From the IMG/VR virus record IMGVR_UViG_3300046009_005838: DNA of 64,000 bases; one strand, written 5' to 3'. The first letter of the stretch is position 1. The number at the start of each line of letters is the position of its first letter. Position numbers and translations under genes: made by a program. This document shows positions 1-64,000 of this stretch, piece after piece. The notes beneath the pieces are model-generated. The model made no database searches. It saw only the letters and a list, made by a program, of their open reading frames with translations, and had not been told where the DNA came from. The DNA is from an uncultured virus (IMG/VR IMGVR_UViG_3300046009_005838). Its lineage: Duplodnaviria > Heunggongvirae > Uroviricota > Caudoviricetes.

Positions 1-129
1 GGCAAAGGACCGCAGACTTACAGGACCTTTGCCGACACCAAAGCCGAAGCAAAATCAAAAGTTTGCGCCTTCATGCAGACCGAACCAAACTCAATTCACT
101 CAGTTAAAAAACTAAAAAACTAAACGACC

Positions 130-426
130 ATGAAAATATATCAGCTAGTTTCCTATGTTAACGCATGGAATAAAAGAAAAAAAGAATGGGAATCGCTTCG
201 ATCTGAAACCACTGTTTATGTTGGCAAAGTAGGACTTAAAACAGCAACCGAACATTTTGAGCGAGAAGTTCATAAATACAAAGAATTAACCACTCAAGGC
301 AACTGGAATAAGTACGGAGAAACGCGAGGTAAAGTAGAGCTTCACGAACCGCATGTTCACGAAAACGGAACGCTCGCATATTGGGGCGACAAAATTATCC
401 TTTCACATAATCCTGAAAACATTTAA
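130..426 (+). CDS. hypothetical early protein
   Basis: 98-aa ORF directly preceded by AAACGACC, in the + strand early cluster. Confidence 0.7.
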   Translation: MKIYQLVSYVNAWNKRKKEWESLRSETTVYVGKVGLKTATEHFEREVHKYKELTTQGNWNKYGETRGKVELHEPHVHENGTLAYWGDKIILSHNPENI

Positions 427-438
427 CAACTAAACACC

Positions 439-717
439 ATGCAAACGACCGAACTAAGAGTAACAGACACCGCAGGAGGACACCAATTTGCCATCGTTGA
501 TGATAGCACAGGACAAGACATTGCCCTCGTTTACAACAGAAACGAACAAAGCAAAGAGACCGCACAACTTTTGGCAGCAGCCCCCGAATTGTTGGAAGCA
601 TTACAAAAACTAATTGATGACATTGAATATTCAAAAGACGTTATACCAATGGGAGCAATAGGGAATCGACAAATCAAATCAGCTAAAGCAGCAATCCAAA
701 AAGCCACACAATCATGA
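439..717 (+). CDS. hypothetical early protein (AAAPELLEAL-type small phage protein)
   Basis: Contains 'AQLLAAAPELLEALQ', a motif common in small phage proteins. Confidence 0.75.
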   Translation: MQTTELRVTDTAGGHQFAIVDDSTGQDIALVYNRNEQSKETAQLLAAAPELLEALQKLIDDIEYSKDVIPMGAIGNRQIKSAKAAIQKATQS

Positions 718-893
718 AAAACAATTCCCTCACAATCATCAAAGCAATTGCAGTATTGCTAGTGATTATCTCATTCCTTTCCTCTTGCAAATCTTCTCAC
801 GGATGCGGAGGTATCTGCTCCAATCATGGAAAGAAACAAGGCAAGTACACATCAATAAAGAAGAACTCTAACTCTTACAAAAATAGATTTTAG
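714..893 (+). CDS. small putative lipoprotein (59 aa, not in ORF track)
   Basis: Read by hand: MKNNSLTIIKAIAVLLVIISFLSSCKSSHGCGG...; hydrophobic stretch plus LSSC lipobox; ATGA overlap with the upstream stop. Confidence 0.65.
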   Translation: MKNNSLTIIKAIAVLLVIISFLSSCKSSHGCGGICSNHGKKQGKYTSIKKNSNSYKNRF

Positions 894-895
894 CT

Positions 896-1039
896 ATGAA
901 AGCATTCATCCAATCCAAAATTCACAACCGCATAAATGCCAGGGCAGCAGCCAAGGCAAACCAATGCCAACTCTACACACATTCAGACGTGATGTTTTTA
1001 CGCCAAATAAAACCAATTATAGCAGCATTAAAAGCCTGA
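896..1039 (+). CDS. small hypothetical protein (47 aa, not in ORF track)
   Basis: MKAFIQSKIHNRINARAAAK...; fills the gap in a tightly packed operon. Confidence 0.5.
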   Translation: MKAFIQSKIHNRINARAAAKANQCQLYTHSDVMFLRQIKPIIAALKA

Positions 1040-1042
1040 TAT

Positions 1043-1171
1043 ATGCCACGCAAACGACCAACCCCAACGAGGAAACTAGAATTCCATTTATTTTACGAAC
1101 TGTCTAAGGTCAACAGGCAGATAAAGAGATTGACCGCTGAGAAAACAACAACTAAAGACCAAACCAAATGA
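1043..1171 (+). CDS. small basic hypothetical protein (42 aa, not in ORF track)
   Basis: MPRKRPTPTRKLEFHLFYELSK...; its stop overlaps the next ATG (ATGA). Confidence 0.55.
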   Translation: MPRKRPTPTRKLEFHLFYELSKVNRQIKRLTAEKTTTKDQTK

Positions 1172-1563
1172 CCGAACCAATTTACGTGATCGAAACGCAT
1201 ACGGGCAAACGATACCCATGCTTCACAGACCAAGAACTGAAAGACACCACACGCTGGTTAGACCGAAAGAACATTGATTTCTACAAACGCACCGCGAAGG
1301 AAACCAAGACAATGTTCAACGACCGCGACCAGGAACCTAACATTTCCAAATACTTGACAACCGATTTATTTGAATTGTCAGCCAAGACCGCAGCGAATGA
1401 ACTATTGACAGCCCAACAAACAGACGAATTAAGCCGTTTAATTAAGTTTTTAGCGATGATCTTACAGCAAGCAGAGGAAAGTATAGTTCTGAAAGATTGC
1501 GCTCGTTATATAGCCTCTATTCAATCCAAAAGTTTCAGACACAATTCAAATATGCTATCATGA
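1168..1563 (+). CDS. hypothetical protein
   Basis: 131-aa ORF, translationally coupled to its neighbours. Confidence 0.7.
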   Translation: MTEPIYVIETHTGKRYPCFTDQELKDTTRWLDRKNIDFYKRTAKETKTMFNDRDQEPNISKYLTTDLFELSAKTAANELLTAQQTDELSRLIKFLAMILQQAEESIVLKDCARYIASIQSKSFRHNSNMLS

Positions 1564-1717
1564 TCTCAGACCTAGTAATCTACAAAGGCAATTCAGGACT
1601 GATTAAATTCGGCAGCGTATGCAAAGTACATTCATGCAGCGTTGACCGCAGACTGATCGTAGTTTCGTACTGGAAAACATTTGCCACCTTACCGGCCATT
1701 CAATTCGAGAACGTCCC

Positions 1718-1924
1718 ATGAGAATAGCAATTGCAACGGGATACGGAACGGCAATGAAGTTTGTCACCTCCCACAAAGGACCATACCAAATGACCACCGA
1801 TATGCATAGCGCGGACACCTTTGACACAGAAGCCGAAGCAAATTCAGTTATTCAGAAATTACCATTACCAATCAAACAAAGACAACCCCGAACCGTAACA
1901 CTTTCAAAACAATTTAAGCCATGA
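1718..1924 (+). CDS. hypothetical protein
   Basis: 68-aa ORF with ATGA overlaps. Confidence 0.6.
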   Translation: MRIAIATGYGTAMKFVTSHKGPYQMTTDMHSADTFDTEAEANSVIQKLPLPIKQRQPRTVTLSKQFKP

Positions 1925-2154
1925 CACTAACACGCACCTACACACCGCTACCAATGTTCGCCATAGACGGACTGAGAATTGACCGCCACACCTTTATCAA
2001 CATACTCAAACTCTGCACACGAGCTGGCATTGAGCCAACGGATATAAGCGAAGGCGCGGCTGCATCCTGGAATATTTCCAACTTGCCATCCGAAGCTATT
2101 GAGCAAGCAAAGAGAATGTCAACTGAAAGATTTGCCGCGTATGAAGCCAAGTAA
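1921..2154 (+). CDS. hypothetical protein
   Basis: 77-aa ORF with ATGA overlap. Confidence 0.6.
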   Translation: MTLTRTYTPLPMFAIDGLRIDRHTFINILKLCTRAGIEPTDISEGAAASWNISNLPSEAIEQAKRMSTERFAAYEAK

Positions 2155-2233
2155 ATCCGAGAAGGCATTTGCCTACACATTACTTGCAATTGCACTGTCA
2201 TGGTTAGCCTTCTGCTTTATTTTCTAACACCTA

Positions 2234-2264
2234 TTGCACAATCAAAAAATCCAACTTACATTTG
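2234..2264 (+). promoter_or_regulatory. Bacteroidetes sigma-A-type promoter (-33 TTG / -7 TAnnTTTG)
   Basis: TTG at 2234-2236 and TACATTTG at 2257-2264, upstream of ATG 2288. Confidence 0.65.
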
Positions 2265-2287
2265 TAATCCAATTCAAAACGACCAAA

Positions 2288-2479
2288 ATGAAACGACTAC
2301 TTAATTACTTTTTTTCTAGCCGTCCAACGGCACACCAACTTTGGAAGCAAGATTGCGCCCAAGGAGTTAAAGCTATTCTCACTCAAGAAGGAGGAAAGCG
2401 AAGCGAGATACACTCACAACTTGTTGCCCTCAAGCAGTCATTGACCGGAACGACTGCACCAATTTCAAATGTTAAGTGA
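2288..2479 (+). CDS. hypothetical protein (start revised to ATG 2288)
   Basis: MKRLLNYFFSS...; preceded by a promoter and AAACGACCAA. Confidence 0.6.
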   Translation: MKRLLNYFFSSRPTAHQLWKQDCAQGVKAILTQEGGKRSEIHSQLVALKQSLTGTTAPISNVK

Positions 2480-2666
2480 GATGGACAGCGAACTCAAAAA
2501 ACTATTCGAGGAAGTATTCAAGAATGTTGACCTTGAAAACTTTTCAGCAGAACACAAGGACGGCAATATACATATCCGAACCAACGGACTGTATCTTGTA
2601 ATGCCAGAGGATGCCTACCATGAAATGATAAAGACTTCATTGAAATCTAAAACCACTGAGCTATGA
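2469..2666 (+). CDS. hypothetical protein
   Basis: 65-aa ORF in the operon. Confidence 0.55.
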   Translation: MLSEMDSELKKLFEEVFKNVDLENFSAEHKDGNIHIRTNGLYLVMPEDAYHEMIKTSLKSKTTEL

Positions 2667-2753
2667 AGATTTTATTTTTCTACATTCAAGTCTTCCTTGT
2701 CAGCTTGCTTCAAGTTACATTGATAACTATTTTCAAACCACTAAATAAATAGC

Positions 2754-2957
2754 ATGACCATAGGACAACTGATTAAACAGGAACTCAAGAATCAAAACAT
2801 GAGGCAGAGTTTCCTTGCCAACGCAACGGGCATATCGAAGAACACCATTTCATCTATCTGCTCGGACAAGCACCGACCTTACGATGATACCATTGATAAA
2901 ATCTGCAAGGTATTGAAGGTAAAACTTTCTTTTTATTTTGAACCGATTGAATCCTGA
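2754..2957 (+). CDS. XRE/Cro-like helix-turn-helix transcriptional regulator
   Basis: 'IGQLIKQELKNQNMRQSFLANATGISKNTISSICSDKHRP...TIDKICKVL' fits the HTH_3 pattern. Confidence 0.85.
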   Translation: MTIGQLIKQELKNQNMRQSFLANATGISKNTISSICSDKHRPYDDTIDKICKVLKVKLSFYFEPIES

Positions 2958-3517
2958 TGCCACCGAAAACACACAAGCAATACCAAGAAGGATCCTTCGA
3001 AGCTAACTTCCACGAGATAGCCGATCCGCTGCTTATTGCCCTCGATGACCGCATTACAAACTTGACTGATAGGTTCAACGTCCAAAAGAGAATCAACCAA
3101 GAGGCACAGGTTCGCATCAAAGCCCAGGACGCAACCATCCGAGCAATGCAACGGGAACTTGCCGACCTACAAAGGCTGCACAGCCCACAAGTAATTGCAA
3201 GGATACAGAACAAAAGCGTTAACAGCATTCGGGACCAAGTAATTGACCACCTGAAAGAGAATTTCGAGAACGCAGGGAGCATACCCAAGCACGTGCTTAT
3301 TTCTGGGGGAGGCTTCACGCTGACAAACCTTCGCAATTATATTGCTAACCGATTCAGCGCGGACTATTCAAGCCGAAAGATTGTCAGCACTCAGGCGATG
3401 ACAAAGATAGTTCACGAGGCAGGATTGAACTCAGAGATTGAAACGCATGATCTCCTGATGCCTGACACTACCACGCAGCGATTTAGATTTTACAGAATTA
3501 AACTTAAACAGAAGTAA
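2957..3517 (+). CDS. hypothetical protein (coiled-coil N-half)
   Basis: 186-aa ORF between the XRE gene and the recombinase. Confidence 0.7.
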   Translation: MPPKTHKQYQEGSFEANFHEIADPLLIALDDRITNLTDRFNVQKRINQEAQVRIKAQDATIRAMQRELADLQRLHSPQVIARIQNKSVNSIRDQVIDHLKENFENAGSIPKHVLISGGGFTLTNLRNYIANRFSADYSSRKIVSTQAMTKIVHEAGLNSEIETHDLLMPDTTTQRFRFYRIKLKQK

Positions 3518-3527
3518 CCAAACGACC

Positions 3528-4256
3528 ATGGAAGCAAAAGCATACGGCATAGCACGAGTAAGCACGGGCAAGCAAGTGAAGTTCGGAGCATCCCTCGAAA
3601 TGCAAAACACAACAGTTCACCGCATGGCAAATGCCAACTCAGAAGAGATTGCTCACATCTTTGTCGATGAAGGAGTAAGCGGAGGCGAATCTACAAAGCG
3701 AGTTGAGTACACCAAACTAAAAGAGTTAATCAAAGCTGGCGCAGTGAAGTCAATCTATTGCTACCACATGAGCCGGTACGGACGTAACTTTGAAGAGCTT
3801 CAAGTGTTTTGGAAACTTTGCGAGAAGAATAATGTTCGCATCTTCCACGACCAAGATCATTTTGATTACCGAGGAACGATGGGCAAGTTCATGCGAAACA
3901 TAATGGGCACCATGGCAGAGTTCATCAAAGACACCGCATCCGACACTACATCTTCCACCCTGCAGTCAATGAAGCGAAGCGGGAGAAAGTATTCAGTGAC
4001 ACCTTATGGCTTCCGAGTTGTCAACGTCCGCAAGGATGATGATGGTAACGTGGTTTACAAGGGAGATTTAGAACCTTGCCCAACAGAAAGCGTTACAGTA
4101 AACAGAATGATATTCAGCAAAGAAAGCGGAGCATCTTTATCTTCAATAGCTGCAGGACTAAATGCTCTCGGAATCAAACCTCGCTGGGGCAAGAAATGGT
4201 CGCACTCGAATGTAGCTAGCGTGATTAATACTTACAAATCTTTGACTGAGAAATGA
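3528..4256 (+). CDS. serine recombinase (resolvase catalytic domain plus recombinase DNA-binding domain)
   Basis: 'YGIARVSTGKQ' catalytic Ser motif, 'DEGVSG', 'SRYGRN', then 'PYGFR...SLSSIAAGLNALGIKPRWGKKWSHSNV'. Confidence 0.9.
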   Translation: MEAKAYGIARVSTGKQVKFGASLEMQNTTVHRMANANSEEIAHIFVDEGVSGGESTKRVEYTKLKELIKAGAVKSIYCYHMSRYGRNFEELQVFWKLCEKNNVRIFHDQDHFDYRGTMGKFMRNIMGTMAEFIKDTASDTTSSTLQSMKRSGRKYSVTPYGFRVVNVRKDDDGNVVYKGDLEPCPTESVTVNRMIFSKESGASLSSIAAGLNALGIKPRWGKKWSHSNVASVINTYKSLTEK

Positions 4257-5617
4257 GAACCTTGCTTTTGATCTTGCTTTCTCTGAATCTTTCTGCCCAA
4301 GAAAATAGATGGTGGCACGTGGGAGGAAACATGAGGCTTGACTTTGCCACAAATCCGCCAACAGTTACAGCGGGAGGCTGCGTGAATACGACCGAAGGCT
4401 GCGCTTCTATTTCCGATGCAGCAGGCAACTTCTTGTTCGCAACGGACGGAGTTACGGCTTACAGTTCGAATTGCTCAATTATGGCCAACGGAACATTGCT
4501 TTCGGGAGGTGCAAGCTCAACCCAGTCGGCAATCATTGTCAAGAATCCTGTGCTGCCAAACATTTACTACATCTTCACAGCTTCTCAGGATGCTAGCGCG
4601 CCAGGCATTGCTTACTCAGAAGTCAACATGACACTCAATGCAGGACTTGGAGCAGTAACGGGCAACAAAAACATATTGCTCACTCCTGGATTAATTATGA
4701 GCGAGAAGTTGACAACTGCCTTGCATTGCAACGGTGAAGATGTTTGGGTAATTTCCAAACGATGGCAGTCGAATAACTATATGGCTTGGCTAGTTACCGG
4801 ATTGGGAGTTAACACAGTTCCGATAGTTTCTTCTGCAGGCTTCACGCCAAATCTTCCAAGCGGAGTTTCTTACGGGCAACTGAAAGCATCACCTTCGGGA
4901 ACAAAATTGGCTGCAGCTTATTATGGTTTCGCAGGAGGCTATGGTAACACAGGAGAGATTTGCGACTTCAACCGAGCAACGGGGCAAGTAACGAATCCTA
5001 TTTCGCTTGGAACAATTACGGGATTGTATGGAATTGAATGGTCACCAAGCGGAGAGATATTGTACGCTGCCACCAACCAAGGACTGCTTTATCAATGGCA
5101 AGTTTGCGTTAGCAATATTCCTGCAACTAGAACTCTAATTGCCAACACAGGACCGTTCTTTGGATCATTGCAGACATCACCTTACGGTCAGATAATCCTT
5201 GCCAAAGGAACGGCAACACGACACGCTTGCATACGGAATCCAGAAGGCATAGGCGCTGCCTGTTTGTTTACAGATAATTACTATGGGTTAATTGTTGGAT
5301 CTCGGATGGGACTGCCGAATTTCCGCCCTGACTTTATCTTCCAAGATCCGCAAGCATTTCAATTCAATGATGTAAATTGTCTTGCAATTCAGTTCATTTC
5401 TCCCCCTGAAACTTGTACAAGCGAACAAGTTATTTCTTACCTTTGGGACTTCGAAGATGGAACGACCTCAACACTTGCCAACCCTATTCATGCCTTTCCT
5501 AATTCATCGCCTCGGAACGTCACGTTAACGATCAATTACCAGTGCCGAAGCATAACTTTGTCTGCCAATGTCAACCCGATTGGAGGATTGTTTGGAGGCT
5601 TAATATTTATGAATTAA
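4253..5617 (+). CDS. secreted Bacteroidetes-type surface protein (beta-propeller-like repeats plus PKD domain)
   Basis: Signal peptide ending LSA|Q; 'EGCASISDAAGNFLFATDG', 'YYIFT', 'GIEWSPSG'; PKD motif 'YLWDFEDGTTSTLANPIHAF'. Confidence 0.75.
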   Translation: MRTLLLILLSLNLSAQENRWWHVGGNMRLDFATNPPTVTAGGCVNTTEGCASISDAAGNFLFATDGVTAYSSNCSIMANGTLLSGGASSTQSAIIVKNPVLPNIYYIFTASQDASAPGIAYSEVNMTLNAGLGAVTGNKNILLTPGLIMSEKLTTALHCNGEDVWVISKRWQSNNYMAWLVTGLGVNTVPIVSSAGFTPNLPSGVSYGQLKASPSGTKLAAAYYGFAGGYGNTGEICDFNRATGQVTNPISLGTITGLYGIEWSPSGEILYAATNQGLLYQWQVCVSNIPATRTLIANTGPFFGSLQTSPYGQIILAKGTATRHACIRNPEGIGAACLFTDNYYGLIVGSRMGLPNFRPDFIFQDPQAFQFNDVNCLAIQFISPPETCTSEQVISYLWDFEDGTTSTLANPIHAFPNSSPRNVTLTINYQCRSITLSANVNPIGGLFGGLIFMN

Positions 5618-5655
5618 GAAAATAGCATAGGCTTACAACTGAAACACCAAAACGA

Positions 5656-5853
5656 ATGACACCAAAAGAAAAAGCTGAAAACCTATTAGATTTTTATAGG
5701 AACTATAGGTTCCACATACATGAGGTAGATTGCAGGATCATGGCATTAAATGCTGTGAAGCACATCCTCTCTGTGCTGCACGATTCGCAAAGTGGTGCTT
5801 ACGAATACTGGAAAGAGGTAGAAAAAGAACTTGAAGTAACTAACCAACTCTAA
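5656..5853 (+). CDS. hypothetical protein (MTPKEKA-type)
   Basis: 'MTPKEKA...YWKEVEKEL' resembles small ORFs of Bacteroidetes phages. Confidence 0.7.
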   Translation: MTPKEKAENLLDFYRNYRFHIHEVDCRIMALNAVKHILSVLHDSQSGAYEYWKEVEKELEVTNQL

Positions 5854-5865
5854 ACACAACGAACA

Positions 5866-6210
5866 ATGACCAATCAGAAACTATTTGAAGCCCTTGAACG
5901 GCTATGTGGATTTACCGTACTTCAATCTGATATGTTTGAGATTATTCGTGCGGTAGAAGCGGATAAGATGCCAATGACCGAAACGATTGAACAAGCAGCT
6001 GAAAGATTATATCCATTTGCTCTTGGTGGTATAGGTAATTCGGAGGATGATAGAAAAAATCATTTTATAAAAGGCGCTAAATGGCAACAAGAAAGAATGT
6101 ATAGTGAGGAAGAAGTGTTAGATATTTTAGATAAACTTTTAACATCAATGGTTAAAGGTGAAAAAACAGGCTTAATGGAACATTGGTTTAAACAATTCAA
6201 AAAGAAATAA
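5866..6210 (+). CDS. hypothetical protein
   Basis: 'ETIEQAAERLY...FIKGAKWQQERMYSEEEV...WFKQFKKK', a recurrent small-phage-protein pattern. Confidence 0.75.
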   Translation: MTNQKLFEALERLCGFTVLQSDMFEIIRAVEADKMPMTETIEQAAERLYPFALGGIGNSEDDRKNHFIKGAKWQQERMYSEEEVLDILDKLLTSMVKGEKTGLMEHWFKQFKKK

Positions 6211-6358
6211 TATGAAACAAATATTAAAAGCATACTTTGTAGAATGTATGTTATTTCAATCAGACAAGCCATTTAATTGGTTTCTTGGAGGAGTGCAATG
6301 GTGTGTTTTTATATGGTGTTTATTTTAATACAATAATTTAAAAAGAAATAATATGAAA
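6194..6358 (+). repeat. 24-bp near-perfect direct repeat at gene junctions
   Basis: AATT(C/T)AAAAAGAAATAATATGAAA at 6194-6217 and 6335-6358, flanking a 38-aa mini-ORF at 6212-6328. Confidence 0.75.
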
Positions 6359-6583
6359 AAGCAAACAGCCGTTGAGTGGTTAGCGGAACAAGTAAATTCT
6401 GATTGTCTAAACTCGGTTTTTATAAGACCTGACCTAATAAAACACGCCAAAGCAATGGAGAAGGAGCAGATAATTGATGCGTTTGGCGTTGGTTGTCAAG
6501 TTGAATCAACAAGACTAATTGGCTATCACAAAATGGCAGAACAATACTACAACGAAACATTCACCGAAACTAAAAACGATTGA
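6353..6583 (+). CDS. hypothetical protein (KQTAVEWL-type)
   Basis: 'MKKQTAVEWL...AKAMEKEQIIDA...AEQYYNETF'. Confidence 0.75.
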   Translation: MKKQTAVEWLAEQVNSDCLNSVFIRPDLIKHAKAMEKEQIIDAFGVGCQVESTRLIGYHKMAEQYYNETFTETKND

Positions 6584-6594
6584 GATGATTTTAA

Positions 6595-6632
6595 TAAAAA
6601 AGCCTCGGAGAAATTCGGGGCTTTATTTTTTT
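6595..6632 (+). terminator. intrinsic terminator of the early operon
   Basis: AAAGCCTCGGA-GAAA-TTCGGGGCTTT stem-loop followed by a T-run. Confidence 0.8.
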
Positions 6633-6637
6633 ATTCA

Positions 6638-6667
6638 TTGCATCTTTCTTTGACTTTACTATCTTTG
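6638..6667 (+). promoter_or_regulatory. Bacteroidetes-type promoter driving the putative sRNA
   Basis: TTG at 6638-6640 and TATCTTTG at 6660-6667. Confidence 0.7.
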
Positions 6668-6671
6668 CAGG

Positions 6672-6751
6672 CAGAAAGTCTTTCTTGGTCGTTTGGCTTT
6701 CATCTTCCAAGCCGGAACAATCTTTTATGGTTGTTTCGGTTTTGTTTTTTT
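6672..6751 (+). ncRNA. putative small regulatory RNA (~80 nt)
   Basis: Own promoter; hairpin 1 GAAAGTC/GGCTTTC with 14-nt loop TTTCTTGGTCGTTT; hairpin 2 AAGCCGGAACAATC/GGTTGTTTCGGTTT plus T-tract (terminator); no credible ORF. Confidence 0.6.
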
Positions 6752-6785
6752 ATAGGTATATTTACGCCCAAAATATGTTTAAAAG

Positions 6786-7055
6786 ATGAGCCAAAGAGTA
6801 GCAAGAGGTCGCGTGTTTCAAGTTGACAACATGGACCGTAAATTCGGTGAAAATTTAACATACAATTTTGTATTCTTCGAAGACACAAGGGATGACAAAG
6901 GAAGAACTTGCGAGGACGGAGAACAATTACCAACAGAATATCCGTTATTGTTTACAGACAATGAAATCCAAGTTGCAAGGCAACGTGCGCTGAGAAACAA
7001 AGAAGATTTGTTGGAGAAGGATTTTCTCACAGACTTAACTGACGATTTGTTCTAG
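6786..7055 (+). CDS. hypothetical protein
   Basis: 89-aa ORF preceded by the promoter-like TATATTTAC (6757-6765). Confidence 0.75.
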   Translation: MSQRVARGRVFQVDNMDRKFGENLTYNFVFFEDTRDDKGRTCEDGEQLPTEYPLLFTDNEIQVARQRALRNKEDLLEKDFLTDLTDDLF

Positions 7056-7079
7056 CTACTTACCACTATTGCCTTTTAT

Positions 7080-7310
7080 ATGAAGTCATTGGAGTTTATT
7101 TCGCGCATAACACTTGAAGACATAGAATTCTATTCAGTTAACGCATTAGTAGGAATAGGTTCCATATTCACTCCTTGGCTGCAAGACTTAAAGGAAGTTT
7201 TAGGCGTTGTCGTTCTTGTTTCAGTTGTCATATACAATTATTGGAAGATAAGAAATGAACGCAAGCGCCATAAAAAGGATTCTCACAATACTCCTGCTGA
7301 CGACAAGTAG
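7080..7310 (+). CDS. small membrane protein, possibly holin-like
   Basis: Hydrophobic segments ('VLGVVVLVSVVIYNYW') followed by a basic/charged tail. Confidence 0.5.
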   Translation: MKSLEFISRITLEDIEFYSVNALVGIGSIFTPWLQDLKEVLGVVVLVSVVIYNYWKIRNERKRHKKDSHNTPADDK

Positions 7311-8025
7311 GCTAGTAAGTCAGTGCGATTCCGTTTGGAATGAAATGCTTTGGGCGAATAGCCCGACAACCGCTTCACTTTTATTTGGAGGCTATTGCTA
7401 TTCAGGAAACATTCAAGACACAACACTTTGCTTTTACCTTTTGCCCGAAGGCAATGGTGGCTTTATAGGATATGGCTTCACCTCTCCAGAGGGTTACAAT
7501 GTAGAGCTTATCTACACTTCGCAATACGATTCTGAATGCATCTTCTTTGATGACGGTCTTGTGTTCCAAAACCAGAATGCATCCTTCGATACTGTCTTTG
7601 TTTGCTTCGAACTGAGAACTGCTTACATTGATAACTTCTGCCCGTACTTCACTCCGTACATTGGCTTGGCAATTACTATTGGAGAATTCTCCGCATCAAT
7701 ATCGGAAGGAAATCTTGTCGTTAACTTGCAAACGCTATCAGAAACCAACTCAGACAAGGTGTTTTTGCAATGGTCATCTGATGCCATTAATTTCTATGAT
7801 CTTGATTGGAAGAAAGCATCTGGTAATTCAAGCAAAGAACGGTGGTATAAATTCACCAACAAGCCTCCGATGTTTGGAATTGTTTACTTGAGAATAAAGG
7901 AACTCGATCTAAATGGAAACTTGAATTATTCTGAAACCATTCCTTTCTTCCTAGAAATGCCTAATTGGAACATCATTCCCAATAGGTTTGGCTACTATGA
8001 TATTATTGGCAGAAGAACCAAGTAG
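7255..8025 (+). CDS. secreted protein with the Ig-like module typical of T9SS cargo
   Basis: Signal peptide ending LVS|Q; 'LAITIGEFSAS...LQTLSETNSDKVFLQWSSDA...YLRIKELDLNGNLNYSET' resembles the LPVEL..F/W.T.SE.N..F...S.DG module; ends 'YYDIIGRRTK'. Confidence 0.65.
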   Translation: MNASAIKRILTILLLTTSRLVSQCDSVWNEMLWANSPTTASLLFGGYCYSGNIQDTTLCFYLLPEGNGGFIGYGFTSPEGYNVELIYTSQYDSECIFFDDGLVFQNQNASFDTVFVCFELRTAYIDNFCPYFTPYIGLAITIGEFSASISEGNLVVNLQTLSETNSDKVFLQWSSDAINFYDLDWKKASGNSSKERWYKFTNKPPMFGIVYLRIKELDLNGNLNYSETIPFFLEMPNWNIIPNRFGYYDIIGRRTK

Positions 8026-9987
8026 TTATCTTCTGCCTCCGATCGGCTTAAAGCCAGCTCCAAGTGGATTCTCATTCGCCCGAACAGTTGCCAACTTCTT
8101 GACCATTTTGCCGCCCTCCATCACAGTGTAAACAACTTGCCTTTCGTTTGATCTGTTAGCATTAGTTGCAGCCTTTCTCAAAGCCTTTTCCTCCATCCAC
8201 CATAGTTGGATACACGCACCCTTGATAGCATCTGCCAAATCTCGGTTGCCAACGTCATGGTTCAAGCACTCATCTAGCAAATCAATTCCCCAGATACCTT
8301 CAATGCCTCCGATATTGCGTATCTCATCAAACCACCTTGCCCACGTTAGGAAGTGGTGTTCAATAAGGTCGGCATTGTGGATTGACTTCGCGTATCCTGG
8401 TTCAATATTCTTTGCATTCTGAGGTCGCCAAGGCGCTGGCTCTGGAAGTAATAGTTTCCCAAGACCAAGCCCAAGTCTTTCGTACTCAATAATGATAGCA
8501 TCCCCACGGTTTCTCTCGATCATTGTCGGAGCGCTATTAAACAACTTCTGCAACTTGATTGAGTTTCCAACTAACCTACTCACATCTCGACTTCCTTCTT
8601 TGTAGTAGCCAACAACACGCTTCAAGTCAGGTCGCATAATTGCTATCGCATAGTCAGAATTGCCCTCTGACTCCTTACGTGCGCTCAAGGGAATTGGATC
8701 CGTTCCGGCAACATACTCAACTCCAACTTGCGGAGGCTCCAATAACATGATCGGACTATTGTTCGCTTTCACTGCCTGAATTGCTCCGTCAGCAAGTGAG
8801 TGAAGATTGTAAGGTTCGAACTTGTACGTTTGGCTTACGTAAACTTTTTTCTTCTGAGTTTCAAATCTTTCACGCTCATCCTGCGACCAACTTCCTCCTG
8901 TGGTAGTTTCGAAAATCTCATCCACCGTAAGAGGATATGCCTTCATGAACTGCCAGTACGAAGACTTATCTCTGAGTGACTTTAGTATCTTCCTTGTTTG
9001 CTCAATCCACGCAACAGCTTCATCTTTCAGCGACCAACCGTTGACCATAAATGTTTGCTGACCTTTGCTGACGTTGCCTTGGGAATCGTAAATCGGAGCA
9101 GAAGCAATGCCCATCCAGCCAGGAACGAAGATAATGTTCACTCCCATCTTTTCGTGGTCATACCAAATCTCTTGTGCCTTTGCAGCACCATCCTCACTCG
9201 CATCACCAGCAGATCCACCCAAAGACAATCGACCTATATTGGTGAAGCCTGACTTTCTGGAAGCATCTGCAGAGTTCCGAACCTTGGTAGCAAACTCATG
9301 AAGAAAGAACTCATCAATGAAAGCATATACAATACGGTCGCCCTCCATGTTCTTTGCCGACTTAATACCATTACTTGTCTGCAATCCTTGTATCCTAGAA
9401 GTTCCTGTACCAACGGTAATCCTAATGTACCTACCGCCTTCGTTCCACTTGGTTTCTGGTTGCCATAATCTTGATCCGGCACCAAATTGCTTTCTCCATT
9501 CTTTCTCGGATTCCGCGTAGGCATTCTCTGCAATAAACTTCACTTTCTCAGTCATCAACTTGTACATTGCCGACTCAGAATAGGAAGTAAAGTTACTCAC
9601 AGAACCAGGGTAACGGATTGCTTTCTTGACACCTCGATATGCCGCAATGGAAGAGTAACCAAACTCCCTTCGCTTTAGCGTGAAGTCATCCATTTTATCT
9701 TTCTCGCAAGCATCAATCATTGGGAACACAACGAAGTGGTCAACGTCCCTCCACAGAGGACTTATGCCTTTACCGTAACCATCTTTAATCTTGAACTCTT
9801 GAAGGTATTCAACATGCTCTCCTGTCAACCCATTGTATCCGTCCATGAATCGCTCTTCCATTTTTATAGCCCACAGTTCGCCTTCTTTTCTATTTCTAAA
9901 GGTTGGCATTTGTTCGCGGGTATATAATGGTCCCCACTTTTCAGCCTTCTCTCTGGTAACTACTTCGGATTCTATGTTGGTTATCAT
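8026..9987 (-). CDS. terL: terminase large subunit (crAss-like)
   Basis: 'LKRREFGYSS' Walker A variant, 'AFIDEFFLH' Walker B, 'LGGSAG' coupling motif, RNase H-like 'VAGTDPI...DYAIAI...MIERNRG'. Confidence 0.85.
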   Translation of the reverse strand: MITNIESEVVTREKAEKWGPLYTREQMPTFRNRKEGELWAIKMEERFMDGYNGLTGEHVEYLQEFKIKDGYGKGISPLWRDVDHFVVFPMIDACEKDKMDDFTLKRREFGYSSIAAYRGVKKAIRYPGSVSNFTSYSESAMYKLMTEKVKFIAENAYAESEKEWRKQFGAGSRLWQPETKWNEGGRYIRITVGTGTSRIQGLQTSNGIKSAKNMEGDRIVYAFIDEFFLHEFATKVRNSADASRKSGFTNIGRLSLGGSAGDASEDGAAKAQEIWYDHEKMGVNIIFVPGWMGIASAPIYDSQGNVSKGQQTFMVNGWSLKDEAVAWIEQTRKILKSLRDKSSYWQFMKAYPLTVDEIFETTTGGSWSQDERERFETQKKKVYVSQTYKFEPYNLHSLADGAIQAVKANNSPIMLLEPPQVGVEYVAGTDPIPLSARKESEGNSDYAIAIMRPDLKRVVGYYKEGSRDVSRLVGNSIKLQKLFNSAPTMIERNRGDAIIIEYERLGLGLGKLLLPEPAPWRPQNAKNIEPGYAKSIHNADLIEHHFLTWARWFDEIRNIGGIEGIWGIDLLDECLNHDVGNRDLADAIKGACIQLWWMEEKALRKAATNANRSNERQVVYTVMEGGKMVKKLATVRANENPLGAGFKPIGGRR

Positions 9988-9989
9988 AG

Positions 9990-10481
9990 TTATGAAATTG
10001 ATTCGTCAACCTGCTTATCTCTGCTTCTTTGCTTTGCGGCCATCAAGGATTGACGGTCATTTAAGGATAAATCCTCTTGGTCATCGTGCCCAAGTTTATC
10101 AAACAACTCTTGAATGATTAATGGATATTTCCCTAAGTCAGAAAGCATCCCCTTGATTCGCTCAACAGACTTGTCATCTTTGTCTTTCAGCATCTTGAAC
10201 GCTGCAAGTTTCAATCCGTAGTCTGGATCATCCCTTCCTACAGCCAAGTCAAACTCTTCGTCATCTTCTTGAGATTCATCATTCCCTCCACCGCAGGCAA
10301 TAGAAACTGAGGCTTCGATAAACTTAATGTAGGTATCGTAGGTCTGAATAATATTCTTTGCTCTCCCGTTATGCAACTTTTTGAAGTCATCCCAAACGCG
10401 ATGTAAGATTTCATGGTCTTTGCAAACTTCTTCCGCTTGCTGCCATTCTTCCTTTGTTAATGTGCTTCCGTTGTAACTCAT
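9990..10481 (-). CDS. possible terminase small subunit
   Basis: 163-aa, probably helical ORF immediately upstream of terL; position only. Confidence 0.4.
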   Translation of the reverse strand: MSYNGSTLTKEEWQQAEEVCKDHEILHRVWDDFKKLHNGRAKNIIQTYDTYIKFIEASVSIACGGGNDESQEDDEEFDLAVGRDDPDYGLKLAAFKMLKDKDDKSVERIKGMLSDLGKYPLIIQELFDKLGHDDQEDLSLNDRQSLMAAKQRSRDKQVDESIS

Positions 10482-12913
10482 TAGAATGGATTGTCTGATT
10501 TTTCTATGAACTCAATTAGCTGTAAATTAAAGCCCTTTTGTCCGTATTGCTCCACCATTTCGAACAACCGCTTCTGCTGGCCATCCTCGCAAGTTTCATT
10601 GAACTCAGCACTTCGCTCATTGATCTTTTTAAATCCGGTAATTAACTGAGCTGAATTAAATCTTTGGTTGGTTGATTCTTTCGCAAGGAATCGGGCAATC
10701 TTTGTTACCGACCAGAAGTTATATCCAGGAACAAAGTAATCTATCAGGCAAGACTCCACATCATTGATAACCTCAAACTTCTTGTTCGCTCCATCCCTGA
10801 AAGACTTTTCTTCTGGCGTAAGATCGTATTCAAACTTCTCGCCTTGCTTGTGAAGGTAGAATGCTTGCGACCATAAACGGTCCAATGGAATTTTGCAGAC
10901 TCCCGTTCGCTTGTTATTGTAATCGTGGGAAATAATCCTGCCTCTAAAAACAAGGTAACGGCTGTTTCCCGTTTCATCGGTCAATATATTATCCTTGTTT
11001 CCCGTTCCCCAATGAGTACAAATACGAATTCTGAGCTGCGCTTTTTTGCCGTAGAAATCTCGAACCTTATCGTAAGCAGTTGAAATAAATGCCTTCTGCT
11101 TATTCAAATCTTTTGCAGAGAGCCTATCCATTTCTTCATGCTGCCAAAAGAAGTTCTCAAACTGAGCAATCATGTTATCCTTGGCATCGTGACTAGCAAA
11201 CATATCCTTTTGCGTGTAGTAATCTTCATCGAAGCACAGCGAACGCAAGTAAGTTGACTTCCCGTCCTCCTGCGGACCAAGTAGAATAACAATGTAACGA
11301 TTCTCAATTCCTCTGAGCGCACAATGCAAGGCGCGAACAAGGTGCTTCTTGAACATCATTTCCCAAAACGGCTGATCTTCTGGTCGCTGGCATTGAAAGT
11401 AAGAAGCATACTCCTTAATGTAATCAAGGTCTGACGGCTTGTACTCTGGCAAAGAATTAAAGTAATCATGGATCGGATTGAATTCAGCAGTGAATGCAGA
11501 ATTCAGAATTGAATCAATGTCCGACTTGGTTATTTTATGGTAACTCTTTTTTAGGTTGAGATAAATGTCATCAGGGGTGTACTCCCTTTTAGTTAAGTCC
11601 TTCCGCTTGGTTATGCTATTTATGTTCTTGATAACATTGGTTTTGATGTCCCAAATTCTTTTAATCATTACCTCCGCCTGCTCAACAGAATGCTTGCTAT
11701 CAAAGTTCAAAAGGTCTTTGTTTCTCCGGTACATTTCATCGAAACATTCTTGAGCCTCTTCGATAGTTAAGTTGCTATTCCCTGCAATAAGAGCAAGGTC
11801 AGGCGAACTCAAATCATTGGGGTGCTTCAACCTTTTGATAACGTCCTTTGCCGTCCGCATTGCCTTCTTAAAATCCTTGGCATTGGGCGGCAATTCAGCG
11901 GGAGCTTCTAACCTTGTTCCGTAGCCTTCTTTTGCCAACACACTTGCAGCCTCAGAGAAGTCACCATTGAAATACAGCAGAGCCATTACTCCGAAAGGCT
12001 TGTAGCATCTGTTTGGCTCGAACGGTTCTGCATTGGAAGAGAACACATAGAAAACATTGGGAGCAACGTGGCCAAGTGTTGCAGAAATACCTCCGTCATC
12101 CTTGCCTGGTCGTTGCCAATACTTGCTACCTAAATGCCTCCATCCGCTTGACTTTAGCATTTCAATCATTCTTGTCAACCCTTCGTCAGACTGATCGTAG
12201 TCATCGCCAGGGCGAAGCTCATTGTTAGCATTAGGATTTGTTGACCGACCTTTACTCGCAACAGGCATATAAACCTTCTTCGGATCTTCATACTCATTCA
12301 TTGCCCGAGCCATTTCAATTAGGAAATTTCTTTCTTCGATTGAAATTGATTGCATAGTCAACAATGATAACCCTTGAACCGCATCGTATCCTTCGGACGG
12401 ATAGGTGACAAAGTATTGCCCTTCCGTTCTTGTTTCAATTAGGTCATAAGGTTTGTTCTTGTCCTTGTTTAATCTCCTTGCTAACTTGTATCCGTCCAAT
12501 ATCGGTGTAAGCACATCATTGCAACGGTAAACAAGGTGCCGCCCTCCAGAAGTTGTTTTCTCAATGAACAATCCGTAGGTTTCAATTATACTTTTTACAT
12601 CAGGAATCTGAACGTACTCTCGGAAAATCTCTTTGGCATCTCCAAACTTGTTGTCAAAGTCAAGGCACTCAAGGTTGCCAGAAACTTCACCGCAGCGAAC
12701 TCCAATCCAAATACCTTCACGGCAATACTTCTCCATGAAGACATCATAAGGAACTCCTGTTTTGTAATACGGATCATCTTGCGGCATCATTGCCGCCTTC
12801 ATCTTTCCTGTGATGTTTGTTGTCTTACCGTAGCACGGATAAATGGCGAATCCAGAGTCGATGAGTTCTTTAGTGTAATCGCTTACACTTGGAAGTGTGA
12901 TAATATCGCTCAT
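10481..12913 (-). CDS. bifunctional primase-polymerase (Prim-Pol) fused to a VirE/VapE-like P-loop helicase
   Basis: 'IGVRCGEVSGNLECLDFD', 'TTSGGRHLVYR', 'IETRTEGQYFVTYPS'; C-terminal 'LLGPQEDGKST...TDETGNSRY'. Confidence 0.85.
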   Translation of the reverse strand: MSDIITLPSVSDYTKELIDSGFAIYPCYGKTTNITGKMKAAMMPQDDPYYKTGVPYDVFMEKYCREGIWIGVRCGEVSGNLECLDFDNKFGDAKEIFREYVQIPDVKSIIETYGLFIEKTTSGGRHLVYRCNDVLTPILDGYKLARRLNKDKNKPYDLIETRTEGQYFVTYPSEGYDAVQGLSLLTMQSISIEERNFLIEMARAMNEYEDPKKVYMPVASKGRSTNPNANNELRPGDDYDQSDEGLTRMIEMLKSSGWRHLGSKYWQRPGKDDGGISATLGHVAPNVFYVFSSNAEPFEPNRCYKPFGVMALLYFNGDFSEAASVLAKEGYGTRLEAPAELPPNAKDFKKAMRTAKDVIKRLKHPNDLSSPDLALIAGNSNLTIEEAQECFDEMYRRNKDLLNFDSKHSVEQAEVMIKRIWDIKTNVIKNINSITKRKDLTKREYTPDDIYLNLKKSYHKITKSDIDSILNSAFTAEFNPIHDYFNSLPEYKPSDLDYIKEYASYFQCQRPEDQPFWEMMFKKHLVRALHCALRGIENRYIVILLGPQEDGKSTYLRSLCFDEDYYTQKDMFASHDAKDNMIAQFENFFWQHEEMDRLSAKDLNKQKAFISTAYDKVRDFYGKKAQLRIRICTHWGTGNKDNILTDETGNSRYLVFRGRIISHDYNNKRTGVCKIPLDRLWSQAFYLHKQGEKFEYDLTPEEKSFRDGANKKFEVINDVESCLIDYFVPGYNFWSVTKIARFLAKESTNQRFNSAQLITGFKKINERSAEFNETCEDGQQKRLFEMVEQYGQKGFNLQLIEFIEKSDNPF

Positions 12914-14406
12914 TAGGCAATGGCTTTTGCAAATTGTTCAAACTCACTCATTCTGCTAGTTTCAATTGCAACATATCTGAGCCAGCCCTTGGGCATTTTA
13001 TTATGCTGTCTGAAATCTTCTAATTCTTGCATGGTCATTTTTTGCTTCATCTCAATGGTTAAATCCCTCCACGTCAAATCCTTGTACGAGGTTACTTTGA
13101 ACCCTACTTCAATGGTCTTTTTGTCCGTAGCGGGGAAGGTGAAATTACATCTTTCAAAAGTATCGGGCAATATGTTATCGCATTTTTTTGCGGAGGCATA
13201 GCAATCTTGTTTGCACTTGGGGCATTTCTTCAATGGTGGCGCACCTTTCGTTCCCTCTGTATGCTTCAAAGAATAATTCCTTTGCATGTGCCAATACTTC
13301 AATCTTGAGATATTGTCAGCCATATCGACAATTGTAAAACTGTCTTTTACATTCGGAATTACCCTACTTCCCCTTCCGCACATCTGCAAGAAAAGGTTGA
13401 GCGACATTGTTGACCTATTCAAGACGACAACCTCAATTTCAGGATAGTCAAATCCGGTGGTAAAGATTGAGTTGTTGACAAGAACCTTGAACTTCCCTGC
13501 CTTCCAATCGGATTTTATTTGAGTTCTGTTTCCTGAGTAGGTTGACTTGTATTGGTCGTGGAGAATCTTTGCCTTCTCAACCTTGGTATCTGAAATGAAA
13601 TATTTTGCAGGAATCCCAGCTTCATTCAGCTCAAGGCAAGTCTTGATTGTGTTCTCTGAATTCGGGCAGAAGATGATTGTTACCATATTGGGAACGTCAT
13701 TCTTCATTATGTTAATCAATCCGTCATAAACCTTGGAAACGTCCATAGCCTTAGCCACATCTTCTTCCAAGAAATCAATCTCTCCATTGATCTTTGTCGT
13801 TCTAAAACCGCCAGAATCAATATCCAAATTGGCTTCAATGTAAAACGGAACACTCAACCACTTGTCATTAATTAGACTTTGAATATCTGGTCCGTTAATT
13901 ATTATCTGATAATCTTTTGCTAGTTGCCTTGACTTTCCAGTTCTTCTTGGCGTAGCAGATACTCCTAAAACCTTTGCATTACCAAATGCCTTCTGCTCAA
14001 AGAATGTATTGAACTCTTCTTTGTGGCACTCATCAATTACAATGTAGTCAAATGTATTCTGAATCCAATAAAAGTAATCAGGATTCTTAATCCTACGTTT
14101 CAGAGTTTGGCTCATTGCAACGTAAACAGCGTGGGCAATATTCAATCGCTTGCTCCGAGCGTCAATCATAAAAGGATGAATCCTGAGATCAACCAATGCT
14201 TGCGCGGAACCATCGTGCAGTTCTTCTCGGTCAGTAAGAATGAGAACTTTTGCGCCCTTGTCAATTACGTCTTTGATAAACATTGCAAAGGTGAACGTCT
14301 TTCCTGCGCCAGTTGCCATCTGCACTATTGCAGAATTGCCACCGCCCTGATAAAACCTATGTAGCCGTTCCCTAATATCTGTTTGATATCCTCTTTCCTC
14401 TTTCAT
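12913..14406 (-). CDS. superfamily II DEAD/DEAH-box helicase with Zn-finger
   Basis: 'MATGAGKT', 'DECH', 'SATP', 'TTGFD', 'QMCGRGSR', CPKC. Confidence 0.9.
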   Translation of the reverse strand: MKEERGYQTDIRERLHRFYQGGGNSAIVQMATGAGKTFTFAMFIKDVIDKGAKVLILTDREELHDGSAQALVDLRIHPFMIDARSKRLNIAHAVYVAMSQTLKRRIKNPDYFYWIQNTFDYIVIDECHKEEFNTFFEQKAFGNAKVLGVSATPRRTGKSRQLAKDYQIIINGPDIQSLINDKWLSVPFYIEANLDIDSGGFRTTKINGEIDFLEEDVAKAMDVSKVYDGLINIMKNDVPNMVTIIFCPNSENTIKTCLELNEAGIPAKYFISDTKVEKAKILHDQYKSTYSGNRTQIKSDWKAGKFKVLVNNSIFTTGFDYPEIEVVVLNRSTMSLNLFLQMCGRGSRVIPNVKDSFTIVDMADNISRLKYWHMQRNYSLKHTEGTKGAPPLKKCPKCKQDCYASAKKCDNILPDTFERCNFTFPATDKKTIEVGFKVTSYKDLTWRDLTIEMKQKMTMQELEDFRQHNKMPKGWLRYVAIETSRMSEFEQFAKAIA

Positions 14407-15020
14407 TAATCCCTACTTATGAATACAATCTCATCAGAATTAACAAAGTCCCTCGCTGTTGAAACCATGCTCTCAAGAATTATATCCGATTCATTAATAG
14501 ATTTTATCTTCCACTTTACATCTCCATACCTAATTTGAAGGGACGTTGTTGTATATCTTTTCGAAACAATGTCACCTATTTTATAGGAGAACACTCTAGA
14601 ATCTTCTTCTGATTCATACTTCCTATAATCTAAACCTGAAAGTATATTCTTTATGGCCGAAAACAAAGAGAAAGTAGGCGTTAAGTAGTCGTCAAATTTA
14701 TTAGAACAACCTTGAGCTGCCTGTATATTTAGGTTATTGAAATGTTCTTTCGGAGGCAACCTTTTTGATTCCCTTCTTTGAGGAAATTCAACATCGCATT
14801 CAAGTTGTAGGTAAAGATCAAATATGTCAACTGTAACTGCGTAATAGTAGTCAGATAATTCAACAATCTTCATTGCATCTGGAACACTAATTCCATGTTG
14901 CCTCCACAGTTGGTATGCCTTCTTAAATAAAACTGCCCTCTCAGGATTCTTTGTCATCTGCGACAATGCGCCCCCAATATTTTCTTGGTCTTGGTTCTGT
15001 ATGCTCTGGTCGTTTTCCAT
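14406..15020 (-). CDS. hypothetical protein
   Basis: 204-aa, AT-rich ORF in the operon. Confidence 0.65.
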   Translation of the reverse strand: MENDQSIQNQDQENIGGALSQMTKNPERAVLFKKAYQLWRQHGISVPDAMKIVELSDYYYAVTVDIFDLYLQLECDVEFPQRRESKRLPPKEHFNNLNIQAAQGCSNKFDDYLTPTFSLFSAIKNILSGLDYRKYESEEDSRVFSYKIGDIVSKRYTTTSLQIRYGDVKWKIKSINESDIILESMVSTARDFVNSDEIVFISRD

Positions 15021-15492
15021 CTTTTAAATTTTCTGTGTATCTCCTAACAATGTATCTTGATAACTTGTCTTTCGGGAGGTCAAATTCGGAGGCAAGGAAT
15101 CCCATGTGGCACTTGCCTTTCTTCTTCAAAAACTTCTCGTAAGCAAGTTCGTATTTCGTTGGTGGCTTGTTAAGGTATTCCAACTTCAATTTTTTGGCAA
15201 CCTTTAACTCAAATGCCACCCGATGAGTCTCCTTTGTTTCAGGAAGTACAAAGATACAATCTGCTTCGCTAATCCTTTGCCTCCAAATTACTTTTAGTGA
15301 TTCTTTGTCCATGTGGTAATCGCTAACAGGTGAAAAGAACGGATTGATAACATTGTATCCTTTCGCACGAAGATCCATTACAAGTCGCCTCCAATTAGTA
15401 ATCTTGAAATCAATCTTATGCAGTTTCTTCGGGCAGAAGGATATGTAAACTTTGCGCTTTTCGGTTGGCATTACCTTGATTTTATTCAGCAA
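14941..15492 (-). CDS. DUF4406-like (nucleoside deoxyribosyltransferase-like fold) protein with a C-terminal extension
   Basis: 'KVYIS...LRAKGYNVINPF...ISEADCIFVLP...VAFELKVAKKLKL'. Confidence 0.6.
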   Translation of the reverse strand: MLNKIKVMPTEKRKVYISFCPKKLHKIDFKITNWRRLVMDLRAKGYNVINPFFSPVSDYHMDKESLKVIWRQRISEADCIFVLPETKETHRVAFELKVAKKLKLEYLNKPPTKYELAYEKFLKKKGKCHMGFLASEFDLPKDKLSRYIVRRYTENLKDGKRPEHTEPRPRKYWGRIVADDKES

Positions 15493-17227
15493 ATTCTTTT
15501 ACTAAAACGTGACCTTCGGTAATCAATATCTCACCGGCACGAAGATCACCCTCAGTTTTGTCGTTTGTCGAAGTAACGAATATCAATAACCCATTTTTCT
15601 TGGCGAACTTGTCGTAGAGTTCATACACTTTGTTGTCCAACCCAGTGTCATCCACACAAAGTACGTTCAAAGGATATGCTCTCTTTTTCATCAGCGTACA
15701 TTGCAGCAATGCAGAGATCAAGACCTTTTGCGACTTGCTGTAACTTGTCAACGGTCTTAGGTCAGCATTGGGATTGCTAAAGTAAGTTGGATCGTATGCG
15801 CCAGTGTATTTGAAACCAAGTCTTTTGCCGTCCTCATCCGTCAACGAAATGATCAGACCTTTAACGCCAGTGTTAATGCCTTCGTAGAGTTTAATTCTTT
15901 CAGCACGTAAGTCCATCACTTCGTTATGAAGCGTTTCGTACTGCTGCTGTACATCGAATTTCTCCCAAAGGTCGTTTGAGGATTTGGCTTCTTCTAGTTC
16001 TTTGTCAAGGAAGTTCAACTTGTCTTCTGCTGCTTGGATTTCCTTGCTAGAATCTTCGATCGTTTCCGCTTGTACAGTTTCGATCTCCTTGTTTACTTTG
16101 GCAATTTCGACTCTTTTTTCGTTTACCAAAGAAACCATGTCGGAAAGTTCTTTCGGCAATGCATCAATGACTGCTGAATCTTTCGGGAGAGCATTGATAT
16201 CCAAGAGTGGAACGTAAGAGTCCTTTAGTTTCTCCCCTTCAACTGTAATGGCATCCAAAATGCTTTGAGAACAACTTAAAACCTCCGAATAAACTTTCGG
16301 ATATAGTTCAGAAAACTTCAATACTCTCAACGCAATTTCAAGGTTGCTGTGAGCATATTTTGCTTCGTCATAGCTATGAATTACCTGAGCAACTTCCTTC
16401 TCATACTCAACCCTGTGCACATCAAGAAACCGTTGAATATTATCCTTCTCAGCCTTTCCCGTTGTCATTGCAGAGTTAGCCTGGCTTTGAAGGCTGCTAA
16501 TTCTCAACGCCTTGTTTTGCTCAAACGAATCTACCTTGCCTTTGGCTGTGGCAATTTCGGTAATGATCGCTTCACGTTTCGCTTGAAAAGTTGAGATGTC
16601 AATAAAGTTCGGCTGAACCAACCCTTCTAGTTGAGTCTTGTAAGCACCGATCTTGACTTGCCTTTGGGAAACAACGTCACGTTCCTTTACCTTTTCATCA
16701 ATCTTCTTCTCAATATCCTTTGCTATATCAGCAACTTCGGGATACGTTGCAATGATGAAGTCAGTTACGGTCTTTTCGTTCTCTGACATGAACTTCGCAG
16801 AATCGTAAGTCAAGGTAGTAGAAAGCATCTCCCACATTCTGTTTGGAGTAATGCCTGTCAGTCCTTCAATCGGATCTTTGGTATTCTTCAACTTGCCATC
16901 TACTTCCGCTTTGAACTTGTAATCAACGCTGCCATCTTTCTTGGATACTGCTGAAATCCAAAACGACAATCCTTCGGGTTCTTTAGCGTCAGCAATCTTC
17001 ACTAGCACCTCGCAGGAATCCTCTCCTTCACGGAAGTACGAACCATCTCTTAATGCTGACTTGCCTTGTGTTGCCCACTTCATCACTTCAAGGAGCGATG
17101 TCTTGCCTGCACCAGCATTCCCTGAAATCACATTGGCACCGAAATGCTTTAGGATATCAATGTTAGTGGGCAAGATTGAACGGAATCCGTTGGGCAACTT
17201 GACTTCCGTTATGGTTAATGCTTTCAT
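15482..17227 (-). CDS. SMC/Rad50-like AAA ATPase with long coiled coil
   Basis: N-terminal Walker A 'GNAGAGKTS', central coiled coil, C-terminal 'YSKSQK' signature and 'LCVDD' Walker B. Confidence 0.8.
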   Translation of the reverse strand: MKALTITEVKLPNGFRSILPTNIDILKHFGANVISGNAGAGKTSLLEVMKWATQGKSALRDGSYFREGEDSCEVLVKIADAKEPEGLSFWISAVSKKDGSVDYKFKAEVDGKLKNTKDPIEGLTGITPNRMWEMLSTTLTYDSAKFMSENEKTVTDFIIATYPEVADIAKDIEKKIDEKVKERDVVSQRQVKIGAYKTQLEGLVQPNFIDISTFQAKREAIITEIATAKGKVDSFEQNKALRISSLQSQANSAMTTGKAEKDNIQRFLDVHRVEYEKEVAQVIHSYDEAKYAHSNLEIALRVLKFSELYPKVYSEVLSCSQSILDAITVEGEKLKDSYVPLLDINALPKDSAVIDALPKELSDMVSLVNEKRVEIAKVNKEIETVQAETIEDSSKEIQAAEDKLNFLDKELEEAKSSNDLWEKFDVQQQYETLHNEVMDLRAERIKLYEGINTGVKGLIISLTDEDGKRLGFKYTGAYDPTYFSNPNADLRPLTSYSKSQKVLISALLQCTLMKKRAYPLNVLCVDDTGLDNKVYELYDKFAKKNGLLIFVTSTNDKTEGDLRAGEILITEGHVLVKEFAE

Positions 17228-17562
17228 TAAAATAAGTTTGGAGGGTTATTTATTGAGTTATTTGGTTTGTCCAATTTTTTACTAGGCTTGAACTTTGCCT
17301 CCTTTGCTTTCATCGCAGCCTCACGTTCTCGCTTGGCTTCCAAATGGAATTTATTCTGATACAACTGCAGAACTCCTGACTGCCTTTCATCAAGTTCCCA
17401 AACTCCTGCTTCAACTGCCTTTTCAATATCTGAAATCTTTCGCTTGACGTATTGAGCACCTTCAACCATATTAATGATCTCTGCTTCAAATCCATCACTA
17501 TCGCAGACCTTCCAGTATGACAATGTTTTCTTTGAGTAATAAAGTGAGGGAACTTTAATCAT
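17227..17562 (-). CDS. hypothetical protein
   Basis: 111-aa ORF in the operon. Confidence 0.65.
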   Translation of the reverse strand: MIKVPSLYYSKKTLSYWKVCDSDGFEAEIINMVEGAQYVKRKISDIEKAVEAGVWELDERQSGVLQLYQNKFHLEAKREREAAMKAKEAKFKPSKKLDKPNNSINNPPNLF

Positions 17563-18155
17563 TCTTTTAAGTATTCGTAGGCATACCTTGCAAGAATCTG
17601 CTTAATCATAAGCCCTGCAATATCCTTGTCGTTTAACGTAATCAAGTGGAGGTTGTACCGAGCAACCATAGTGTTTAACCTAGCGACCAATGCTTCTGGC
17701 TTCCATTGAGTTCGGTAGTTTCCCCTTTCGCTTCCCATCATTACTCGATCAAAAGAAAAGTTCTCGATCATCAATGCCATATTAGCCGTTGCTGCTTTGC
17801 ATTTAATTAACTCTCTCTCGAACCTATTCTTCTCCTTCGCATCAGCCCCTTCGTCCGACTTTAGGTTTCCTGCAATTTCATCAATTGAATTCTTTCGCTC
17901 AACGACAATTCTTGTTTCAAGGGAAACTTCTTTCGGATGAAGGAGTGCTGATTCGTGGAAGTGTTCGGGATTGACTTTGATCTTACAACTGTAATCTCCG
18001 AACTGCAATGCTTTCATTTCATAGGGAATTTTCTTCAACTCAAAATAATGCAGAATGTGTTGGTTCTTTTGTTCACGTGTGTCAACAAGTATCACCATAT
18101 CTTTTACTGCCTTGGTAATTTCAGCATCGGAAAATCCTCTATGCAATGTTTTCAT
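17559..18155 (-). CDS. ERCC4-domain (XPF/Mus81-like) nuclease
   Basis: 'ILVDTREQ...LQFGDY...VVERKNSIDE' ERCC4 signature. Confidence 0.9.
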   Translation of the reverse strand: MKTLHRGFSDAEITKAVKDMVILVDTREQKNQHILHYFELKKIPYEMKALQFGDYSCKIKVNPEHFHESALLHPKEVSLETRIVVERKNSIDEIAGNLKSDEGADAKEKNRFERELIKCKAATANMALMIENFSFDRVMMGSERGNYRTQWKPEALVARLNTMVARYNLHLITLNDKDIAGLMIKQILARYAYEYLKE

Positions 18156-18164
18156 TCAGACTGA

Positions 18165-18584
18165 CTAAAACGGTTCGTCATCACTTGTTGCTGCATCTGC
18201 CGCTGCCTCAACGGGTGTTGGAGCTGGATCATTCTTTAAAGCAGCAGCCTTAACTTGTGGTGCAGGAGTTGCATTTTCAACTGTAGCAGCAGAACGCCCT
18301 GGAAACATGATCTGCTTAATCTTCAAACGAGTTGAATACTTGCCTTCCATTTTTCCGCTTTTAATCAAGCTGCTTATTGGATACAAATTAACTACAACTT
18401 GTTCGCCTTGTCTTGCAGTAGATGAATTCGTATCGCGGTCTGGATCAAATTCAACTGCTACCAAGTGAGGCTCCATTGTTCCGCAGTCAACAACAAGTGT
18501 TTGCGTGGCCCATGTTCTGCCATTGAATTCGTTTGCTTCTGGAGCAAGTAGGTCGTGAACAACCCCTGTGATTTGTAAAGCCAT
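18165..18584 (-). CDS. ssb: single-stranded DNA-binding protein (DUF3127-like)
   Basis: 'LQITGVVHDLL...W..Q.LVV' OB-fold pattern with acidic 'DDEPF' tail; adjacent to RecT. Confidence 0.75.
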   Translation of the reverse strand: MALQITGVVHDLLAPEANEFNGRTWATQTLVVDCGTMEPHLVAVEFDPDRDTNSSTARQGEQVVVNLYPISSLIKSGKMEGKYSTRLKIKQIMFPGRSAATVENATPAPQVKAAALKNDPAPTPVEAAADAATSDDEPF

Positions 18585-18619
18585 TTTGCTTTGTTTTTAT
18601 TTGTTAGTAAAAGTGAAAA

Positions 18620-19453
18620 TTAAAGGTCGTTTGGATCGAGTTGAGTTGCTGCCTTTTCTATGGTGACAGTTCCCTCTACTCTTGCCTCTTTTTTAGGAGG
18701 CGTGTTTACCGGAATATCCTCAATGGTTTCCGAAATGTTTGTTAACTTATTGAAATCTCGATTGCCATTTTCTGTGTCGATCAGGCTCATTGCGTGGTCA
18801 AGTCTTTCTGACTTTGGCAAGAACTTGTAATGAGAGCGAACAACAGTCTTGATACACATTTCAGCGAACCATGCTTTCCATACAGTATCGGTTGTTGCCT
18901 TTCCTGCACGTTTCATGATCTCTTCCAAGTCAAGGATATGAGCATGTGTTCTTCCGTCTGGAAATTGAGCAACAGAATAGCAGTAAACAATCTTTGCATC
19001 AACAATTCTAGGCATAGCCCTCTTTGATCTTACAAATCCGCCAACTCCTTCTTGGTAGTTATCAATTTCTTTGTCGCAGTCGTAAACAGCACCACAAGAA
19101 ACTAACACTCCAGAGTCTTGAAACATAAGTTCAATCAAACCTTTGTAGTCAACAACCAAGGTGCATATATCTCCGCGAGGAACTAGGTGAGCAAGTTGTT
19201 TAATCGGATCCAATGTCAACCCACTCATAGCAACATTTGAAACAGCAGTGTAAATTGATTCAGGCTTGCAATCCATAATCTTTGGATTCTTCTGAACAGC
19301 CATCATTGCATAGCTTTTCTCCCGACTAAAAATCTTCTCAGCATCCTTGTTGTACATCTGAACAAATGCCTCATTTGCTCTCTGAATTTCAGTATTGAAT
19401 GTTTCTCTCTTAGCAAGCTGCAGTTGTTGAGAAACGCTTAAATTTTCGCTCAT
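18620..19453 (-). CDS. recT: RecT-family ssDNA annealing protein
   Basis: 'SIYTAVSNVAMSGLTLDP...AHLVP...DYKGLIEL...W..WFAEMCIKTVVR'. Confidence 0.85.
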   Translation of the reverse strand: MSENLSVSQQLQLAKRETFNTEIQRANEAFVQMYNKDAEKIFSREKSYAMMAVQKNPKIMDCKPESIYTAVSNVAMSGLTLDPIKQLAHLVPRGDICTLVVDYKGLIELMFQDSGVLVSCGAVYDCDKEIDNYQEGVGGFVRSKRAMPRIVDAKIVYCYSVAQFPDGRTHAHILDLEEIMKRAGKATTDTVWKAWFAEMCIKTVVRSHYKFLPKSERLDHAMSLIDTENGNRDFNKLTNISETIEDIPVNTPPKKEARVEGTVTIEKAATQLDPNDL

Positions 19454-20412
19454 AGCATTTTGTTTAATTGTTTATTCCAAGGTGCAGGCGTAGGTCGAAA
19501 GATTCCGTTAGCATCATCAGAGTAATGAGAAATTCCTTTGTATTGCTTCGTGTTAATTGCATCCTTGTGCAAAGTAAGGCACGAGTAGAATTTGTCGATT
19601 GCAGTTGATAAATAGTTCTCAGCGGAAACGATCATCCAATCGTGAGGATATTTCTTTTCTTGGACCAGCCAATAGAAGTCAATCTGTGCTTCACCAAGCT
19701 CATTGAGAAACCCATTCTGTTTCATCCACTCCGCTTTTACGGAAACATACATACCGGCAGAAATATCGTAGTGCAACTTCTCAATGCGCCCTTTGAAATC
19801 TGACAAAGGAAAGTCGATTGATTTGTAATCAAGAATAAAACTCCTACCATCCCGTGTGCAACCACCGTCCAAATCAGGACGAATTCTTAGGTTTAATCCT
19901 TCAAAGAAATTGGGAGCAAAGTAACTCACCTCGGGAAGCCCACGAACAAACATCTTTTGAAAGAACTCATACGACTTAAATAAGTGTGATGATTCTTGGT
20001 CGAAGATATTGCCAAGCATTGCAACGCAAGCATCTTTGTCGTGTTCGGCAATCATTACTTTGCCAGGATTCTCTGAGTGAGCAATTCCTTTCGCTTCTTG
20101 TTGAGCTTTCGTATCAGCACCATAAGGCTGTCCTGTCTTTTCATTGATCGCTGGTTGGAAAACGTGGTAGAAATTCTCCCATGCTTCACCGTGCTCATGT
20201 CTTGCAGCAATCATATCATGCCACAATGAGCCGAAGTCAAAATGATACTTGTGAACTCTTTCCGCTTGGGAAGAAGCAAGAAAAGCCATCTGAGATTCAC
20301 CGTAGTTCTTCAAAGAAGTCGATGAAATGAAGTCTGGGTAATCATGGTGGTAGTCAGCATTTGCCAACCCATGCACCACTTGTATCTCAGTATTCTCCAT
20401 CGTCATCTTCAT
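19450..20412 (-). CDS. RecE/exonuclease VIII-like PD-(D/E)XK nuclease (DUF3799-like)
   Basis: 'NADYH...ISSTSLK...FGSLWH...PEVSYF...RIRPD...ILDYKS...YDISAGMY'; next to recT. Confidence 0.8.
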   Translation of the reverse strand: MKMTMENTEIQVVHGLANADYHHDYPDFISSTSLKNYGESQMAFLASSQAERVHKYHFDFGSLWHDMIAARHEHGEAWENFYHVFQPAINEKTGQPYGADTKAQQEAKGIAHSENPGKVMIAEHDKDACVAMLGNIFDQESSHLFKSYEFFQKMFVRGLPEVSYFAPNFFEGLNLRIRPDLDGGCTRDGRSFILDYKSIDFPLSDFKGRIEKLHYDISAGMYVSVKAEWMKQNGFLNELGEAQIDFYWLVQEKKYPHDWMIVSAENYLSTAIDKFYSCLTLHKDAINTKQYKGISHYSDDANGIFRPTPAPWNKQLNKML

Positions 20413-20818
20413 CTACATCGTAAACCCTTGTTGACGGCTTTTGAGGCTCAGGTTTCTGAGAAGCACTTGGCGCTGACATTCCGACATCAACTATCGCATT
20501 AGAATTCAAAGATTTCTTTTTAAGAAGCCTTCTGTATTCATCAGCAGTCATGTTGGTTGTCTTGTAAACATCTTTCTTCCATCCTTCAATCGGATAGTCG
20601 GTCATCAAGATTGCTTCGCATCCACGTTTGTAGATTTCATTCTTGACATCGTTAAGACTTGGCTTGTATCCAATTTTAGTCTTTCTCCATTCCATCACTC
20701 GCATCTCAAAAATCTGCTTAATGACGTTAATGGTCTTGACTTGAATTCTTGCCGTGTCCTGAATGCCAATTTCTCTTTGCTCTATTCGTAGAGCATCTGT
20801 TGGTCGTTTCTTAGCCAT
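20387..20818 (-). CDS. hypothetical protein, first gene of the replication operon
   Basis: 143-aa ORF after an AT-rich intergenic region containing the promoter-like TATTATTG. Confidence 0.7.
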   Translation of the reverse strand: MAKKRPTDALRIEQREIGIQDTARIQVKTINVIKQIFEMRVMEWRKTKIGYKPSLNDVKNEIYKRGCEAILMTDYPIEGWKKDVYKTTNMTADEYRRLLKKKSLNSNAIVDVGMSAPSASQKPEPQKPSTRVYDVDEDDDGEY

Positions 20819-20911
20819 GTGTTATTTAATTGGACTGCAATAATACAATCAAAAATAATAGCCTCCAAATTGTGCTTTCACTTTTTGTAAATATTTACTA
20901 TAATAGACTAT

Positions 20912-21463
20912 CTACAAGTCATTTAGAATTGCTAAAATATCTTCCGCACGAGGATAAAGCCCATTAACTAACGATCCTCTGTATGCTGTTTTAGTTTTGA
21001 AACCAATCGTGGTGGCATTATATCCATTTCGATTTACCGTTTCAATCCAAGTAATTAATCTACCACCGCCTCCAAGATATTGCTGAACATTGATTGCCGT
21101 ATCAGCTAAGAAAAGATCAAAGTTGTTTTGAGTTAACGATCCTAAAATCCTCAATGAATCCATATAGGAATTCATTTGATTTACATTGTGCTGCCTTTTC
21201 ATAAAGTCAATTGATTCTTGAACAACCGGAATCGTCCAATTTCTTATTAACCTCAGTTCTGCAATGGCAGCATCGGAGTCTAGGTAAACATTTCCATTTA
21301 TTGATAATTCTCCCACAACAAATCCAATGAATTGACCATCAAGTTCAATGTGAAAAAACTGATCGTCAACTTTCTCAACGTAGCCTTTTTCAAAGGTATC
21401 AGTTGGAGTTCTTTCAATGCCATCCTGAGTGAACAATGTAGGCGTTACGATCAAGTCTATCAT
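20912..21463 (-). CDS. hypothetical protein downstream of the tail fibre (possible chaperone)
   Basis: Position only. Confidence 0.55.
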   Translation of the reverse strand: MIDLIVTPTLFTQDGIERTPTDTFEKGYVEKVDDQFFHIELDGQFIGFVVGELSINGNVYLDSDAAIAELRLIRNWTIPVVQESIDFMKRQHNVNQMNSYMDSLRILGSLTQNNFDLFLADTAINVQQYLGGGGRLITWIETVNRNGYNATTIGFKTKTAYRGSLVNGLYPRAEDILAILNDL

Positions 21464-23916
21464 AATCTTTCTATCCTTAGAAATTCAGCTACCGTTATAT
21501 CTGCTAGCGCCCCATTTTGTAAAGCAACAAAATAATATTGATCGACAGTATGGTTGATTGCTATTAAACTTGTGGCCACCGTTGTGACAGCATTGTCTGT
21601 AAATGCAGCCACAGATGTAGGCCAAACTTCTGTATTTAATACATTGTTTTTAATAAACAATTCTCTTTCAGATTGTAAAAATCTAGTTGTTGCTGTTGTT
21701 GCCACTTGAGCTAGCAATGTTGCTCCTGACAATGAATTTGTCGTATTTACATATAATCTAGTTGTTGTGACGGCAGAACCTCCCGTTTTTGAAACTCTAT
21801 ACTTAATTCTTAAAGTATCGTTGGTTGTATTGGTTCCAGCAGGCACTAAGCCTGATAAAGATATTGTGTTTGCTGTACTAGCAGTTATAGGAGTTCCGTT
21901 TACAATTCTTAATATTACAGCATAATTACCTGAAGGAAAACTATAAAAACCTTTAGTTCCTGCTAAATCAGTTCCATAGTATTTTTGGTTTCCAGGACTT
22001 GCAGCATCCCCATCAAGCTCAACATTGTTAGTTAAAATTTTAACTGACTTTGTAGTTGTTAAAGCATTTTGTTTTCCATTAAAGACAGTCCAATCAGCAC
22101 TACTCAACGCGCCTCTATTAGTTGCCGATGCAGTTGGTAGGTTGAAAGTCTGAGTATTGGCGCTTGATACTATGTTAAAATCAGTTCCGCTTGTACCTTC
22201 AATAAGTGTTTGAACTGATCCTGTCTGAATAAATCCTGCTTTTCCTAGTCCAGTAATCCCCGTTCCTGCTAATATACCAGCTTGTTGTGTAACAGTGAAT
22301 AGTGTTGAAGCTGTAGATGGGTGGTTGACTGTTGCTGTTAGGAATTTAATAGATACATTAGCTACATTAGATGTTGACCAAACAATTTGATAAAAATCAC
22401 CTGCAACAATATCAAGTAAAAAGTTCCATGTTACTATAACGTGACCAGGAGTTCCACCTCCACCTCCATGTGTCTTAGGAATACTAATAAGACCTGTTGA
22501 GCCAAGAACGTCTGCTGCACTTGTTGTTCCATTTTTTCTTAACCATATATAAACATCTTGTTCTGCGTTGTCAGTGTTCTGAAACTGCGTAGAGAATTGA
22601 AGGTTGTAAATTCCTGTATTAGCAAATGTAATCTTAGTTAATGCCGTTCCGTCTGTAACTACCGTGATTCCATTTGATAAATCAAGAGTTTCAAATATCA
22701 TTGCCTTTCCTACATTGGCTGTAGTTGCAGACTGGGTGACGTAAGAAAAATACTGACCATAATAACCCGTTGCAGGAGGCGTTGTATTACTACCCCATTT
22801 AAGCCCTGTGGCTGTTGCGCTATCTGCTAGAAGGACTTGTGTATCTAATCCTACAGGAAGCCTTGTATTAGCAGTGTCGAATGTATATAGATCACCCTTT
22901 GTTGTTAGTGGAGATGCCCCACTTGCATTTAGAGTAGTACCCGTTAATGAAAGTCCTGTACCTAATGTAATTTCTTCCATTACACCTGCCCCTAAACTTC
23001 CTCTGCCAACAAGTTTATTGGTATTCATTAAGGTAGTTATAGTTCCAGAAGTTGTTATAGTACCACCGCTAATTAAACCTGCTGTGGCTACAGAAGTTAC
23101 CGTACCAGTTCCCGAAGGAGCAGGAGTGACAAAGACTTTGCCTTGATTGTCAACATTCAATAAACCAACTGACGCTCCAGAAACTCCTGAGAAAGCCGTT
23201 GCGCTGTTGTATAAGTGCATTCTCAGTTGTCCGCTGTCATTAAACAACAAAGTGTCCCCAACAGTTCCTTTTATTTTAAATGGAATAGATAATGAATCCC
23301 TAGATTCAATAAACAAACCTGTCCCTGGAATGGTAGGAGGACCAAATGCGTTTTCTGTTGCATAAACTTTTAAGCTAATTGCCCCATGAGCATCGAACGA
23401 TCCCAATATAGAATTACCACTAGGATCGTATGTCGTTAGTAAATTAAATCCTGTAAAACTATAAATACCAGATGAAGTTGGTAGATAATTAGGAGCATCA
23501 AATCTTATAGAGTTGCTAGAAGTTGTAAATCCCGCTGTAATTGTTGTAGGCGTAATAATATCTCCACCTAAACGAAAGTTATTTGCTGTAGGAACACCTA
23601 AAGTAATACCATTATCAGAAGTGTATGTTCCTCCTCCACCACCAGTTGAAGTAAATGTAATGTTACCTAGACCATCATTAACAATAGTCATATTGGTACC
23701 AGGCACTAAGTTTAGTAGTGTTTGGACCGGATTGGTTACACCGTTTGTTTTAAGCAATACCCCACTTCCAGACGGCAATGTTGACGCAAGAATCCTTTTT
23801 AAATCTCTCCAAGTTACCCAAAATGGCTTCGATATATCCGATCCAATGTAGAAAGGAATTAGATCAGCGTCATTTATTGGTAACGCCCTAAAGTCTAAAG
23901 GGCTTGGCTTTCCCAT
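21460..23916 (-). CDS. tail fibre / receptor-binding protein
   Basis: Gly/Thr-rich repeats ('GTVTSVATAG', 'LTTKGDLYTF...RLPVG...LADS...TGLKW') and a C1q-like 'GIYNLQFSTQF' module. Confidence 0.75.
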   Translation of the reverse strand: MGKPSPLDFRALPINDADLIPFYIGSDISKPFWVTWRDLKRILASTLPSGSGVLLKTNGVTNPVQTLLNLVPGTNMTIVNDGLGNITFTSTGGGGGTYTSDNGITLGVPTANNFRLGGDIITPTTITAGFTTSSNSIRFDAPNYLPTSSGIYSFTGFNLLTTYDPSGNSILGSFDAHGAISLKVYATENAFGPPTIPGTGLFIESRDSLSIPFKIKGTVGDTLLFNDSGQLRMHLYNSATAFSGVSGASVGLLNVDNQGKVFVTPAPSGTGTVTSVATAGLISGGTITTSGTITTLMNTNKLVGRGSLGAGVMEEITLGTGLSLTGTTLNASGASPLTTKGDLYTFDTANTRLPVGLDTQVLLADSATATGLKWGSNTTPPATGYYGQYFSYVTQSATTANVGKAMIFETLDLSNGITVVTDGTALTKITFANTGIYNLQFSTQFQNTDNAEQDVYIWLRKNGTTSAADVLGSTGLISIPKTHGGGGGTPGHVIVTWNFLLDIVAGDFYQIVWSTSNVANVSIKFLTATVNHPSTASTLFTVTQQAGILAGTGITGLGKAGFIQTGSVQTLIEGTSGTDFNIVSSANTQTFNLPTASATNRGALSSADWTVFNGKQNALTTTKSVKILTNNVELDGDAASPGNQKYYGTDLAGTKGFYSFPSGNYAVILRIVNGTPITASTANTISLSGLVPAGTNTTNDTLRIKYRVSKTGGSAVTTTRLYVNTTNSLSGATLLAQVATTATTRFLQSERELFIKNNVLNTEVWPTSVAAFTDNAVTTVATSLIAINHTVDQYYFVALQNGALADITVAEFLRIERL

Positions 23917-23960
23917 TTATTTCGTTTGACCGATTTCTGTTGCTGCTGATGTGGAGCGCA

Positions 23961-24506
23961 TTAGATGATTACATATTGAAAAGTAACGTAAGAATTAAAG
24001 TTGTTTTGAGCAACAGTTACTGCATTTATGCTACCTAAGTTTAAAGAATCATTTGCACTAACAGTAACCCAAGTATCACCATCAGCAACATCTTTTGATA
24101 TGCTACCAATTAAATCAGAAGGAGCATTGAAATTGGATGCAATTGGTAAGCTAAAATTAAAAGTAACACTTGTTTCACCGTCAAACAAAATCTCAAAGTA
24201 AAAAGAACAAGTAACAACATTGCCTACCTTTTGATAAATCATATCTGATACAGTTGGAACTGTAACTGCACTTGGTGTTATACTTGATATTGTTGGAGTA
24301 AATGTTCCACTCGGTAAGGACAAATCAGGTGCACTCGGATCGGTGTTATCAATGATGATACTACCATCAACAGAAGTCACTTCTGTAATACCAGAACCAG
24401 GAGGCGTGTCTGCAAGAGTTGTCAGAATAGCCACCATACGATTCCTCAACTCTTCAAAAGAGGTGGCACTCATCAAAGTGTTTATGTTCGTCTGTAAGGC
24501 GCTCAT
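23961..24506 (-). CDS. putative fibre/virion protein
   Basis: 'GTFTPT...YQKVGNVVTCS...FSLPIAS', a beta-rich fibre-tip-like domain. Confidence 0.55.
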   Translation of the reverse strand: MSALQTNINTLMSATSFEELRNRMVAILTTLADTPPGSGITEVTSVDGSIIIDNTDPSAPDLSLPSGTFTPTISSITPSAVTVPTVSDMIYQKVGNVVTCSFYFEILFDGETSVTFNFSLPIASNFNAPSDLIGSISKDVADGDTWVTVSANDSLNLGSINAVTVAQNNFNSYVTFQYVII

Positions 24507-24509
24507 GGG

Positions 24510-24917
24510 TTACTTTTTATATTGTTCCGAAGCCTTCTTATTTGCTTCACTTTTTTTGTTTAGAACTTCTGCTTTTGCACGAAGAACCGCTGCTCTAGTA
24601 GGGCGTTTTTCTTCAATGCGATTGGCTCTGTTCATTTTTTTATTAGCAAGGTTCGCTTGCTTTTCAGAAAGGTTCGCCAACTTCTCTGGTTTTGGTGCCT
24701 TTCTATTTGCAAGGATAGCGGCTCCTGCGGTTGTAACTAGTCCAGACAAGGCGGCAATAGCTGGTCCTTGTGCTAATCTTTGGCCCACAGACGGACTTTC
24801 GCTACTTTGAAATAAATTATTTTTCTTCTTTTTTCCTTTCGGATCATCTTCGTATTTTTTCATTGTCGGCTTCGTAGTATTACCTGTAGCCTTCATTCCT
24901 TTAGGTGATGTTTTCAT
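24510..24917 (-). CDS. Lys-rich basic protein
   Basis: 135 aa, very Lys-rich, with one hydrophobic segment. Confidence 0.6.
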   Translation of the reverse strand: MKTSPKGMKATGNTTKPTMKKYEDDPKGKKKKNNLFQSSESPSVGQRLAQGPAIAALSGLVTTAGAAILANRKAPKPEKLANLSEKQANLANKKMNRANRIEEKRPTRAAVLRAKAEVLNKKSEANKKASEQYKK

Positions 24918-24929
24918 GGTTTTTGTTTT

Positions 24930-26090
24930 TTAGTTGTACTCGAAAAAGAACCGATACTTAACGCCCACAGCAGCTTGTTCCGCTTGTAGATTTCCAGAAA
25001 GTTGAAGCGACATATAATCATCGCAAGGAACTGTTGTTGGCCCAAATGTATATGTCCCAACACCGATATACTTATCACCTACAATAGACGTTTGCCCTAG
25101 AGATAGTGGATCAGGGAAAATGTAATCAACTCCTATTGTAAATATCTTATAACACGTACCATCATCTCCAACATTTGCAGTTAATCCAGGAGGCGGGACT
25201 GTACCCGAAACCACTTGATCTAAATCTGCATACAAATATGTAAAAGCTGAACCAGGATAACAAGCAAGCCAATTAGCTTCAACTGTCGGATCAGATCCTA
25301 ATACATATTTATTTATCCCCCAAGCACCCGATATTGAAAACTTAGGCAACTCCCCAGCTCCGACATCAGAACTTATGTTTGTATATACTTTTATCTTAGT
25401 TATTGCGTTCCAATTATTTCCAACTCCTATTGGTTTAAAGAGTGCGGTAAATCCTGAATTTATTTGATACGCGTACCCATTAGTGGATATTGGCGTACTA
25501 ATAGATGGAGAGTACCACACATCTCCAGTTCCATAAGTGGGACTTTCAGAAACAGTGCTAAGGCCTGTTTCTATGCCAAGTATTACACTACCAGATGTTG
25601 TTGTTGTTCCTGTAATATCACCCGAATCGTATTGAGCTGTAGCTGGAGGCGACCATACCCAAGCACCTGGAAGTGGATTATCTACGCAGATAAAGTCGTA
25701 AACCTTTCCGTCTGGAGGAATAATTGCAGGAGCGCCAACAGCCCCGTTATTAATTCTTCCTGCCACGCCCTCGTTATAATCAGGAAATAAAAATATCTGC
25801 ATTAACGAGTTATTCACAACAGTAACTCTCTTTCCTGTTGTTGGAATTGGCAAGCGGCAAGCATAGTCTGTTGGTGTTGCCGTAATGACAATATTCACTC
25901 CATACTCCAACACTAACGTAGTGTCCTCCATAGTGGTATCATTCGCCACTAAGCCATCGAACACCTGAGTCTGACCAGCCGATGCGAAGTCCAGCATTGC
26001 ACTAAGAAGAGGATTCATCTTAGTTGCCGGATAACTAGCGTTGGTTTGTATCTCGTTAATTAATTCTTGGATTTCCGCTTGTGTAGCCAT
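24930..26090 (-). CDS. putative fibre/virion protein
   Basis: 386 aa, beta-rich, in the tail-fibre cluster. Confidence 0.55.
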   Translation of the reverse strand: MATQAEIQELINEIQTNASYPATKMNPLLSAMLDFASAGQTQVFDGLVANDTTMEDTTLVLEYGVNIVITATPTDYACRLPIPTTGKRVTVVNNSLMQIFLFPDYNEGVAGRINNGAVGAPAIIPPDGKVYDFICVDNPLPGAWVWSPPATAQYDSGDITGTTTTSGSVILGIETGLSTVSESPTYGTGDVWYSPSISTPISTNGYAYQINSGFTALFKPIGVGNNWNAITKIKVYTNISSDVGAGELPKFSISGAWGINKYVLGSDPTVEANWLACYPGSAFTYLYADLDQVVSGTVPPPGLTANVGDDGTCYKIFTIGVDYIFPDPLSLGQTSIVGDKYIGVGTYTFGPTTVPCDDYMSLQLSGNLQAEQAAVGVKYRFFFEYN

Positions 26091-26434
26091 TATGCAAAGT
26101 CTTGTGGGTTAAAATCGTAAGGGTTAAAATCCCTTGTTACATTCAAATAAGTTTCAGGCAAATCTTCCAAGACCAAAGTAATGCAAAGTTCTGACATGAG
26201 TTTAATGCATATCTCTCGAACCTGATCTAAGGTCAAACAGTTATTCGGATCCCAAGGAATGTAATTAAACACCACATTCCACATTGAGTTTATCCTATAA
26301 AACCTTTCTTCTTCCTTTAATTGCTCATTGTTGTTCAATCCATCAGCAACCAACAAAAGGTATTTCCCCCATTGGCAACTGATCTGATTCAAACAGATCA
26401 ACGAAAAAGATTCTATTTGACCGCGAGTTAGCAT
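26090..26434 (-). CDS. hypothetical virion protein
   Basis: 114 aa ending 'DFNPYDFNPQDFA'. Confidence 0.6.
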   Translation of the reverse strand: MLTRGQIESFSLICLNQISCQWGKYLLLVADGLNNNEQLKEEERFYRINSMWNVVFNYIPWDPNNCLTLDQVREICIKLMSELCITLVLEDLPETYLNVTRDFNPYDFNPQDFA

Positions 26435-27669
26435 TATGGAGCTGGTCTAAGGGCTAAAAACAATTTCATTCTAAGCGATCTTGTTCCCGTTATTGGATTT
26501 CCTGTTTTAGTATAAAACTCAATTTGAGTTCCAATAGCAGTTGCTCCACTTACAGGAGCGACAGGGAAAAATTGATGAGTGTAATCAGTTGAAGGAGTTG
26601 CGGCCAATGCTCCGGTAAACGAAGCAATGTCATCGCCAGAGCCAGTGTATCTAATGCCAATATCTGTATTGGTCGCATAAGCAACACCACCGCTTACCAT
26701 ATAGAACAATGCCCCAAGAAAAACTGGGTAGCCAGCTCCAGGAGTTGTCGATGTATCGGCAATTACAACAGGAGTCGCAAACGATGTTAATATAGCAGCA
26801 GAGTTAATCTCTACATCAAGAACAATAGGACTCCATAACTGAGTCGATCCTGAGAAGTTGTCAGCCTCTAAGAAAGAAAAGCCTAGTGCATTTGATCTGC
26901 GAATAAGTAGTTGTCCATTACTTGCAGCTACAACAGCCTTTGGAATATCAGTCGCATTAGTATCGTTAGCAAGTACGCTCAATGCCGCAATCGAAGGAAA
27001 CTGAGTAATCGCAAGAGCCTTATTGATATAAACCGATCTCCAAACATTTGCAGTAGCATCAAAGGTTGCAATAACCATTGCGCCACCAGCTAAAGCATCA
27101 GCAGCAAGAATTGTTTGCGTGAAAACCGTGAAAGCATTTGCCCCGATGGTCGTGCCACTTGCAATCTCAATAAAGAACTGAGTGCCATCTTTTACGCCAG
27201 CAGTATTTGCCGTCACGTTATAGGCAGCAACCAAAGTTGTTGGTGCGCCCGAAAGTCGTTGGTAGTATTTGCTTACCCCAGCAGTCAAGGTTAATGTTCC
27301 CGAAGTAGGAACTGTAACAGATTCAACGCCAAAATAAACTTGTGGCTGATCTAACCCGTCAGCAAAGTATTGCACCGTCCAAGCCGTTCCGTCAAAAAAG
27401 CAACTGAATCTTCCGCTTTGATTAACGTCAGACTGATTCATCGAGAAACCTTCAATGGTAACAGCAAAAGCTCCCAAAATAAAGTCACCATCCCAAAGGA
27501 TTTCATATTGCGCTTGTTGCCCTGCAACGGTTGTTGAGGCGAAGACAATGTTTGCCGCTAAAGCAACGGTTCCCGTAGATGTTATTCTAAAGTTTCCGCA
27601 TTGACCGAAGCCAACTGAGGCATTTATCGTCGCTCCAGCAGAAGTAATATTTTGTGTTACAAAACTCAT
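26434..27669 (-). CDS. putative tail fibre/spike protein
   Basis: 411 aa, Thr/Ala/Gly beta-rich, with an internally duplicated-looking N-terminal module. Confidence 0.6.
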   Translation of the reverse strand: MSFVTQNITSAGATINASVGFGQCGNFRITSTGTVALAANIVFASTTVAGQQAQYEILWDGDFILGAFAVTIEGFSMNQSDVNQSGRFSCFFDGTAWTVQYFADGLDQPQVYFGVESVTVPTSGTLTLTAGVSKYYQRLSGAPTTLVAAYNVTANTAGVKDGTQFFIEIASGTTIGANAFTVFTQTILAADALAGGAMVIATFDATANVWRSVYINKALAITQFPSIAALSVLANDTNATDIPKAVVAASNGQLLIRRSNALGFSFLEADNFSGSTQLWSPIVLDVEINSAAILTSFATPVVIADTSTTPGAGYPVFLGALFYMVSGGVAYATNTDIGIRYTGSGDDIASFTGALAATPSTDYTHQFFPVAPVSGATAIGTQIEFYTKTGNPITGTRSLRMKLFLALRPAP

Positions 27670-28511
27670 ATTGAAACAATTTTATCAACTGTAAATGAAC
27701 GCAACTCAGTACCTAAATCTGGCTGGTAAACACTTAAAATAAGTTGGTTAGGTGCTGTAAAGTTTAATCCACTCATTGAAACTGAATATGAAACAGATGG
27801 ATTGTCCAAGTTAAAATCACCAGTAACCCTAGACATTGCAGTGTTTGAAGATGTTTTAATGATCTCAACACGTAAGAGATATTCAAGCAGATTTTGAGAT
27901 GTTAAATAAGGCTCAAATGGAAGAGGAGATCCGACAGTCGCTGATTGCCCTCCAAAAAAAATTCTTCTTGCCGTACTAAAAGAATCAGTAACAGGAGTTG
28001 TTCTAACTACTCTAGCTTCAATAACCAATGAATCTCCATCATTAAATAATGTGTCAGCAGGTACAGAATACAATGCCAATGCTTGCCAAGTATTTATTAT
28101 ACTAGCTGCCTCAGTCGTCAATAACTTATACAACCTTGCAGTTCCATTCACCCCATTACTTCCAGCAGTCCCTTGTGGACCAATCAACCCAGCAGGAGAA
28201 ATGTAGCCACCCGAACCAATTGTAGTTGGTGAGTTTGTATTACCAGGGTATCCAAGGTTAAACAATGTCAACTGATTTGTGCCAACGATCGCTGTAACCG
28301 TAAAATACCCAGCACCTTCCACAAATACAACTTGCCCTACAACAGCCCATCGGTTGCCAAATTGACCAGCATTAGAAACTGTTACAGTTACCGTTGCAGA
28401 AATAGCAGGCATCGTAAATGATTCCACCAAAAAAGTGTAGGCATTCTTTCCTGGAGCGCCTGGTGTCGAACTCGGTATTTTAGGCTGACAAGTAGATGAA
28501 CATCCTGACAT
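27666..28511 (-). CDS. putative tail fibre protein with short collagen-like stretches (start revised to ATG 28511)
   Basis: 'MSGCSSTCQP...PGAPGKNAY...GLIGPQGTAGSNGVNG'; the upstream in-frame extension overlaps the previous gene. Confidence 0.6.
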   Translation of the reverse strand: MSGCSSTCQPKIPSSTPGAPGKNAYTFLVESFTMPAISATVTVTVSNAGQFGNRWAVVGQVVFVEGAGYFTVTAIVGTNQLTLFNLGYPGNTNSPTTIGSGGYISPAGLIGPQGTAGSNGVNGTARLYKLLTTEAASIINTWQALALYSVPADTLFNDGDSLVIEARVVRTTPVTDSFSTARRIFFGGQSATVGSPLPFEPYLTSQNLLEYLLRVEIIKTSSNTAMSRVTGDFNLDNPSVSYSVSMSGLNFTAPNQLILSVYQPDLGTELRSFTVDKIVSI

Positions 28512-28522
28512 GGCTCTTATAT

Positions 28523-29167
28523 TTAGTGCCCCGAGCAGCCACAGCCACAAGCGGAACAAAGTTGATTTAATCGAACAATACTTTCTCTTGCGGTCGTTAA
28601 ATCTGCAACTGCATTGGCTGCATTTAGCCCGTTTATTGCATCCTGAATCTTCATTGGTTCTTGCCTTTGGCATTCTCCTATTGCGTATTTATACCATGCC
28701 TTCTGCAAACAGCAGCAAGCATTGGCAGACATAAGCCAAGTTTCCGTACTTGTATAATCCGTACTGCCAACTGAAATCTGATATTGTATAGTAACATACT
28801 GATCAGAAAAACTTGTCGCACCCGAAACGAAAAGACTTGCAGGCAAGTTGATCGGCTGAACTTGAGTGAACGGAAACAAGTTAATATTGTATTCCGCCAA
28901 GTCAATTGCCGTCACGTTCCCAAGATTATCCGTAAACGTCCCCGAAGTAACAACGCCATTTACCACAACCAAATTCAAGATCATTGGGTTAGCAATGTCA
29001 TCGAACGTGAAAGTGAACTGAGCAGCCGTAACAGCAGTTGACAATGGATTGGGTGCACCGTATCCCGTCAGGTTGGTCTGAGCATTATAAATGCCAGTCG
29101 CATCCCATATCGAGATAGAAGCCGAACTTGCAGCCTCAGAAAATCCTTGTTGAAGCAGTAAACTCAT
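28523..29167 (-). CDS. putative tail hub/adaptor protein with Cys-rich C-terminus
   Basis: 'DATGIYNAQTNLTGYGAPNP' N-terminus; 'ACCCL...CSACGCGC' C-terminus. Confidence 0.55.
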   Translation of the reverse strand: MSLLLQQGFSEAASSASISIWDATGIYNAQTNLTGYGAPNPLSTAVTAAQFTFTFDDIANPMILNLVVVNGVVTSGTFTDNLGNVTAIDLAEYNINLFPFTQVQPINLPASLFVSGATSFSDQYVTIQYQISVGSTDYTSTETWLMSANACCCLQKAWYKYAIGECQRQEPMKIQDAINGLNAANAVADLTTARESIVRLNQLCSACGCGCSGH

Positions 29168-29293
29168 TTATTTGCAAGAAGATTTTTTCATGCCAGACTT
29201 AGAAGGCATCATTTTCTTTGCAGAAGAAACTTTGCTCATAACCTTCGCTTTCGCAGAAGATTTTGCCGACTTGTATGAATCAGGTGATTTCAT
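29168..29293 (-). CDS. 41-aa Lys/Ser-rich basic peptide (not in ORF track)
   Basis: MKSPDSYKSAKSSAKAKVMSKVSSAKKMMPSKSGMKKSSCK; own promoter upstream; abuts the next gene. Confidence 0.6.
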   Translation of the reverse strand: MKSPDSYKSAKSSAKAKVMSKVSSAKKMMPSKSGMKKSSCK

Positions 29294-29314
29294 GGTTTCA
29301 GTTTTTTGTTGGTT

Positions 29315-29322
29315 CAAATGTA
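29315..29322 (-). promoter_or_regulatory. -7 promoter element TACATTTG
   Basis: CAAATGTA on + strand in the intergenic gap. Confidence 0.6.
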
Positions 29323-29327
29323 AAAAA

Positions 29328-32300
29328 TTATTCTTTGCCAAGGGCTTTTAATCTTTCAAATTCTTTCCAAAATTCAGACGACTTGTCCTTTGGAACATTT
29401 GGATTGCTTTTCGCTTGGAATAACAAGACTTCTCTTGCATCTTTATCTTTTGCTTTGAGGTAAGCATAAAACAATATCTTTGCTTTCACTTTTGGATAAT
29501 CAGTTTGTCCCATTCGGTAGAAAACATTGTCAACGTCCTTGAACTGAATCGAGTTTTCGAACCTAGTCTTCAATCGCTTGGTGTTAACAGAATCCTTTGG
29601 TTGAGTGTTAAACCATTCTGTGAACTCAGACCTCGCATCTACTTCGCTCATTTCATTGTTAATGTACTTATTGACGTAGTTCTTAACTGTATCATTTTGC
29701 AGTTTCACTTTGGTTGCTTCACTTGCCTCAAGTTCACGGATTGACTTTGCCTTTGAATCAGGGTTGGTATAAGCCAAGAATTTTCTTTGTGCCGGAGTAA
29801 GCAATTGTTCCATAGACTCAATAGCCATATCGTTAATCGACTTTTGCTCGTCCTCTGGAACCGACTTGATAAGTTTATCATAACCCTCAGTCACGGCAAC
29901 CCAAATCATATTGTTATCAGGATCAGCAGTCATCTTGCCAACCGCAGCTTTCAGTCGAATAGGAGAAAGTCCAAATTGCTTTCCAATATCCCTCCAAAGC
30001 CAAGGCGTTTTGTTTTCATAGTATTCCGCCCACGCTTCACCTTTGTAATCTTTGTCATAAACATATTTCTCTCTGAAACGGTCATAGCCAGTTTCGTATG
30101 TATTCAATGCGTCAATCAAAGGAATATTCCGAGGATCATAAGGAGGCATCAAGGTCTGCAATGTACTTGCTCCTTTTCTTGGACGGAACTCTTTTGCTTG
30201 CATTGACTCTCCCATGATCTCTCCCATTGCAAAAATCCACTGAGAAGATTGGTTCTTTGGAATCCGAAGGTAAGCTCTGCGTTTTTTGCCATCAACAGTC
30301 TTGACAAAATCAAGCATAATGATAAAGTTACGGTTCTTTTCTTCATCCTCAAGATCATCGTAGTCATCTTTGAATCTCATATTGTATGCAGCAAGAGCAG
30401 CAGAAATAGCAAGTGCTTGTGCGACTTTGTATGAGAACACCTTTGGATTTTCACGAGCATATCTAACAGAAACTCTCAAGCCTTGCAATGATGCATTTAG
30501 GTAGGGTATCAAGTTATCCATTGCCTTTGCCCAACGTCCGCCTTGAGAAAAGTCCATTTGGCTTCTTGATACATCGGTTGCGCTAGATTCAATAGATTCT
30601 TTTTCAGAAGTGTTTGGCATACGCCCGTTATCCCTTGCAAACTTTGCCGTCAGCTTCTTTGCTTCGCGCTCACGAATAGCAAGTCGAACCCAAATCTCCG
30701 ATGAATTGTTAATGTACCCAAGAACTTTGCCGACTGCATCCATTGCTTCTTTAGCAGAAGATTGAAGAAGTGCTTGTTGCTCAAAAGGAAGCCCTTGCGT
30801 TGAAAGAAAATCCATTCCTCCACCTTGCATTATGTACTTGTAATAGCGACCATTCTTATCCTTGGTTCTATTAAACTTCCATGCATCCTTTGCCGTTCTC
30901 GCTAAGTCGGTTGATATCTGAGCAAGTGCAACAGGGAAGTTTGGGCTGTAAGCATTGGTAAAGAAAAGCGAGTGGGCAATGTCCCTTGGAAAGTTTGATA
31001 GGGCAAACAAAGGATTTATTCCAGTTGCAAACAATCTTTTCATGACACCACCAGATACGATTCTAATAGCATTTGCATACTGAGGTGCCAATAATGGGTT
31101 ATTGTTATTCCAAGACTCTCCGAACTCCCTTGTAACCAACATTGACTTCCTTACTCCGTTTTCAAAGAATTGAACCTGTCTTTGATCGCTACGTGGATCT
31201 TTGTACGTTGGTTGGCCTGTTTCTTTATTGAATCCGTTTGGATTTTGAATTTCAATGAAGCCATTGTTAGGATCTGCTTTTGCAATTTCGTACAGGCTTC
31301 GGTTCGCTCTGTTGTGAAAGATCGAACGTGAAGTTGCCAAGACGTTTGAAGCAAGCAACCATTCAGCATTGTGGAACAATGAGTTTACATCACCATCCGA
31401 AAGAGATTTAATATCGCTTCTGCCAACACTTCCTTGTCCACCACTTGTTAGTCCGCTTCCAGATTCAACGTCATCAAGTAAATAATCCAAGAATACACGC
31501 TTAGAATAATCGTTGTTAACCATTCCTTGATATTGCTCAACTGATATTCTTCCCTCTTTCAATCTTTCATCAAGCAATTCTCTTTGGGCTTCAAAATATT
31601 TATTTGAACGATCTATAAGTTTGTTAAAAAGTTTTGGTTGCGACTTTTCGATTTGTCCAAGGAAAATGGCTTGAGATTCTTTGTTGGTATCTCCAGGATG
31701 CTTAATCCTTGGCTTCCCTTTGGCATCATATCTATTGTCAATTGAGATAACTGTTCTTGCTTGAATGATGTCATTCAAAAGTTTCTTCTCAGCGCTAGTC
31801 AATCCTCCAAAGATTTCTCTTTTGAATGTTTCAAATTGAGTCTTGGCCTTTGAACTTGCGCCACCAAGTAGGTTCTTGAACTTTATTGCTTCAAAGCCGC
31901 CAACATCAGAAAGCAATTTCTTTGCAACGTAATTTGCATCGAACCAACCAGCGTTAACGCCTTCGATAAACCTTTTCAAGAAAGGCTTCTTCAACTTCTT
32001 GGCATCCTCACGTTGCTTTGCATAAGACTCTGCCACACGCTGATATTCCGCGTTGAGCATATCTTGCTCTGAATTGATAATCATTGGATCTCCGTTGAGA
32101 TCATTCATCGCATCGTTGAACGCTCTTTCGGTAAACTTGTCGAGACGTTTGCCAAGTGTCTTAGCAAAGTCAGCCGCAGTATTTATTCCCGAACGGATTG
32201 CTGTCTTTGCTAAATTAACAAGGGCAACGTGGAAGTTATAAAGTTTTCTTGCTTCAACCTTTGGATCATAGATAATTCCCATGTTCTGGTTGAACAAGTC

Positions 32301-35300
32301 GCCAAACTTATCCTTGACATCTTGAATCGCCTTCTGCAAGTCCGTTTGAATTTCCTCGCTCTTTGCCGCCATTTCCTCATCGGTTGGCATAGCAAAGCCG
32401 TCTTCTTCTATTTCATCGCGCTGCCCTTCGGTTGGGAATTCTTCTGCGCCTTCCTGATCTTGTTCATTTTCTGCGAAAAGTTCCGATTGGTTTTCAAAAT
32501 CTGATCCTTCAAAGAAGAACTCGTCTTCGACTGGTCTTGTTTGTTCATCTATAATCTCTTGTTTTTGCTGCGGCGACAAATCCTCCCACGCAACTTTGGA
32601 GGCAAATCCGAATGCTTGGTTGTCAGCATATCGGTTAAACATTTCATTGAACTCATAAGCAGTCACAGGATTAAGTGGCTTGCCTGTAATATCTCTGAAC
32701 TTCTGACTTGCAAGTGGAAGTAATCCGCCTTCTTTTGTTGGCTTGATAGATTGTGGTCCGTCAGGATATGCCTGCACTAAATCTGAAATTTCTTTTAAAA
32801 TTTCAGAAGAGTCTTTCCCTCTTAATGTTGCGGCAAAATCACTTTCGGCAAACTTATTTTCTGTTTCAATCCATGATAATATTCTTGTGTCAATTGAATC
32901 TCCTTTGTAGTTAGGATCAATCCACTTTGAATTTTTATTTAACCAATTTTTATCGAAATATTTTATAAAATCTTCTTCGGAAACTTGACCAACTAATTGA
33001 GCAAGTTCATACGTAGGATCGTATTTGGTATCAACAAGATCCGCATCATGATTAACAAAGTTCTGGTAGTTCGCTGCAATCTCAAAAGCATTATCACTTT
33101 CTGCAACGGCTTCCAAAACAGCTCTATTAAAGCCATCCTCATTCATTCCGTAGTAGTCAAGGAGAGAGTCAATATCAATAGGCTTGTCTTTTCCAAGAAA
33201 CTTCTGAATGTTTCCTTCGTAGTAAGCCTCTTTTGCCTTCGCGCCTTCCTTAGAATTAGAACGGATTTGATCTCCCGTTTTGGCATCGTAAAATTCAACG
33301 ACTCTGTTTCCGTTAGCATCAGTTGTTTCCTGAACTGCATAGTTAGCATCAGACCAAACAACACGCTTTGGATTCATTACCTTATTCACCTTGTCAACGG
33401 TCATCACTTGCCCGTCAGCATTGGTAGCAACCAATCTTAATCCCGACTTAATTGCCTTCGTTTCCAAAGTAAGTCCAACGGATTTAGCTTCCGCTTTCAA
33501 CCTTTCGGCTTCTTTCCTTGCGCTGTCTGATCTCTTCTCTTTTCTGCCCAACTTATTCCAATCGGAAACATCGGAAAGTAATTCGCGTGTTGCTACGCGT
33601 GTTTGTTGCTCAGGCGTTAGTTGTATTGTGCCTGACTCTTTATCTAATGCTTGCGTTTGGTCTTTACCCAATATTTCATCAAACATCTTCCTCAATTCAG
33701 GCGTAAGTTGTGTGCCGGAAATTGATTGATAAACAGCTTTGAAGGCTTTTGTTATTTGCTCTAAGACTTCTTGGAATGCTTTACTAAATCCTTTGCCTCC
33801 TTCTGTATGGTATTTCTCCCAGCTTTCTGCAATGAATTCTTGAACTGATCTGTATTGCTTGCTTGTTATTCCATTCTTAAATACCTCGTTATCAGCAATC
33901 AATTGGTCAACCGTAACCTTGCTGCCTGGATTGGCTTTATTGTATTCGTCAACAATAGTCTGAGTATGCTTTGCGCCTATTTCGTTTCCTTGTGCTGCTC
34001 CATCAATAATAGCAACTACAGTCGGGTGCATTATCTCGTGCGTAATAGCAACAACCGCCCTTGGGCTTCCATTGAAATCACTTATTGCCTCTACAAGGTT
34101 TTTGCCGTTTTCAATTCGGTATTGAGCATCTGATCCTTTAAATAGTGGCTGTCCTCCTTCTACGCTTGCCTTTAGTTCAGGGGTTACGTCGATGGAATAT
34201 TGCGTGGAATTTTCCTGATATTCTCCATTTTTATAATTGGTCATATCAGACTCGCCACCTTTTGTAGCTGTTTTTATCTCAATCGTTGCTGGAACTTGCT
34301 TAAACAGACTCTTAGCAACATTTCCAACGATACCTAATCCGTAATTCTCTTTGAATTTATTTGCTTCATTTTCTTGCTTAAAGGTTCTGATGGTTTTGCC
34401 TTTCTCGTCTTTTACTGCAAATAATTCACCTTCTTTTTTAATGGTAAGATTATCCTTTTTGCTTCTTTCACTTGGTGAACCATACGAATCAATCATTCCC
34501 TTACCACCAACCTTTAATCCTTCGCCTTCAATACTCTGAAAAGAGTCTGTTGATGTTTCAATTATTTTTTGTGCAATCTCTTTCCCTACCGTTGCCTCTA
34601 GTTCTCTTTCTTCTACATTACCCGTTTGCCCATCTCCGTTTGTAAATTCTATTTCAATTCTGTACAATCCATTGCTATTTTTCTTGTACTGTATCTCTTC
34701 AACTGATTTACTCAAATCATACCTTTCATTCTGCTGTTCTCCGGTTGTCCAAGCTATCTTATCAGCACCTTGAGCAACGGCTTCTTTTAGAGCAAACTTT
34801 AAGCCTAGCTTAGTCCATGCGTTAGTGTCCATTACAAATGGAGCAGCTGGGGTTTTAGACGCAAAATATTGTTGTTGCGTAGAATACTTGTCAAGGCCGA
34901 GTTCAGCATTTAATTCAATTATCCTTTTCTCGGCTGTATTTTGCCCATCTCTTACTTTAATTCTTAATGATTTTAATTCGTTATATGTCTCGTCTGTTAA
35001 ATATGCTGGAGAAGCTAAAGATTCTAATTCATTTAATCTTTCTTTTTCCTCTTTTGATAGAGAAGTGCTTGTGCTTCTCCAATCGTCAATTATTTTGTTT
35101 CTTTCATTATATAACCTTTCTTTTGCTTCATCAGCAAATCCTTTCTTCTTCCCTTCCTGTCCCCAGTCGCTTTGAACCTCTTCTAAGAAAAGCACCTTAT
35201 TCCCATCTACATCAGTACGAGTGTTCATTCGAAGGTGTACGAGAATATTAGGCACATCAAAGTGCGTAGAACGATACTCGTTTCTACGCTTCATTCCGCC

Positions 35301-38300
35301 TTTGTTTTTTATACCTTCTTCTATTGCTTTTTCAGCAAATTCTTTACTTCTGTATTCTACAAAAGATGTTGAATTATCTGGATATTGAATAACCCAAGTG
35401 CCCTCTCCTGTATCAATAGCTTTTGCTTTTTCGGCTTGCGTTGGAAGGGTTACAAGAATTTCTTTATAATTAGACCTTTCGCCTTCTAATTGCAAAGATG
35501 TTATGGTGCTTCTCATAGAAGAAGCGGGTAAATTACCTTCATTTTCACTTCCAACCACTTCTACAATCTCAATCCTATTGTCTTTTAAGAAGTTATCTAT
35601 ATCAGACTTAGAAATAGGTTTAGAAGCATTTTCTTTTAAGAAAGCCTCTAATCCAGTAAATTGCATTTCCTCTTTGTTGGCCCCTCTTGAAAGCAATTGT
35701 GTTGCCCATTGGTTGCCACTCATTTTCTCCTGCTTAACTTGGCTTAATGCTTTTTCTGTATTTGAGTAAAAGCCATTAACTACCTCTGGAGATACGTTCC
35801 TTACTTGAACATCTTGTCCATTAATCTTTAATGAATAAGGCTTCTCTTCACCCTTTCCAATTCCAATCCATTCACCAACATTTTTAGCTGCAGTAAGTCC
35901 TGACTTTTTAAGATTGTCAAATACTTGTAAGATAACACTATTGACAGTCTCAACCATTTCAGGTGCTACCCCAAATGCCTCAATCTGCTGCTTTGTATCT
36001 GCGCTTACTTCTTGCTCCGTCCCGCCTTCTGCAACGCGATTGCCACCGCCTGCCTCTGCTTCTCCTTGGGCGACATTACCTTCTTGGTTGGCCCGATCTT
36101 CTTGTTGCCCTTGTTGCTGTCTAGTAGCTCCTTCACGTTGCTGCTGATTACTTTGTTGCTGGTTCCTGGTTTGAGTGGCATCTTGTTGTGGTGTTTGTTT
36201 TTTTAATTCATTTTCAACTACAATATCAAAAAAGTTTATTAACGCTTCATACCTTACTGCTTTATCATATTCTTCTTTAGTAACAGCATTTTTAAACTGT
36301 TCTCTTATAAAGGTAGCAGCTTCTACTGACCAATTAGGAAACATTTTTCCTAATGTATTTCCATCTTTAAACTTAATAGCCTTTAAATCCTTTTCTAAAG
36401 ATATAATTTCTTCTTTTAATCTTTTTTCTATTTCAGCTTTAGCTTCTGAAACAGGTGCAGTTTTCGTGGTTTGGGATTCTGTAGTAGGAGCTTGCTCAGT
36501 GGTGGTAGCTGCCTCACCCTTCCTTCTCACTTTCTCACGATCAAAGACAACAAGTTCGCCTTCCTGAGTATCTGTCTGCGGGAAATAAATGCTGTCATAT
36601 CCTTTCGCCTTCATTTCCTCGGTCACCATTGCGGCCACCTTCTCAATACCTGAGTCCGAAAGGTCATCAATAGTAAACTCTCCAGAAGGAATCTCAACCT
36701 CAGTAAAGTCGGTTTCATCCAACTCTCCCTTTCTACGGTTGATCATTTCGTTCCGGTAGTCAATAAGGTTGGTATCCTCGGTAACAAAAGGATTCTTAAT
36801 GTCAACTTCCATTGACTGCACCTCTGCATCAGGGAACTGTGCTGCGTAGCGATTCTCAGGCTCAGTGGAAACAAATGTTCCAACGGCTTGATTCGCTCCC
36901 ATTCCTGCGCCTTCGATTCGTGTTAGTGGCTTAGATTTGATCTCTGCTACTTGGGCTTCGATGGAAGGGGTTGGAGTTTTGGGTTGCGTCTGTGATTCTT
37001 TTGCCGCTATTTCTGCATCATATTTATCACTAAGTTTTTTAGCTTCTTCTAAAACCTTATTGTTTTCAGATTTTTTATTGTCTCTTTCAGCAATTAATTT
37101 ATCCATTGCTGCTTTTGGATAATTCTCTCTTATACCTTTATTTACTCTTTCGTCTAACTTCTTGTTTATATCATCAACTTGTTTTTCAAGAGCTTCTATA
37201 AAACTAGAATAAGCCTTTCCAAACTTTGAAACTTTCACTCCAGCTAAAACTTTGTTTAGTTCTAACAAATAATCAGAAGGATTCGCTACAAAATCAATCA
37301 GAAGATCAATATTTCCACTGTACTTTCCTCTTAAATAGCCCCAGACTTTTTTAAACGATCCTATATTCTGACCTTCAATTTCAGAATCAGTAGATTTACC
37401 TTGGTTCAATTCTTGAAGACCTTCTTCTGAAATATCTTCCCTTGTTCTTTGTGTCTCAGCTTTTTTGTCTGCTATTTCTTGGGAAGAAAGTTCGGCAGTT
37501 GGTTTTGGTTGGGCTGTTTCGGTTGGCTGTTGCTGTGTAGGCGTTAAAAGCTCTTCGACTGCTTGAACTAACTCAGGATTTGAGCCATCTGCTTTTGCTT
37601 TGAAGTAGGCTTCGGCTAATTGCTTCTCAGGATAATTTCTCGGCACAGATTCATTTCCTACTATATATTTATCGGGTACATATCCATCTGGAATCGTATC
37701 AATAATCTCGAAGAATCTATTTGCATCAAAAGTTCTATCTTGAATACCATCGTCAATCGCTTGAATAACGCTATCTACATTCGCTAATGGATTTGGTGTA
37801 GAGTTTAACTTGTCTATTAATCCACTATAATAGCTTGTAAGAAAGTCGTTTGAATCGTCTGGATTTTTTTCACTCCATTCCATTTGTTCTTTAAGTTTTA
37901 ACTCAAAGTATTTTTTGGGATCATTATTTAATAAATTCAAATTTTCCTTTTTAGAATTTAAGAATTTATCCTTTTTAGGAAACCATTCTTCTGTCAAGAA
38001 CCAATCTTTTACTTTACCTAAAGATCCCTTTTTCTTGCGTTGGGCAATGTAATCTTCTTCAAATTTTATATCTTCTTCCAAACTTTTTCTCTCACGGTCT
38101 ATTTCATATTTTATTGCATCTAAATTAACTTGAGAATTTGTTGTTGGTTGCTCTGTGACAGGGGATTCCTTGGCAGAAGCAAGTATAGCTTCAATCTTCT
38201 TATTGGTTTCTTCCAAGTCGCTTTGAACGGCTTGCTTTGTAGCATCGGAAACATTAGGATCGGCAATAACAGCCTCCATTGAAGTCGCTTGTTCAGACAA

Positions 38301-39890
38301 GGAAGTAAACTCCTTCTTGCCTTCCTCAGAAAGTCCTTCTATTTTACTTTGCTCGGTAGCATAAGTTTCCAAGATTGCTTCCGCTTTCTCGTCCACTTTC
38401 TTTGATATCGCTTGCTTGGCTTCTGGGCTAACATTAGGATTCGACAAGTCGTTCATCATCTCATCGACTTGCTGCTTGTCTTGCGATGCCTTTTGTTTGT
38501 CAGCAGGGCTTTTGATAGCACTTGCGGCTTCGCCAAGACTTTTCATTACAAAACCTCCAACACCTTCTGATGCTGCAGCCCTAAAGAAATTGCCTGTAAA
38601 CTTTTGCCACCCTTCAAACTCAAAAGAATCTTCCTCTCCTTGGAGAGCATCTGTAATTTGCTTAATTGATTCCTCTACAAGAAACTGAGTTCCGCCCGTT
38701 TCTGCCTCTGCTAAAAAGCCGTTGACAAGTTTGGCCGCTGTACTTTCAAGAACTTCAGGAGTCATCTTAACGCCCATGTTCTTAATCTCATTCACAATCT
38801 TTCCGGTAAGATTTTTCATTACCGATTTATTCTGAATAAGATTCGAGAAACCCCTTTTCTCCAATAGCATAGCCGCTGTGCCTTGCGCTGCTGAATAAAG
38901 GAACTGAACAACAGGACTTGCGTCTGGCATTTCCTTTCTGATCTCTTTGTGAGCGTCAGCAAAAGTGCCTACGAAGAATCCTGACTGAGAAGGAGTAATC
39001 ATTTGAAAACTACTTTCTCCAAGCCCTAATATACCCTCGGCAATTATTCCTCCTTCTTTCTTTGTTCTTTCAATGAATTGGTCTGTCGTGCCTTTAGACT
39101 TAATCATATCGTCTAAAGTTTCTTTTATACCAACTCTTTCTCCCGTTTTGGAATCTTTTTTACCAAGGTTCTTTAGTGCTGTATCAACTTCCGCCATCCT
39201 TTGCTCACTCGTCATTTGCTCTCCGCCTTCAACAAGTTCTGGATATAATGATGTCATTACTGTTGATACGTTATACAAAATATCTTCACTATATTTAGTA
39301 AAACTGTTAGCAACAGAATTGTACATTGCGCCCAAGAGATTGCCCTTAAAAGACTCGCTTAAATCTTTCGATTCTTGTGCTTTCTTTTTTTGAAGTTCAG
39401 CCCTTAATGCAATTTGAACATTCGGATCTTTGAACGGCTCAATCTGCTGCGGAGTCGGCGCTGGCTTGATGACCGTTTGAGTCTGTATCACTTCCTCCCT
39501 CGGAAGTTGTTCCACTCGCCCAAACTCCTCTGGAGATAAATATTGTGGCGCGGAAGAAGGTGCAGGCATAGACGGTTCTTGCGGAACCATTGGTGTCTGT
39601 CCAACATTCTTTTGAGTACCCAAACCACTTCCGCTTTGTGGTGTGGGTGAAGGCTTTCCCAAGCCGAATTCAATGATCGCTTCATTCTCGGTCGCAGGAA
39701 CTACCTGAGAGAACACTTCATCATCCTTCAACGCACGGTACAATGTGCGCATCTTGTTAGGATCTTTGTATTCGTTTATGAAAGCATCAAAGTTGTCTGG
39801 AACAACCTGAGAAAATACTTCGTCTGATGCCATAGCATCGTACAGTAACTTAAATTTATCAGGTCCGCCAGAGTTTAATTCTTCGGTCAT
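29328..39890 (-). CDS. giant (3520 aa) large polyvalent protein, probably ejected virion cargo
   Basis: ART-PolyVal-like 'IKNPF...GYDSI...ELVVFD'; nuclease-like module 'VHLRMNTR...LFLEEVQSDW...DKIAWTTGEQQNERYDL'; HEIMH zincin motif; C-terminal LPD38-like 'DYDDLEDEEKNRNFII...YLRIPK'. Confidence 0.75.
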   Translation of the reverse strand: MTEELNSGGPDKFKLLYDAMASDEVFSQVVPDNFDAFINEYKDPNKMRTLYRALKDDEVFSQVVPATENEAIIEFGLGKPSPTPQSGSGLGTQKNVGQTPMVPQEPSMPAPSSAPQYLSPEEFGRVEQLPREEVIQTQTVIKPAPTPQQIEPFKDPNVQIALRAELQKKKAQESKDLSESFKGNLLGAMYNSVANSFTKYSEDILYNVSTVMTSLYPELVEGGEQMTSEQRMAEVDTALKNLGKKDSKTGERVGIKETLDDMIKSKGTTDQFIERTKKEGGIIAEGILGLGESSFQMITPSQSGFFVGTFADAHKEIRKEMPDASPVVQFLYSAAQGTAAMLLEKRGFSNLIQNKSVMKNLTGKIVNEIKNMGVKMTPEVLESTAAKLVNGFLAEAETGGTQFLVEESIKQITDALQGEEDSFEFEGWQKFTGNFFRAAASEGVGGFVMKSLGEAASAIKSPADKQKASQDKQQVDEMMNDLSNPNVSPEAKQAISKKVDEKAEAILETYATEQSKIEGLSEEGKKEFTSLSEQATSMEAVIADPNVSDATKQAVQSDLEETNKKIEAILASAKESPVTEQPTTNSQVNLDAIKYEIDRERKSLEEDIKFEEDYIAQRKKKGSLGKVKDWFLTEEWFPKKDKFLNSKKENLNLLNNDPKKYFELKLKEQMEWSEKNPDDSNDFLTSYYSGLIDKLNSTPNPLANVDSVIQAIDDGIQDRTFDANRFFEIIDTIPDGYVPDKYIVGNESVPRNYPEKQLAEAYFKAKADGSNPELVQAVEELLTPTQQQPTETAQPKPTAELSSQEIADKKAETQRTREDISEEGLQELNQGKSTDSEIEGQNIGSFKKVWGYLRGKYSGNIDLLIDFVANPSDYLLELNKVLAGVKVSKFGKAYSSFIEALEKQVDDINKKLDERVNKGIRENYPKAAMDKLIAERDNKKSENNKVLEEAKKLSDKYDAEIAAKESQTQPKTPTPSIEAQVAEIKSKPLTRIEGAGMGANQAVGTFVSTEPENRYAAQFPDAEVQSMEVDIKNPFVTEDTNLIDYRNEMINRRKGELDETDFTEVEIPSGEFTIDDLSDSGIEKVAAMVTEEMKAKGYDSIYFPQTDTQEGELVVFDREKVRRKGEAATTTEQAPTTESQTTKTAPVSEAKAEIEKRLKEEIISLEKDLKAIKFKDGNTLGKMFPNWSVEAATFIREQFKNAVTKEEYDKAVRYEALINFFDIVVENELKKQTPQQDATQTRNQQQSNQQQREGATRQQQGQQEDRANQEGNVAQGEAEAGGGNRVAEGGTEQEVSADTKQQIEAFGVAPEMVETVNSVILQVFDNLKKSGLTAAKNVGEWIGIGKGEEKPYSLKINGQDVQVRNVSPEVVNGFYSNTEKALSQVKQEKMSGNQWATQLLSRGANKEEMQFTGLEAFLKENASKPISKSDIDNFLKDNRIEIVEVVGSENEGNLPASSMRSTITSLQLEGERSNYKEILVTLPTQAEKAKAIDTGEGTWVIQYPDNSTSFVEYRSKEFAEKAIEEGIKNKGGMKRRNEYRSTHFDVPNILVHLRMNTRTDVDGNKVLFLEEVQSDWGQEGKKKGFADEAKERLYNERNKIIDDWRSTSTSLSKEEKERLNELESLASPAYLTDETYNELKSLRIKVRDGQNTAEKRIIELNAELGLDKYSTQQQYFASKTPAAPFVMDTNAWTKLGLKFALKEAVAQGADKIAWTTGEQQNERYDLSKSVEEIQYKKNSNGLYRIEIEFTNGDGQTGNVEERELEATVGKEIAQKIIETSTDSFQSIEGEGLKVGGKGMIDSYGSPSERSKKDNLTIKKEGELFAVKDEKGKTIRTFKQENEANKFKENYGLGIVGNVAKSLFKQVPATIEIKTATKGGESDMTNYKNGEYQENSTQYSIDVTPELKASVEGGQPLFKGSDAQYRIENGKNLVEAISDFNGSPRAVVAITHEIMHPTVVAIIDGAAQGNEIGAKHTQTIVDEYNKANPGSKVTVDQLIADNEVFKNGITSKQYRSVQEFIAESWEKYHTEGGKGFSKAFQEVLEQITKAFKAVYQSISGTQLTPELRKMFDEILGKDQTQALDKESGTIQLTPEQQTRVATRELLSDVSDWNKLGRKEKRSDSARKEAERLKAEAKSVGLTLETKAIKSGLRLVATNADGQVMTVDKVNKVMNPKRVVWSDANYAVQETTDANGNRVVEFYDAKTGDQIRSNSKEGAKAKEAYYEGNIQKFLGKDKPIDIDSLLDYYGMNEDGFNRAVLEAVAESDNAFEIAANYQNFVNHDADLVDTKYDPTYELAQLVGQVSEEDFIKYFDKNWLNKNSKWIDPNYKGDSIDTRILSWIETENKFAESDFAATLRGKDSSEILKEISDLVQAYPDGPQSIKPTKEGGLLPLASQKFRDITGKPLNPVTAYEFNEMFNRYADNQAFGFASKVAWEDLSPQQKQEIIDEQTRPVEDEFFFEGSDFENQSELFAENEQDQEGAEEFPTEGQRDEIEEDGFAMPTDEEMAAKSEEIQTDLQKAIQDVKDKFGDLFNQNMGIIYDPKVEARKLYNFHVALVNLAKTAIRSGINTAADFAKTLGKRLDKFTERAFNDAMNDLNGDPMIINSEQDMLNAEYQRVAESYAKQREDAKKLKKPFLKRFIEGVNAGWFDANYVAKKLLSDVGGFEAIKFKNLLGGASSKAKTQFETFKREIFGGLTSAEKKLLNDIIQARTVISIDNRYDAKGKPRIKHPGDTNKESQAIFLGQIEKSQPKLFNKLIDRSNKYFEAQRELLDERLKEGRISVEQYQGMVNNDYSKRVFLDYLLDDVESGSGLTSGGQGSVGRSDIKSLSDGDVNSLFHNAEWLLASNVLATSRSIFHNRANRSLYEIAKADPNNGFIEIQNPNGFNKETGQPTYKDPRSDQRQVQFFENGVRKSMLVTREFGESWNNNNPLLAPQYANAIRIVSGGVMKRLFATGINPLFALSNFPRDIAHSLFFTNAYSPNFPVALAQISTDLARTAKDAWKFNRTKDKNGRYYKYIMQGGGMDFLSTQGLPFEQQALLQSSAKEAMDAVGKVLGYINNSSEIWVRLAIREREAKKLTAKFARDNGRMPNTSEKESIESSATDVSRSQMDFSQGGRWAKAMDNLIPYLNASLQGLRVSVRYARENPKVFSYKVAQALAISAALAAYNMRFKDDYDDLEDEEKNRNFIIMLDFVKTVDGKKRRAYLRIPKNQSSQWIFAMGEIMGESMQAKEFRPRKGASTLQTLMPPYDPRNIPLIDALNTYETGYDRFREKYVYDKDYKGEAWAEYYENKTPWLWRDIGKQFGLSPIRLKAAVGKMTADPDNNMIWVAVTEGYDKLIKSVPEDEQKSINDMAIESMEQLLTPAQRKFLAYTNPDSKAKSIRELEASEATKVKLQNDTVKNYVNKYINNEMSEVDARSEFTEWFNTQPKDSVNTKRLKTRFENSIQFKDVDNVFYRMGQTDYPKVKAKILFYAYLKAKDKDAREVLLFQAKSNPNVPKDKSSEFWKEFERLKALGKE

Positions 39891-39891
39891 T

Positions 39892-41403
39892 TTATTTATT
39901 TCTTAAAAGTTCTTGTAATGCAGGATTCCCTTCCGATCTCTTTTTTGCTGATGGACTCAATGGTTTAGTTGCCGTTGACTCTTTAGCCTTAGCAGCAGCA
40001 GGCGGCTTTGTGTTTGTTTTAGGCTTGCTTGATGAACCACCTCCGCTACTTTTGGCTTCTGCTGCTTTGTTAGCTTCTAAATCTGCCAAAGACTGATTAA
40101 ATACAGCGGTAATTGCTGGCTGATCATTTTGTGACTCATCAAAACTTACAGACTGCATGAAGAGTTCGGCAGGCTGAACAATAGTTCTTCCTCCGCCACT
40201 TGTTATTGCTCCTAATATTTTTTCAGTAGCGCCATTCTTCTTAGCAATTTCAACTAACTCTCTAGGGATGATAGTGCCCTTTTTGTAGGTTGTTTTCTTT
40301 CCATTGGTAGTGGTCAAAGTAAACTCCCTTGTGAGCTGATGAACCTCTCCAAAACCATTAAAAACATACTGTTCATTTTCGCTTGTTTGAATTGGCGCTC
40401 CAGTGCCAATGTCATAGGCTGTTGCGGAAACTGGGAAAGTTGCCTTTTTGTCTCCAGTTGCATTCCAATTGTCAACTACAAAAGTGCCCAACTTAGGACG
40501 GCCAGTTGTAGGATCTAAATATGTCATTTGGAATTCCTGAGAACTTTTTCTTCCAACCCTTGCATCTTTCGTTGCATCGCCACTGCCAACATTGACTTCT
40601 ACGTTAATGCCTTTAGACGGCTTAACAACCCTACTTGGCTGAATCATCCCAAGTCCATCTTCAATAAACTTATTTCTTAAATCAGCTTCGTATTGCTCTT
40701 TCGTCCTGCCTTCTTTGACAACGCTATTGCCTGCCAAACGTCTGTATTTAGCTTTTATCGCAGGCTCATTGTCGTATGTGTATGCGAGAGCATTAGTTGC
40801 GCCAGCAACGTCTGTTTCGTAAATTTGGCGACCTAAAGCATCCATTCTATCAGTTGGGGCGTTCTTATACTTGCCAACAACATCAATCATGTACTTTGGC
40901 AAATCCACGTTATCAAAAGCAGTAGGCACATACCTTCCTGTTTGTTCATGCACCGTCAAATAATTATTGTCAACTAGAGTCTGAAAATCCGCTGGACCTT
41001 TTCCTGAATACATAATTCTATAATCAGCAGGAGTAAATGTCTGTCCACTTTCTGACGATTTGATCACCTTGTCGAAGTCATCCTTTTCGGCTACAAAATT
41101 ACCTGATCGCAATTTAATGTCATTCTTTGCTTCTTGCAAAGCAGAGTAATCCCCAGCAGCAGCAGCTTTCAAAATTTTGTCAACACCTTCTGCCATAATC
41201 CCTCTGACTTGTGAGATTCTGAATGGAAGATATTTGCCAGGATCAATGTCCGTAGCCTTCATGATCTCGTCAAGCTCCTTATCAGCTCGAACCTTTGCTG
41301 CTTTGTCGTCAACATCTTTCTGACGCTTGCGCATTGCCTCCAAAGAAGAATAGTCTTTCGGAGAGCCAGGATAGCCAATGAAGGGTGAAGTGTATGCTGC
41401 CAT
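39892..41403 (-). CDS. putative ejected/internal virion protein
   Basis: 503 aa, between the muzzle-like gene and the giant protein; position. Confidence 0.55.
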   Translation of the reverse strand: MAAYTSPFIGYPGSPKDYSSLEAMRKRQKDVDDKAAKVRADKELDEIMKATDIDPGKYLPFRISQVRGIMAEGVDKILKAAAAGDYSALQEAKNDIKLRSGNFVAEKDDFDKVIKSSESGQTFTPADYRIMYSGKGPADFQTLVDNNYLTVHEQTGRYVPTAFDNVDLPKYMIDVVGKYKNAPTDRMDALGRQIYETDVAGATNALAYTYDNEPAIKAKYRRLAGNSVVKEGRTKEQYEADLRNKFIEDGLGMIQPSRVVKPSKGINVEVNVGSGDATKDARVGRKSSQEFQMTYLDPTTGRPKLGTFVVDNWNATGDKKATFPVSATAYDIGTGAPIQTSENEQYVFNGFGEVHQLTREFTLTTTNGKKTTYKKGTIIPRELVEIAKKNGATEKILGAITSGGGRTIVQPAELFMQSVSFDESQNDQPAITAVFNQSLADLEANKAAEAKSSGGGSSSKPKTNTKPPAAAKAKESTATKPLSPSAKKRSEGNPALQELLRNK

Positions 41404-42158
41404 TATTCGCCAAATGGTTTTCCGTAAATTCCAGGAGCGCTTGACTCTTGAAGTAAATTGAAGTTAGCAAATCCGCCTTGTGGTGCATTAGTGTTGCTTG
41501 GAAAATATGAGCCAGATTGCCCTCCGCCTGCCATTCCGCCAAAACCGCCTTTGCCAAAGTTCCCTAAAGCAGCATTTTGGTTGAAGTACGAACCTACATT
41601 GCCAAGACTGCTTCCCAAAGTAGCTCCCGTTGCGCCTTCATCACGCATACGGTAATCAATCTTCTGAGCCGTCTGACGATTCTTTTCTCCTTGAGCAAAC
41701 CTTTGGGCACTAAAGGCATCTTGAATATTTCTTTGCATTTGGGTTGCATCATCTGCTGCAAATTGATTCACGGAACGAAGCCTTTGCCCCATGCCTCTCG
41801 AATTAATTGCTTGCGCCAATCCACCACCACTCATATCCCTTGCGTTTCTGAAATCGCTTTGAAGAACATTGCCTAAGTTGGATTGAAAGTTGGCAACCTG
41901 AGTTGGAGCGAAGCCATACTGGGCACGTTGCTCTGCACGGTTTACTGCATTTTCAACTCCTTGCAATGTTTGGTATTCAGGTCGCTCAATACGGTTTAAT
42001 TTAACCATATTGATTAACGAAGGAATCCCTTGGGCAAGACCAACGCCAAGAGTTCCGATACCGCTTGACAAACCTCCAGTCGCAACGTTTGAAGTAGCGC
42101 CAAACATGTTTCCTAAAAGTCCTGTAATTGCTTTTAATGTTTCTGGATCTATTGCCAT
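41403..42158 (-). CDS. putative ejected virion protein with Gly-rich membrane-interacting ends
   Basis: Gly/Leu-rich N-terminus, Gln/Ala helical middle, Gly-rich C-terminus, as in podovirus DNA-transfer proteins. Confidence 0.6.
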   Translation of the reverse strand: MAIDPETLKAITGLLGNMFGATSNVATGGLSSGIGTLGVGLAQGIPSLINMVKLNRIERPEYQTLQGVENAVNRAEQRAQYGFAPTQVANFQSNLGNVLQSDFRNARDMSGGGLAQAINSRGMGQRLRSVNQFAADDATQMQRNIQDAFSAQRFAQGEKNRQTAQKIDYRMRDEGATGATLGSSLGNVGSYFNQNAALGNFGKGGFGGMAGGGQSGSYFPSNTNAPQGGFANFNLLQESSAPGIYGKPFGE

Positions 42159-42163
42159 GTCAC

Positions 42164-45100
42164 TTAATTTATCGGGTTAAATGTACGCAAACTATCTGAA
42201 ATCAAAACTATGCAGTCGTTCAATTTTACCTCAGTGTTAGAAGGAAATTGGATTCTAAACTTTGTCCAAATGCCTTCCATCTGAGAGTTGTCGCCATCAT
42301 TGGTTCCATTTTCATCTAGCTCAAGTTTGATCGTTGAGTATTGATAACCCTCCCTTGTGTAAAAGTCAGATTCCAACAAGAAAGATTTTTTAATCCTTTC
42401 TCCGTCAGGATCATTTCTGAACAACGATTCAATGTCAACTCTCTCAGGCTTTACGTTTGAATTAATCATCAAAGCAAGCACCTTCTTGTTTACGTTCGGT
42501 TGCCAGTTCATTGTTAACTCGATAACTCCGCCTGGATAGTTTACGCCGTAAAACTGATTTGGTAATCCCACGTTGTGTAGAAAGAGTTGTGACCGTTCTG
42601 GCAATTCTAAGTTCGGGTTGGCTGTGAAATAAGTGCCTTTCCATGGCGCGTAAAAATTCGGTAAGAAGTAAGGGTAAAACGTAAATTTATTCTTTATCTC
42701 TGAGTAAGCAAAGGAAAAACAACTGTAATAGTTAGAGTTCAATATGTCAATTCTTTGCCATTGCGAAACACCATCAGCAGGCTCAATGCCAAGACTTGCT
42801 TGGTTGGCAATCCATATTTGCGGAATACCTTGCTTGATATCTCCGAAAATTACTCCATCTCCACCAAAGTATGCTACGTTTGAATCCCATGCCTTGTATG
42901 GTCGCCACGCTTTTACCGTAAAAATGTAGTTGTAGTTGTCATTGTCCCAAACGCCAGAAATTCCGAAGCCATCAGCAGGGGTGTCAGCATTCCTTGTCCA
43001 CTTCAAATACTTGTTGAAAAAGGTTCGGTTCATATCTCGCAACGAAAGGTTCTTAATACCATCGTCACCAAAGCGAAGCACGTTGGTAAACGTAGAGTTA
43101 ATCCACATTGCAGTATCTTTTCCTGACTGAGATTTCCCTTTCACCAAAGCTCCCGCTAAGTCAAGTCCGAACTGCGAAAGTTGATTCCCTTGTCTGCTTA
43201 AAACCGAACCGTCACCAATAAGGATCTGCCCTGCATCCTGAGAAACCAATTGGCCTTGGTTGTTGAAATACTCCAAAGTAAATCCTCGCTTTTGTGCCGT
43301 GAACAATCTGTTGTTTAAAACAATTCCACGTGTTATCGGACCTTGTATTTCAGGGTTGTCTTGGAAGTCAAGTGGTAAGATAATTCGAAAGAAGTCAACG
43401 GCACTATTGTTCGGCTTGAACTGTGACCAATACTTTCTCGAAAGGTATTCGCCCGTGTCTTGGTTCTCGGGATCGTAAACTGCCTGAGCTTGGACTTGGT
43501 TCAATACTTTGTAAGCAGGGTTGGATATGAGCTGATCGTTCTTATCTGGATCATTTTCTAACCAAGCAATATCATTTGTACTCGTTACCGGAAATACAAA
43601 GTTTGCCAATGAAGCAGTAGAAGAATCCCACAACCTTAGATTAGTATTGTTTTTATTTTGAGATATAATATTGAATCCATCCGCGCCACCAGTATTGGTT
43701 ACATCTCTAAAATATTTTTTCTTTAACCACATTTGCTGAGTAAATGTATCTCCACCAAAAATGGTACATGAAGATTCATCAACTTTAACTTTAGCATTGC
43801 AGTATATTGTTACATTGTTTTGAATAGTAGTTCCGTACTTATTCGATCTCCCTCTAAAATAAATAGCATAATAAAGACCTCTATCAAGATTTATACTATT
43901 ATTTTGAACATCTTGTGCTGTAATTATCAATGGGGACGATTGTTCTCTTCCATATTGATATTCAGAGCCTAAGAAAAATTCTTCAACGGTTTGCTTATTG
44001 TAATCTCCAAACGGAGTGTCGGTAAGTTCATTTGTGGCAGCAAACAAAACATTGTCTATATCGTATCTATTGGCTTGAGTTGATCCAAGTATCCCATTAA
44101 AAATGTTGAAAAAACTATCTCTATTTCCAACATTTCTTACGTTTGACAGACTGACAATTTTAAATTGCCCAAAAGTCAAAAGTTCATCACCGTCAATAAA
44201 AGAAACGGGTGCTGCTGCAATTAAATTATCTGGAGAATAAAAAGATGCTATTTTTCTTTGTGGCAAAGAAGGATCTGTATTATAATTTATCAAAGTTGTT
44301 GAACCGCCTATATCTCCAACAAAAGCTCTAAGAGAAAATGGAAAGTCATAAATTTGTTCAGCGCCAGGCGCAGAAGATAGTCTATTTGCCGCACCAGCCC
44401 ATATCCCCGTATTAAGAACTTCTGGAACTAAATCTGCGCGATAAATCCTAACTTCCTCAAACAAATCTCTTACCGGCACACCATCAATCTGATAGTTCCA
44501 ATCAACACCATTTAATTCAAGATAATACTGAAATAAATTTTGATCATCGTCACCAAGGTCGTAGTTAACAAAATCATCTTCTGATAAATTCCTACGATCA
44601 GTTGCGTTAGTAGGAAGAAATCTAAAATCATTATTGGTGCCAAAAGAATCTAAATAATCTTGCTGGCTTACAAAACGAACATCGAAAGCAAAGAATGCAT
44701 TAAGCGACTTTCCCGACTTCAATACAGGAACAGCATAAAATCTATACCATTCATAAACTTGGTATCCTACACGATTCGTAACCGCCTCTGGAGAGTAGAA
44801 TTCATTGAATGTTTCAGCACCAAAAGAACCGAACAATGGAAACTTCTTCAACGAATACTTAAACGTAGAAACCCAGTCACGACAATCAATTTGCTTTCCG
44901 GTAGTCACTGCCTCATAAACCAAACGGTTCTCAACGATAACATTGTCGGCAACCCTAATAATATCAGGCTGCACTTCATTTGCTAACTGAGCATCGAAAA
45001 ATGTAATGCTTGGCTCGTTTCCGTTATGCTCTAAAACAATCTCAGTTTGATCTTCGGAAAGAAGTTCCCTGCGGATATTAAATGCCAACGTAGTAACGGT

Positions 45101-46489
45101 GGTGGCATCTCCTGCATACTGAAAATAAATCAACTCAACGTACTTGAAAACGCCAGGCGTAATTCCAGTCAATCTCACACGGTTTATTTTGCCCGTAGAA
45201 ACGGTTGAAGGATTTCCATAGATAACTGAGTTGTCATCAATGTACTGGGGCGAGTAAACGGGAATTGGACCAGTCAACGGTGACAATTCACTTGCTGTCA
45301 GAGATTCAGTCAGAAATCGGATAGCATACCTTGCATTCCCCGCAGGGATATTCCCACCCGTTTGAGCTTGCTCCAAGTATTCAAGATCGTAACCCGTGAA
45401 ATTTATTTGACTCGAAGTTTCTTGCCTCAATGTAGCGTAAGCATATTGCCCAAACAAAGGATTCAATACCTTGATCGCTCCGTCAGGAATGTACTCTCCA
45501 CGGTAATAAGTCACACGTGGCACATTGAAATTATCAGTGTAATACATCTGAACCAGATTGCCAGAAGTTTGAACTTGTGGCGTGTAAATCTGCTTCTTGG
45601 TATTGAAGTTTAATGCCTTACTTCGGAGCAAGGGGGTGAACTGAAAACTATCGGTCAAGACATCCTCAGTCACCACACCAATGCATCCGTAACCATAAAT
45701 ATCTCTATAAGCCGTTCCGCCTCCACCGTAAGTTCCAGTGAAGAAAGAAGTATTCAAATAAAAATTGTTCTCGTCAATTACCGTTACGGTCCAAATGCCA
45801 TTTGCTTGCTGCACACCATTGACTGCGCCAATCGCAACGGAATCAAAGTTCGAAAGACCATGGTTTACGCAAGTGATGCCAACAGCAGAATTCACCGATG
45901 GATAAACATTGGTAATGTTTGATAACTGAGTCGGCAAATTCCTTTGAGTGGTAAGCCAAAAGAAAAGGTCATCAAGTAAATCGTAGCTGCCAATTGGAAT
46001 GTAATTGCCAACTCCAGTGTTCGAAATTGCTTCCTCTAAAATATCAGTTGAGCATCCTGTAATTTCTAGAACGTAATCCGAAAACGAAAAGTTTATGGTA
46101 ACGTCCAAATACGGTTCGGCACCAGTGCTTGCAAATTGAACTCCGAATGAAAGAGAAGAAAGATAATTGATAATGCTCGTCTTGATTCCTGCAATTGAAC
46201 CAGGTATTCCAAGCGGTGAAGATCCTTTTAAGTTTCCATTGATATCTCTCAATGTAACTACCAATGGAACAGTTATGTCATTGATATTTATTCTTGTCTT
46301 TTGGTTTCTTGCCGTTACAGAACCAAAGTCAATCTTGATAACATTCCCCCTTTGAGTAGTGAGAGAAGGAACGTCTATATCAGCAAAATCCATCCCTTCA
46401 AGGTTTGAATAATTGCCTTGTTTAATATTGTCTAAATCAGAATCTCTATCAAGTCCACCCGTAGAGGGCATTACAATCGGTCTTCTCAT
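42164..46489 (-). CDS. tail stabilization/muzzle protein (P22 gp10-like, crAss-like)
   Basis: 1441 aa; 'GGLDRDSD', 'YYTDNFNVPR', 'YAIRFLT', 'GQILIGDGSVL...FG', 'SFAYSE...KF'. Confidence 0.7.
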   Translation of the reverse strand: MRRPIVMPSTGGLDRDSDLDNIKQGNYSNLEGMDFADIDVPSLTTQRGNVIKIDFGSVTARNQKTRININDITVPLVVTLRDINGNLKGSSPLGIPGSIAGIKTSIINYLSSLSFGVQFASTGAEPYLDVTINFSFSDYVLEITGCSTDILEEAISNTGVGNYIPIGSYDLLDDLFFWLTTQRNLPTQLSNITNVYPSVNSAVGITCVNHGLSNFDSVAIGAVNGVQQANGIWTVTVIDENNFYLNTSFFTGTYGGGGTAYRDIYGYGCIGVVTEDVLTDSFQFTPLLRSKALNFNTKKQIYTPQVQTSGNLVQMYYTDNFNVPRVTYYRGEYIPDGAIKVLNPLFGQYAYATLRQETSSQINFTGYDLEYLEQAQTGGNIPAGNARYAIRFLTESLTASELSPLTGPIPVYSPQYIDDNSVIYGNPSTVSTGKINRVRLTGITPGVFKYVELIYFQYAGDATTVTTLAFNIRRELLSEDQTEIVLEHNGNEPSITFFDAQLANEVQPDIIRVADNVIVENRLVYEAVTTGKQIDCRDWVSTFKYSLKKFPLFGSFGAETFNEFYSPEAVTNRVGYQVYEWYRFYAVPVLKSGKSLNAFFAFDVRFVSQQDYLDSFGTNNDFRFLPTNATDRRNLSEDDFVNYDLGDDDQNLFQYYLELNGVDWNYQIDGVPVRDLFEEVRIYRADLVPEVLNTGIWAGAANRLSSAPGAEQIYDFPFSLRAFVGDIGGSTTLINYNTDPSLPQRKIASFYSPDNLIAAAPVSFIDGDELLTFGQFKIVSLSNVRNVGNRDSFFNIFNGILGSTQANRYDIDNVLFAATNELTDTPFGDYNKQTVEEFFLGSEYQYGREQSSPLIITAQDVQNNSINLDRGLYYAIYFRGRSNKYGTTIQNNVTIYCNAKVKVDESSCTIFGGDTFTQQMWLKKKYFRDVTNTGGADGFNIISQNKNNTNLRLWDSSTASLANFVFPVTSTNDIAWLENDPDKNDQLISNPAYKVLNQVQAQAVYDPENQDTGEYLSRKYWSQFKPNNSAVDFFRIILPLDFQDNPEIQGPITRGIVLNNRLFTAQKRGFTLEYFNNQGQLVSQDAGQILIGDGSVLSRQGNQLSQFGLDLAGALVKGKSQSGKDTAMWINSTFTNVLRFGDDGIKNLSLRDMNRTFFNKYLKWTRNADTPADGFGISGVWDNDNYNYIFTVKAWRPYKAWDSNVAYFGGDGVIFGDIKQGIPQIWIANQASLGIEPADGVSQWQRIDILNSNYYSCFSFAYSEIKNKFTFYPYFLPNFYAPWKGTYFTANPNLELPERSQLFLHNVGLPNQFYGVNYPGGVIELTMNWQPNVNKKVLALMINSNVKPERVDIESLFRNDPDGERIKKSFLLESDFYTREGYQYSTIKLELDENGTNDGDNSQMEGIWTKFRIQFPSNTEVKLNDCIVLISDSLRTFNPIN

Positions 46490-47223
46490 TAGTATCTCGA
46501 TCTGTTACGTGAAACAACGTGAGAATAGTTATACGCCCTAAACATTGCATTGATTTGATCGATATTATTTTGGAACTCAGTTTTCCAGTCAATGCTTCGA
46601 GCGTAGTTCTTCGCGCCCATTGCTTTCCTGTGATAAAGATTATACATCTTTTCATTCTGGTTCATCAGTGCGTACTCGGCACAAACTCTATATACAACTG
46701 CTGGCTTGGTAGTGTCGCTGATCCGAAATACTCCGTCTTCGTCAGTGTTGTATCCAATATAAGCGACCAATACGTGGTCGAAGTTGAATTGAGTGGGATT
46801 GTTGAATTCAAGGTATCCATCATTTATTCTTACAAAACTTGTTGCATCTGCATAATCGCCTGTCATATTCCCTCCGCAAGAATTCAAGAAAGGAATGTTT
46901 GCGTAAATAATAGCACTTGAATAAGTGGTTGGCTTTGCTAATCCGTCTTCTGACGTTTCTTGAACTTCATTGCATATCCGAAACCAAAGGAACTTAGCAC
47001 ACAACGAAGGCAATTCAACTCGGTTATTGCAGACTTTGATCTTGTCAACCTTAGTCACAAAAGAAGATAGTGCACCAATTTCACGAACCGCATTCCAAGC
47101 AAATATCTCCAAGATATCATCATCATCGGAAGTGCTACCGATACGCATACGCTTCTTCGCCTCAGTGATAGCATCGTTGAGGGGAATCATATTGAATACA
47201 CCACCTTTTACCGAAGTTGCCAT
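46489..47223 (-). CDS. tail ring/adaptor protein
   Basis: 244 aa; 'VELP...C', 'AYIGYNTDEDG..RI'; crAss-like synteny upstream of the muzzle. Confidence 0.55.
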   Translation of the reverse strand: MATSVKGGVFNMIPLNDAITEAKKRMRIGSTSDDDDILEIFAWNAVREIGALSSFVTKVDKIKVCNNRVELPSLCAKFLWFRICNEVQETSEDGLAKPTTYSSAIIYANIPFLNSCGGNMTGDYADATSFVRINDGYLEFNNPTQFNFDHVLVAYIGYNTDEDGVFRISDTTKPAVVYRVCAEYALMNQNEKMYNLYHRKAMGAKNYARSIDWKTEFQNNIDQINAMFRAYNYSHVVSRNRSRY

Positions 47224-47879
47224 TATCTCTGAGGTTGTTGTTGGTTATCGTTTCTGCTGTTTGACTTCGAATCAAGCGGACCTTGAATTGTTCTGAAATA
47301 TCTCTTAATGATAATGTCCATCATAAGATCATCCTGATCGGTTGGGAAAGGATATGTGTCGAGGTCAATATTGTATTCTGGAACCAAATAAGGATTCGCG
47401 CAAATCTGACGAACGGCAAAGTTGGTTGCTCCTTTGTTTCTGTAAACCCACCAACATTGTAGAGCGTTATCATAGAAAGCTCTTACCAATCCTGTTCGGC
47501 CAACAATATGATGCGAGTTCATGTCAATCAATTCATTCCTTGAACTTGCAACTCTAAAGCGACCGTTCTTGCTCCAATTCTTTCCGCCAACCCATTCAAT
47601 CCAAGGTTGTCCGTTTGGCTTGTACAATGGTGGAGGACAAAAGAATTTAACTAGACAATCTTCGTCTTGCTCCATTTGGTCATCCGAGAAATACATTTCT
47701 TGGTAAAAAATAGGAGCAACACTTCCGCCACGCATAAGCAATTGATTGATTGCTTCACCTCGCGAAGAATCCCGAATAGAAGAAATGAAGTCCTCTCCAC
47801 GACCTTGCATTTCGTCAGTACGAATGCCGGACGCTGAAAGTACCTTGATTATTCTATCGTTGTATTCAGGACCAGTCAT
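47223..47879 (-). CDS. tail ring/adaptor protein
   Basis: 218 aa; 'ANP...YNIDLDTYPFP'; synteny. Confidence 0.55.
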   Translation of the reverse strand: MTGPEYNDRIIKVLSASGIRTDEMQGRGEDFISSIRDSSRGEAINQLLMRGGSVAPIFYQEMYFSDDQMEQDEDCLVKFFCPPPLYKPNGQPWIEWVGGKNWSKNGRFRVASSRNELIDMNSHHIVGRTGLVRAFYDNALQCWWVYRNKGATNFAVRQICANPYLVPEYNIDLDTYPFPTDQDDLMMDIIIKRYFRTIQGPLDSKSNSRNDNQQQPQR

Positions 47880-48739
47880 CGGTTAATGTTTTCAAGTTGA
47901 ACATTTTGTTGGAAGCTCCTTGGATCCATTCGCTCAGTATCAAATATCTCAACAGCTTTGCCAATTACTTGATACAAGAACTTAGCAGGATAAATAGTTT
48001 CCAAGTCAAATATATCATCAAATTCACCATTAGTTTCCGTAGGAAGCACAGGAGGAATTGAAACGTAGTCAAGGTATATCCGTTCCGCGTTCTGAGGCTG
48101 AATCAAGATTGAGTTGTCAGCAATTTGAATCTTAGGATTTCTGATTGAAGGAGCATCAAGTTTCTGAATCTTTTCATCAGAAAATTGAATCGTGCAATCA
48201 TTCTCCTGAATCATTACCGCTTGCCCTGTCGTTGCCGTTGGTTGAAAGGTCGTAACAACTTCCGTCAAGTCCTTGTCAAGATAAAGACCGTAAGCCAATC
48301 TTCCAATTAGTTTCAGATAAAAGTCACCATTGGCTTCTGCCATTTCTTGAACACCGCTTATGCGAACCTTTGTTCCAGTTCTGTAAGGCAAAACATTCTC
48401 AGCATAAGCCTGAATAGTTCCCGTTCCAGAGTACGTAAACGAACTGAAAGTTCTTTTGATATCCAAATACTCAGCCCTTGCAAAAAGGTAGTGAGCATAA
48501 GAAGGCAATGATGTCGGAATCGAAATGCTACCATTAACGGGCGTTAACGAAACGCGAACCCTAATCATAGAACGAATCTCATCAGTCCATTCTTGATCGA
48601 CTGGGCTTCTGTAAATGCCTTCTAGGGTATGGTAAAAAGACTGCTTATACAACCTTTGTCGTTGCGATGGTGATTGATAAGCGTTGTAGTTCTTATCAAT
48701 TCTCGTCTGGAATATTTTATCAAATTCCCTTGCAGTCAT
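47876..48739 (-). CDS. tail ring/tubular protein
   Basis: 287 aa; 'MTAREFD..FQTRIDK...YLDYVSIPP'; synteny. Confidence 0.55.
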   Translation of the reverse strand: MTAREFDKIFQTRIDKNYNAYQSPSQRQRLYKQSFYHTLEGIYRSPVDQEWTDEIRSMIRVRVSLTPVNGSISIPTSLPSYAHYLFARAEYLDIKRTFSSFTYSGTGTIQAYAENVLPYRTGTKVRISGVQEMAEANGDFYLKLIGRLAYGLYLDKDLTEVVTTFQPTATTGQAVMIQENDCTIQFSDEKIQKLDAPSIRNPKIQIADNSILIQPQNAERIYLDYVSIPPVLPTETNGEFDDIFDLETIYPAKFLYQVIGKAVEIFDTERMDPRSFQQNVQLENINR

Positions 48740-48751
48740 GGTGTAAAAATA

Positions 48752-48782
48752 ATAAAAAAGCCATTCATTTTACCGAATGGCT
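48752..48782 (-). terminator. intrinsic terminator
   Basis: AGCCATTC/GAATGGCT inverted repeat followed by a T-run on the - strand. Confidence 0.75.
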
Positions 48783-48814
48783 CTTAAAATTAGATTTGAA
48801 AAATGTGACTACTG

Positions 48815-49069
48815 TTATTCCTTTTCAGGAGCCTCAGTTATCATCTTGCCCCAATCTTTTACGATGTCCTCCGCAGTTTGAGCTGCAGCACCTCCGTTTG
48901 GTAGTTTTGGAGTTTCTTCCGAAGCCGGTAATTCTTCTGTCGCTTCTTCTGCGACAACTGTTTCAGGAGTTGACTCTGCTGGAGTTTCCGCAGTAGTTTC
49001 GGAAGTCGTTCCTTCCGTTGGTGTCGTAACTTCGGGTTCTTCCGAAGGTGTAGTGGTTTTCTTTGCCAT
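48815..49069 (-). CDS. acidic Thr/Glu/Pro-rich low-complexity protein
   Basis: 84 aa, 'TTPSEEPEVTTPTEGTTSETTAE'. Confidence 0.65.
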   Translation of the reverse strand: MAKKTTTPSEEPEVTTPTEGTTSETTAETPAESTPETVVAEEATEELPASEETPKLPNGGAAAQTAEDIVKDWGKMITEAPEKE

Positions 49070-49080
49070 GAGTGTGAGTG

Positions 49081-50049
49081 TTAAATATCTTCGTCAAGAG
49101 CAGCCCCCGTTTTTGCAACCGATATAGGTGCGCCTTCGTTTGGCTTTTCTGTAATTTTTTTAGAAACTGACTTCTTAGAAGTCGTGTCGATAATGATACT
49201 TTTCTCTGCAAGGTCAGAAACCAATGCATTGAAATCGTATGCCTTCTCCTTCATGTGAGCAATAACACTTTCTTTCTTCCGAGCAATTGGGTTGCCATTG
49301 TATTGGAAGAATCCATCCTCGTTTTTCAAAAGGATGCCAAGTGTAATACCTACATTCACTGCGTAAGTGTACGGATCATTGTAGTCTTGATCGGAAATAA
49401 TTCTTAGGAAATCATTCCCTTTGCTACCATTGCTTACCGACTCATCAATTGCAAACTCAATATCGTCAGCATCCATTCCATAAGGATTAATGCCAAGCAA
49501 GTAAGCAATCTTAGTCAGAACATCTTTGTTGCCAGTAATCGCCTCTAATGCAGTTCCTAACTTACGCTTGAATCTTGCATCGCTGAGAGAAATACTTTGA
49601 ATTTCTTCGTAATCATAATAGCGAAGTGGCTGCAATCTTTGAAGAAGTGCCTCTTTCGCATTTGCTCCGTTTGCGTATTCTCTAGCAAACTGAGTCTTGT
49701 GATTTTCGTGTGGATAAGAATCAATCGCTCCGTCAGGCAATGCGCGACCAACAAGCGGCCATGCCTTATACCAACTGATCAACGCTTCCATTTTCTTTCT
49801 TGGCTCAGGCATCATGTTGTCCTTAATTACAATTTCGTAGAACGGAAATTGAGAATTAAAAACGTGCTGCTTTATTCCAGAAGTAGGCTGATCCGATCCC
49901 GTATGAACTTTGTCAAAGTTATCAACCCAAGTAAATTGAAGTGTTTTGGGATTTTGGTAAGAGCAAAGTTGATAAAGATTCGTGTTCGCTGCCCCATTCG
50001 GCATCAGCTTAAATCGCTTTTCCTTGTTTGTTTTTTCTTGTGAAGACAT
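49081..50049 (-). CDS. conserved capsid-module protein (crAss-like block, function unknown)
   Basis: 322 aa, two genes downstream of the MCP; own promoter. Confidence 0.55.
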   Translation of the reverse strand: MSSQEKTNKEKRFKLMPNGAANTNLYQLCSYQNPKTLQFTWVDNFDKVHTGSDQPTSGIKQHVFNSQFPFYEIVIKDNMMPEPRKKMEALISWYKAWPLVGRALPDGAIDSYPHENHKTQFAREYANGANAKEALLQRLQPLRYYDYEEIQSISLSDARFKRKLGTALEAITGNKDVLTKIAYLLGINPYGMDADDIEFAIDESVSNGSKGNDFLRIISDQDYNDPYTYAVNVGITLGILLKNEDGFFQYNGNPIARKKESVIAHMKEKAYDFNALVSDLAEKSIIIDTTSKKSVSKKITEKPNEGAPISVAKTGAALDEDI

Positions 50050-50070
50050 AGTTTTTTATTTACGATGAAG

Positions 50071-50078
50071 CAAATATA
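50071..50078 (-). promoter_or_regulatory. -7 promoter element TATATTTG
   Basis: CAAATATA on + strand just upstream of the 50049 start. Confidence 0.6.
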
Positions 50079-50081
50079 TAG

Positions 50082-50116
50082 AAAAAAAGAAACCCCATGC
50101 AAATATGCATAGGGCC
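50082..50116 (-). terminator. intrinsic terminator after the capsid genes
   Basis: - strand CCCTATGCA-TATT-TGCATGGGG followed by TTTCTTTTTTT. Confidence 0.7.
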
Positions 50117-50137
50117 TCTTCATCGTAAATCGGAAAC

Positions 50138-50881
50138 TTAGCGTTTCGAAATCAAGTTCGGGTTCGCTGTAAGTAAGCCAGGATTCAAACCATTGAACAC
50201 CTCAGTGATCTTGGTAATCAAAGCAGCAGCATCAGGATCGCCTTCGTTGATTGCATAAGTGAACGTGCGAGCATGTTGCTGAACGATAATTTCAGCACCA
50301 TTGTCCAAGTAATCAAATGCAACAACTGTGTAGTTGTTTGTAGAAAGATAGTTCTCCAAATTCAACGCAGTCATTTGAGCTACTGTATTTTCGCCAACAG
50401 TTCCAGCAGTGCTTGTTGCAACAGTGATGTTTGCACTTGAGCCAACAATTCTTAGCATCGGAGCAGTGGTTGCGCCAGTTGTTGTTACAACAGCAGCAAG
50501 CACAGTTGATGTTCCAAGAATTTGTCCAGCCGTAATGTAAGCATTGATCGCTGTGTTCAACTGAGCCGCCATTGAATTCGCATCACTTCCTACAACAGAA
50601 GTAAGGAAAATTGTTTCGCGGAAAGTTCCACCACCTGGCTGTGGTTGCTCGATCGTAACTGAATACTGTTCACCAACAGCAGCAGGCACGATTGCAGTTA
50701 AAGTTTGCACCCGTCCTACCGGTGCCACGTATGCTTGTATGATTACTGGATTCTGAATGTTCTCATAAAGAAATGAAAACGGTCCAGTAAAAGTTACAAT
50801 GCCATCGGCAGCAGCAAAGTCAGCTCCGGCTGCTGCTACTGCATTTAAACAATATCCGGAGGATGTGAGAGATTGTCCCAT
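50138..50881 (-). CDS. auxiliary capsid/decoration protein
   Basis: 247 aa, Ala/Thr/Val-rich, directly after the MCP and before a terminator. Confidence 0.55.
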   Translation of the reverse strand: MGQSLTSSGYCLNAVAAAGADFAAADGIVTFTGPFSFLYENIQNPVIIQAYVAPVGRVQTLTAIVPAAVGEQYSVTIEQPQPGGGTFRETIFLTSVVGSDANSMAAQLNTAINAYITAGQILGTSTVLAAVVTTTGATTAPMLRIVGSSANITVATSTAGTVGENTVAQMTALNLENYLSTNNYTVVAFDYLDNGAEIIVQQHARTFTYAINEGDPDAAALITKITEVFNGLNPGLLTANPNLISKR

Positions 50882-50909
50882 TTTGTCTTTTGTTTTTGAG
50901 GGTTAGAAA

Positions 50910-52328
50910 TTAACTAATTGGTTCAATCCAAGCACATCCGTATCCTGTACCGTCCATTGCGAACTGGTGCACCATACCGAATTGGCTTGCATCAACAAGG
51001 GTTGAAACCATCAAAGAGTCAGTGTCAAGCATGCTGCCAGAACCAGATTCTCCACGACCGCGGAAAGCGTTACCATCAATACCTTTCAAGATACCCATGT
51101 GGTAAGGCTGATCGCCAAAGTGGTACAATTTGAACTGTGGAGTTGTTCCTCCGTTTGGAGTACGAACAGGAGCATCACACATCAAGAAGCCAGTTAATTG
51201 TCCCAAAGTGAATTGGGTGTATCCTGGAATTGTTGAGTAAGTTCCCAAACCACCATCAAGTGCTTCGTTAAGACGTGGATCAATAACGATTGCAATTGGA
51301 TTTGGAATTCCGTTCACATACCAAAGTGGAATGTTCAAACCTTTCACGTCTTCGCCTGCCCAAGTATTCAAGATACCAGCTTGGCGAATGTATTGTTCGT
51401 TGAAATCGTTAAGGATTTTGAACAAACCTTGTCCGCAGAAAAGAGTGTAGTTGCAACCAACGCCAATGTTCTTGTTCATTGCTTTTGACAAGATCATGTC
51501 GATCTGATCGCGAACAAGTGGAGTGCTGAATCCGAGGTAATCACCACCGCGATTCTTCACGTGCCAACGAACACCACCGTTACGAGAGTATTTGATGCCT
51601 TCGATTTCGAATTCCGCAGCATCACCGAAACGGTAATCCCAATCCACAGAAGCCTCGTGACGAGCAAGCATATCCATTTGGAACGATGTCCACCACTGAC
51701 CATCTTTTGTGAAGACAGTTGGTTGTGAGCCATCAACAGTTACACGAGTTGAAGTCTTCTCGTAACGTGCCACATGGTAGCCTTCACGTTGAATACTCCA
51801 ATAGTTCTCTTGCAATGTTGGGTTCAAGAATCTACGTGCTTTCTGATCCGAAAGTGGAGCAGAGATGTCACCGTGGATACCAACCAATGATCCTACAGGG
51901 AAGTCAGCAGCAGTGAAAGTTCCATTGAATGCAGGCATCAACTTTACGTATCCACCAACACCGTTTTTCACTTCCATTACACGACCAATGCGCTCGAAAG
52001 CGTTTCCGTAGTAAATCAAGTCACCAACACGAGCTGCATCAACTTCCGAATCGAAAGTTAAAACAACTGGAGCGTTAGCAACTGAGCGCGAATTAACGCG
52101 AGCCTGAATGTAATCAAGACCACGTGAAGCAGAGATGATTTTATCAGTGTACAATGCGGTTGAACCGCCAAACTTTCTGTCAACCATGCGGAGCATGTAG
52201 TTGAAGATTGAGGTCTGATTCGAAAGCTGATAAACAACTCCCGGATTCATTTCAGTGTTCAACTGATTCACCAACAAGTTGTCGGCATAATTCAGTGCAC
52301 TGGGATTTGTATTTGGTAATACAGCCAT
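50910..52328 (-). CDS. major capsid protein
   Basis: 472 aa; follows an acidic scaffold-like gene; followed by a decoration-like gene and a strong terminator (crAss-like synteny). Confidence 0.7.
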   Translation of the reverse strand: MAVLPNTNPSALNYADNLLVNQLNTEMNPGVVYQLSNQTSIFNYMLRMVDRKFGGSTALYTDKIISASRGLDYIQARVNSRSVANAPVVLTFDSEVDAARVGDLIYYGNAFERIGRVMEVKNGVGGYVKLMPAFNGTFTAADFPVGSLVGIHGDISAPLSDQKARRFLNPTLQENYWSIQREGYHVARYEKTSTRVTVDGSQPTVFTKDGQWWTSFQMDMLARHEASVDWDYRFGDAAEFEIEGIKYSRNGGVRWHVKNRGGDYLGFSTPLVRDQIDMILSKAMNKNIGVGCNYTLFCGQGLFKILNDFNEQYIRQAGILNTWAGEDVKGLNIPLWYVNGIPNPIAIVIDPRLNEALDGGLGTYSTIPGYTQFTLGQLTGFLMCDAPVRTPNGGTTPQFKLYHFGDQPYHMGILKGIDGNAFRGRGESGSGSMLDTDSLMVSTLVDASQFGMVHQFAMDGTGYGCAWIEPIS

Positions 52329-52345
52329 TTTGCGAGTTTTTAGTA

Positions 52346-53455
52346 TTAATTCATTTTAACAACCGTTGCGCCTTGCAACGATGTGATGTCCCCAGGATTC
52401 GAAGAAATTGTCTTATCCTTGTTTGCGCCTTGCGATGCAGAAGAAGGCAAGCCAACGCCTGGTGCTCCATCCTTTAAGTTTTTCAACTTGAATTTAGCAA
52501 CGGCTCTTTCCTCTATTTTTGCTACGTAAGATTTGATGTCAGAAGCGAAGTGAGCAACCTCAATTGCATGCTTGATGTCAAGAGATTTGTCCGCCTTGAA
52601 TCGGTAGAAATTGTTCGCAAGAGAAGTGTTAATCGCTAACAACTTGTCATCCGTAATCTCATCCACCAACCCAAAGGTTTTCTTCTTGTTTTCTTTCAAC
52701 TCACTGAGAATAGGAAGTACACCTTGTGTATATGTATCCTCCCAAAACTTTTGACCTTTTCTTTGGTCTTCAAGTTTGTCTGCAATAAGTTTATCCTGCA
52801 ATGCTTTTGCGGCCTTCTTACGCTCTTCTTTCAGACGTTTAATTTCAACGGCCTTTGCAAGATCATCCTTATCATCAAATGAGTTGAACCTTTTATCAAA
52901 AGTTCTTTCGAAATCATCTTCCGTCATTTGAATTCCAGCTTGTCTTGCTTCGTCCTGAATTTGAAGTCTGATCAAATCCTCTGCGCCCAAGTGATCTGCC
53001 TCAACACCAAAATAATTTCTTACGAAATCAGATGGGTTAATTTCCACTCCTGCACCAAGAACTTCTTCATACTCGGAAACAGCCTTCATTAAAGGGTTTT
53101 CAAGTTTTGCTTTCAGTTGTTCTATCAGTTGTGCTGCCTCTTGGAATTTGCCTGCAAGTAATTCGTACTCTTTCCTAGAAACTGTTTCTTCGGACGGTGC
53201 TGCCGCAGATGGTGTTGATGGCTTTGAACCTCCACTTGGAGATGCTGCCGAGCCACCTTCTGGATCATCGAAATTGAAGTCATTGTCCTCAAGTTCTGTC
53301 GCTGCTGGTTCTGTCGTTTCCGCTGCGGGTGTCCCACCTTCGGGTTCCGTTTGCGTTGCTTTAGAATCTACTGACGGGGTAGCTAATCCTGTCGGTTGTT
53401 CGTCTGAGTCTGGGTTTCTGTGGATCGTGTACATAATTATTTGTTTGTAGTTCAC
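52346..53455 (-). CDS. capsid scaffolding protein
   Basis: Acidic disordered N-terminus plus coiled coil, directly upstream of the MCP; true start uncertain (GTG 53455 or ATG 53434). Confidence 0.6.
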   Translation of the reverse strand: MNYKQIIMYTIHRNPDSDEQPTGLATPSVDSKATQTEPEGGTPAAETTEPAATELEDNDFNFDDPEGGSAASPSGGSKPSTPSAAAPSEETVSRKEYELLAGKFQEAAQLIEQLKAKLENPLMKAVSEYEEVLGAGVEINPSDFVRNYFGVEADHLGAEDLIRLQIQDEARQAGIQMTEDDFERTFDKRFNSFDDKDDLAKAVEIKRLKEERKKAAKALQDKLIADKLEDQRKGQKFWEDTYTQGVLPILSELKENKKKTFGLVDEITDDKLLAINTSLANNFYRFKADKSLDIKHAIEVAHFASDIKSYVAKIEERAVAKFKLKNLKDGAPGVGLPSSASQGANKDKTISSNPGDITSLQGATVVKMN

Positions 53456-53521
53456 AAAATTCAGAATGAATTATATATTTGTGTAGAAAATATATTTGCC
53501 AACTATAACATGAACTACAAA
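53444..53521. repeat. 11-bp perfect inverted repeat around a divergent promoter region
   Basis: TTTGTAGTTCA (53444-53454) / TGAACTACAAA (53511-53521), enclosing two TATATTTG boxes (53474-53481, 53491-53498). Confidence 0.65.
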
Positions 53522-54292
53522 AAGATACATTTCTCAAACTCACAGCATTACAGACAGAAACTCGAAGAAAATCTTCCTATAATCTCCAAGTCTTTCAAGG
53601 TAATAATTGGTGAAAATATTCGGGAAGCGCGGGAAACATTCTTCAAGACAACCGCTTGGGAGGCTTCGAAGCGAATGCAAATGTCCCAAATTGAATCCGT
53701 AACTGGCGTTTCTACGGTGACAATATCTGCCATCGAAAAGGGAGAAGGCAACTTTACATTGGATAGCATAATCCGAGTTTGTTCCTACTTCGATATCCCA
53801 ATAAATTATATGTGCGTTTCAGGTGGCTTTAAGAAATACCACGAGGCACAAACGGCTGTCGGAACGAAGCAGAGAAAGGAGGCAATGAAAAAAGTTGAAA
53901 AGATGCATGAGAACGCTCAGTGGAAGGTGACGTTTTTCTTTTGGGAAAATGGAATCCCAACCATTCAGCTTCCAAATGGAAAGAAAAAGACTTTTGAAAA
54001 CGGAACCACGCTTTACATCTCAGGAGCAAGCAATTTGAAACACTTTGCCGTTACGTTCTATAAAGACGAGCAAGGTCACGAAATGATCTACCACGACCTA
54101 ATAAATGATATTGATTTCTGGGCAAAGGGAATGAAAGAGCCACTTAAACTTTCGAACGAAGGAATTGAGTCGCCTAATTGCTCAAGCTGCTTGGTAATGT
54201 CTAGGAAAGAAAATATCGTAAGCAAGATTGCTGACGTTCGCCTCTATGTGCCTTCGCTAAAACAATACAGTCAAGGTGCAACGGTGCTCTAG
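53510..54292 (+). CDS. XRE-family HTH transcriptional regulator with C-terminal extension (start revised to ATG 53510)
   Basis: 'IGENIREARE...MSQIESVTGVSTVTISAIEKGEGNFTLDSIIRVCSYFDI'. Confidence 0.8.
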   Translation: MNYKKIHFSNSQHYRQKLEENLPIISKSFKVIIGENIREARETFFKTTAWEASKRMQMSQIESVTGVSTVTISAIEKGEGNFTLDSIIRVCSYFDIPINYMCVSGGFKKYHEAQTAVGTKQRKEAMKKVEKMHENAQWKVTFFFWENGIPTIQLPNGKKKTFENGTTLYISGASNLKHFAVTFYKDEQGHEMIYHDLINDIDFWAKGMKEPLKLSNEGIESPNCSSCLVMSRKENIVSKIADVRLYVPSLKQYSQGATVL

Positions 54293-54814
54293 TTCGTTAC
54301 CGTTAGCAATATAAACTACGCGGCAAACGTAAACATCTTCTTGAACCATTGTGCCAAGGTAAGTTCCATTCCACGGAGTCGGACTGTCGTGAACAAGTTC
54401 GCCCCAACGATTCCAAATCTCAACGGATTTAATGTAAACATTCTCGTACTTCGGAAACCAAGTTGGATTTTCCTTATCTTCGTTTGGCGTAAATGTATTC
54501 GGGAAATAGATTGTCCAATACGGGCAGTCTTCAACTAAAATAAATGCCTGTCCAAATGTTTCGCATCCGTTATTATCGGTGACTTTGTACTCGATTTGAA
54601 TTGCTCCCGTTTCTGAAATGATGAGCGATATCCTGTTATCATCCTCATAAACGCTGCCATCGAAGTCAGAGAACCAGTTAATAACATAGTTACCATTGCC
54701 CATATCCAAGGCAACATTGACAAGTAAACTATCATCGCAAAGTTGTTTATTTAATACAGCCTGACCGTTTGCTGCAAAAGTGAACAACAGAATAAGTAGG
54801 CTTGCTAGTTTCAT
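54257..54814 (-). CDS. T9SS type-B CTD (gliding motility-associated C-terminal domain) protein
   Basis: Signal peptide ending ANG|Q; short Ig-like part 'VTDNNGC'; 'IYFPNTFTPNEDKEN..W.P...IWNRWGELV...WNGTY.G..VQEDVYV' is the CHU_C/TIGR04131 signature. Confidence 0.85.
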   Translation of the reverse strand: MKLASLLILLFTFAANGQAVLNKQLCDDSLLVNVALDMGNGNYVINWFSDFDGSVYEDDNRISLIISETGAIQIEYKVTDNNGCETFGQAFILVEDCPYWTIYFPNTFTPNEDKENPTWFPKYENVYIKSVEIWNRWGELVHDSPTPWNGTYLGTMVQEDVYVCRVVYIANGNELEHRCTLTVLF

Positions 54815-54818
54815 AATA

Positions 54819-54826
54819 CAAAGATA
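54819..54826 (-). promoter_or_regulatory. -7 promoter element TATCTTTG (near-leaderless transcript of the CTD gene)
   Basis: CAAAGATA on + strand, ending 4 nt before the ATG. Confidence 0.55.
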
Positions 54827-54827
54827 T

Positions 54828-54860
54828 AAAAACTAAGCCCGTCCAAATCGAACGGGCTTA
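54828..54860 (-). terminator. intrinsic terminator
   Basis: TAAGCCCGT/ACGGGCTTA 9-bp stem followed by GTTTTT on the - strand. Confidence 0.75.
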
Positions 54861-54926
54861 TGTTCTCCAAACATGGTGCGCTGCCACATTTTAAGAACCG
54901 TCCGGTATCTCATCCGGAAATTATTG

Positions 54927-55172
54927 TTAGCAATTCCAACGCTTTCGCGCTGCAATCCCCCTTTCACCCTTCCACCCAGAGGATCTTGCGCAAAAAGATT
55001 TCTTCCGCCCTTTGTCGGCATCAGTCTTAGGGTTTGGGGCTGGCGCCTTGAGGTCGCTTCCCGTTTCACGATTATATTTCGCGCGGCCCTTGGCTGTTAA
55101 TCCAGCACCTTTGCTCACCGGAAGTTTTTCTCCACGACCAACTGATAGACTGACTTTCTTCTTGGTTACCAT
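54927..55172 (-). CDS. small basic conserved phage protein (DUF6321-like)
   Basis: 'GAGLTAKGRAKYNRETGSDLKAP...RKKSFCARS...ARKRWNC'. Confidence 0.7.
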   Translation of the reverse strand: MVTKKKVSLSVGRGEKLPVSKGAGLTAKGRAKYNRETGSDLKAPAPNPKTDADKGRKKSFCARSSGWKGERGIAARKRWNC

Positions 55173-55543
55173 TACTTCATCATTCTTTGCATTGGCTCGG
55201 TCTTTCCTTCGCCAGTGTATTTTTTCGTAGAAGGTGTTTTTAATCGAGGTTTTTGCATTGGAACACTTTCAGCTTTATAGTTTTTTGTAGAAGGCATTTT
55301 GGGCTTTGAAGAAGAATAGGTCACTTTTGTAAGCTGCGACTTTGTTCCTGATGGAGAGATTTTCTCAGGGTAAGCGGTTCTTGTCGTATCTCTTGATGTT
55401 GATACTGTTGTCATTTTCTTTTCAAGAGTTGCGCTTCTTTTTGGAGATGAAGGCTTGGATGACATTGATTGCTTTGGAACGCTTGCCTTAACCGCTTTTG
55501 ATGCAGCATTTACCAATGGCATTTTTTTCTTTTCGTTTTGCAT
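55172..55543 (-). CDS. Lys/Ser/Pro-rich basic protein
   Basis: 123 aa, low complexity, internal repeat 'PSTK(N/K)Y'. Confidence 0.6.
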   Translation of the reverse strand: MQNEKKKMPLVNAASKAVKASVPKQSMSSKPSSPKRSATLEKKMTTVSTSRDTTRTAYPEKISPSGTKSQLTKVTYSSSKPKMPSTKNYKAESVPMQKPRLKTPSTKKYTGEGKTEPMQRMMK

Positions 55544-55577
55544 TATTTCTTGTTTTTTGTGTTTAAAAATGTCATTG

Positions 55578-55748
55578 TTATTTTTTCTTAGCCTTACCCT
55601 TCATCATTGATACAGCTTTCTTTCCGTATTCCTTCATCATTTCTTTAGGATTGCTTTTTTCACGCTTCTCGTGCTTCTTCATTTCTGACTTTGAGCCATA
55701 CTTCTCGCCAGTCTTTTTTTCCGTGATTACTTTCTTGCCGTATGCCAT
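55578..55748 (-). CDS. 56-aa Lys-rich peptide (not in ORF track)
   Basis: MAYGKKVITEKKTGEKYGSKSEMKKHEKRE...GKAKKK; -7 box TACCTTTG at 55775-55782. Confidence 0.65.
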   Translation of the reverse strand: MAYGKKVITEKKTGEKYGSKSEMKKHEKREKSNPKEMMKEYGKKAVSMMKGKAKKK

Positions 55749-55786
55749 GATTTCTTGGTTCTTATGTTATTTGTCAAAGGTAAAAA

Positions 55787-55939
55787 TTATTTCTTCTTAG
55801 CCGTTTTAGCAGACTCTTTAAAATCCTTATTAGTTGGAGCGCCTTTGCTTCCCACCTTGCGCATCTTCTCGCCTGATCCAGCGGCAATGCGTTTGCGTTT
55901 TTCGTGAATGTTGCTATACAATCCAGGTTTAGTTGCCAT
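55787..55939 (-). CDS. 50-aa basic peptide of a widespread phage family (not in ORF track)
   Basis: MATKPGLYSNIHEKRKRIAAGSGEKMRKVGSKGAPTNKDFKESAKTAKKK. Confidence 0.7.
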   Translation of the reverse strand: MATKPGLYSNIHEKRKRIAAGSGEKMRKVGSKGAPTNKDFKESAKTAKKK

Positions 55940-56156
55940 TGTTTAAAGATTGAGTGAGCCTGTGAAGCTCGGTGAAAAGATTTTGAAGTTTTGCCGCTTT
56001 CTCTGGGAGCAAATGAAAGTCATCTGCCATCTCAGTTGAATGACTGATTACGACTTTCATTATGTCCCCATCGGAAACGCCCTTTTGTTCTGCCGCAGCC
56101 ATCATGTCAACAATAGCCTGAAAAGAATCGTAGAACGAAATTTTTATTGAATCCAT
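55929..56156 (-). CDS. hypothetical protein (start revised to ATG 56156)
   Basis: MDSIKISFYDSF...; overlaps the upstream stop. Confidence 0.6.
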   Translation of the reverse strand: MDSIKISFYDSFQAIVDMMAAAEQKGVSDGDIMKVVISHSTEMADDFHLLPEKAAKLQNLFTELHRLTQSLNNGN

Positions 56157-56725
56157 TAATTGAATGTAATCACACCTGATTGTGGTGAAGGGTTGACAAT
56201 AGTTGTTCCAGTCGAAGTTCCGCCACAACCAGATACAGGATCAATTGCAGTGTAGGTTAAGTTATCAGGCAGTCCGTCCGAAGGGTTGTATGTTCCATTG
56301 GCCAAAACATCAGTTCCAGACCAAGTTCCGCTAGCAGGAGAAGGATTGAATAATGCATCTAAATCAACCGTTCCTTGGTTTTGGCAAATAGGCACAACAG
56401 TAAATGATGAAGTTCCGTCCAATACCTCAACCTGACAATTTAATACAGTATCACAACCGGCAGCATCAACGGTCAATGTAATCGTATAAATTCCCGTTGC
56501 AGCACCAACAGTTGCCCAAGCCAAAGAGTTCGTTCCTTGTCCTGCAAAGCCAGGCAATGTCGAAGTCCAAGTGTAGGTGTAGCCAGCGTTGACAATTGGG
56601 TTGCCCAATGCATCGGTGTACGTGGCTGTCAAAGTTTGATTCACGCATTTCGTGGCGCAAATCTGCGCATCAGCAGTGAACATTGTAAACACTGATAACA
56701 TCAGCGCGAGTAGTAATCGTTTCAT
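56156..56725 (-). CDS. secreted Ig/PKD-like protein (start revised to ATG 56725)
   Basis: Signal peptide MKRLLLALMLSVFTMFTADA|Q; 'YTYTWTS...GQGTNS', 'SGTWSG...YNPS...LTYT' Ig-like repeats as in Bacteroidetes adhesins. Confidence 0.7.
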   Translation of the reverse strand: MKRLLLALMLSVFTMFTADAQICATKCVNQTLTATYTDALGNPIVNAGYTYTWTSTLPGFAGQGTNSLAWATVGAATGIYTITLTVDAAGCDTVLNCQVEVLDGTSSFTVVPICQNQGTVDLDALFNPSPASGTWSGTDVLANGTYNPSDGLPDNLTYTAIDPVSGCGGTSTGTTIVNPSPQSGVITFN

Positions 56726-57351
56726 TGTTTTATGATGTTTATGTGGTTTATATTGATTTTTGCTGAGTCGCAATTGGTGAACATTTCTGCATTCAAAGAT
56801 CGTGGACCGTATCGCCACAACTTTAATTTTCCAATCTTAAAGTCCTTGGTTCGCTTTCCTTTGTAAACAACTAAGTCTGCATCAAGACTGTATTTATATG
56901 AAAGGTAAGCAAAGGAATCATTGTCGGGAGAATAAAGGCTGACCTTCAAACAGTTTTCCAATGATTTTATCAATCGGCCAACTCTGATAGAATCGCCAGG
57001 ACGTATTGAATCACGCCATTGTAACTTGATATTCTTCTTCTCCTTCTCTAATTCAATCTTAAAGAAGTCAACCACTCGTTGCAGCTTTAATTTATCCTTA
57101 GAAAGTTTCGACAAAGAATCAATATATTCCGCTTCGCGTTCTGCAAACTGTTCCTCAGTCAATCGAAGTGTCTTCGTGAATCCATCGCCAAGTCTTTTGT
57201 TATTCTCAACCTCAGATTCGTAGTTTTCAGACATTACATGGTAAGCATCCTTCCATTTGTCGCAGCCGTGAAGCGAAACGCCAATGATCCAAAACAAAAC
57301 AGCATACCCAACTACAATAAGTATCTGAGTTCTTAAAGAAAAATGCTTCAT
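56722..57351 (-). CDS. putative spanin-like membrane-anchored lysis protein
   Basis: N-terminal TM segment (with LHGC) and coiled coil; directly after the endolysin. Confidence 0.5.
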   Translation of the reverse strand: MKHFSLRTQILIVVGYAVLFWIIGVSLHGCDKWKDAYHVMSENYESEVENNKRLGDGFTKTLRLTEEQFAEREAEYIDSLSKLSKDKLKLQRVVDFFKIELEKEKKNIKLQWRDSIRPGDSIRVGRLIKSLENCLKVSLYSPDNDSFAYLSYKYSLDADLVVYKGKRTKDFKIGKLKLWRYGPRSLNAEMFTNCDSAKININHINIIKQ

Positions 57352-58001
57352 CTCCGTTTGTATGGATTATTAATTACAAACTTACGAATTTCTTCCAACG
57401 TGAGAATCTCTGGAGGGCATGCGCATTTAGATAGGGTTGCAGTCCTTCGCGTGTTCCGGTAGAAGCCATCTCCGTTTCGGCTCAGTCCATTGCTTGCATT
57501 TCCTTCTAGCGTAGTAATGGTTGTTGAGTCAGCATTAGGATTTTCAATCATCCCAATATGAGCATCCCTTTTTTGCTTCGGGAAATAAATGGTAAACAAA
57601 CAGCCAGTTTTCACATAAGGCTTATATCCTGCAGGAGTCTTCCATCTTCTGTCGTGAACAACAATCAATGGGCTGCTTCTATTTACCCAAGAAGGAACGT
57701 ATGCTGACCTTGGAACTGTTACGCATTCCTCTGTGGTATGGAAACCATAATACATTGAACTTGCACACCAAAAAGATCCCTTCGGAACACTTGTTAACTT
57801 ATTGCCAGCATCGGGAAGCCATCCTCGATTAGATCCCAAAGGTGTTTCTTTGAATCCAACGAACTCTGAAAAATAGACGGCAATCTTTTCTCCTTTCGTA
57901 TCAGGATTCTTTATACGACTGCTTTTACTACCTTGAGCGCTACCCAAAACAGCAACAACAACAAAGAGAATAGCAACGGTATAGACATAAGCCTTTGCCA
58001 T
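57348..58001 (-). CDS. CHAP-domain endolysin with N-terminal signal/anchor
   Basis: 'SN.G...FWCASS...AHIGMIE...TTLEGNAS' CHAP catalytic Cys/His pattern. Confidence 0.8.
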   Translation of the reverse strand: MAKAYVYTVAILFVVVAVLGSAQGSKSSRIKNPDTKGEKIAVYFSEFVGFKETPLGSNRGWLPDAGNKLTSVPKGSFWCASSMYYGFHTTEECVTVPRSAYVPSWVNRSSPLIVVHDRRWKTPAGYKPYVKTGCLFTIYFPKQKRDAHIGMIENPNADSTTITTLEGNASNGLSRNGDGFYRNTRRTATLSKCACPPEILTLEEIRKFVINNPYKRR

Positions 58002-58471
58002 GGTCTTATCGTTTTAAAGTCGTTTTCAAATGTACTTATTAATTCCTTCTTCTCTTCCTTCGTTGGATAAATGTAACGGAATATTGTCCTGAAATTAAAG
58101 TAGAGAAAGCCAAAGAATGATAGCGAAAACAAAACAGTAATTAGTGCCGCCTCTGCAACGTAATCCCACGTTTCCATAAACGGCAATGCTGCATAAGGAT
58201 CTGTTTCTCTAATCCATTCCCTGATTAGATACACGCCACCAATAAGAACTAACGCCATTGGAGCGTCTGCAAATCTTTGAAGAAACCATTTTGTACCCGA
58301 ATAGCCTTTTCTCAATCCAAACGAAAGTGCCTTCTTTCCAAAGTGGCCAATGAAAATAGATCCGTAGTAACCAACTACAACACAAGCCATGATAACCACG
58401 AAGGCAATGCCAACAACTACACCAAAGATAGCCAGCATAATTAGTCCAGAACCTTTGAGTAAATCAAGCAT
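57911..58471 (-). CDS. multi-pass membrane protein (possible holin)
   Basis: About four hydrophobic segments; immediately upstream of the endolysin. Confidence 0.55.
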   Translation of the reverse strand: MLDLLKGSGLIMLAIFGVVVGIAFVVIMACVVVGYYGSIFIGHFGKKALSFGLRKGYSGTKWFLQRFADAPMALVLIGGVYLIREWIRETDPYAALPFMETWDYVAEAALITVLFSLSFFGFLYFNFRTIFRYIYPTKEEKKELISTFENDFKTIRPWQRLMSIPLLFSLLLLLFWVALKVVKAVV

Positions 58472-58473
58472 AG

Positions 58474-60753
58474 TTAAGCCGGTTGTTGAGGTTGCTGTTG
58501 TGGTTGTTGCTGTTGCTGCATTTGTTGAGCCTCAATTCCTGCGACCTTGGCATCATAGCCCATAGCCGCCTTCACCATATCAGCTTCAACCTTTTTATCA
58601 GTGTTTGCACTTGCCGTCATAGCCTGCATTTCTGCGACTTGCTTGTTGGCATCAGTTACTTGCTTGGTATTAACCGCGCCCATGATCTTGTCAAACAATG
58701 CTTGGCCTTCCGCAGCCGCTTTGTTCTGTTGAACCTTCCAACTAACATAAGCCTTCATCTCAGACCATGTAGTCATGCTCTCAATCTTGATAACATCTTC
58801 CATGTCAACCTGACCAGTCTGCATTAAGATTCTCAAGTCAGCAGATAATTGCTGCTTCTGTTTCTCGTCAACATAATCCTCAAAGTCAACCCGAACCAAC
58901 AAGGTTTCGAAAAGTGACTTCTTCATTTCTTTCATGAAGAAAATGCCTCGTTCCCCAATTACTGATTCCGTCTGAGCAATATCGCCTCTAGCAACGCTGA
59001 GTTTCATTTGCTCAAGAGAATACTGCATAACGCCAGCCATAAATTGACCGTGAGCATAGTAAATGTACTGCATGTTATTCAACGATGCATCCATTGTCGC
59101 TTGCTGAGTATCGTAGCCAACATATCCCTTCTGAGTACCCAAGCCAATATCCGAAAGATTCAAAATATCCTTCATCATTGTTTCCTTCTGCTTCCAAAGA
59201 TTCAGATAGCTCATTGCAATTGCTGCAGTTGACATATCGATCCGGTACATCGGAGGCTTATTGTTCGAAGGATTGTCCAAGTCCATATCTTGCGTTTCCA
59301 CAAGAATCCTTGTCTTCTTGATTTCTTCAAGAGCCTCGAACGGAGTAGTCACATTCTGGAATGTTTCACCGCGAAGCCCCATCACAATCCCCATATCGAA
59401 ACCAACCATCTCACGGAACTTGTAGTCCAGCATCGAAAGGTCATTCTGAGTCTGGCGAACTTGGTCAACAATAGATTTATTGTACCCTTGGTAAGTCTGT
59501 GGCTGAACGTAAAACAGTGGGCAAAATAATTGTGACTTGTCCATCGGGTTACGGATCTCATCGCAAATGCCTTCGTCAACAATCCATTTGTTCGCTATCA
59601 ATGTAGCAGTTCTCCAAACCTCAACCATCTCCCCTTTAGCCTTTGATGAAGGGCTAACATAGAAAACTTTGTTGTTTGGATCATTCCTATCCGGCAACTC
59701 TCTAGTGTCAACAAGAGATTTCCAATAAGCCTTGCATACGGAAAGATTCTTGATCCGATCTTGGTCCATCTTGTACCATCCGAATCCCCATCCGCCATAT
59801 TGAACTTGGTTGGCAATAATAAACTCGCCATCGCAGTTTGCGATCTTGTTCATTACGTCCTTACCATACTTCTTCACTAATTGTTTTCCCCACTTCGCTT
59901 GAATGTGGTTCGGAGTAAATGGACGAAGCCATCCTCTGAGAACATCATTGTGCCCAAAGTCATCATCTTCTAAAGACTGAGCAATCTGACACCACGGTGG
60001 AACAATATCCCACGAAGGCCATCCGCCACGTTTAACAATATCAATCATCGCCCGACCTCCACCGATCACATGCATGATCGACTTAAATCCGGTTGTCGTG
60101 TAGTTGTTTTTTACTCTGATTTGATTCAGTAAATCCGTTCCGTAAATCTCTGCCGTAGTGGTCGGATTCTGAAAAAAGTATTTTTCAGCCTGCTCTTTTG
60201 AGTAAACATCTTGCCCTCCCGTTGGCTCGAATCGGATACCAAGTTCTTGAGCAAGTTCCTTGAAGAAAGGTGCTTGATCGTATTTTAAGTAAGCAAGTTT
60301 TAATCGCTTGTTGAGTTTGCTTTGAGCCTTTTGATCGTAAGACTTTACAACAGCTTTGCTTGAACGAAGTATTTTTAGATACTGGTTAGCAAGGTGACTT
60401 GTGAATCGCCAAACCTCTTTACCTGGTTGCCATGGTGCACCAATCTCTCCCCCTGCCTGAATCTGAGTCAAGAAACCCATATCTCGGTTGATTTGATCTC
60501 CCTGAATATAAGTGAAGTTCTCCCAAGCACGGTCAGCCTCGCCCATTAGCCACCAAGGATTGTTTGCTAACTGATCACTTCCCGTTGCATTATTCCTTTT
60601 GTTGAAAAAACTCGCAACGTATCGAACATTGTCAGCATACCAGTTGTCAAGCGGATTTTTGTCCCTAGCCGTTGAATAGTGTTTAATTATTTCATCCATC
60701 GACAAATCCTGTCGTGGCTGATAGCCTGAGAATATGTAGGTATTGTCGTTCAT
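58474..60753 (-). CDS. portal protein (crAss-like)
   Basis: 759 aa; 'EVWRTATLI', 'SIVDQVR..Q', helical C-terminal barrel with Gln-rich tail; synteny with scaffold and MCP. Confidence 0.7.
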   Translation of the reverse strand: MNDNTYIFSGYQPRQDLSMDEIIKHYSTARDKNPLDNWYADNVRYVASFFNKRNNATGSDQLANNPWWLMGEADRAWENFTYIQGDQINRDMGFLTQIQAGGEIGAPWQPGKEVWRFTSHLANQYLKILRSSKAVVKSYDQKAQSKLNKRLKLAYLKYDQAPFFKELAQELGIRFEPTGGQDVYSKEQAEKYFFQNPTTTAEIYGTDLLNQIRVKNNYTTTGFKSIMHVIGGGRAMIDIVKRGGWPSWDIVPPWCQIAQSLEDDDFGHNDVLRGWLRPFTPNHIQAKWGKQLVKKYGKDVMNKIANCDGEFIIANQVQYGGWGFGWYKMDQDRIKNLSVCKAYWKSLVDTRELPDRNDPNNKVFYVSPSSKAKGEMVEVWRTATLIANKWIVDEGICDEIRNPMDKSQLFCPLFYVQPQTYQGYNKSIVDQVRQTQNDLSMLDYKFREMVGFDMGIVMGLRGETFQNVTTPFEALEEIKKTRILVETQDMDLDNPSNNKPPMYRIDMSTAAIAMSYLNLWKQKETMMKDILNLSDIGLGTQKGYVGYDTQQATMDASLNNMQYIYYAHGQFMAGVMQYSLEQMKLSVARGDIAQTESVIGERGIFFMKEMKKSLFETLLVRVDFEDYVDEKQKQQLSADLRILMQTGQVDMEDVIKIESMTTWSEMKAYVSWKVQQNKAAAEGQALFDKIMGAVNTKQVTDANKQVAEMQAMTASANTDKKVEADMVKAAMGYDAKVAGIEAQQMQQQQQPQQQPQQPA

Positions 60754-60971
60754 ATAGACGACTTGGTTACATTATTTAAACTGATCCTACGCAAGTCGTG
60801 AATTTTCTGCATGCCAGAAACATCATTAGCGTCCTCAGTTTCTTTTGGGCTAACAACAGCAAAGGTTTGGATACCATCTTGCATGCTTCCCTCCATGAAT
60901 ATCCCATGGAAGTACCCATCAATCCAAGGCGTACTAGGTCTGTTATCTTTTTTGAAAAAACACTTCTTCAT
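60750..60971 (-). CDS. hypothetical protein (start revised to ATG 60971)
   Basis: MKKCFFKK...GYFHGIF; promoter box TACATTTG at 60978-60985. Confidence 0.55.
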   Translation of the reverse strand: MKKCFFKKDNRPSTPWIDGYFHGIFMEGSMQDGIQTFAVVSPKETEDANDVSGMQKIHDLRRISLNNVTKSSI

Positions 60972-60999
60972 GGAAAGCAAATGTAAAAGAAAAAATCAT

Positions 61000-61704
61000 T
61001 CAATTTAAAATTATTTCACCTTCAATCGGACAACAAAGCTCAGGATAAAATTCCCACGTTTCTGGAATCCAATTATTGCCTCCCCAAGCAGTAGAGTTTC
61101 TTCCCGCAACAACAATAGCATCCGTGCCGTTTATATTGTGCAGACCATGTATCGCCCCTCCATTTACCCAAGCTGAACATATCGGCTTTCTGATAATGGA
61201 ATTGCGAATGATATTAGTTGTTTCGTAAATAATAATCTGTTGGCTTGCCAAAAGTGTCGTGCAAACATACATAGGAGCCTTGTGCCAACTGACAATAAAC
61301 CTACGAAATGGAGCCGCGCCATCAGTTCTGTAGTAAACATATTCCAATGGATTCGGACTCGCCCCTGCAATGCCAGTGTGAATGTCGTGAAACGGTCCCA
61401 TAATGCAGTTCTTTGGAATGAAAGGATTTGCCGTTGGTATTGCAAAGGGCGTGAAAGCAAATGGTTGCCCAGCAGAAAATGACACCCACCCATTGCTGCC
61501 AATCCAAACTTGATTATATTTAATGCCCCAAAAGCAGAAGTCAAAGCCTATCGGAAACGGTCCGCGAACCTGATCGTCAGTATAGGCTAACAATGTTCCT
61601 TGTGGAAGCGGCAAAGTATCAAAAGGAACTTGAGAAAAAGAATACGCTTGGCCATAAGCCTTTACGCTCATTGCGACAACAAATATTGCCGACAGTAGCT
61701 TCAT
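61000..61704 (-). CDS. secreted Bacteroidetes-type protein (NIDO-like domain seen at the N-termini of gliding/T9SS cargo proteins)
   Basis: Signal peptide ending AYG|Q; 'TDDQVRGPFPIGFDFCFWG..YNQVWIGSNGWVSF...IMGPFHDI...GAAPFRRFIVSW...QIIIYETTN'. Confidence 0.75.
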   Translation of the reverse strand: MKLLSAIFVVAMSVKAYGQAYSFSQVPFDTLPLPQGTLLAYTDDQVRGPFPIGFDFCFWGIKYNQVWIGSNGWVSFSAGQPFAFTPFAIPTANPFIPKNCIMGPFHDIHTGIAGASPNPLEYVYYRTDGAAPFRRFIVSWHKAPMYVCTTLLASQQIIIYETTNIIRNSIIRKPICSAWVNGGAIHGLHNINGTDAIVVAGRNSTAWGGNNWIPETWEFYPELCCPIEGEIILN

Positions 61705-62303
61705 CAGTACGTTATGTGACGCTCAATCTTTATTGTAGAAAGTATCTGCTTGAAGTGCTCGTCCTTTGCTAGTTTCGCGTTACCGTTAGCAATGCCTTGC
61801 TCATAAACATAGAACAAGTCGCCAATATCAATCGAGTCGGGCTGGTGCCGCCCAAGTGACATCGTTGCTGAATAAATTATAACCTTGTCTTTGAAGAACT
61901 CAGGATCTTTAGCCTTCAATGTTTCGATTCCAATAGCATTTGCCTCTGTGTCATTAGATGCTGGAACAATAGCCATCGCAGGATGAGTCACCCCTTGAAC
62001 AGGATCAGTAAACAATACCTGAACCACAAACGGAATCTTTCCTTTCGAGTAAGCATTCTTTAACTCTAGGTCAAACTGATATTGAGCTTCCGCATCTTTC
62101 TCAAAGTCCTCAAAAGATTCTTGTTGCTCCTTGAAATCAAAGAACAATCCAACAATCGAAGCTATCGAAAATCCCGTTCCCATTATTCCAGAGAACAAAA
62201 TCATATCCACGTGACCAATGCCAATCGCCACCATCAAAGAAATCATTGATATCAGCGTTGCAGCAGCCGAAATTCGAGCAAGCAATATTCCGTTGTAGAT
62301 CAT
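61704..62303 (-). CDS. membrane protein (2 N-terminal TM segments)
   Basis: Hydrophobic N-terminus. Confidence 0.65.
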   Translation of the reverse strand: MIYNGILLARISAAATLISMISLMVAIGIGHVDMILFSGIMGTGFSIASIVGLFFDFKEQQESFEDFEKDAEAQYQFDLELKNAYSKGKIPFVVQVLFTDPVQGVTHPAMAIVPASNDTEANAIGIETLKAKDPEFFKDKVIIYSATMSLGRHQPDSIDIGDLFYVYEQGIANGNAKLAKDEHFKQILSTIKIERHITY

Positions 62304-62323
62304 AACTGAGTCTTGTCTTCAAT

Positions 62324-62779
62324 TTATTCTTGAACAATTGCCGCTTTAGAAGCCTCCAAATATGGAGCTAGAAATTTTGACTTGTCAATCACATTAGCAT
62401 AGTGAGCAAGTTCATCAAAATCCCATTCGTTCTCCTTAATCACCAATCGCTGACGTTCCATAATAGACTTCGCCTCGGTAATGAATTCATTGGCGCGATC
62501 AATCTCAGCCTCCATGTACTTGTTCTCGGTTAGCAATCTATCGTGGTTCTGCCTCCAGCTAGTTGCCAACTCAGATTGCTCAAGAAATTCCTGTCGCGTT
62601 GGAGAAGCCGCAAGTTTCTTCTTGTACTGATCTTTCTGAACTGACTCAAGAGCCAACCTTCCCTTTACTTCTTTAAGCAAATGAAAGAGTCTGAATATCC
62701 GAAAGGCCATTACGAATACTGCCACTACCAAGACGGCAATGATTGAGATTGAGGTAAGTGCTTCTGTGGTCATTTGCAT
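62324..62779 (-). CDS. membrane-anchored coiled-coil protein
   Basis: N-terminal TM plus coiled coil; promoter box TATCTTTG at 62795-62802. Confidence 0.65.
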   Translation of the reverse strand: MQMTTEALTSISIIAVLVVAVFVMAFRIFRLFHLLKEVKGRLALESVQKDQYKKKLAASPTRQEFLEQSELATSWRQNHDRLLTENKYMEAEIDRANEFITEAKSIMERQRLVIKENEWDFDELAHYANVIDKSKFLAPYLEASKAAIVQE

Positions 62780-62802
62780 TTAGTTAAAAGTTTCCAAAGA
62801 TA

Positions 62803-63189
62803 TTAATTTACAACTTCCTCAGTCACTTCAACATCAGACACCGGAAACTTTTTGCTCACAACATTCTCAAGATACCACTCAGAAAAAGCAAAGCCCCAAA
62901 CCTGGCGAATCCCGTCATCAAAGTCAGCATCCTTGAGCAAGCCGCCCCGACCGTTTGCAGATACATAGCGAACAATTGCCAACCACTTCTTCCGTTGCTC
63001 GGTCAGAATGTGAGCAAGTGTCTTGTCGCTTTGGCGCTTCCGCTTTGCCCTCTCTTCCAAGACCTCGTGCTTGCAAAGATCCGTTAATACATTACTGACC
63101 ATTATACTGAATGGTTTGTCCTCCTGCTTCTTCATGCATTCATACATGCAAGCAACGATTTCTCTCGCGTGTTCTCTTGAGCGTTTCAT
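62803..63189 (-). CDS. hypothetical protein
   Basis: 128-aa ORF. Confidence 0.65.
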   Translation of the reverse strand: MKRSREHAREIVACMYECMKKQEDKPFSIMVSNVLTDLCKHEVLEERAKRKRQSDKTLAHILTEQRKKWLAIVRYVSANGRGGLLKDADFDDGIRQVWGFAFSEWYLENVVSKKFPVSDVEVTEEVVN

Positions 63190-63195
63190 ATTTAG

Positions 63196-63483
63196 TTATT
63201 GGGTTAAAATGGATAGTTTAAACTTCTCGGCAATCATAAATTCAAAGGACGCACCCTCGCTTCTCTCCCAGCCTTCGAGCATGTAAATGCAATCGCAATC
63301 CATAAGAGCAATGATACACTCTTTCATGTAAGACTCCCAGCTCTTGTCGTGGTCGTGTGGCAAGTTCATCGGGTTGACAACTTCCATCCCCGCTGATTTC
63401 AGTCGGCATTCTGCTTCTGAAAAAGCAGCCCTCGCTTGCTCAATCGGTAACCCTGTGATCTGGCCTGCAATGTAAGTTTTCAT
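63196..63483 (-). CDS. DUF4406-family protein (start at ATG 63483)
   Basis: 'KTYIAGQITGL...VVNP...WESYMKECI..LMDCDCIYMLEGWERSEGASFE'. Confidence 0.85.
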   Translation of the reverse strand: MKTYIAGQITGLPIEQARAAFSEAECRLKSAGMEVVNPMNLPHDHDKSWESYMKECIIALMDCDCIYMLEGWERSEGASFEFMIAEKFKLSILTQ

Positions 63484-64000
63484 GGTTGGTAAAGTTCTTT
63501 TAAATATTTTCCCCATTGGTTAGCCATTGCTTCGGCTATACCTGGAAATGTTTTTGATCTTACTTTGCTTCGTTCTGATGATTTGAGTTTAAAGGCATCT
63601 GCATACCATTTAGGCTGTCTTTTTAACTTGCCACTTTTACCATCAATCCATTCAAACATCTCACCCTTTCCAACGTGTGTTACTTCATCATCAAATAAAT
63701 TAGGAGATGAGTTATGATATAATGCTGGTAAGTTTTGTAGCCATAAACAAGTTGTCTTTTGCGCTTCGTCACCAAAAAAGTATGGCTGAATTTTTTGTGT
63801 TGGTGGCTTATAAATCTTGCTCATTATTCCAATCGGATTCTCAATAGCAATATGTTTAATGGGAGCATTAACCATTGCCATAAAAAAATCAATACCTTCT
63901 TGTTGCCGTCCGTCTGCCCTTTTCTTTTCGAAATGCGGAGCGCCCGAAACGGCCAAATGTGTGCAAGGAGGAAAAGCAATCATCGCATTCCATCCGTCAT
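63480..64000 (-). CDS. C5 DNA cytosine methyltransferase-like protein (5' end outside window)
   Basis: Catalytic 'AFPPCTHL' (PC motif), 'IENP', 'KTTCLWL', 'RSKTFPGIAEAMANQW'. Confidence 0.75.
   Translation of the reverse strand, partial: DGWNAMIAFPPCTHLAVSGAPHFEKKRADGRQQEGIDFFMAMVNAPIKHIAIENPIGIMSKIYKPPTQKIQPYFFGDEAQKTTCLWLQNLPALYHNSSPNLFDDEVTHVGKGEMFEWIDGKSGKLKRQPKWYADAFKLKSSERSKVRSKTFPGIAEAMANQWGKYLKELYQP

Follow-up and report, generated by a model that had tools for sequence, protein, structure and literature searches.

A start-linked octamer and a candidate complementary small RNA in the DNA of an uncultured phage

In this work, we describe an octamer, AAACGACC, that recurs at translation starts within the 64,000-nt stretch of phage DNA analysed here (the window), along with a candidate small RNA (sRNA) whose loop contains its exact complement. 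Judged from sequence features, it is an evenly balanced proposition that at least seven phage genes carry AAACGACC as an mRNA tag, and we see about an even chance that a phage sRNA of ~80 nt pairs with this tag and thereby masks ribosome loading.

Abundance and orientation of the octamer

An exhaustive count over both strands of the 64,000 nt gave 10 copies of AAACGACC, all within the first 21 kb, where ~1.4 were expected; dinucleotide shuffles of the window contained 1.36 copies on average and 5 at most, and none of 100 shuffles reached 10. The original observation is confirmed: the five copies that it listed are all exact matches on the + strand, and the full count is twice as high. With the transcribed strand defined as + for positions 1-8025 and - beyond, nine of the ten copies are sense to transcription (five on the + arm, four on the - arm), and the orientation of the tag flips together with the direction of transcription at ~8025. 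Matches on the - strand lie at 6687, 15008, 15970, 18625, and 20802, the first of which is the single antisense copy (6687-6694), read as GGTCGTTT on the + strand. The claim that the octamer is always on the coding strand therefore holds for the range originally considered (122..3530) but not window-wide, and its supposed confinement to presumed early genes of the + strand does not survive: the four sense copies on the - arm, in replication and recombination genes, mean that the tag is not restricted to them.

On the transcribed strand, the nine copies compare with 0.97 expected under an order-3 Markov model (P 8.7e-7, or ~0.06 after multiplication by 65,536 words), which places AAACGACC first for over-representation among coding-strand 8-mers with at least five occurrences. 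Its one-mismatch variants (24 words pooled) yielded only 47 matches, and 2.81 Mb of other loci contained 75 copies on both strands, or 1.7 per 64 kb.

Placement at translation starts

Seven of the nine sense copies lie wholly inside the interval -20..+21 of a start codon (binomial P 4.9e-9), as evaluated with 74 ORF starts obtained from greedy ATG-ORF calls plus three manual edits, whose windows make up 3.9% of positions. The enrichment persists when the analysis is limited to the first 21.5 kb (P 6.3e-8) or when the 42-aa ORF at 1043 is left out (P 2.5e-6), and the composition of start regions predicts 0.12-0.15 copies (orders 1-2) or 0.81 (order 3). This positional analysis bears out the proposed concentration at starts, and the exhaustive count shows start and strand bias rather than the scatter through the genome that the original prediction had named as the opposing outcome. 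As had also been noted, the tag occurs both before the ATG and in early codons, with offsets from -11 to +9 (first tag base relative to the A of ATG) across the seven starts, so that every start-linked tag falls between -11 and +17 relative to the AUG, in mRNA that a 30S subunit has to cover.

The first + strand copy (122..129) is located at -8 from ATG 130 (a 98-aa ORF) and overlaps the stop TAA of the upstream frame (121-123), while the second (443..450) is at +4 from ATG 439 (a 92-aa ORF, phrog_1273), where it encodes Q-T-T. The third (1052..1059) is at +9 from ATG 1043, with codons K-R-P, in the 42-aa ORF whose stop overlaps ATG 1168; in a relative with 96-98% identity this copy is lost through 1056 G>A, indicating that strong constraint does not act on every copy. 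The fourth (2277..2284) lies at -11 from ATG 2288, ~8 nt past the transcription start that the -7 box TACATTTG (2257-2264) predicts, and is accompanied by a one-mismatch copy, AAACGACT, at 2291-2298 (+3 from the same ATG). The fifth (3520..3527), at -8 from ATG 3528 of the serine recombinase gene, is predicted to form the longest duplex with the loop region of the candidate sRNA (-24.3 kcal/mol), one that covers the AUG.

On the - strand, the copy at 15008..15015 is at +5 from ATG 15020, in a 204-aa ORF upstream of a SNF2-type helicase gene, and a homologue with 66% identity starts at the same place. The copy at 20802..20809 is at +9 from ATG 20818, in a 143-aa ORF that is the first gene after the -7 box TATTTTTG (20850-20857) and whose N-terminus, MAKKRPTDAL, is retained in four homologues. 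The two remaining sense copies lie away from starts: 15970..15977 is internal to an AAA_23 (SbcC-like) gene and is probably a coding passenger, the related locus L003 having the same S-N-D-L-W codons, and 18625..18632 is found in the final codons of RecT, with ATG 18584 (a 139-aa ORF) following 48 nt downstream.

Copies inside ORFs use all three reading frames, and the codons that they impose are uncommon in this phage (CGA, 13% of Arg; ACG and ACC, 17% and 16% of Thr), which argues that the signal resides in the nucleotides and not in the peptide. Approximately 8 of the 74 starts carry the tag, and none do among the other genes (43 kb). No comparable start-linked 8-mer was found in the related loci L003-L005, and hence such a tag is not a generic feature of genomes of this kind.

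A candidate sRNA unit containing the complement

The phage, which comes from a lake and is uncultured, very likely infects a host of the phylum Bacteroidota, as suggested by its TAnnTTTG boxes, a T9SS CHU_C domain, and a crAss muzzle-protein domain. The TAnnTTTG box occurs 12 times in 3,435 nt of sense intergenic DNA versus 21 times in ~60 kb of sense coding DNA, a roughly tenfold higher density from which we conclude that it behaves like the promoter box of this phage; in Bacteroidota, the -7 box spans -12 to -5 from the start site (PMC6847099, PMC9723704).

The antisense copy lies in a 200-nt ORF-poor gap of the + strand. Terminator T1 (6599..6634; an 11-bp stem followed by a T-run) closes the upstream operon and has a two-way appearance owing to an A-run ahead of its stem. 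It is followed by a promoter-like site (6638..6667) composed of TTG (6638-6640), a 19-nt spacer, and the -7 box TATCTTTG (6660-6667), which predicts a transcription start at ~6672. The candidate sRNA (6672..6752, ~80 nt) would comprise a 5' hairpin beginning ~2 nt after this start, a linker, and a terminator. The 5' hairpin has a 7-bp stem (6674-6680/6695-6701) and a 14-nt apical loop (6681-6694), the 3' end of which reads GGUCGUUU in RNA letters and includes the seed GGTCGTTT (6687..6694), the exact complement of the tag. The terminator hairpin T2 (6709-6742, -18.3 kcal/mol) precedes a T-run; T2 and T1 rank third and fourth in strength among five fully intergenic terminator-like hairpins (13 candidates in 64 kb). 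The predicted fold has a minimum free energy of -25.3 kcal/mol (z -5.63; equalled by none of 200 shuffles), and in it the mean unpaired probability is 0.93 for the loop, with seed values of at least 0.99 at seven of eight positions and 0.5 at one.

The TATCTTTG box is separated from the next ATG by 119 nt and an intervening terminator, compared with 22-32 nt at 5 of the 11 other boxes, and ORFs overlapping the unit have TTG starts only and read through the terminator hairpins. With a predicted promoter, a terminator, and no credible ORF, 6672-6752 has, in our estimation, even prospects of being a transcription unit of its own; alternatively, it may serve as a leader or attenuator for the gene at 6786-7055. 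Among public contigs, all from one metatranscriptome and as such showing neither RNA ends nor RNA absence, the 96-98% relative is collinear with this locus from 6601 onward (its letter differences are listed in part). No sRNA homologue was found in 221 loci, and the loop-region 20-mer had no exact match in viral_contigs. Rfam 15 covariance models gave no match in the whole window at the gathering score, the best in 6550-6800 at E values up to 10 scoring 21.8 bits against a cut-off of 47.

When the 8-mers of the unit were slid over the start windows, a single sharp peak of 3, 6, 7, and 3 matches appeared at 6685-6688, the remainder giving 0-2 matches, except where the U-tail finds its A-rich complement. 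A blind comparison of every intergenic 8-mer with the start windows put the word complementary to AAACGACC level at the top with one A-rich word of low complexity. The tag-loop link was noticed post hoc. Perfect 8-nt seed matches fall inside -20..+21 of seven starts, and predicted duplex energies of a 20-nt probe with the tagged starts range from -14.4 to -24.3 kcal/mol. Complementarity past the 8-mer was not significant against a start-matched null (22 contiguous pairs versus 14.9, P 0.08; all pairs, P 0.13; Watson-Crick pairs, P 0.14), and 8 bp makes a short seed for a Bacteroidota sRNA rich in A/U, that of GibS being much longer. Because the antisense copy occupies the loop of a promoter-to-terminator unit, an antisense RNA, not a protein, is the leading candidate binder. 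The earlier preference for an RNA-level signal over a Shine-Dalgarno (SD) substitute or DNA operator is upheld in part: strand specificity, placement on both sides of the ATG, the use of three frames, and the lack of a match to a Flavobacteriaceae 16S rRNA agree with it.

Alternative explanations

The tag could instead be an RNA operator or cleavage site for a protein, with the loop complement at 6687 being a coincidence or a decoy, which we consider unlikely. Strand bias and start-region placement would be equally expected for a protein-read site, the sharp 8-nt edges without significant extension of complementarity fit one, and most phage proteins lack a family assignment, leaving room for an RNA-binding protein; T4 RegA (a translational repressor of many early mRNAs) and RegB (a nuclease that cuts within initiation regions) provide a precedent for control at many initiation regions (PMC3014915). 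However, no RNA-binding or RNase Pfam family was detected in 68 scanned proteins (30 + 38; the 3520-aa ORF excluded), nor any RegA/RegB-like family with Pfam (30 + 38 proteins) or PHROGs (30 + 35), most ORFs having no match of any kind. A protein reader would also leave unexplained why the sole antisense copy sits in an open loop with a promoter box just before it and a strong terminator just after; by a rough estimate, a given 8-mer has a chance of ~0.1 of turning up anywhere in the intergenic DNA (3.4 kb, both strands counted), and a far smaller one of hitting those few loop positions. The sRNA-like loop, with its complement to the tag in matching strand orientation, is also left unaccounted for if the tag is a by-product of small-gene swaps at short shared start sequences with no regulatory role, an improbable reading in our view. 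In the 96-98% relative, the gene at 130-426 has been swapped right after tag and ATG (homology covers 1-136 and, after 156 different letters, resumes at 434), and two matching pieces (905-3533 and 3521-5681) have 13 letters in common and are separated in the contig by 448 others, so an extra segment in the relative appears to carry at each end one and the same 13-mer of tag, ATG, and next codon. Another neighbouring start pair shares a 27-nt repeat (6191-6217, 6332-6358), and the phage encodes RecT plus an exonuclease. Yet only the 8-mer is common to the copies, whereas decaying duplications would leave graded flank similarity, and four copies belong to conserved genes for replication and recombination on the other arm, where two fall within conserved N-terminal codons. 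Cassette shuffling is in any case compatible with the sRNA reading, not exclusive of it.

A translation enhancer for SD-less mRNAs, one that extends an A-rich, A(-3) Kozak-like context, pairs with rRNA, or contacts a ribosomal protein, seems very unlikely. Initiation in Bacteroidota relies on A residues ahead of the start codon, the one at -3 among them (PMC6847099), and two tag copies, giving ...ACCATG, do place A at -3; nevertheless, four of the seven start-linked copies lie past the AUG at varying offsets (+4, +5, +9, +9), the tag is present at only ~8 of 74 starts and at none in 43 kb of other genes, and related phages are devoid of any such word. Moreover, in a 1516-nt 16S sequence from the Flavobacteriaceae MAG L222, which may not be the rRNA of the host, no 8-nt stretch pairs at 7/8 or more positions with G-U allowed. 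We regard it as highly improbable that the tag works at the level of DNA, whether as an operator, as a promoter or start element for a phage polymerase, or as an oriented site of the Chi kind. Although an over-represented oriented 8-mer that flips with transcription at ~8025 is what such a signal could look like, the tag is non-palindromic and bound to start codons rather than dispersed along the DNA; a Chi-type spread is contradicted by the confinement of all 10 copies to the first 21 kb and by the seven of nine sense copies in start windows. Copies also follow the ATG or come immediately after upstream stops, places in which one would not expect a promoter, and the DFDxD polymerase motif is absent from every called ORF. 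In phi14:2, the early transcripts of the crAss-like virion polymerase showed no common upstream motif (bioRxiv 10.1101/2020.03.07.982082).

Proposed regulation and comparison with known systems

According to the sRNA reading, a host sigma-A type promoter would drive an ~80-nt RNA from ~6672-6752 on the + strand, the loop of which would pair with AAACGACC tags on phage mRNAs and block translation initiation, perhaps with faster mRNA decay in addition. The genes lowered together would include several small genes of the + arm, the serine recombinase gene, and the leading genes of the recombination/replication block, with late shut-off or lysogen silencing as the presumed timing. The enrichment of the tag, the loop complement, and the promoter- and terminator-like signals are observed features, from which we infer transcription of the unit, pairing, and repression; the scheme as a whole could fall either way with similar probability.

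The phage sRNAs known so far are mostly antisense RNAs with one target, or else they regulate genes of the host. The c4 RNA is processed out of a longer transcript. Riboregulation in SD-less Bacteroidota has, to our knowledge, hardly been explored. In PeSL cassettes of T4-type phages, promoter-stem-loop repeats of tens of bases flank shuffled early genes. The present tags resemble them in being short repeated sequences that mark the starts of small, variable genes and fall where genes are swapped, but differ from PeSL, which includes a promoter, in that the unit measures 8-13 bases within the translated start region.

In c4 of P1/P7, putative loop sequences pair around the ribosome-binding site and block translation (PMC12197685), and the predicted arrangement is likewise a phage-encoded small RNA with a loop directed at a start region. 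Whereas c4 acts on one mRNA (ant), one loop here would match nine sites on at least seven genes on both arms; the host, moreover, belongs to the SD-less Bacteroidota, and there is no sequence or Rfam similarity. GibS of Bacteroides thetaiotaomicron represses SD-less mRNAs by pairing across start codons and, like the predicted unit, belongs to an SD-less phylum and has a promoter of its own in intergenic DNA; it is chromosomal, with a long unstructured 5' seed of 30-50 nt and few targets (PMC7366714), whereas the candidate is a phage gene with a loop seed of 8-11 nt whose targets would be the phage's own genes sharing one tag. The logic of co-ordinated shut-off, in which one phage factor acts on many initiation regions, is that of T4 RegA/RegB (PMC3014915), but these are proteins with loose A/U-rich or GGAG sites, whereas in the present case an RNA is the candidate reader of a single exact 8-mer.

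If correct, the proposal would represent an RNA counterpart of the RegA/RegB shut-off, in which many of the phage's own genes are controlled via one short start tag, and would supply a rule by which sequence alone could reveal regulons of this kind in the genomes of uncultured phages. It is conceivable, if doubtful, that the tag doubles as an sRNA handle for the gene set and as microhomology for small-cassette swaps, in which case a cassette recombining at a tagged start would join the sRNA regulon automatically, and the tag would constitute a plug-in address to the regulon that mosaic phage genes could use in SD-less hosts.

Occurrence of the tag and its link to translation starts

The 8-letter word found at translation starts (the tag) matches exactly at the five plus-strand positions of the original prediction (122, 443, 1052, 2277, and 3520), and five further copies lie on the minus strand at 6687, 15008, 15970, 18625, and 20802. 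Such a word had been expected only a couple of times; shuffles give 1.36 occurrences, and the window has ten copies, a number reached in none of 100 shuffles. The statement that the tag always lies on the coding strand holds for nine copies (the sense copies) and fails for the antisense copy at 6687, and the proposed k-mer count and start-codon enrichment test, once run, upheld both strand bias and start linkage. All ten copies fall within the first 21 kb. Under an order-3 Markov model, 0.97 sense copies are expected against the nine present (P 8.7e-7; approximately 0.06 when corrected for 65,536 words), and the tag is the most extreme of the 8-mers seen at least five times when these are oriented to transcription. 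Its one-mismatch variants (n = 24) have a mean of two matches each, and the tag itself occurs 1.7 times per 64 kb in 2.81 Mb of other fetched DNA.

Open reading frames (ORFs) were called greedily from ATG starts, longest first, on the transcribed strand only, with three manual edits: 964-1107 gave way to two tandem ORFs, 896-1039 and 1043-1171, whose stop/start spacing fits, and 7080-7310 was added. Of the nine sense copies, seven are contained entirely in the interval from -20 to +21 around a start (130, 439, 1043, 2288, 3528, 15020, and 20818); such windows make up 3.9% of positions (P 4.9e-9; 6.3e-8 counting the first 21.5 kb only, and 2.5e-6 when the short ORF at 1043 is left out). The composition of start regions predicts 0.12-0.15 copies at orders 1-2 and 0.81 at order 3. 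Two of these starts are mirrored in relatives: the 143-aa protein starting at 20818 keeps its N-terminal sequence MAKKRPTDAL in four of them, down to 64% identity, and the 204-aa protein starting at 15020 begins at the same position in a 66% relative. The eighth sense copy is placed at the end of the RecT gene, 48 nt upstream of the following ATG. The ninth lies inside a gene, spanning codons S-N-D-L-W that recur in the distant relative L003 and are replaced by others in L004 and L005; it is probably a passenger, lying in a run of 15 identical nucleotides (L003 2668-2682; window 15967-15981, minus strand) within AAA_23 proteins that are only 45% identical. Copies inside ORFs use all three reading frames (Q-T-T, K-R-P twice, and E-N-D) and fairly rare codons, which argues for a constraint on the nucleotides. 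The tag is a real and statistically strong feature, and pure chance, against which stand the shuffle counts, the Markov excess, and the start-window enrichment, is a very unlikely explanation of the pattern.

A candidate small RNA carrying the complement of the tag

The tenth copy (6687-6694), read on the plus strand as GGTCGTTT, lies between the plus-strand genes 6353-6583 and 6786-7055. The hairpin search placed a terminator-like hairpin with a T-run (T1) at 6599-6634 in this gap, followed at 6638-6667 by a promoter-like site (TTG, a 19-nt spacer, and TATCTTTG), a 7-bp stem with a 14-nt loop that carries the anti-tag at its end, a 7-nt linker, and a 14-bp hairpin with a T-run (T2, 6709-6752), all on the plus strand. 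The consensus TAnnTTTG serves the primary sigma factor of Bacteroidota as its -7 element and is situated at -12 to -5 (PMC6847099, PMC9723704). With the box placed at that distance, transcription is predicted to start at about 6672, with the first stem following two bases later, giving a candidate RNA of about 80 nt (6672-6752). The window has 12 such boxes in 3,435 nt of sense intergenic DNA and 21 in sense coding DNA, an approximately tenfold higher intergenic density, and they provide a usable promoter map of the phage. The next ATG follows at 22-32 nt at five of the 12 intergenic boxes; from the box in the gap (6660-6667) it lies 119 nt on, behind a terminator, compared with 22-32 nt at five of the 11 others.

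The 81-nt stretch has a predicted fold of -25.3 kcal/mol (z -5.63) in which the anti-tag loop is open, and T2 and T1 rank third and fourth of the five fully intergenic hairpins with a T-run (13 such candidates were detected across the window). When every 8-mer of the unit was slid over the start windows, one sharp peak appeared at 6685-6688 (3, 6, 7, and 3 matches), with 0-2 matches elsewhere except for the A-rich complement of the U-tail. The link between loop and tag was noticed once the motif was already known; when all intergenic 8-mers were scanned blind, the anti-tag word came joint first. No Rfam family was matched, and the candidate RNA is, as judged from its sequence, outside every described RNA family. 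Contigs of metatranscriptome run X20, aligned to the window beside three DNA runs, cannot show absence and contained nothing usable over the unit: a 207-nt piece covers 6379-6585, and 6594-6631 and 6723-6763 were matched poorly (7 mismatches each). A small minus-strand ORF at 6591-6710, which would make the tenth copy start-linked, was rejected as a gene, having a TTG start and a Lys-rich product and reading through the T1 hairpin.

Related DNA

Relatives were sought by single-protein scans of viral_contigs (primase, recombinase) and by alignment-based scans of metagenome_contigs, genome_contigs, and viral_contigs. The nearest DNA that these scans yielded consists of two short contigs, L001 and L002 (68-74% primase identity), followed by four loci, L003-L006, at 39-48%; further relatives, at 65-77%, are represented by proteins alone (P0122-P0124, P0127). 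Within the 4.5 kb of L002 (74%), one sense tag copy lies 48 nt upstream of the helicase ATG, with an estimated 0.07 expected, which is weak evidence; L003-L005 contain no comparable start-linked word. A 20-mer of the loop region had no exact match in viral_contigs, and a homologue search with 6584-6790 against 221 loci (blastn-short and nhmmer) returned chance-level matches only.

A closer relative (96-98% identity), present in runs X12 and X10, was pieced together from public contigs. Homology continues through the tag and ATG at 122-136, beyond which the gene body is replaced. The pieces matching 905-3533 and 3521-5681 share 13 letters (the remainder of the tag, the ATG, and the next codon) and have 448 others between them, so that an extra segment in the relative seems to be bounded by the 13-mer. 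A G>A change at 1056 destroys the copy at 1052 (among the differences listed, 40 of 528). Similarity resumes exactly at 6601, which probably places the candidate RNA unit in a conserved block. The T2 3′ arm (6729-6736, plus strand) reads GGTTGTTT, the complement of AAACAACC, this relative's variant at the 1052 site, probably by coincidence.

Proposed regulon and alternative explanations

An antisense regulon governed by a small RNA is the best-supported explanation of the tag, and we give it an even chance of being correct; one RNA with nine complementary sites would be the simplest account of the ten copies. The candidate RNA would pair through its loop with the tags and, at no fewer than seven sites (at least seven), keep the 30S subunit off, either late in infection or as silencing in a lysogen. 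The longest predicted duplex is at the recombinase start, where pairing continues across the AUG (-24.3 to -26.4 kcal/mol). Boxes at 2257-2264 and 20850-20857 directly precede two tagged genes, so the candidate RNA could turn down an operon's first gene. Complementarity past the 8-mer did not exceed that of a start-matched null (P 0.08-0.14), and a 27-nt U-rich probe gave start-region duplex energies no better than those of random coding windows; this generic score is uninformative and fails to separate starts, since U-rich RNA can pair with A-rich mRNA anywhere.

The positions of the tag would suit an operator read by a protein in the style of RegA/RegB, but no candidate reader turned up among the proteins scanned, and the complement in the loop would then be a matter of chance. 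The two copies that give ...ACCATG would suit a translation enhancer, whereas four copies lie after the AUG and the one 16S rRNA checked, from Flavobacteriaceae, holds no complement. Tag orientation is consistent with a role at the DNA level, against which count its tie to start codons and the absence of the virion polymerase motif from the called ORFs; a virion RNA polymerase promoter was rejected, as no called ORF contains DFDxD. The swaps at tags in the 96-98% relative, at the 122-136 site and around the 13-mer-bounded segment, raise a second reading, compatible with the small-RNA regulon, in which the tag would double as the microhomology at which cassettes are exchanged.

For the proposed regulon, the nearest known systems in mechanism are c4 RNA of P1/P7 and start-masking small RNAs (GibS), and in logic, the RegA/RegB shut-off of T4. 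A narrow literature search found no published phage small RNA regulating multiple starts of its own phage through one short tag. In the crAss-like phage phi14:2, intergenic regions of the early genes are reported to give rise to abundant non-coding RNAs with no known function (bioRxiv 10.1101/2020.03.07.982082).

The phage, its host, and the small-gene block

On the plus-strand arm (1-8025), small ORFs are numerous; a Cro/CI-type HTH protein (2754-2957) is encoded there together with a serine recombinase (3528-4256). The minus-strand arm (8026-64000) encodes a primase-helicase (10481-12913), an SNF2-type helicase, an AAA_23 protein, an ERCC4 nuclease, an exonuclease, and RecT (18620-19453), and after these replication and recombination genes comes a long block almost without family matches; a DNA methyltransferase-like ORF (63480-63983; phrog_757, E 5.5e-45) lies at the right edge. 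Two minus-strand proteins together point to a crAss-related phage with a Bacteroidota host: one of 1441 aa (42164-46489) matches the Crassvirus muzzle protein family (E 5e-21), and the other, of 185 aa (54257-54814), has a CHU_C sorting domain for type IX secretion. Given these two matches, the TAnnTTTG density, and the occurrence of near-identical DNA in freshwater metagenomes (lake, river, and others), the window is assigned to a phage or phage-like element of freshwater Bacteroidota that is a distant relative of crAss-like phages. Searches of the phage collection with blastn and tblastn gave no similar record, and a search for tRNA and tmRNA found none. The 3520-aa ORF adjoining the muzzle-like gene (29328-39890, minus strand) has no PHROG match and lacks DFDxD, as does every other called ORF, and also DxDxD, and is thus not evidently a crAss-type virion RNA polymerase.

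The "Recombinase" domain match of the 242-aa recombinase ends at profile position 50 of 102. The ORF overlapping its end (4253-5617, plus strand), with a signal-peptide-like N-terminus and a PKD domain, was rejected as the missing C-terminal part and is predicted to be a separate secreted protein.

Several repeats mark the small-gene block. A 27-nt repeat with 93% identity, ATG included, occurs at 6191-6217 and 6332-6358 (starts ATG 6212 and ATG 6353), by its sequence another duplicated start region. Part of gene 1718-1924 (1773-1846) resembles both 34-57, in the frame ending at 123, and 1151-1173, at the start of gene 1168; these repeats, at 87-88% identity, suggest paralogues or recombined pieces among the small plus-arm genes. 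In two DNA runs the segment 6441-6484, within gene 6353-6583, is covered 6 to 18 times as deeply as the sequence around it, shows many loose ends and joints, and seems to be common to many other genomes in those samples.

Follow-up and report, generated by a model that had tools for sequence, protein, structure and literature searches.

We describe here a candidate RNA gene of ~78 nt, found in the sequence of an uncultured freshwater phage, whose exposed hairpin loop is the reverse complement of AAACGACC(A), an 8-9-base tag of the phage's own genome. The window analysed, by which we mean the whole stretch of DNA, is 64,000 nt long. We lean towards the view, built from sequence, that the predicted RNA would act in trans as an antisense small RNA, occluding the ribosome site of a tagged regulon of early and replication genes. 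The original prediction had claimed that the loop is the exact reverse complement of a motif at the starts of at least seven genes, and this is borne out, in that seven of the nine sense copies of the tag are start-linked. In the mechanism that we propose, transcription by the host RNA polymerase would begin at a Bacteroidota-type promoter and stop at an intrinsic terminator; the first hairpin would hold a 14-nt loop open, the 3' nine bases of which, UGGUCGUUU, would form the seed; and this seed would pair with the private tag AAACGACC(A), which lies inside the ribosome footprint, from -21 to +17 relative to the AUG. The tagged mRNAs would be a set of the phage's own early, recombinase and replication-module mRNAs, on which pairing would block 30S binding, probably followed by mRNA decay, and the whole set would be turned down together as the RNA accumulates. 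Its role may be early shut-off or immunity.

Anatomy of the predicted small-RNA unit

The unit occupies a 202-nt non-coding gap (gaps total at most 2.8 kb in the window), in which a promoter-like site, an open-loop hairpin and a strong terminator sit together between two terminators. The features of this region are as follows:

6599-6636, plus strand: upstream intrinsic terminator, closing the left-arm (early) operon; stem 6599-6624 with 11 pairs (5 GC), then ATTTTTTT
6638-6667, plus strand: putative Bacteroidota-type promoter; TTG at 6638-6640, 19-nt spacer, -7 box TATCTTTG at 6660-6667
6672-6750, plus strand: predicted small RNA of ~78 nt, its ends placed from the promoter and the U-tract
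6674-6701, plus strand: hairpin 1, a predicted 7-bp stem GAAAGUC/GGCUUUC presenting a 14-nt loop (arms GAAAGTC, 6674-6680, and GGCTTTC, 6695-6701)
6681-6694, plus strand: 14-nt loop of hairpin 1; DNA TTTCTTGGTCGTTT, RNA UUUCUUGGUCGUUU
6686-6694, plus strand: anti-tag seed UGGUCGUUU, the 3' nine bases of the loop, directly 3' of a YUNR-type UUGG
6709-6751, plus strand: small-RNA terminator; 14-bp stem (6709-6742), 6-nt loop, U-tract TGTTTTTTT
6757-6765, plus strand: TATATTTAC box, conserved between both phages; possibly an imperfect -7 box of the next gene
6786-7055, plus strand: 89-aa gene, function unassigned, adjoining the unit in both lineages seen

The elements from which the original prediction had assembled a self-contained non-coding unit were all recovered: the TTG and the -7 box with a 19-nt spacer, the hairpin with its exposed loop (with which the predicted fold agrees), the 14 pairs of the terminator stem followed by the U-tract, the early-operon terminator directly upstream, and the promoter-like box before the next gene. 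The Bacteroidota promoter consensus is TAnnTTTG with a -33 TTTG, as given in PMC7366714, and the -33 element is represented here by TTG only. The pattern TTG-N18-20-TAnnTTTG occurs four times in the window against 3.7 expected, which is no enrichment, so that the promoter call leans on conservation in the relative L004, which has TTG-N19-TACCTTTG with a spacer sequence unrelated to that of the window. The stem of the upstream terminator has an A-tract before it and a T-tract after it, and therefore reads as a terminator on both strands; it and the small-RNA terminator are the two best terminator-like sites within 1-9000.

The unit folds better than its shuffles: the minimum free energy (MFE) of 6668-6752 is -25.5 kcal/mol against -13.7 +/- 2.7 for the shuffles (z -4.41), none of the 200 being as good. 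The loop is unpaired in the MFE and centroid structures of the window unit and of its L004 homologue alike, with a computed opening energy of 0.44 kcal/mol (for the role of the YUNR motif beside the seed, see PMC4485353). The plus-strand ORF 6638-6826 and a minus-strand mini-ORF (ATG at 6703), which both run over the unit, are broken by 1-nt indels in L004, and this argues that the unit is not coding; an ORF conserved in frame, as a small-protein gene would have, was not found at the unit. The predicted features are those of the trans-acting base-pairing small-RNA class, namely a 3' Rho-independent terminator, a conserved single-stranded seed and accessible complementary sites at gene starts.

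Comparison with Rfam 15, which had been suggested as a check on the unit, gave no family at the gathering threshold: none of 4227 families reached it across the whole window. The 21 weak matches between 6550 and 6850 at E<=10 all lie far under gathering, and those touching 6672-6750 are RUF1 (15.8 vs 70 bits), MESTIT1_1, TCL6_2 and greA. The search for tRNA and tmRNA genes within the window was likewise negative. A look-up of RNA runs covering 4000-9000 was negative. Metatranscriptome run X22, compared with 1-9000, yielded one exact contig of 207 nt at 6379-6585, corresponding to the upstream 76-aa gene; metatranscriptome contigs cannot show small RNAs, and absence over the unit says nothing either way. 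Two short T-rich X22 pieces with 7 mismatches each were taken as spurious.

The unit and the 89-aa gene are always linked in the two lineages while the upstream gene differs, which would also suit an arrangement in which the 89-aa gene and two downstream genes have the unit as their 5' leader, the terminator being an attenuator and the short RNA a by-product. We consider this quite unlikely. It would be in keeping with the putative promoter of the 89-aa gene, which is only an imperfect box (no conserved -33 partner of TATATTTAC was found between the window and L004), and with the nascent RNA of L004, which can fold alternatively such that part of the loop is paired with the terminator's 5' arm. 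However, the prediction for the window shows no such alternative, and the pairings that could form lie in different registers in the two phages. Furthermore, the terminator has a long stem of 14 bp and a complete U-tract, the conserved TATATTTAC box stands between it and the 89-aa gene, and a leader gives no account of a loop that mirrors the top start-linked motif of the genome. The exact TATATTTAC 9-mer is present once in the window; allowing <=1 mismatch there are 26 sites (14.6 expected), with no association with gene starts. The 89-aa protein is 67% identical to its L004 counterpart, has nine further clusters at 62-91% identity, and gave no lead in Pfam, PHROG, PDB or atlas searches.

A start-linked tag complementary to the loop

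The tag AAACGACC is present in 10 copies in the window against 1.36 expected, a number reached in 0 of 100 shuffles. Nine copies have the orientation of the genes around them, the sole antisense copy being the small-RNA loop itself, and the 7-mer AACGACC shows the same bias (13 sense, 1 antisense). Seven of the nine sense copies begin within -11 to +10 of the initial ATG of an ORF 42-242 aa long; such windows make up 4.9% of a strand, and the binomial P is 2.3e-8. The tag occurs upstream of the ATG or within the first codons in three reading frames (QTT, KRP, END), indicating a signal at the nucleotide level and not one in the peptide. In an unbiased ranking of start-linked 8-mers, the first word of the window was AAACGACC, present in 6 of 69 start regions, and in L003 it shared the top of the list with AACGACCA (7 and 8 of 24 start regions, respectively); the same ranking returned only AATTATGG in the control phage Cellulophaga phi12:1. 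The repeated 8-mers TTGCCAAC and AAGCGGAA were set aside as codon-bias words inside genes. The start-linked tags are confined to the left arm and the replication/recombination operon, and none is present at a gene start past 20.8 kb. The nine sense copies are:

122-129, plus strand: tag AAACGACC directly before the ATG of gene 130-426; duplex -15.7 and opening 1.39 kcal/mol; conserved in L003/L004
443-450, plus strand: tag at +5 to +12 of gene 439-717; conserved in L003/L004
1052-1059, plus strand: tag at +10 to +17 of the doubtful 42-aa ORF 1043-1171; weakest target
2277-2284, plus strand: tag, its end 3 nt upstream of the ATG of gene 2288-2479
3520-3527, plus strand: tag immediately upstream of the ATG of serine recombinase gene 3528-4256
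15008-15015, minus strand: tag at +6 to +13 of the 204-aa replication-module gene 14406-15020
20802-20809, minus strand: tag at +10 to +17 of gene 20387-20818
15970-15977, minus strand: non-start copy inside gene 15482-17227; T follows; opening 2.45, duplex -11.6 kcal/mol
18625-18632, minus strand: non-start copy in the 3' end of the RecT-like gene, 41 nt upstream of the ATG that comes next; T follows; opening 5.89, duplex -11.2 kcal/mol

The original prediction had singled out an 11-nt match at the serine recombinase start, and this holds: CCAAACGACCA at 3518-3528 is the reverse complement of 6686-6696, giving 11-nt complementarity if two stem bases open. The tag at this gene is conserved in L003/L004 although the upstream sequence is unrelated. 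The tag at 2277-2284 lies 13 nt after a promoter-like TTG-N20-TACATTTG, and in the L003 orthologue of the gene that follows it is flush with the ATG. Gene 20387-20818 is the first of a minus-strand operon with exonuclease, RecT, helicase and primase genes, and has a TAnnTTTG at 20857 on the minus strand. The tag at 1052-1059 is not conserved, being absent at the matching place of L003 and altered by G1056A in a relative from run X12.

Folding predicts a single-stranded state for the small-RNA loop and likewise for the start-proximal tags. Opening any of the seven start-proximal tags is computed to cost 0.2-1.6 kcal/mol, and their duplexes with the loop reach -13.2 to -15.7 kcal/mol; at the two non-start copies the opening is costlier and the duplexes are weaker. 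Eleven of 72 start regions attain -12 kcal/mol with the loop, compared with a mean of 1.5 and a maximum of 8 for 300 shuffled loops. Four of these 11 best duplexes involve untagged start regions, and energy alone is therefore not specific. The 5' half of the loop (UUUCU) is conserved, yet it has no conserved partner in the targets. We also observe that a seed of 8-9 nt is short for a host without a known small-RNA chaperone.

Small-RNA pairing blocks initiation over the ribosome-binding site (RBS) and a five-codon window, according to PMC7534054, and all start-proximal tags fall within the region so described. All the pairing evidence would fit equally well an RNA that pairs with the tags and acts by another route, which might be premature termination or Rho entry, guided mRNA cleavage or decay, or activation of translation, the last by opening structure or by recruiting the ribosome in a host without Shine-Dalgarno pairing. 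We regard such a route as not very likely. The CI RNA of phage P4 offers a model for it, as it pairs with two complementary sites and terminates transcription of replication genes (PMC4825925), and the position of tags inside polycistronic operons would allow polarity. Against this, the tags sit tight on the start codon (-21 to +17) and not in leaders or far upstream, which is the position of a repressor and not of an activator (PMC7534054); moreover, the tagged sites are already predicted to be open, leaving an activator little structure to melt. Repression by occlusion of the ribosome site is the direction that we favour for the predicted RNA.

Conservation of loop and tag in a relative

The comparison covers two lineages, the window and one reachable relative (L003/L004), with 82% amino-acid identity in a neighbouring protein. 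The homologous unit, L004:6418-6497, folds with z -3.30 and keeps the TTG-N19-TAnnTTTG spacing and the same fold, and its terminator has another stem with the U-tract on the same side. Conservation of the loop in relatives had been put forward as a check: in L004 the 20-nt block CTTTCTTGGTCGTTTGGCTT, which spans the loop, is identical letter for letter within a surrounding stretch that is 71% identical overall, and the flanks, the stem and the upstream gene differ. Hairpin 1 of L004 is formed from different pairs, with one base lost per arm, a new U-A and a G-U at the base, and one G/G mismatch; covariation of the stem is minimal, 1 of 13 consensus pairs being changed on both sides between the window and L004.

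Both phages carry the same loop and the same tag, so that no true covariation between the two is seen, and the tags, too, are kept at gene starts. All 10 copies in L003/L004 are in the sense orientation, and nine of them are start-proximal, at eight gene starts and within -21 to +17. Two orthologous genes retain the tag despite unrelated upstream sequence or a 3-nt shift in its spacing.

The tag could serve another purpose, as the site of an RNA-binding protein of phage or host, as a translation enhancer or as a boundary for module exchange, in which case the loop would not be a regulator of the tagged genes. We judge this to be unlikely. In its favour, the window and L003 share five blocks of similarity, two of which have a boundary at a tag: block 25-134 stops shortly past the tag and its ATG, and block 3520-5620 starts with the tag itself. 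The phage also encodes RecT-like and exonuclease proteins, and a protein reader would find a parallel in RegA and RegB of T4, which read short motifs in many early start regions (PMC3014915). However, a protein specific for AAACGACC would not recognise the complementary sequence, and the chance of finding the reverse complement of a given 8-mer in a 14-nt loop is ~7/65536, or ~0.04 anywhere in the <=2.8 kb of gaps. The 20-nt conservation of the loop in a relative whose local identity is 71% points in the same direction. The rRNA strand of the 16S rRNA of E. coli (rrsA), only a proxy for that of the host, has no complement of the tag at <=2 mismatches.

Coincidence would be another explanation, in which a terminator-rich gap contains a hairpin loop that happens to match an over-represented word. 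Only two lineages are available, and the loop was picked after the motif had been seen, both of which leave some room for it, but the joint tag statistics and the 20-nt conservation of the loop make it very unlikely in our estimation. The 16-mer of the loop has at least 114 matches in IMG/VR, and none of the 80 inspected has the stem and terminator context, so that they were dismissed as chance. About 60 of these 80 unrelated viral loci represent one coding context in near-identical contigs, the remainder being scattered, and they carry <=2 tags each. A 20-mer match in one Marinomonas coding region was discarded on the same grounds. Two further loci were rejected, L009 because its start motif belongs to a paralogue family, and L038 because its five tag copies are of mixed orientation and not start-linked.

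A covariance model built from the two homologues matches only those two (106.6 and 94.7 bits), and no further unit was detected among 82 sources (1.11 Mb in all). Searches of GenBank phages were negative at the DNA level and, with the 89-aa protein as query, by tblastn. In IMG/VR there was no match to a 28-mer or an 18-mer of the loop region, nor any relative of the 89-aa and 653-aa neighbour proteins; two other neighbours have relatives at 36-41% only, and these carry no tag.

Relation to known regulators

By analogy, the nearest RNA precedents of the predicted regulator would be c4 of P1 and CI of P4, and its functional counterparts RegA and RegB of T4. The c4 RNA uses exposed loop sequences against sites at the ribosome-binding region; it is processed from the transcript of the operon under its control, and acts on that one operon. 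The unit described here differs in that it has a promoter-like site and a terminator of its own and that its predicted targets, at least 6-7, are dispersed over both arms, and thus does not show the arrangement of P1/P7 c4 and P4 CI, in which the RNA is processed from the controlled operon and has its targets therein. The c4 RNA of P1/P7 is phage-encoded and trans-acting, and represses Ant synthesis by base pairing, as stated in PMC8546580; it is of similar size, with 77 bases according to the title of a reference. No Rfam family matches the unit, C4 included if it is present in release 15.

The P4 CI RNA pairs with seqA and seqC in phage transcripts and keeps the replication genes off (PMC4825925). 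Like the candidate RNA, it is small, phage-encoded and complementary to several sites, but it is processed from a primary transcript, it causes transcription termination, and its sites lie in untranslated RNA and not on start codons and are two in number, not a regulon. RegA, a translational repressor, and RegB, an endoribonuclease, are proteins, whereas an RNA is proposed here; the RegA motif is an A+U-rich region including the AUG and that of RegB is the Shine-Dalgarno GGAG, which are generic signals and not a private tag.

The small RNA GibS of Bacteroides thetaiotaomicron pairs across the start codons of its targets and binds without protein in vitro, and the Bacteroides phylum is described as being without Shine-Dalgarno sequences, Hfq and ProQ (PMC7366714 for both). 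GibS thus shares with the predicted RNA the host phylum and the use of start codons as pairing sites. However, it is chromosomal, 145 nt long and has an unstructured 5' seed of 30-50 nt, in contrast to the 9-nt seed in a hairpin loop proposed here, and the two have no similarity in sequence or structure.

Implications for phages of the Bacteroidota

To our knowledge, control of phage genes by base-pairing RNAs of phage origin has been described in only a few enterobacterial systems, each acting on one operon, and phage gene regulation in the Bacteroidota is almost unexplored. In the open-access literature searched, we found no described case of the kind proposed here. A more general idea, which we put forward tentatively and hold to be possible rather than probable, is that phages of the Bacteroidota run "tag and anti-tag" regulons, in which a private tag of 8-9 nt is placed in the ribosome footprints of chosen genes and one small phage RNA, with the anti-tag in a hairpin loop, is a chaperone-free master switch; the hosts of these phages do not use Shine-Dalgarno pairing. 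If this reading is true, the phage described here would be the clearest free-standing example, having its own promoter and terminator and 6-9 targets per genome on both arms.

In summary, we have presented a small system that is fully specified by sequence, with a 9-nt seed and a list of targets, and that is therefore directly testable. If our view is correct, one RNA reading a dedicated tag on many gene starts would be the RNA equivalent of RegA and RegB, and a first worked example of post-transcriptional timing in phages of the Bacteroidota. If the system works as proposed, it would also provide a portable, orthogonal translational switch for these bacteria.

Phage and host

The 64-kb window (41% GC) has no close match among GenBank phages; plus-strand genes occupy 1-8025, and minus-strand genes everything from 8026 on. 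Besides numerous small ORFs and a PKD-domain protein, the left arm encodes a Cro/CI-type HTH protein (2754-2957, +) and a 242-aa serine recombinase (3528-4256, +), and the adjoining minus-strand operon carries exonuclease VIII-like, RecT-like, ERCC4 nuclease, helicase and primase-helicase genes. A tblastn search with the primase-helicase returned 22 phage records at 28-35% identity, 20 of them Flavobacterium or Cellulophaga phages, and lake and river metagenomes contain DNA near-identical to the window, from which we infer an uncultured freshwater phage that probably infects Bacteroidota. PHROG offers no family for most large proteins beyond the minus-strand replication operon; at E<=1e-5 the 3520-aa ORF at 29328-39890 (-) has none, and 11 of the 15 proteins in that scan likewise have none, which makes this a poorly charted phage lineage. 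The recombinase gene, which is short, overlaps that of the 454-aa PKD-domain protein by ATGA (3528-5617); relatives of the latter protein at 30-50% identity occur on many marine and freshwater contigs, some >100 kb. A tRNA/tmRNA search of the window found none.

Anatomy of the predicted RNA unit

The original prediction described a small RNA unit with its own promoter, hairpin and terminator, and every coordinate it gave for the unit is correct on the window sequence:

6599-6624, + strand: upstream terminator, 3' of the stop of gene 6353-6583, with an A-tract before and a T-tract after it
6638-6667, + strand: promoter-like site, TTG (6638-6640), 19-nt spacer, TATCTTTG (6660-6667)
6674-6680 with 6695-6701, + strand: hairpin 1, 7 bp, loop UUUCUUGGUCGUUU
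Between hairpin 1 and the terminator hairpin: linker, 8 nt
6709-6742, + strand: unit terminator, 14-bp hairpin and U-tract

The two terminators are the best terminator-like sites in 1-9000. The described fold is borne out by computation: RNA 6668-6752 has an MFE of -25.5 kcal/mol vs -13.7 +/- 2.7 kcal/mol for shuffled sequences (z -4.41; 0/200 as good), and the loop of hairpin 1 is unpaired in both the MFE and centroid structures. No Rfam family reached its gathering threshold in the whole window, and a permissive scan of 6550-6850 gave sub-threshold noise only, far below gathering. In excerpts of PMC7366714, the Bacteroidota promoter consensus is given as -7 TAnnTTTG and -33 TTTG, the -33 element not being recovered in Flavobacterium johnsoniae. 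Because the full pattern is not enriched in the window (4 found vs 3.7 expected), the promoter-like site alone is weak evidence.

Downstream, genes 7255-8025 (+) and 8026-9987 (-) are convergent and abut at 8025/8026 with neither spacer nor terminator. Transcription on the minus strand would next meet a usable terminator-like site at the two-sided 6599-6624, so read-through could cover the plus-strand genes and the unit in antisense. A freshwater metatranscriptome (X22) contains an exact 207-nt contig at 6379-6585, which corresponds to the 76-aa gene directly upstream of the unit and may reflect DNA carry-over.

A tag complementary to the loop marks gene starts

The word AAACGACC, the reverse complement of part of the loop and hereafter the tag, occurs 10 times in the window vs 1.36 expected, a count reached by 0/100 shuffles. 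Nine are in sense orientation relative to the local genes, with both arms represented, and the tenth is the complement of the unit's loop; the 7-mer AACGACC is likewise found 13 times in sense vs once in antisense. The claim that the motif sits at the starts of at least seven genes holds, seven of the nine sense copies being at a start codon:

Gene 130 (+) and gene 3528 (+): tag flush with the ATG
Gene 2288 (+): tag 3 nt before the ATG
Gene 439 (+): tag inside the first codons, +5
Gene 15020 (-): tag inside the first codons, +6
Gene 1043 (+) and gene 20818 (-): tag inside the first codons, +10

With start windows making up 4.9% of a strand, the probability of at least 7/9 tags at starts is 2.3e-8. 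When all 8-mers were counted at -22 to +20 of called starts, the tag ranked first in the window (6/69 start regions); the same count in the control phage Cellulophaga phi12:1 gave AATTATGG only. Since the intragenic copies are read in three frames (CAA ACG ACC / AAA CGA CCA / GAA AAC GAC C) and the others are non-coding, the conserved object is a nucleotide word and not a peptide. The flanks of the copies are unrelated to one another, and the tagged starts are therefore not paralogues. Gene 2288 has, besides its exact tag, an imperfect one, AAACGACT, directly after the ATG (2288-2300). The over-represented 8-mers TTGCCAAC and AAGCGGAA were set aside as codon-bias words scattered inside genes, and a start motif in another compared locus (L009) was rejected as a paralogue motif. 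It counts against the finding that the tag at 1052 is lineage-specific and is altered in a relative in sequencing run X12.

Conservation in a related phage

A metagenome scan with the 454-aa neighbour protein gave 79 loci, among them two overlapping contigs of one lineage, L003 and L004, 82% identical in that protein. Their relationship to the window DNA is mosaic (65-99% identity in five or six blocks). The unit has a homologue at L004 6388-6497, with TTG, an unrelated 19-nt spacer and TACCTTTG; it folds at -23.9 kcal/mol (z -3.30; 1/200 shuffles as good). Its hairpin stem differs by one base lost per arm, new U-A and G-U basal pairs and one G/G mismatch, and its terminator has a different stem with the U-tract on the same side. 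The loop is conserved, block CTTTCTTGGTCGTTTGGCTT being identical over 20 nt; because the local alignment around it is only 71% identical, the loop is under stronger constraint than its surroundings. It counts against the finding that loop and tag are identical in the two lineages compared, which leaves no true covariation, and that a double change is seen in only 1/13 consensus stem pairs.

In L003 there are 10 tags, every one in sense orientation. Nine are at -21 to +5 of 8 gene starts, two of these forming a tandem pair of exact copies ahead of one ATG, and the tenth is within ORF 130-333. The recombinase ATG directly follows the tag in both phages despite unrelated upstream sequences, and the gene 2288 orthologue retains it, shifted by 3 nt. 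Among the other 79 loci compared, 54 have no tag copy and none has the start-linked pattern. The loop 16-mer also turns up in locus L084 and ~60 other IMG/VR loci; these chance matches share one conserved coding context in a large set of near-identical viral contigs of 45-90 kb, all of one data set.

Two window-L003 similarity blocks have an edge at a tag (window 25-134 and 3520; L003 2394-2503 and 5486), and the 110 nt preceding gene 130 match L003 at 99% identity, the gene itself being replaced. Tags may mark module junctions. These block edges favour a reading in which the tag is used by a protein, by the ribosome or in recombination, as does the precedent of T4 RegA/RegB, proteins that read start-region motifs (excerpt of PMC3014915). 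However, this would leave the conserved complementary loop unexplained, and in E. coli 16S rRNA, which is only a proxy, nothing complements the tag at <=2 mismatches. We regard this reading as quite unlikely.

L004 has another gene upstream of the unit and conserves the downstream 89-aa gene (6786-7055). Directly upstream lies a replacement hot-spot (window 5681-6600; L004 5477-6385), where L004 has a different ~300-aa ORF; the X12 relative has contigs over 1-5681 and 6601-8997, with the stretch between uncovered. Linkage of unit and 89-aa gene in both lineages could mean that the unit is that gene's leader or attenuator. The promoter-like box ascribed to the gene, TATATTTAC, is conserved as such but imperfect and without a conserved -33 element, which also favours a leader, as does an alternative fold predicted in the L004 nascent RNA. 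That fold, however, is absent in the window and uses another register, the unit terminator is strong, and the anti-tag loop would have no explanation, so that a leader is very unlikely. Since this gene adjoins the unit in each of the two lineages seen, the 89-aa protein may be a partner of the predicted RNA; its family comprises 10 clusters, all sharing an invariant acidic stretch at the C-terminus, and gave no lead in Pfam, PHROG, PDB or atlas.

Transcription of the unit from the minus strand, displaying the tag itself in the loop, is unlikely, since in both phages it is the plus strand that carries the conserved promoter and both U-tracts. A small-protein gene over the unit was also rejected: ORFs on both strands, including a minus-strand mini-ORF from ATG 6703, are broken by 1-nt indels between window and L004.

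Predicted pairing

Opening the seed UGGUCGUUU (6686-6694) has a computed cost of 0.44 kcal/mol. At the seven start-proximal sites the next base after the tag is A (six) or G (one); opening these sites takes 0.2-1.6 kcal/mol, and their predicted duplexes range from -13.2 to -15.7 kcal/mol. Both non-start tags precede a T, with opening at 2.45 and 5.89 and pairing at -11.6 and -11.2 kcal/mol. Predicted loop duplexes reach <= -12 kcal/mol in 11/72 start regions (shuffled loops: mean 1.5, maximum 8, 300 trials). Energy alone over-calls targets, since four of the 11 lack a tag.

All start-proximal tags fall within the 30S-occluded space, including the five-codon window after AUG, in which sRNA pairing represses (excerpt of PMC7534054). 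Immediately 5' of the seed is UUGG, a YUNR-type motif, which may form a U-turn in the unit's loop; such motifs in recognition loops are described in part of PMC4485353 as general enhancers of antisense pairing. Counting against the finding, no partner is known for the 5' half of the loop despite its conservation, and 8-9 nt makes a short seed in a host that has no known chaperone. Start-codon pairing by GibS works in Bacteroidota without Hfq or ProQ (excerpt of PMC7366714).

Relation to known systems and proposed role

Closest in function is T4 RegA/RegB, in which one factor acts on a short motif in many early start regions in early shut-off (excerpt of PMC3014915), but RegA and RegB are proteins, whereas the unit is a predicted RNA. 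The closest RNA precedents are P1/P7 c4, which acts in trans and represses Ant synthesis (excerpt of PMC8546580), and P4 CI, whose pairing with seqA and seqC stops replication-gene expression (excerpt of PMC4825925). These are processed from their target operon, unlike the unit with its own predicted promoter and terminator; for this reason, together with its many dispersed targets and lack of an Rfam match, the unit is not a member of either family. The open-access literature searched describes no phage sRNA of this kind in Bacteroidota.

In summary, judged from sequence, the feature is real, clearly delimited and backed by strong statistics, and the unit is most likely a phage sRNA with a predicted, tag-defined regulon. 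Transcribed from its own promoter, the RNA would accumulate and pair through its loop with the tag on mRNAs of early genes, the recombinase gene and the replication operon. That this pairing would block initiation and shut down the tagged set as a unit has, in our view, slightly better than an even chance; another outcome of pairing, such as termination, decay or activation, has a low though appreciable probability. The 242-aa serine recombinase and the small HTH protein do not prove temperance. The RNA could serve to time early shut-off or, should the phage be temperate, as an immunity factor, and the data fit either role.
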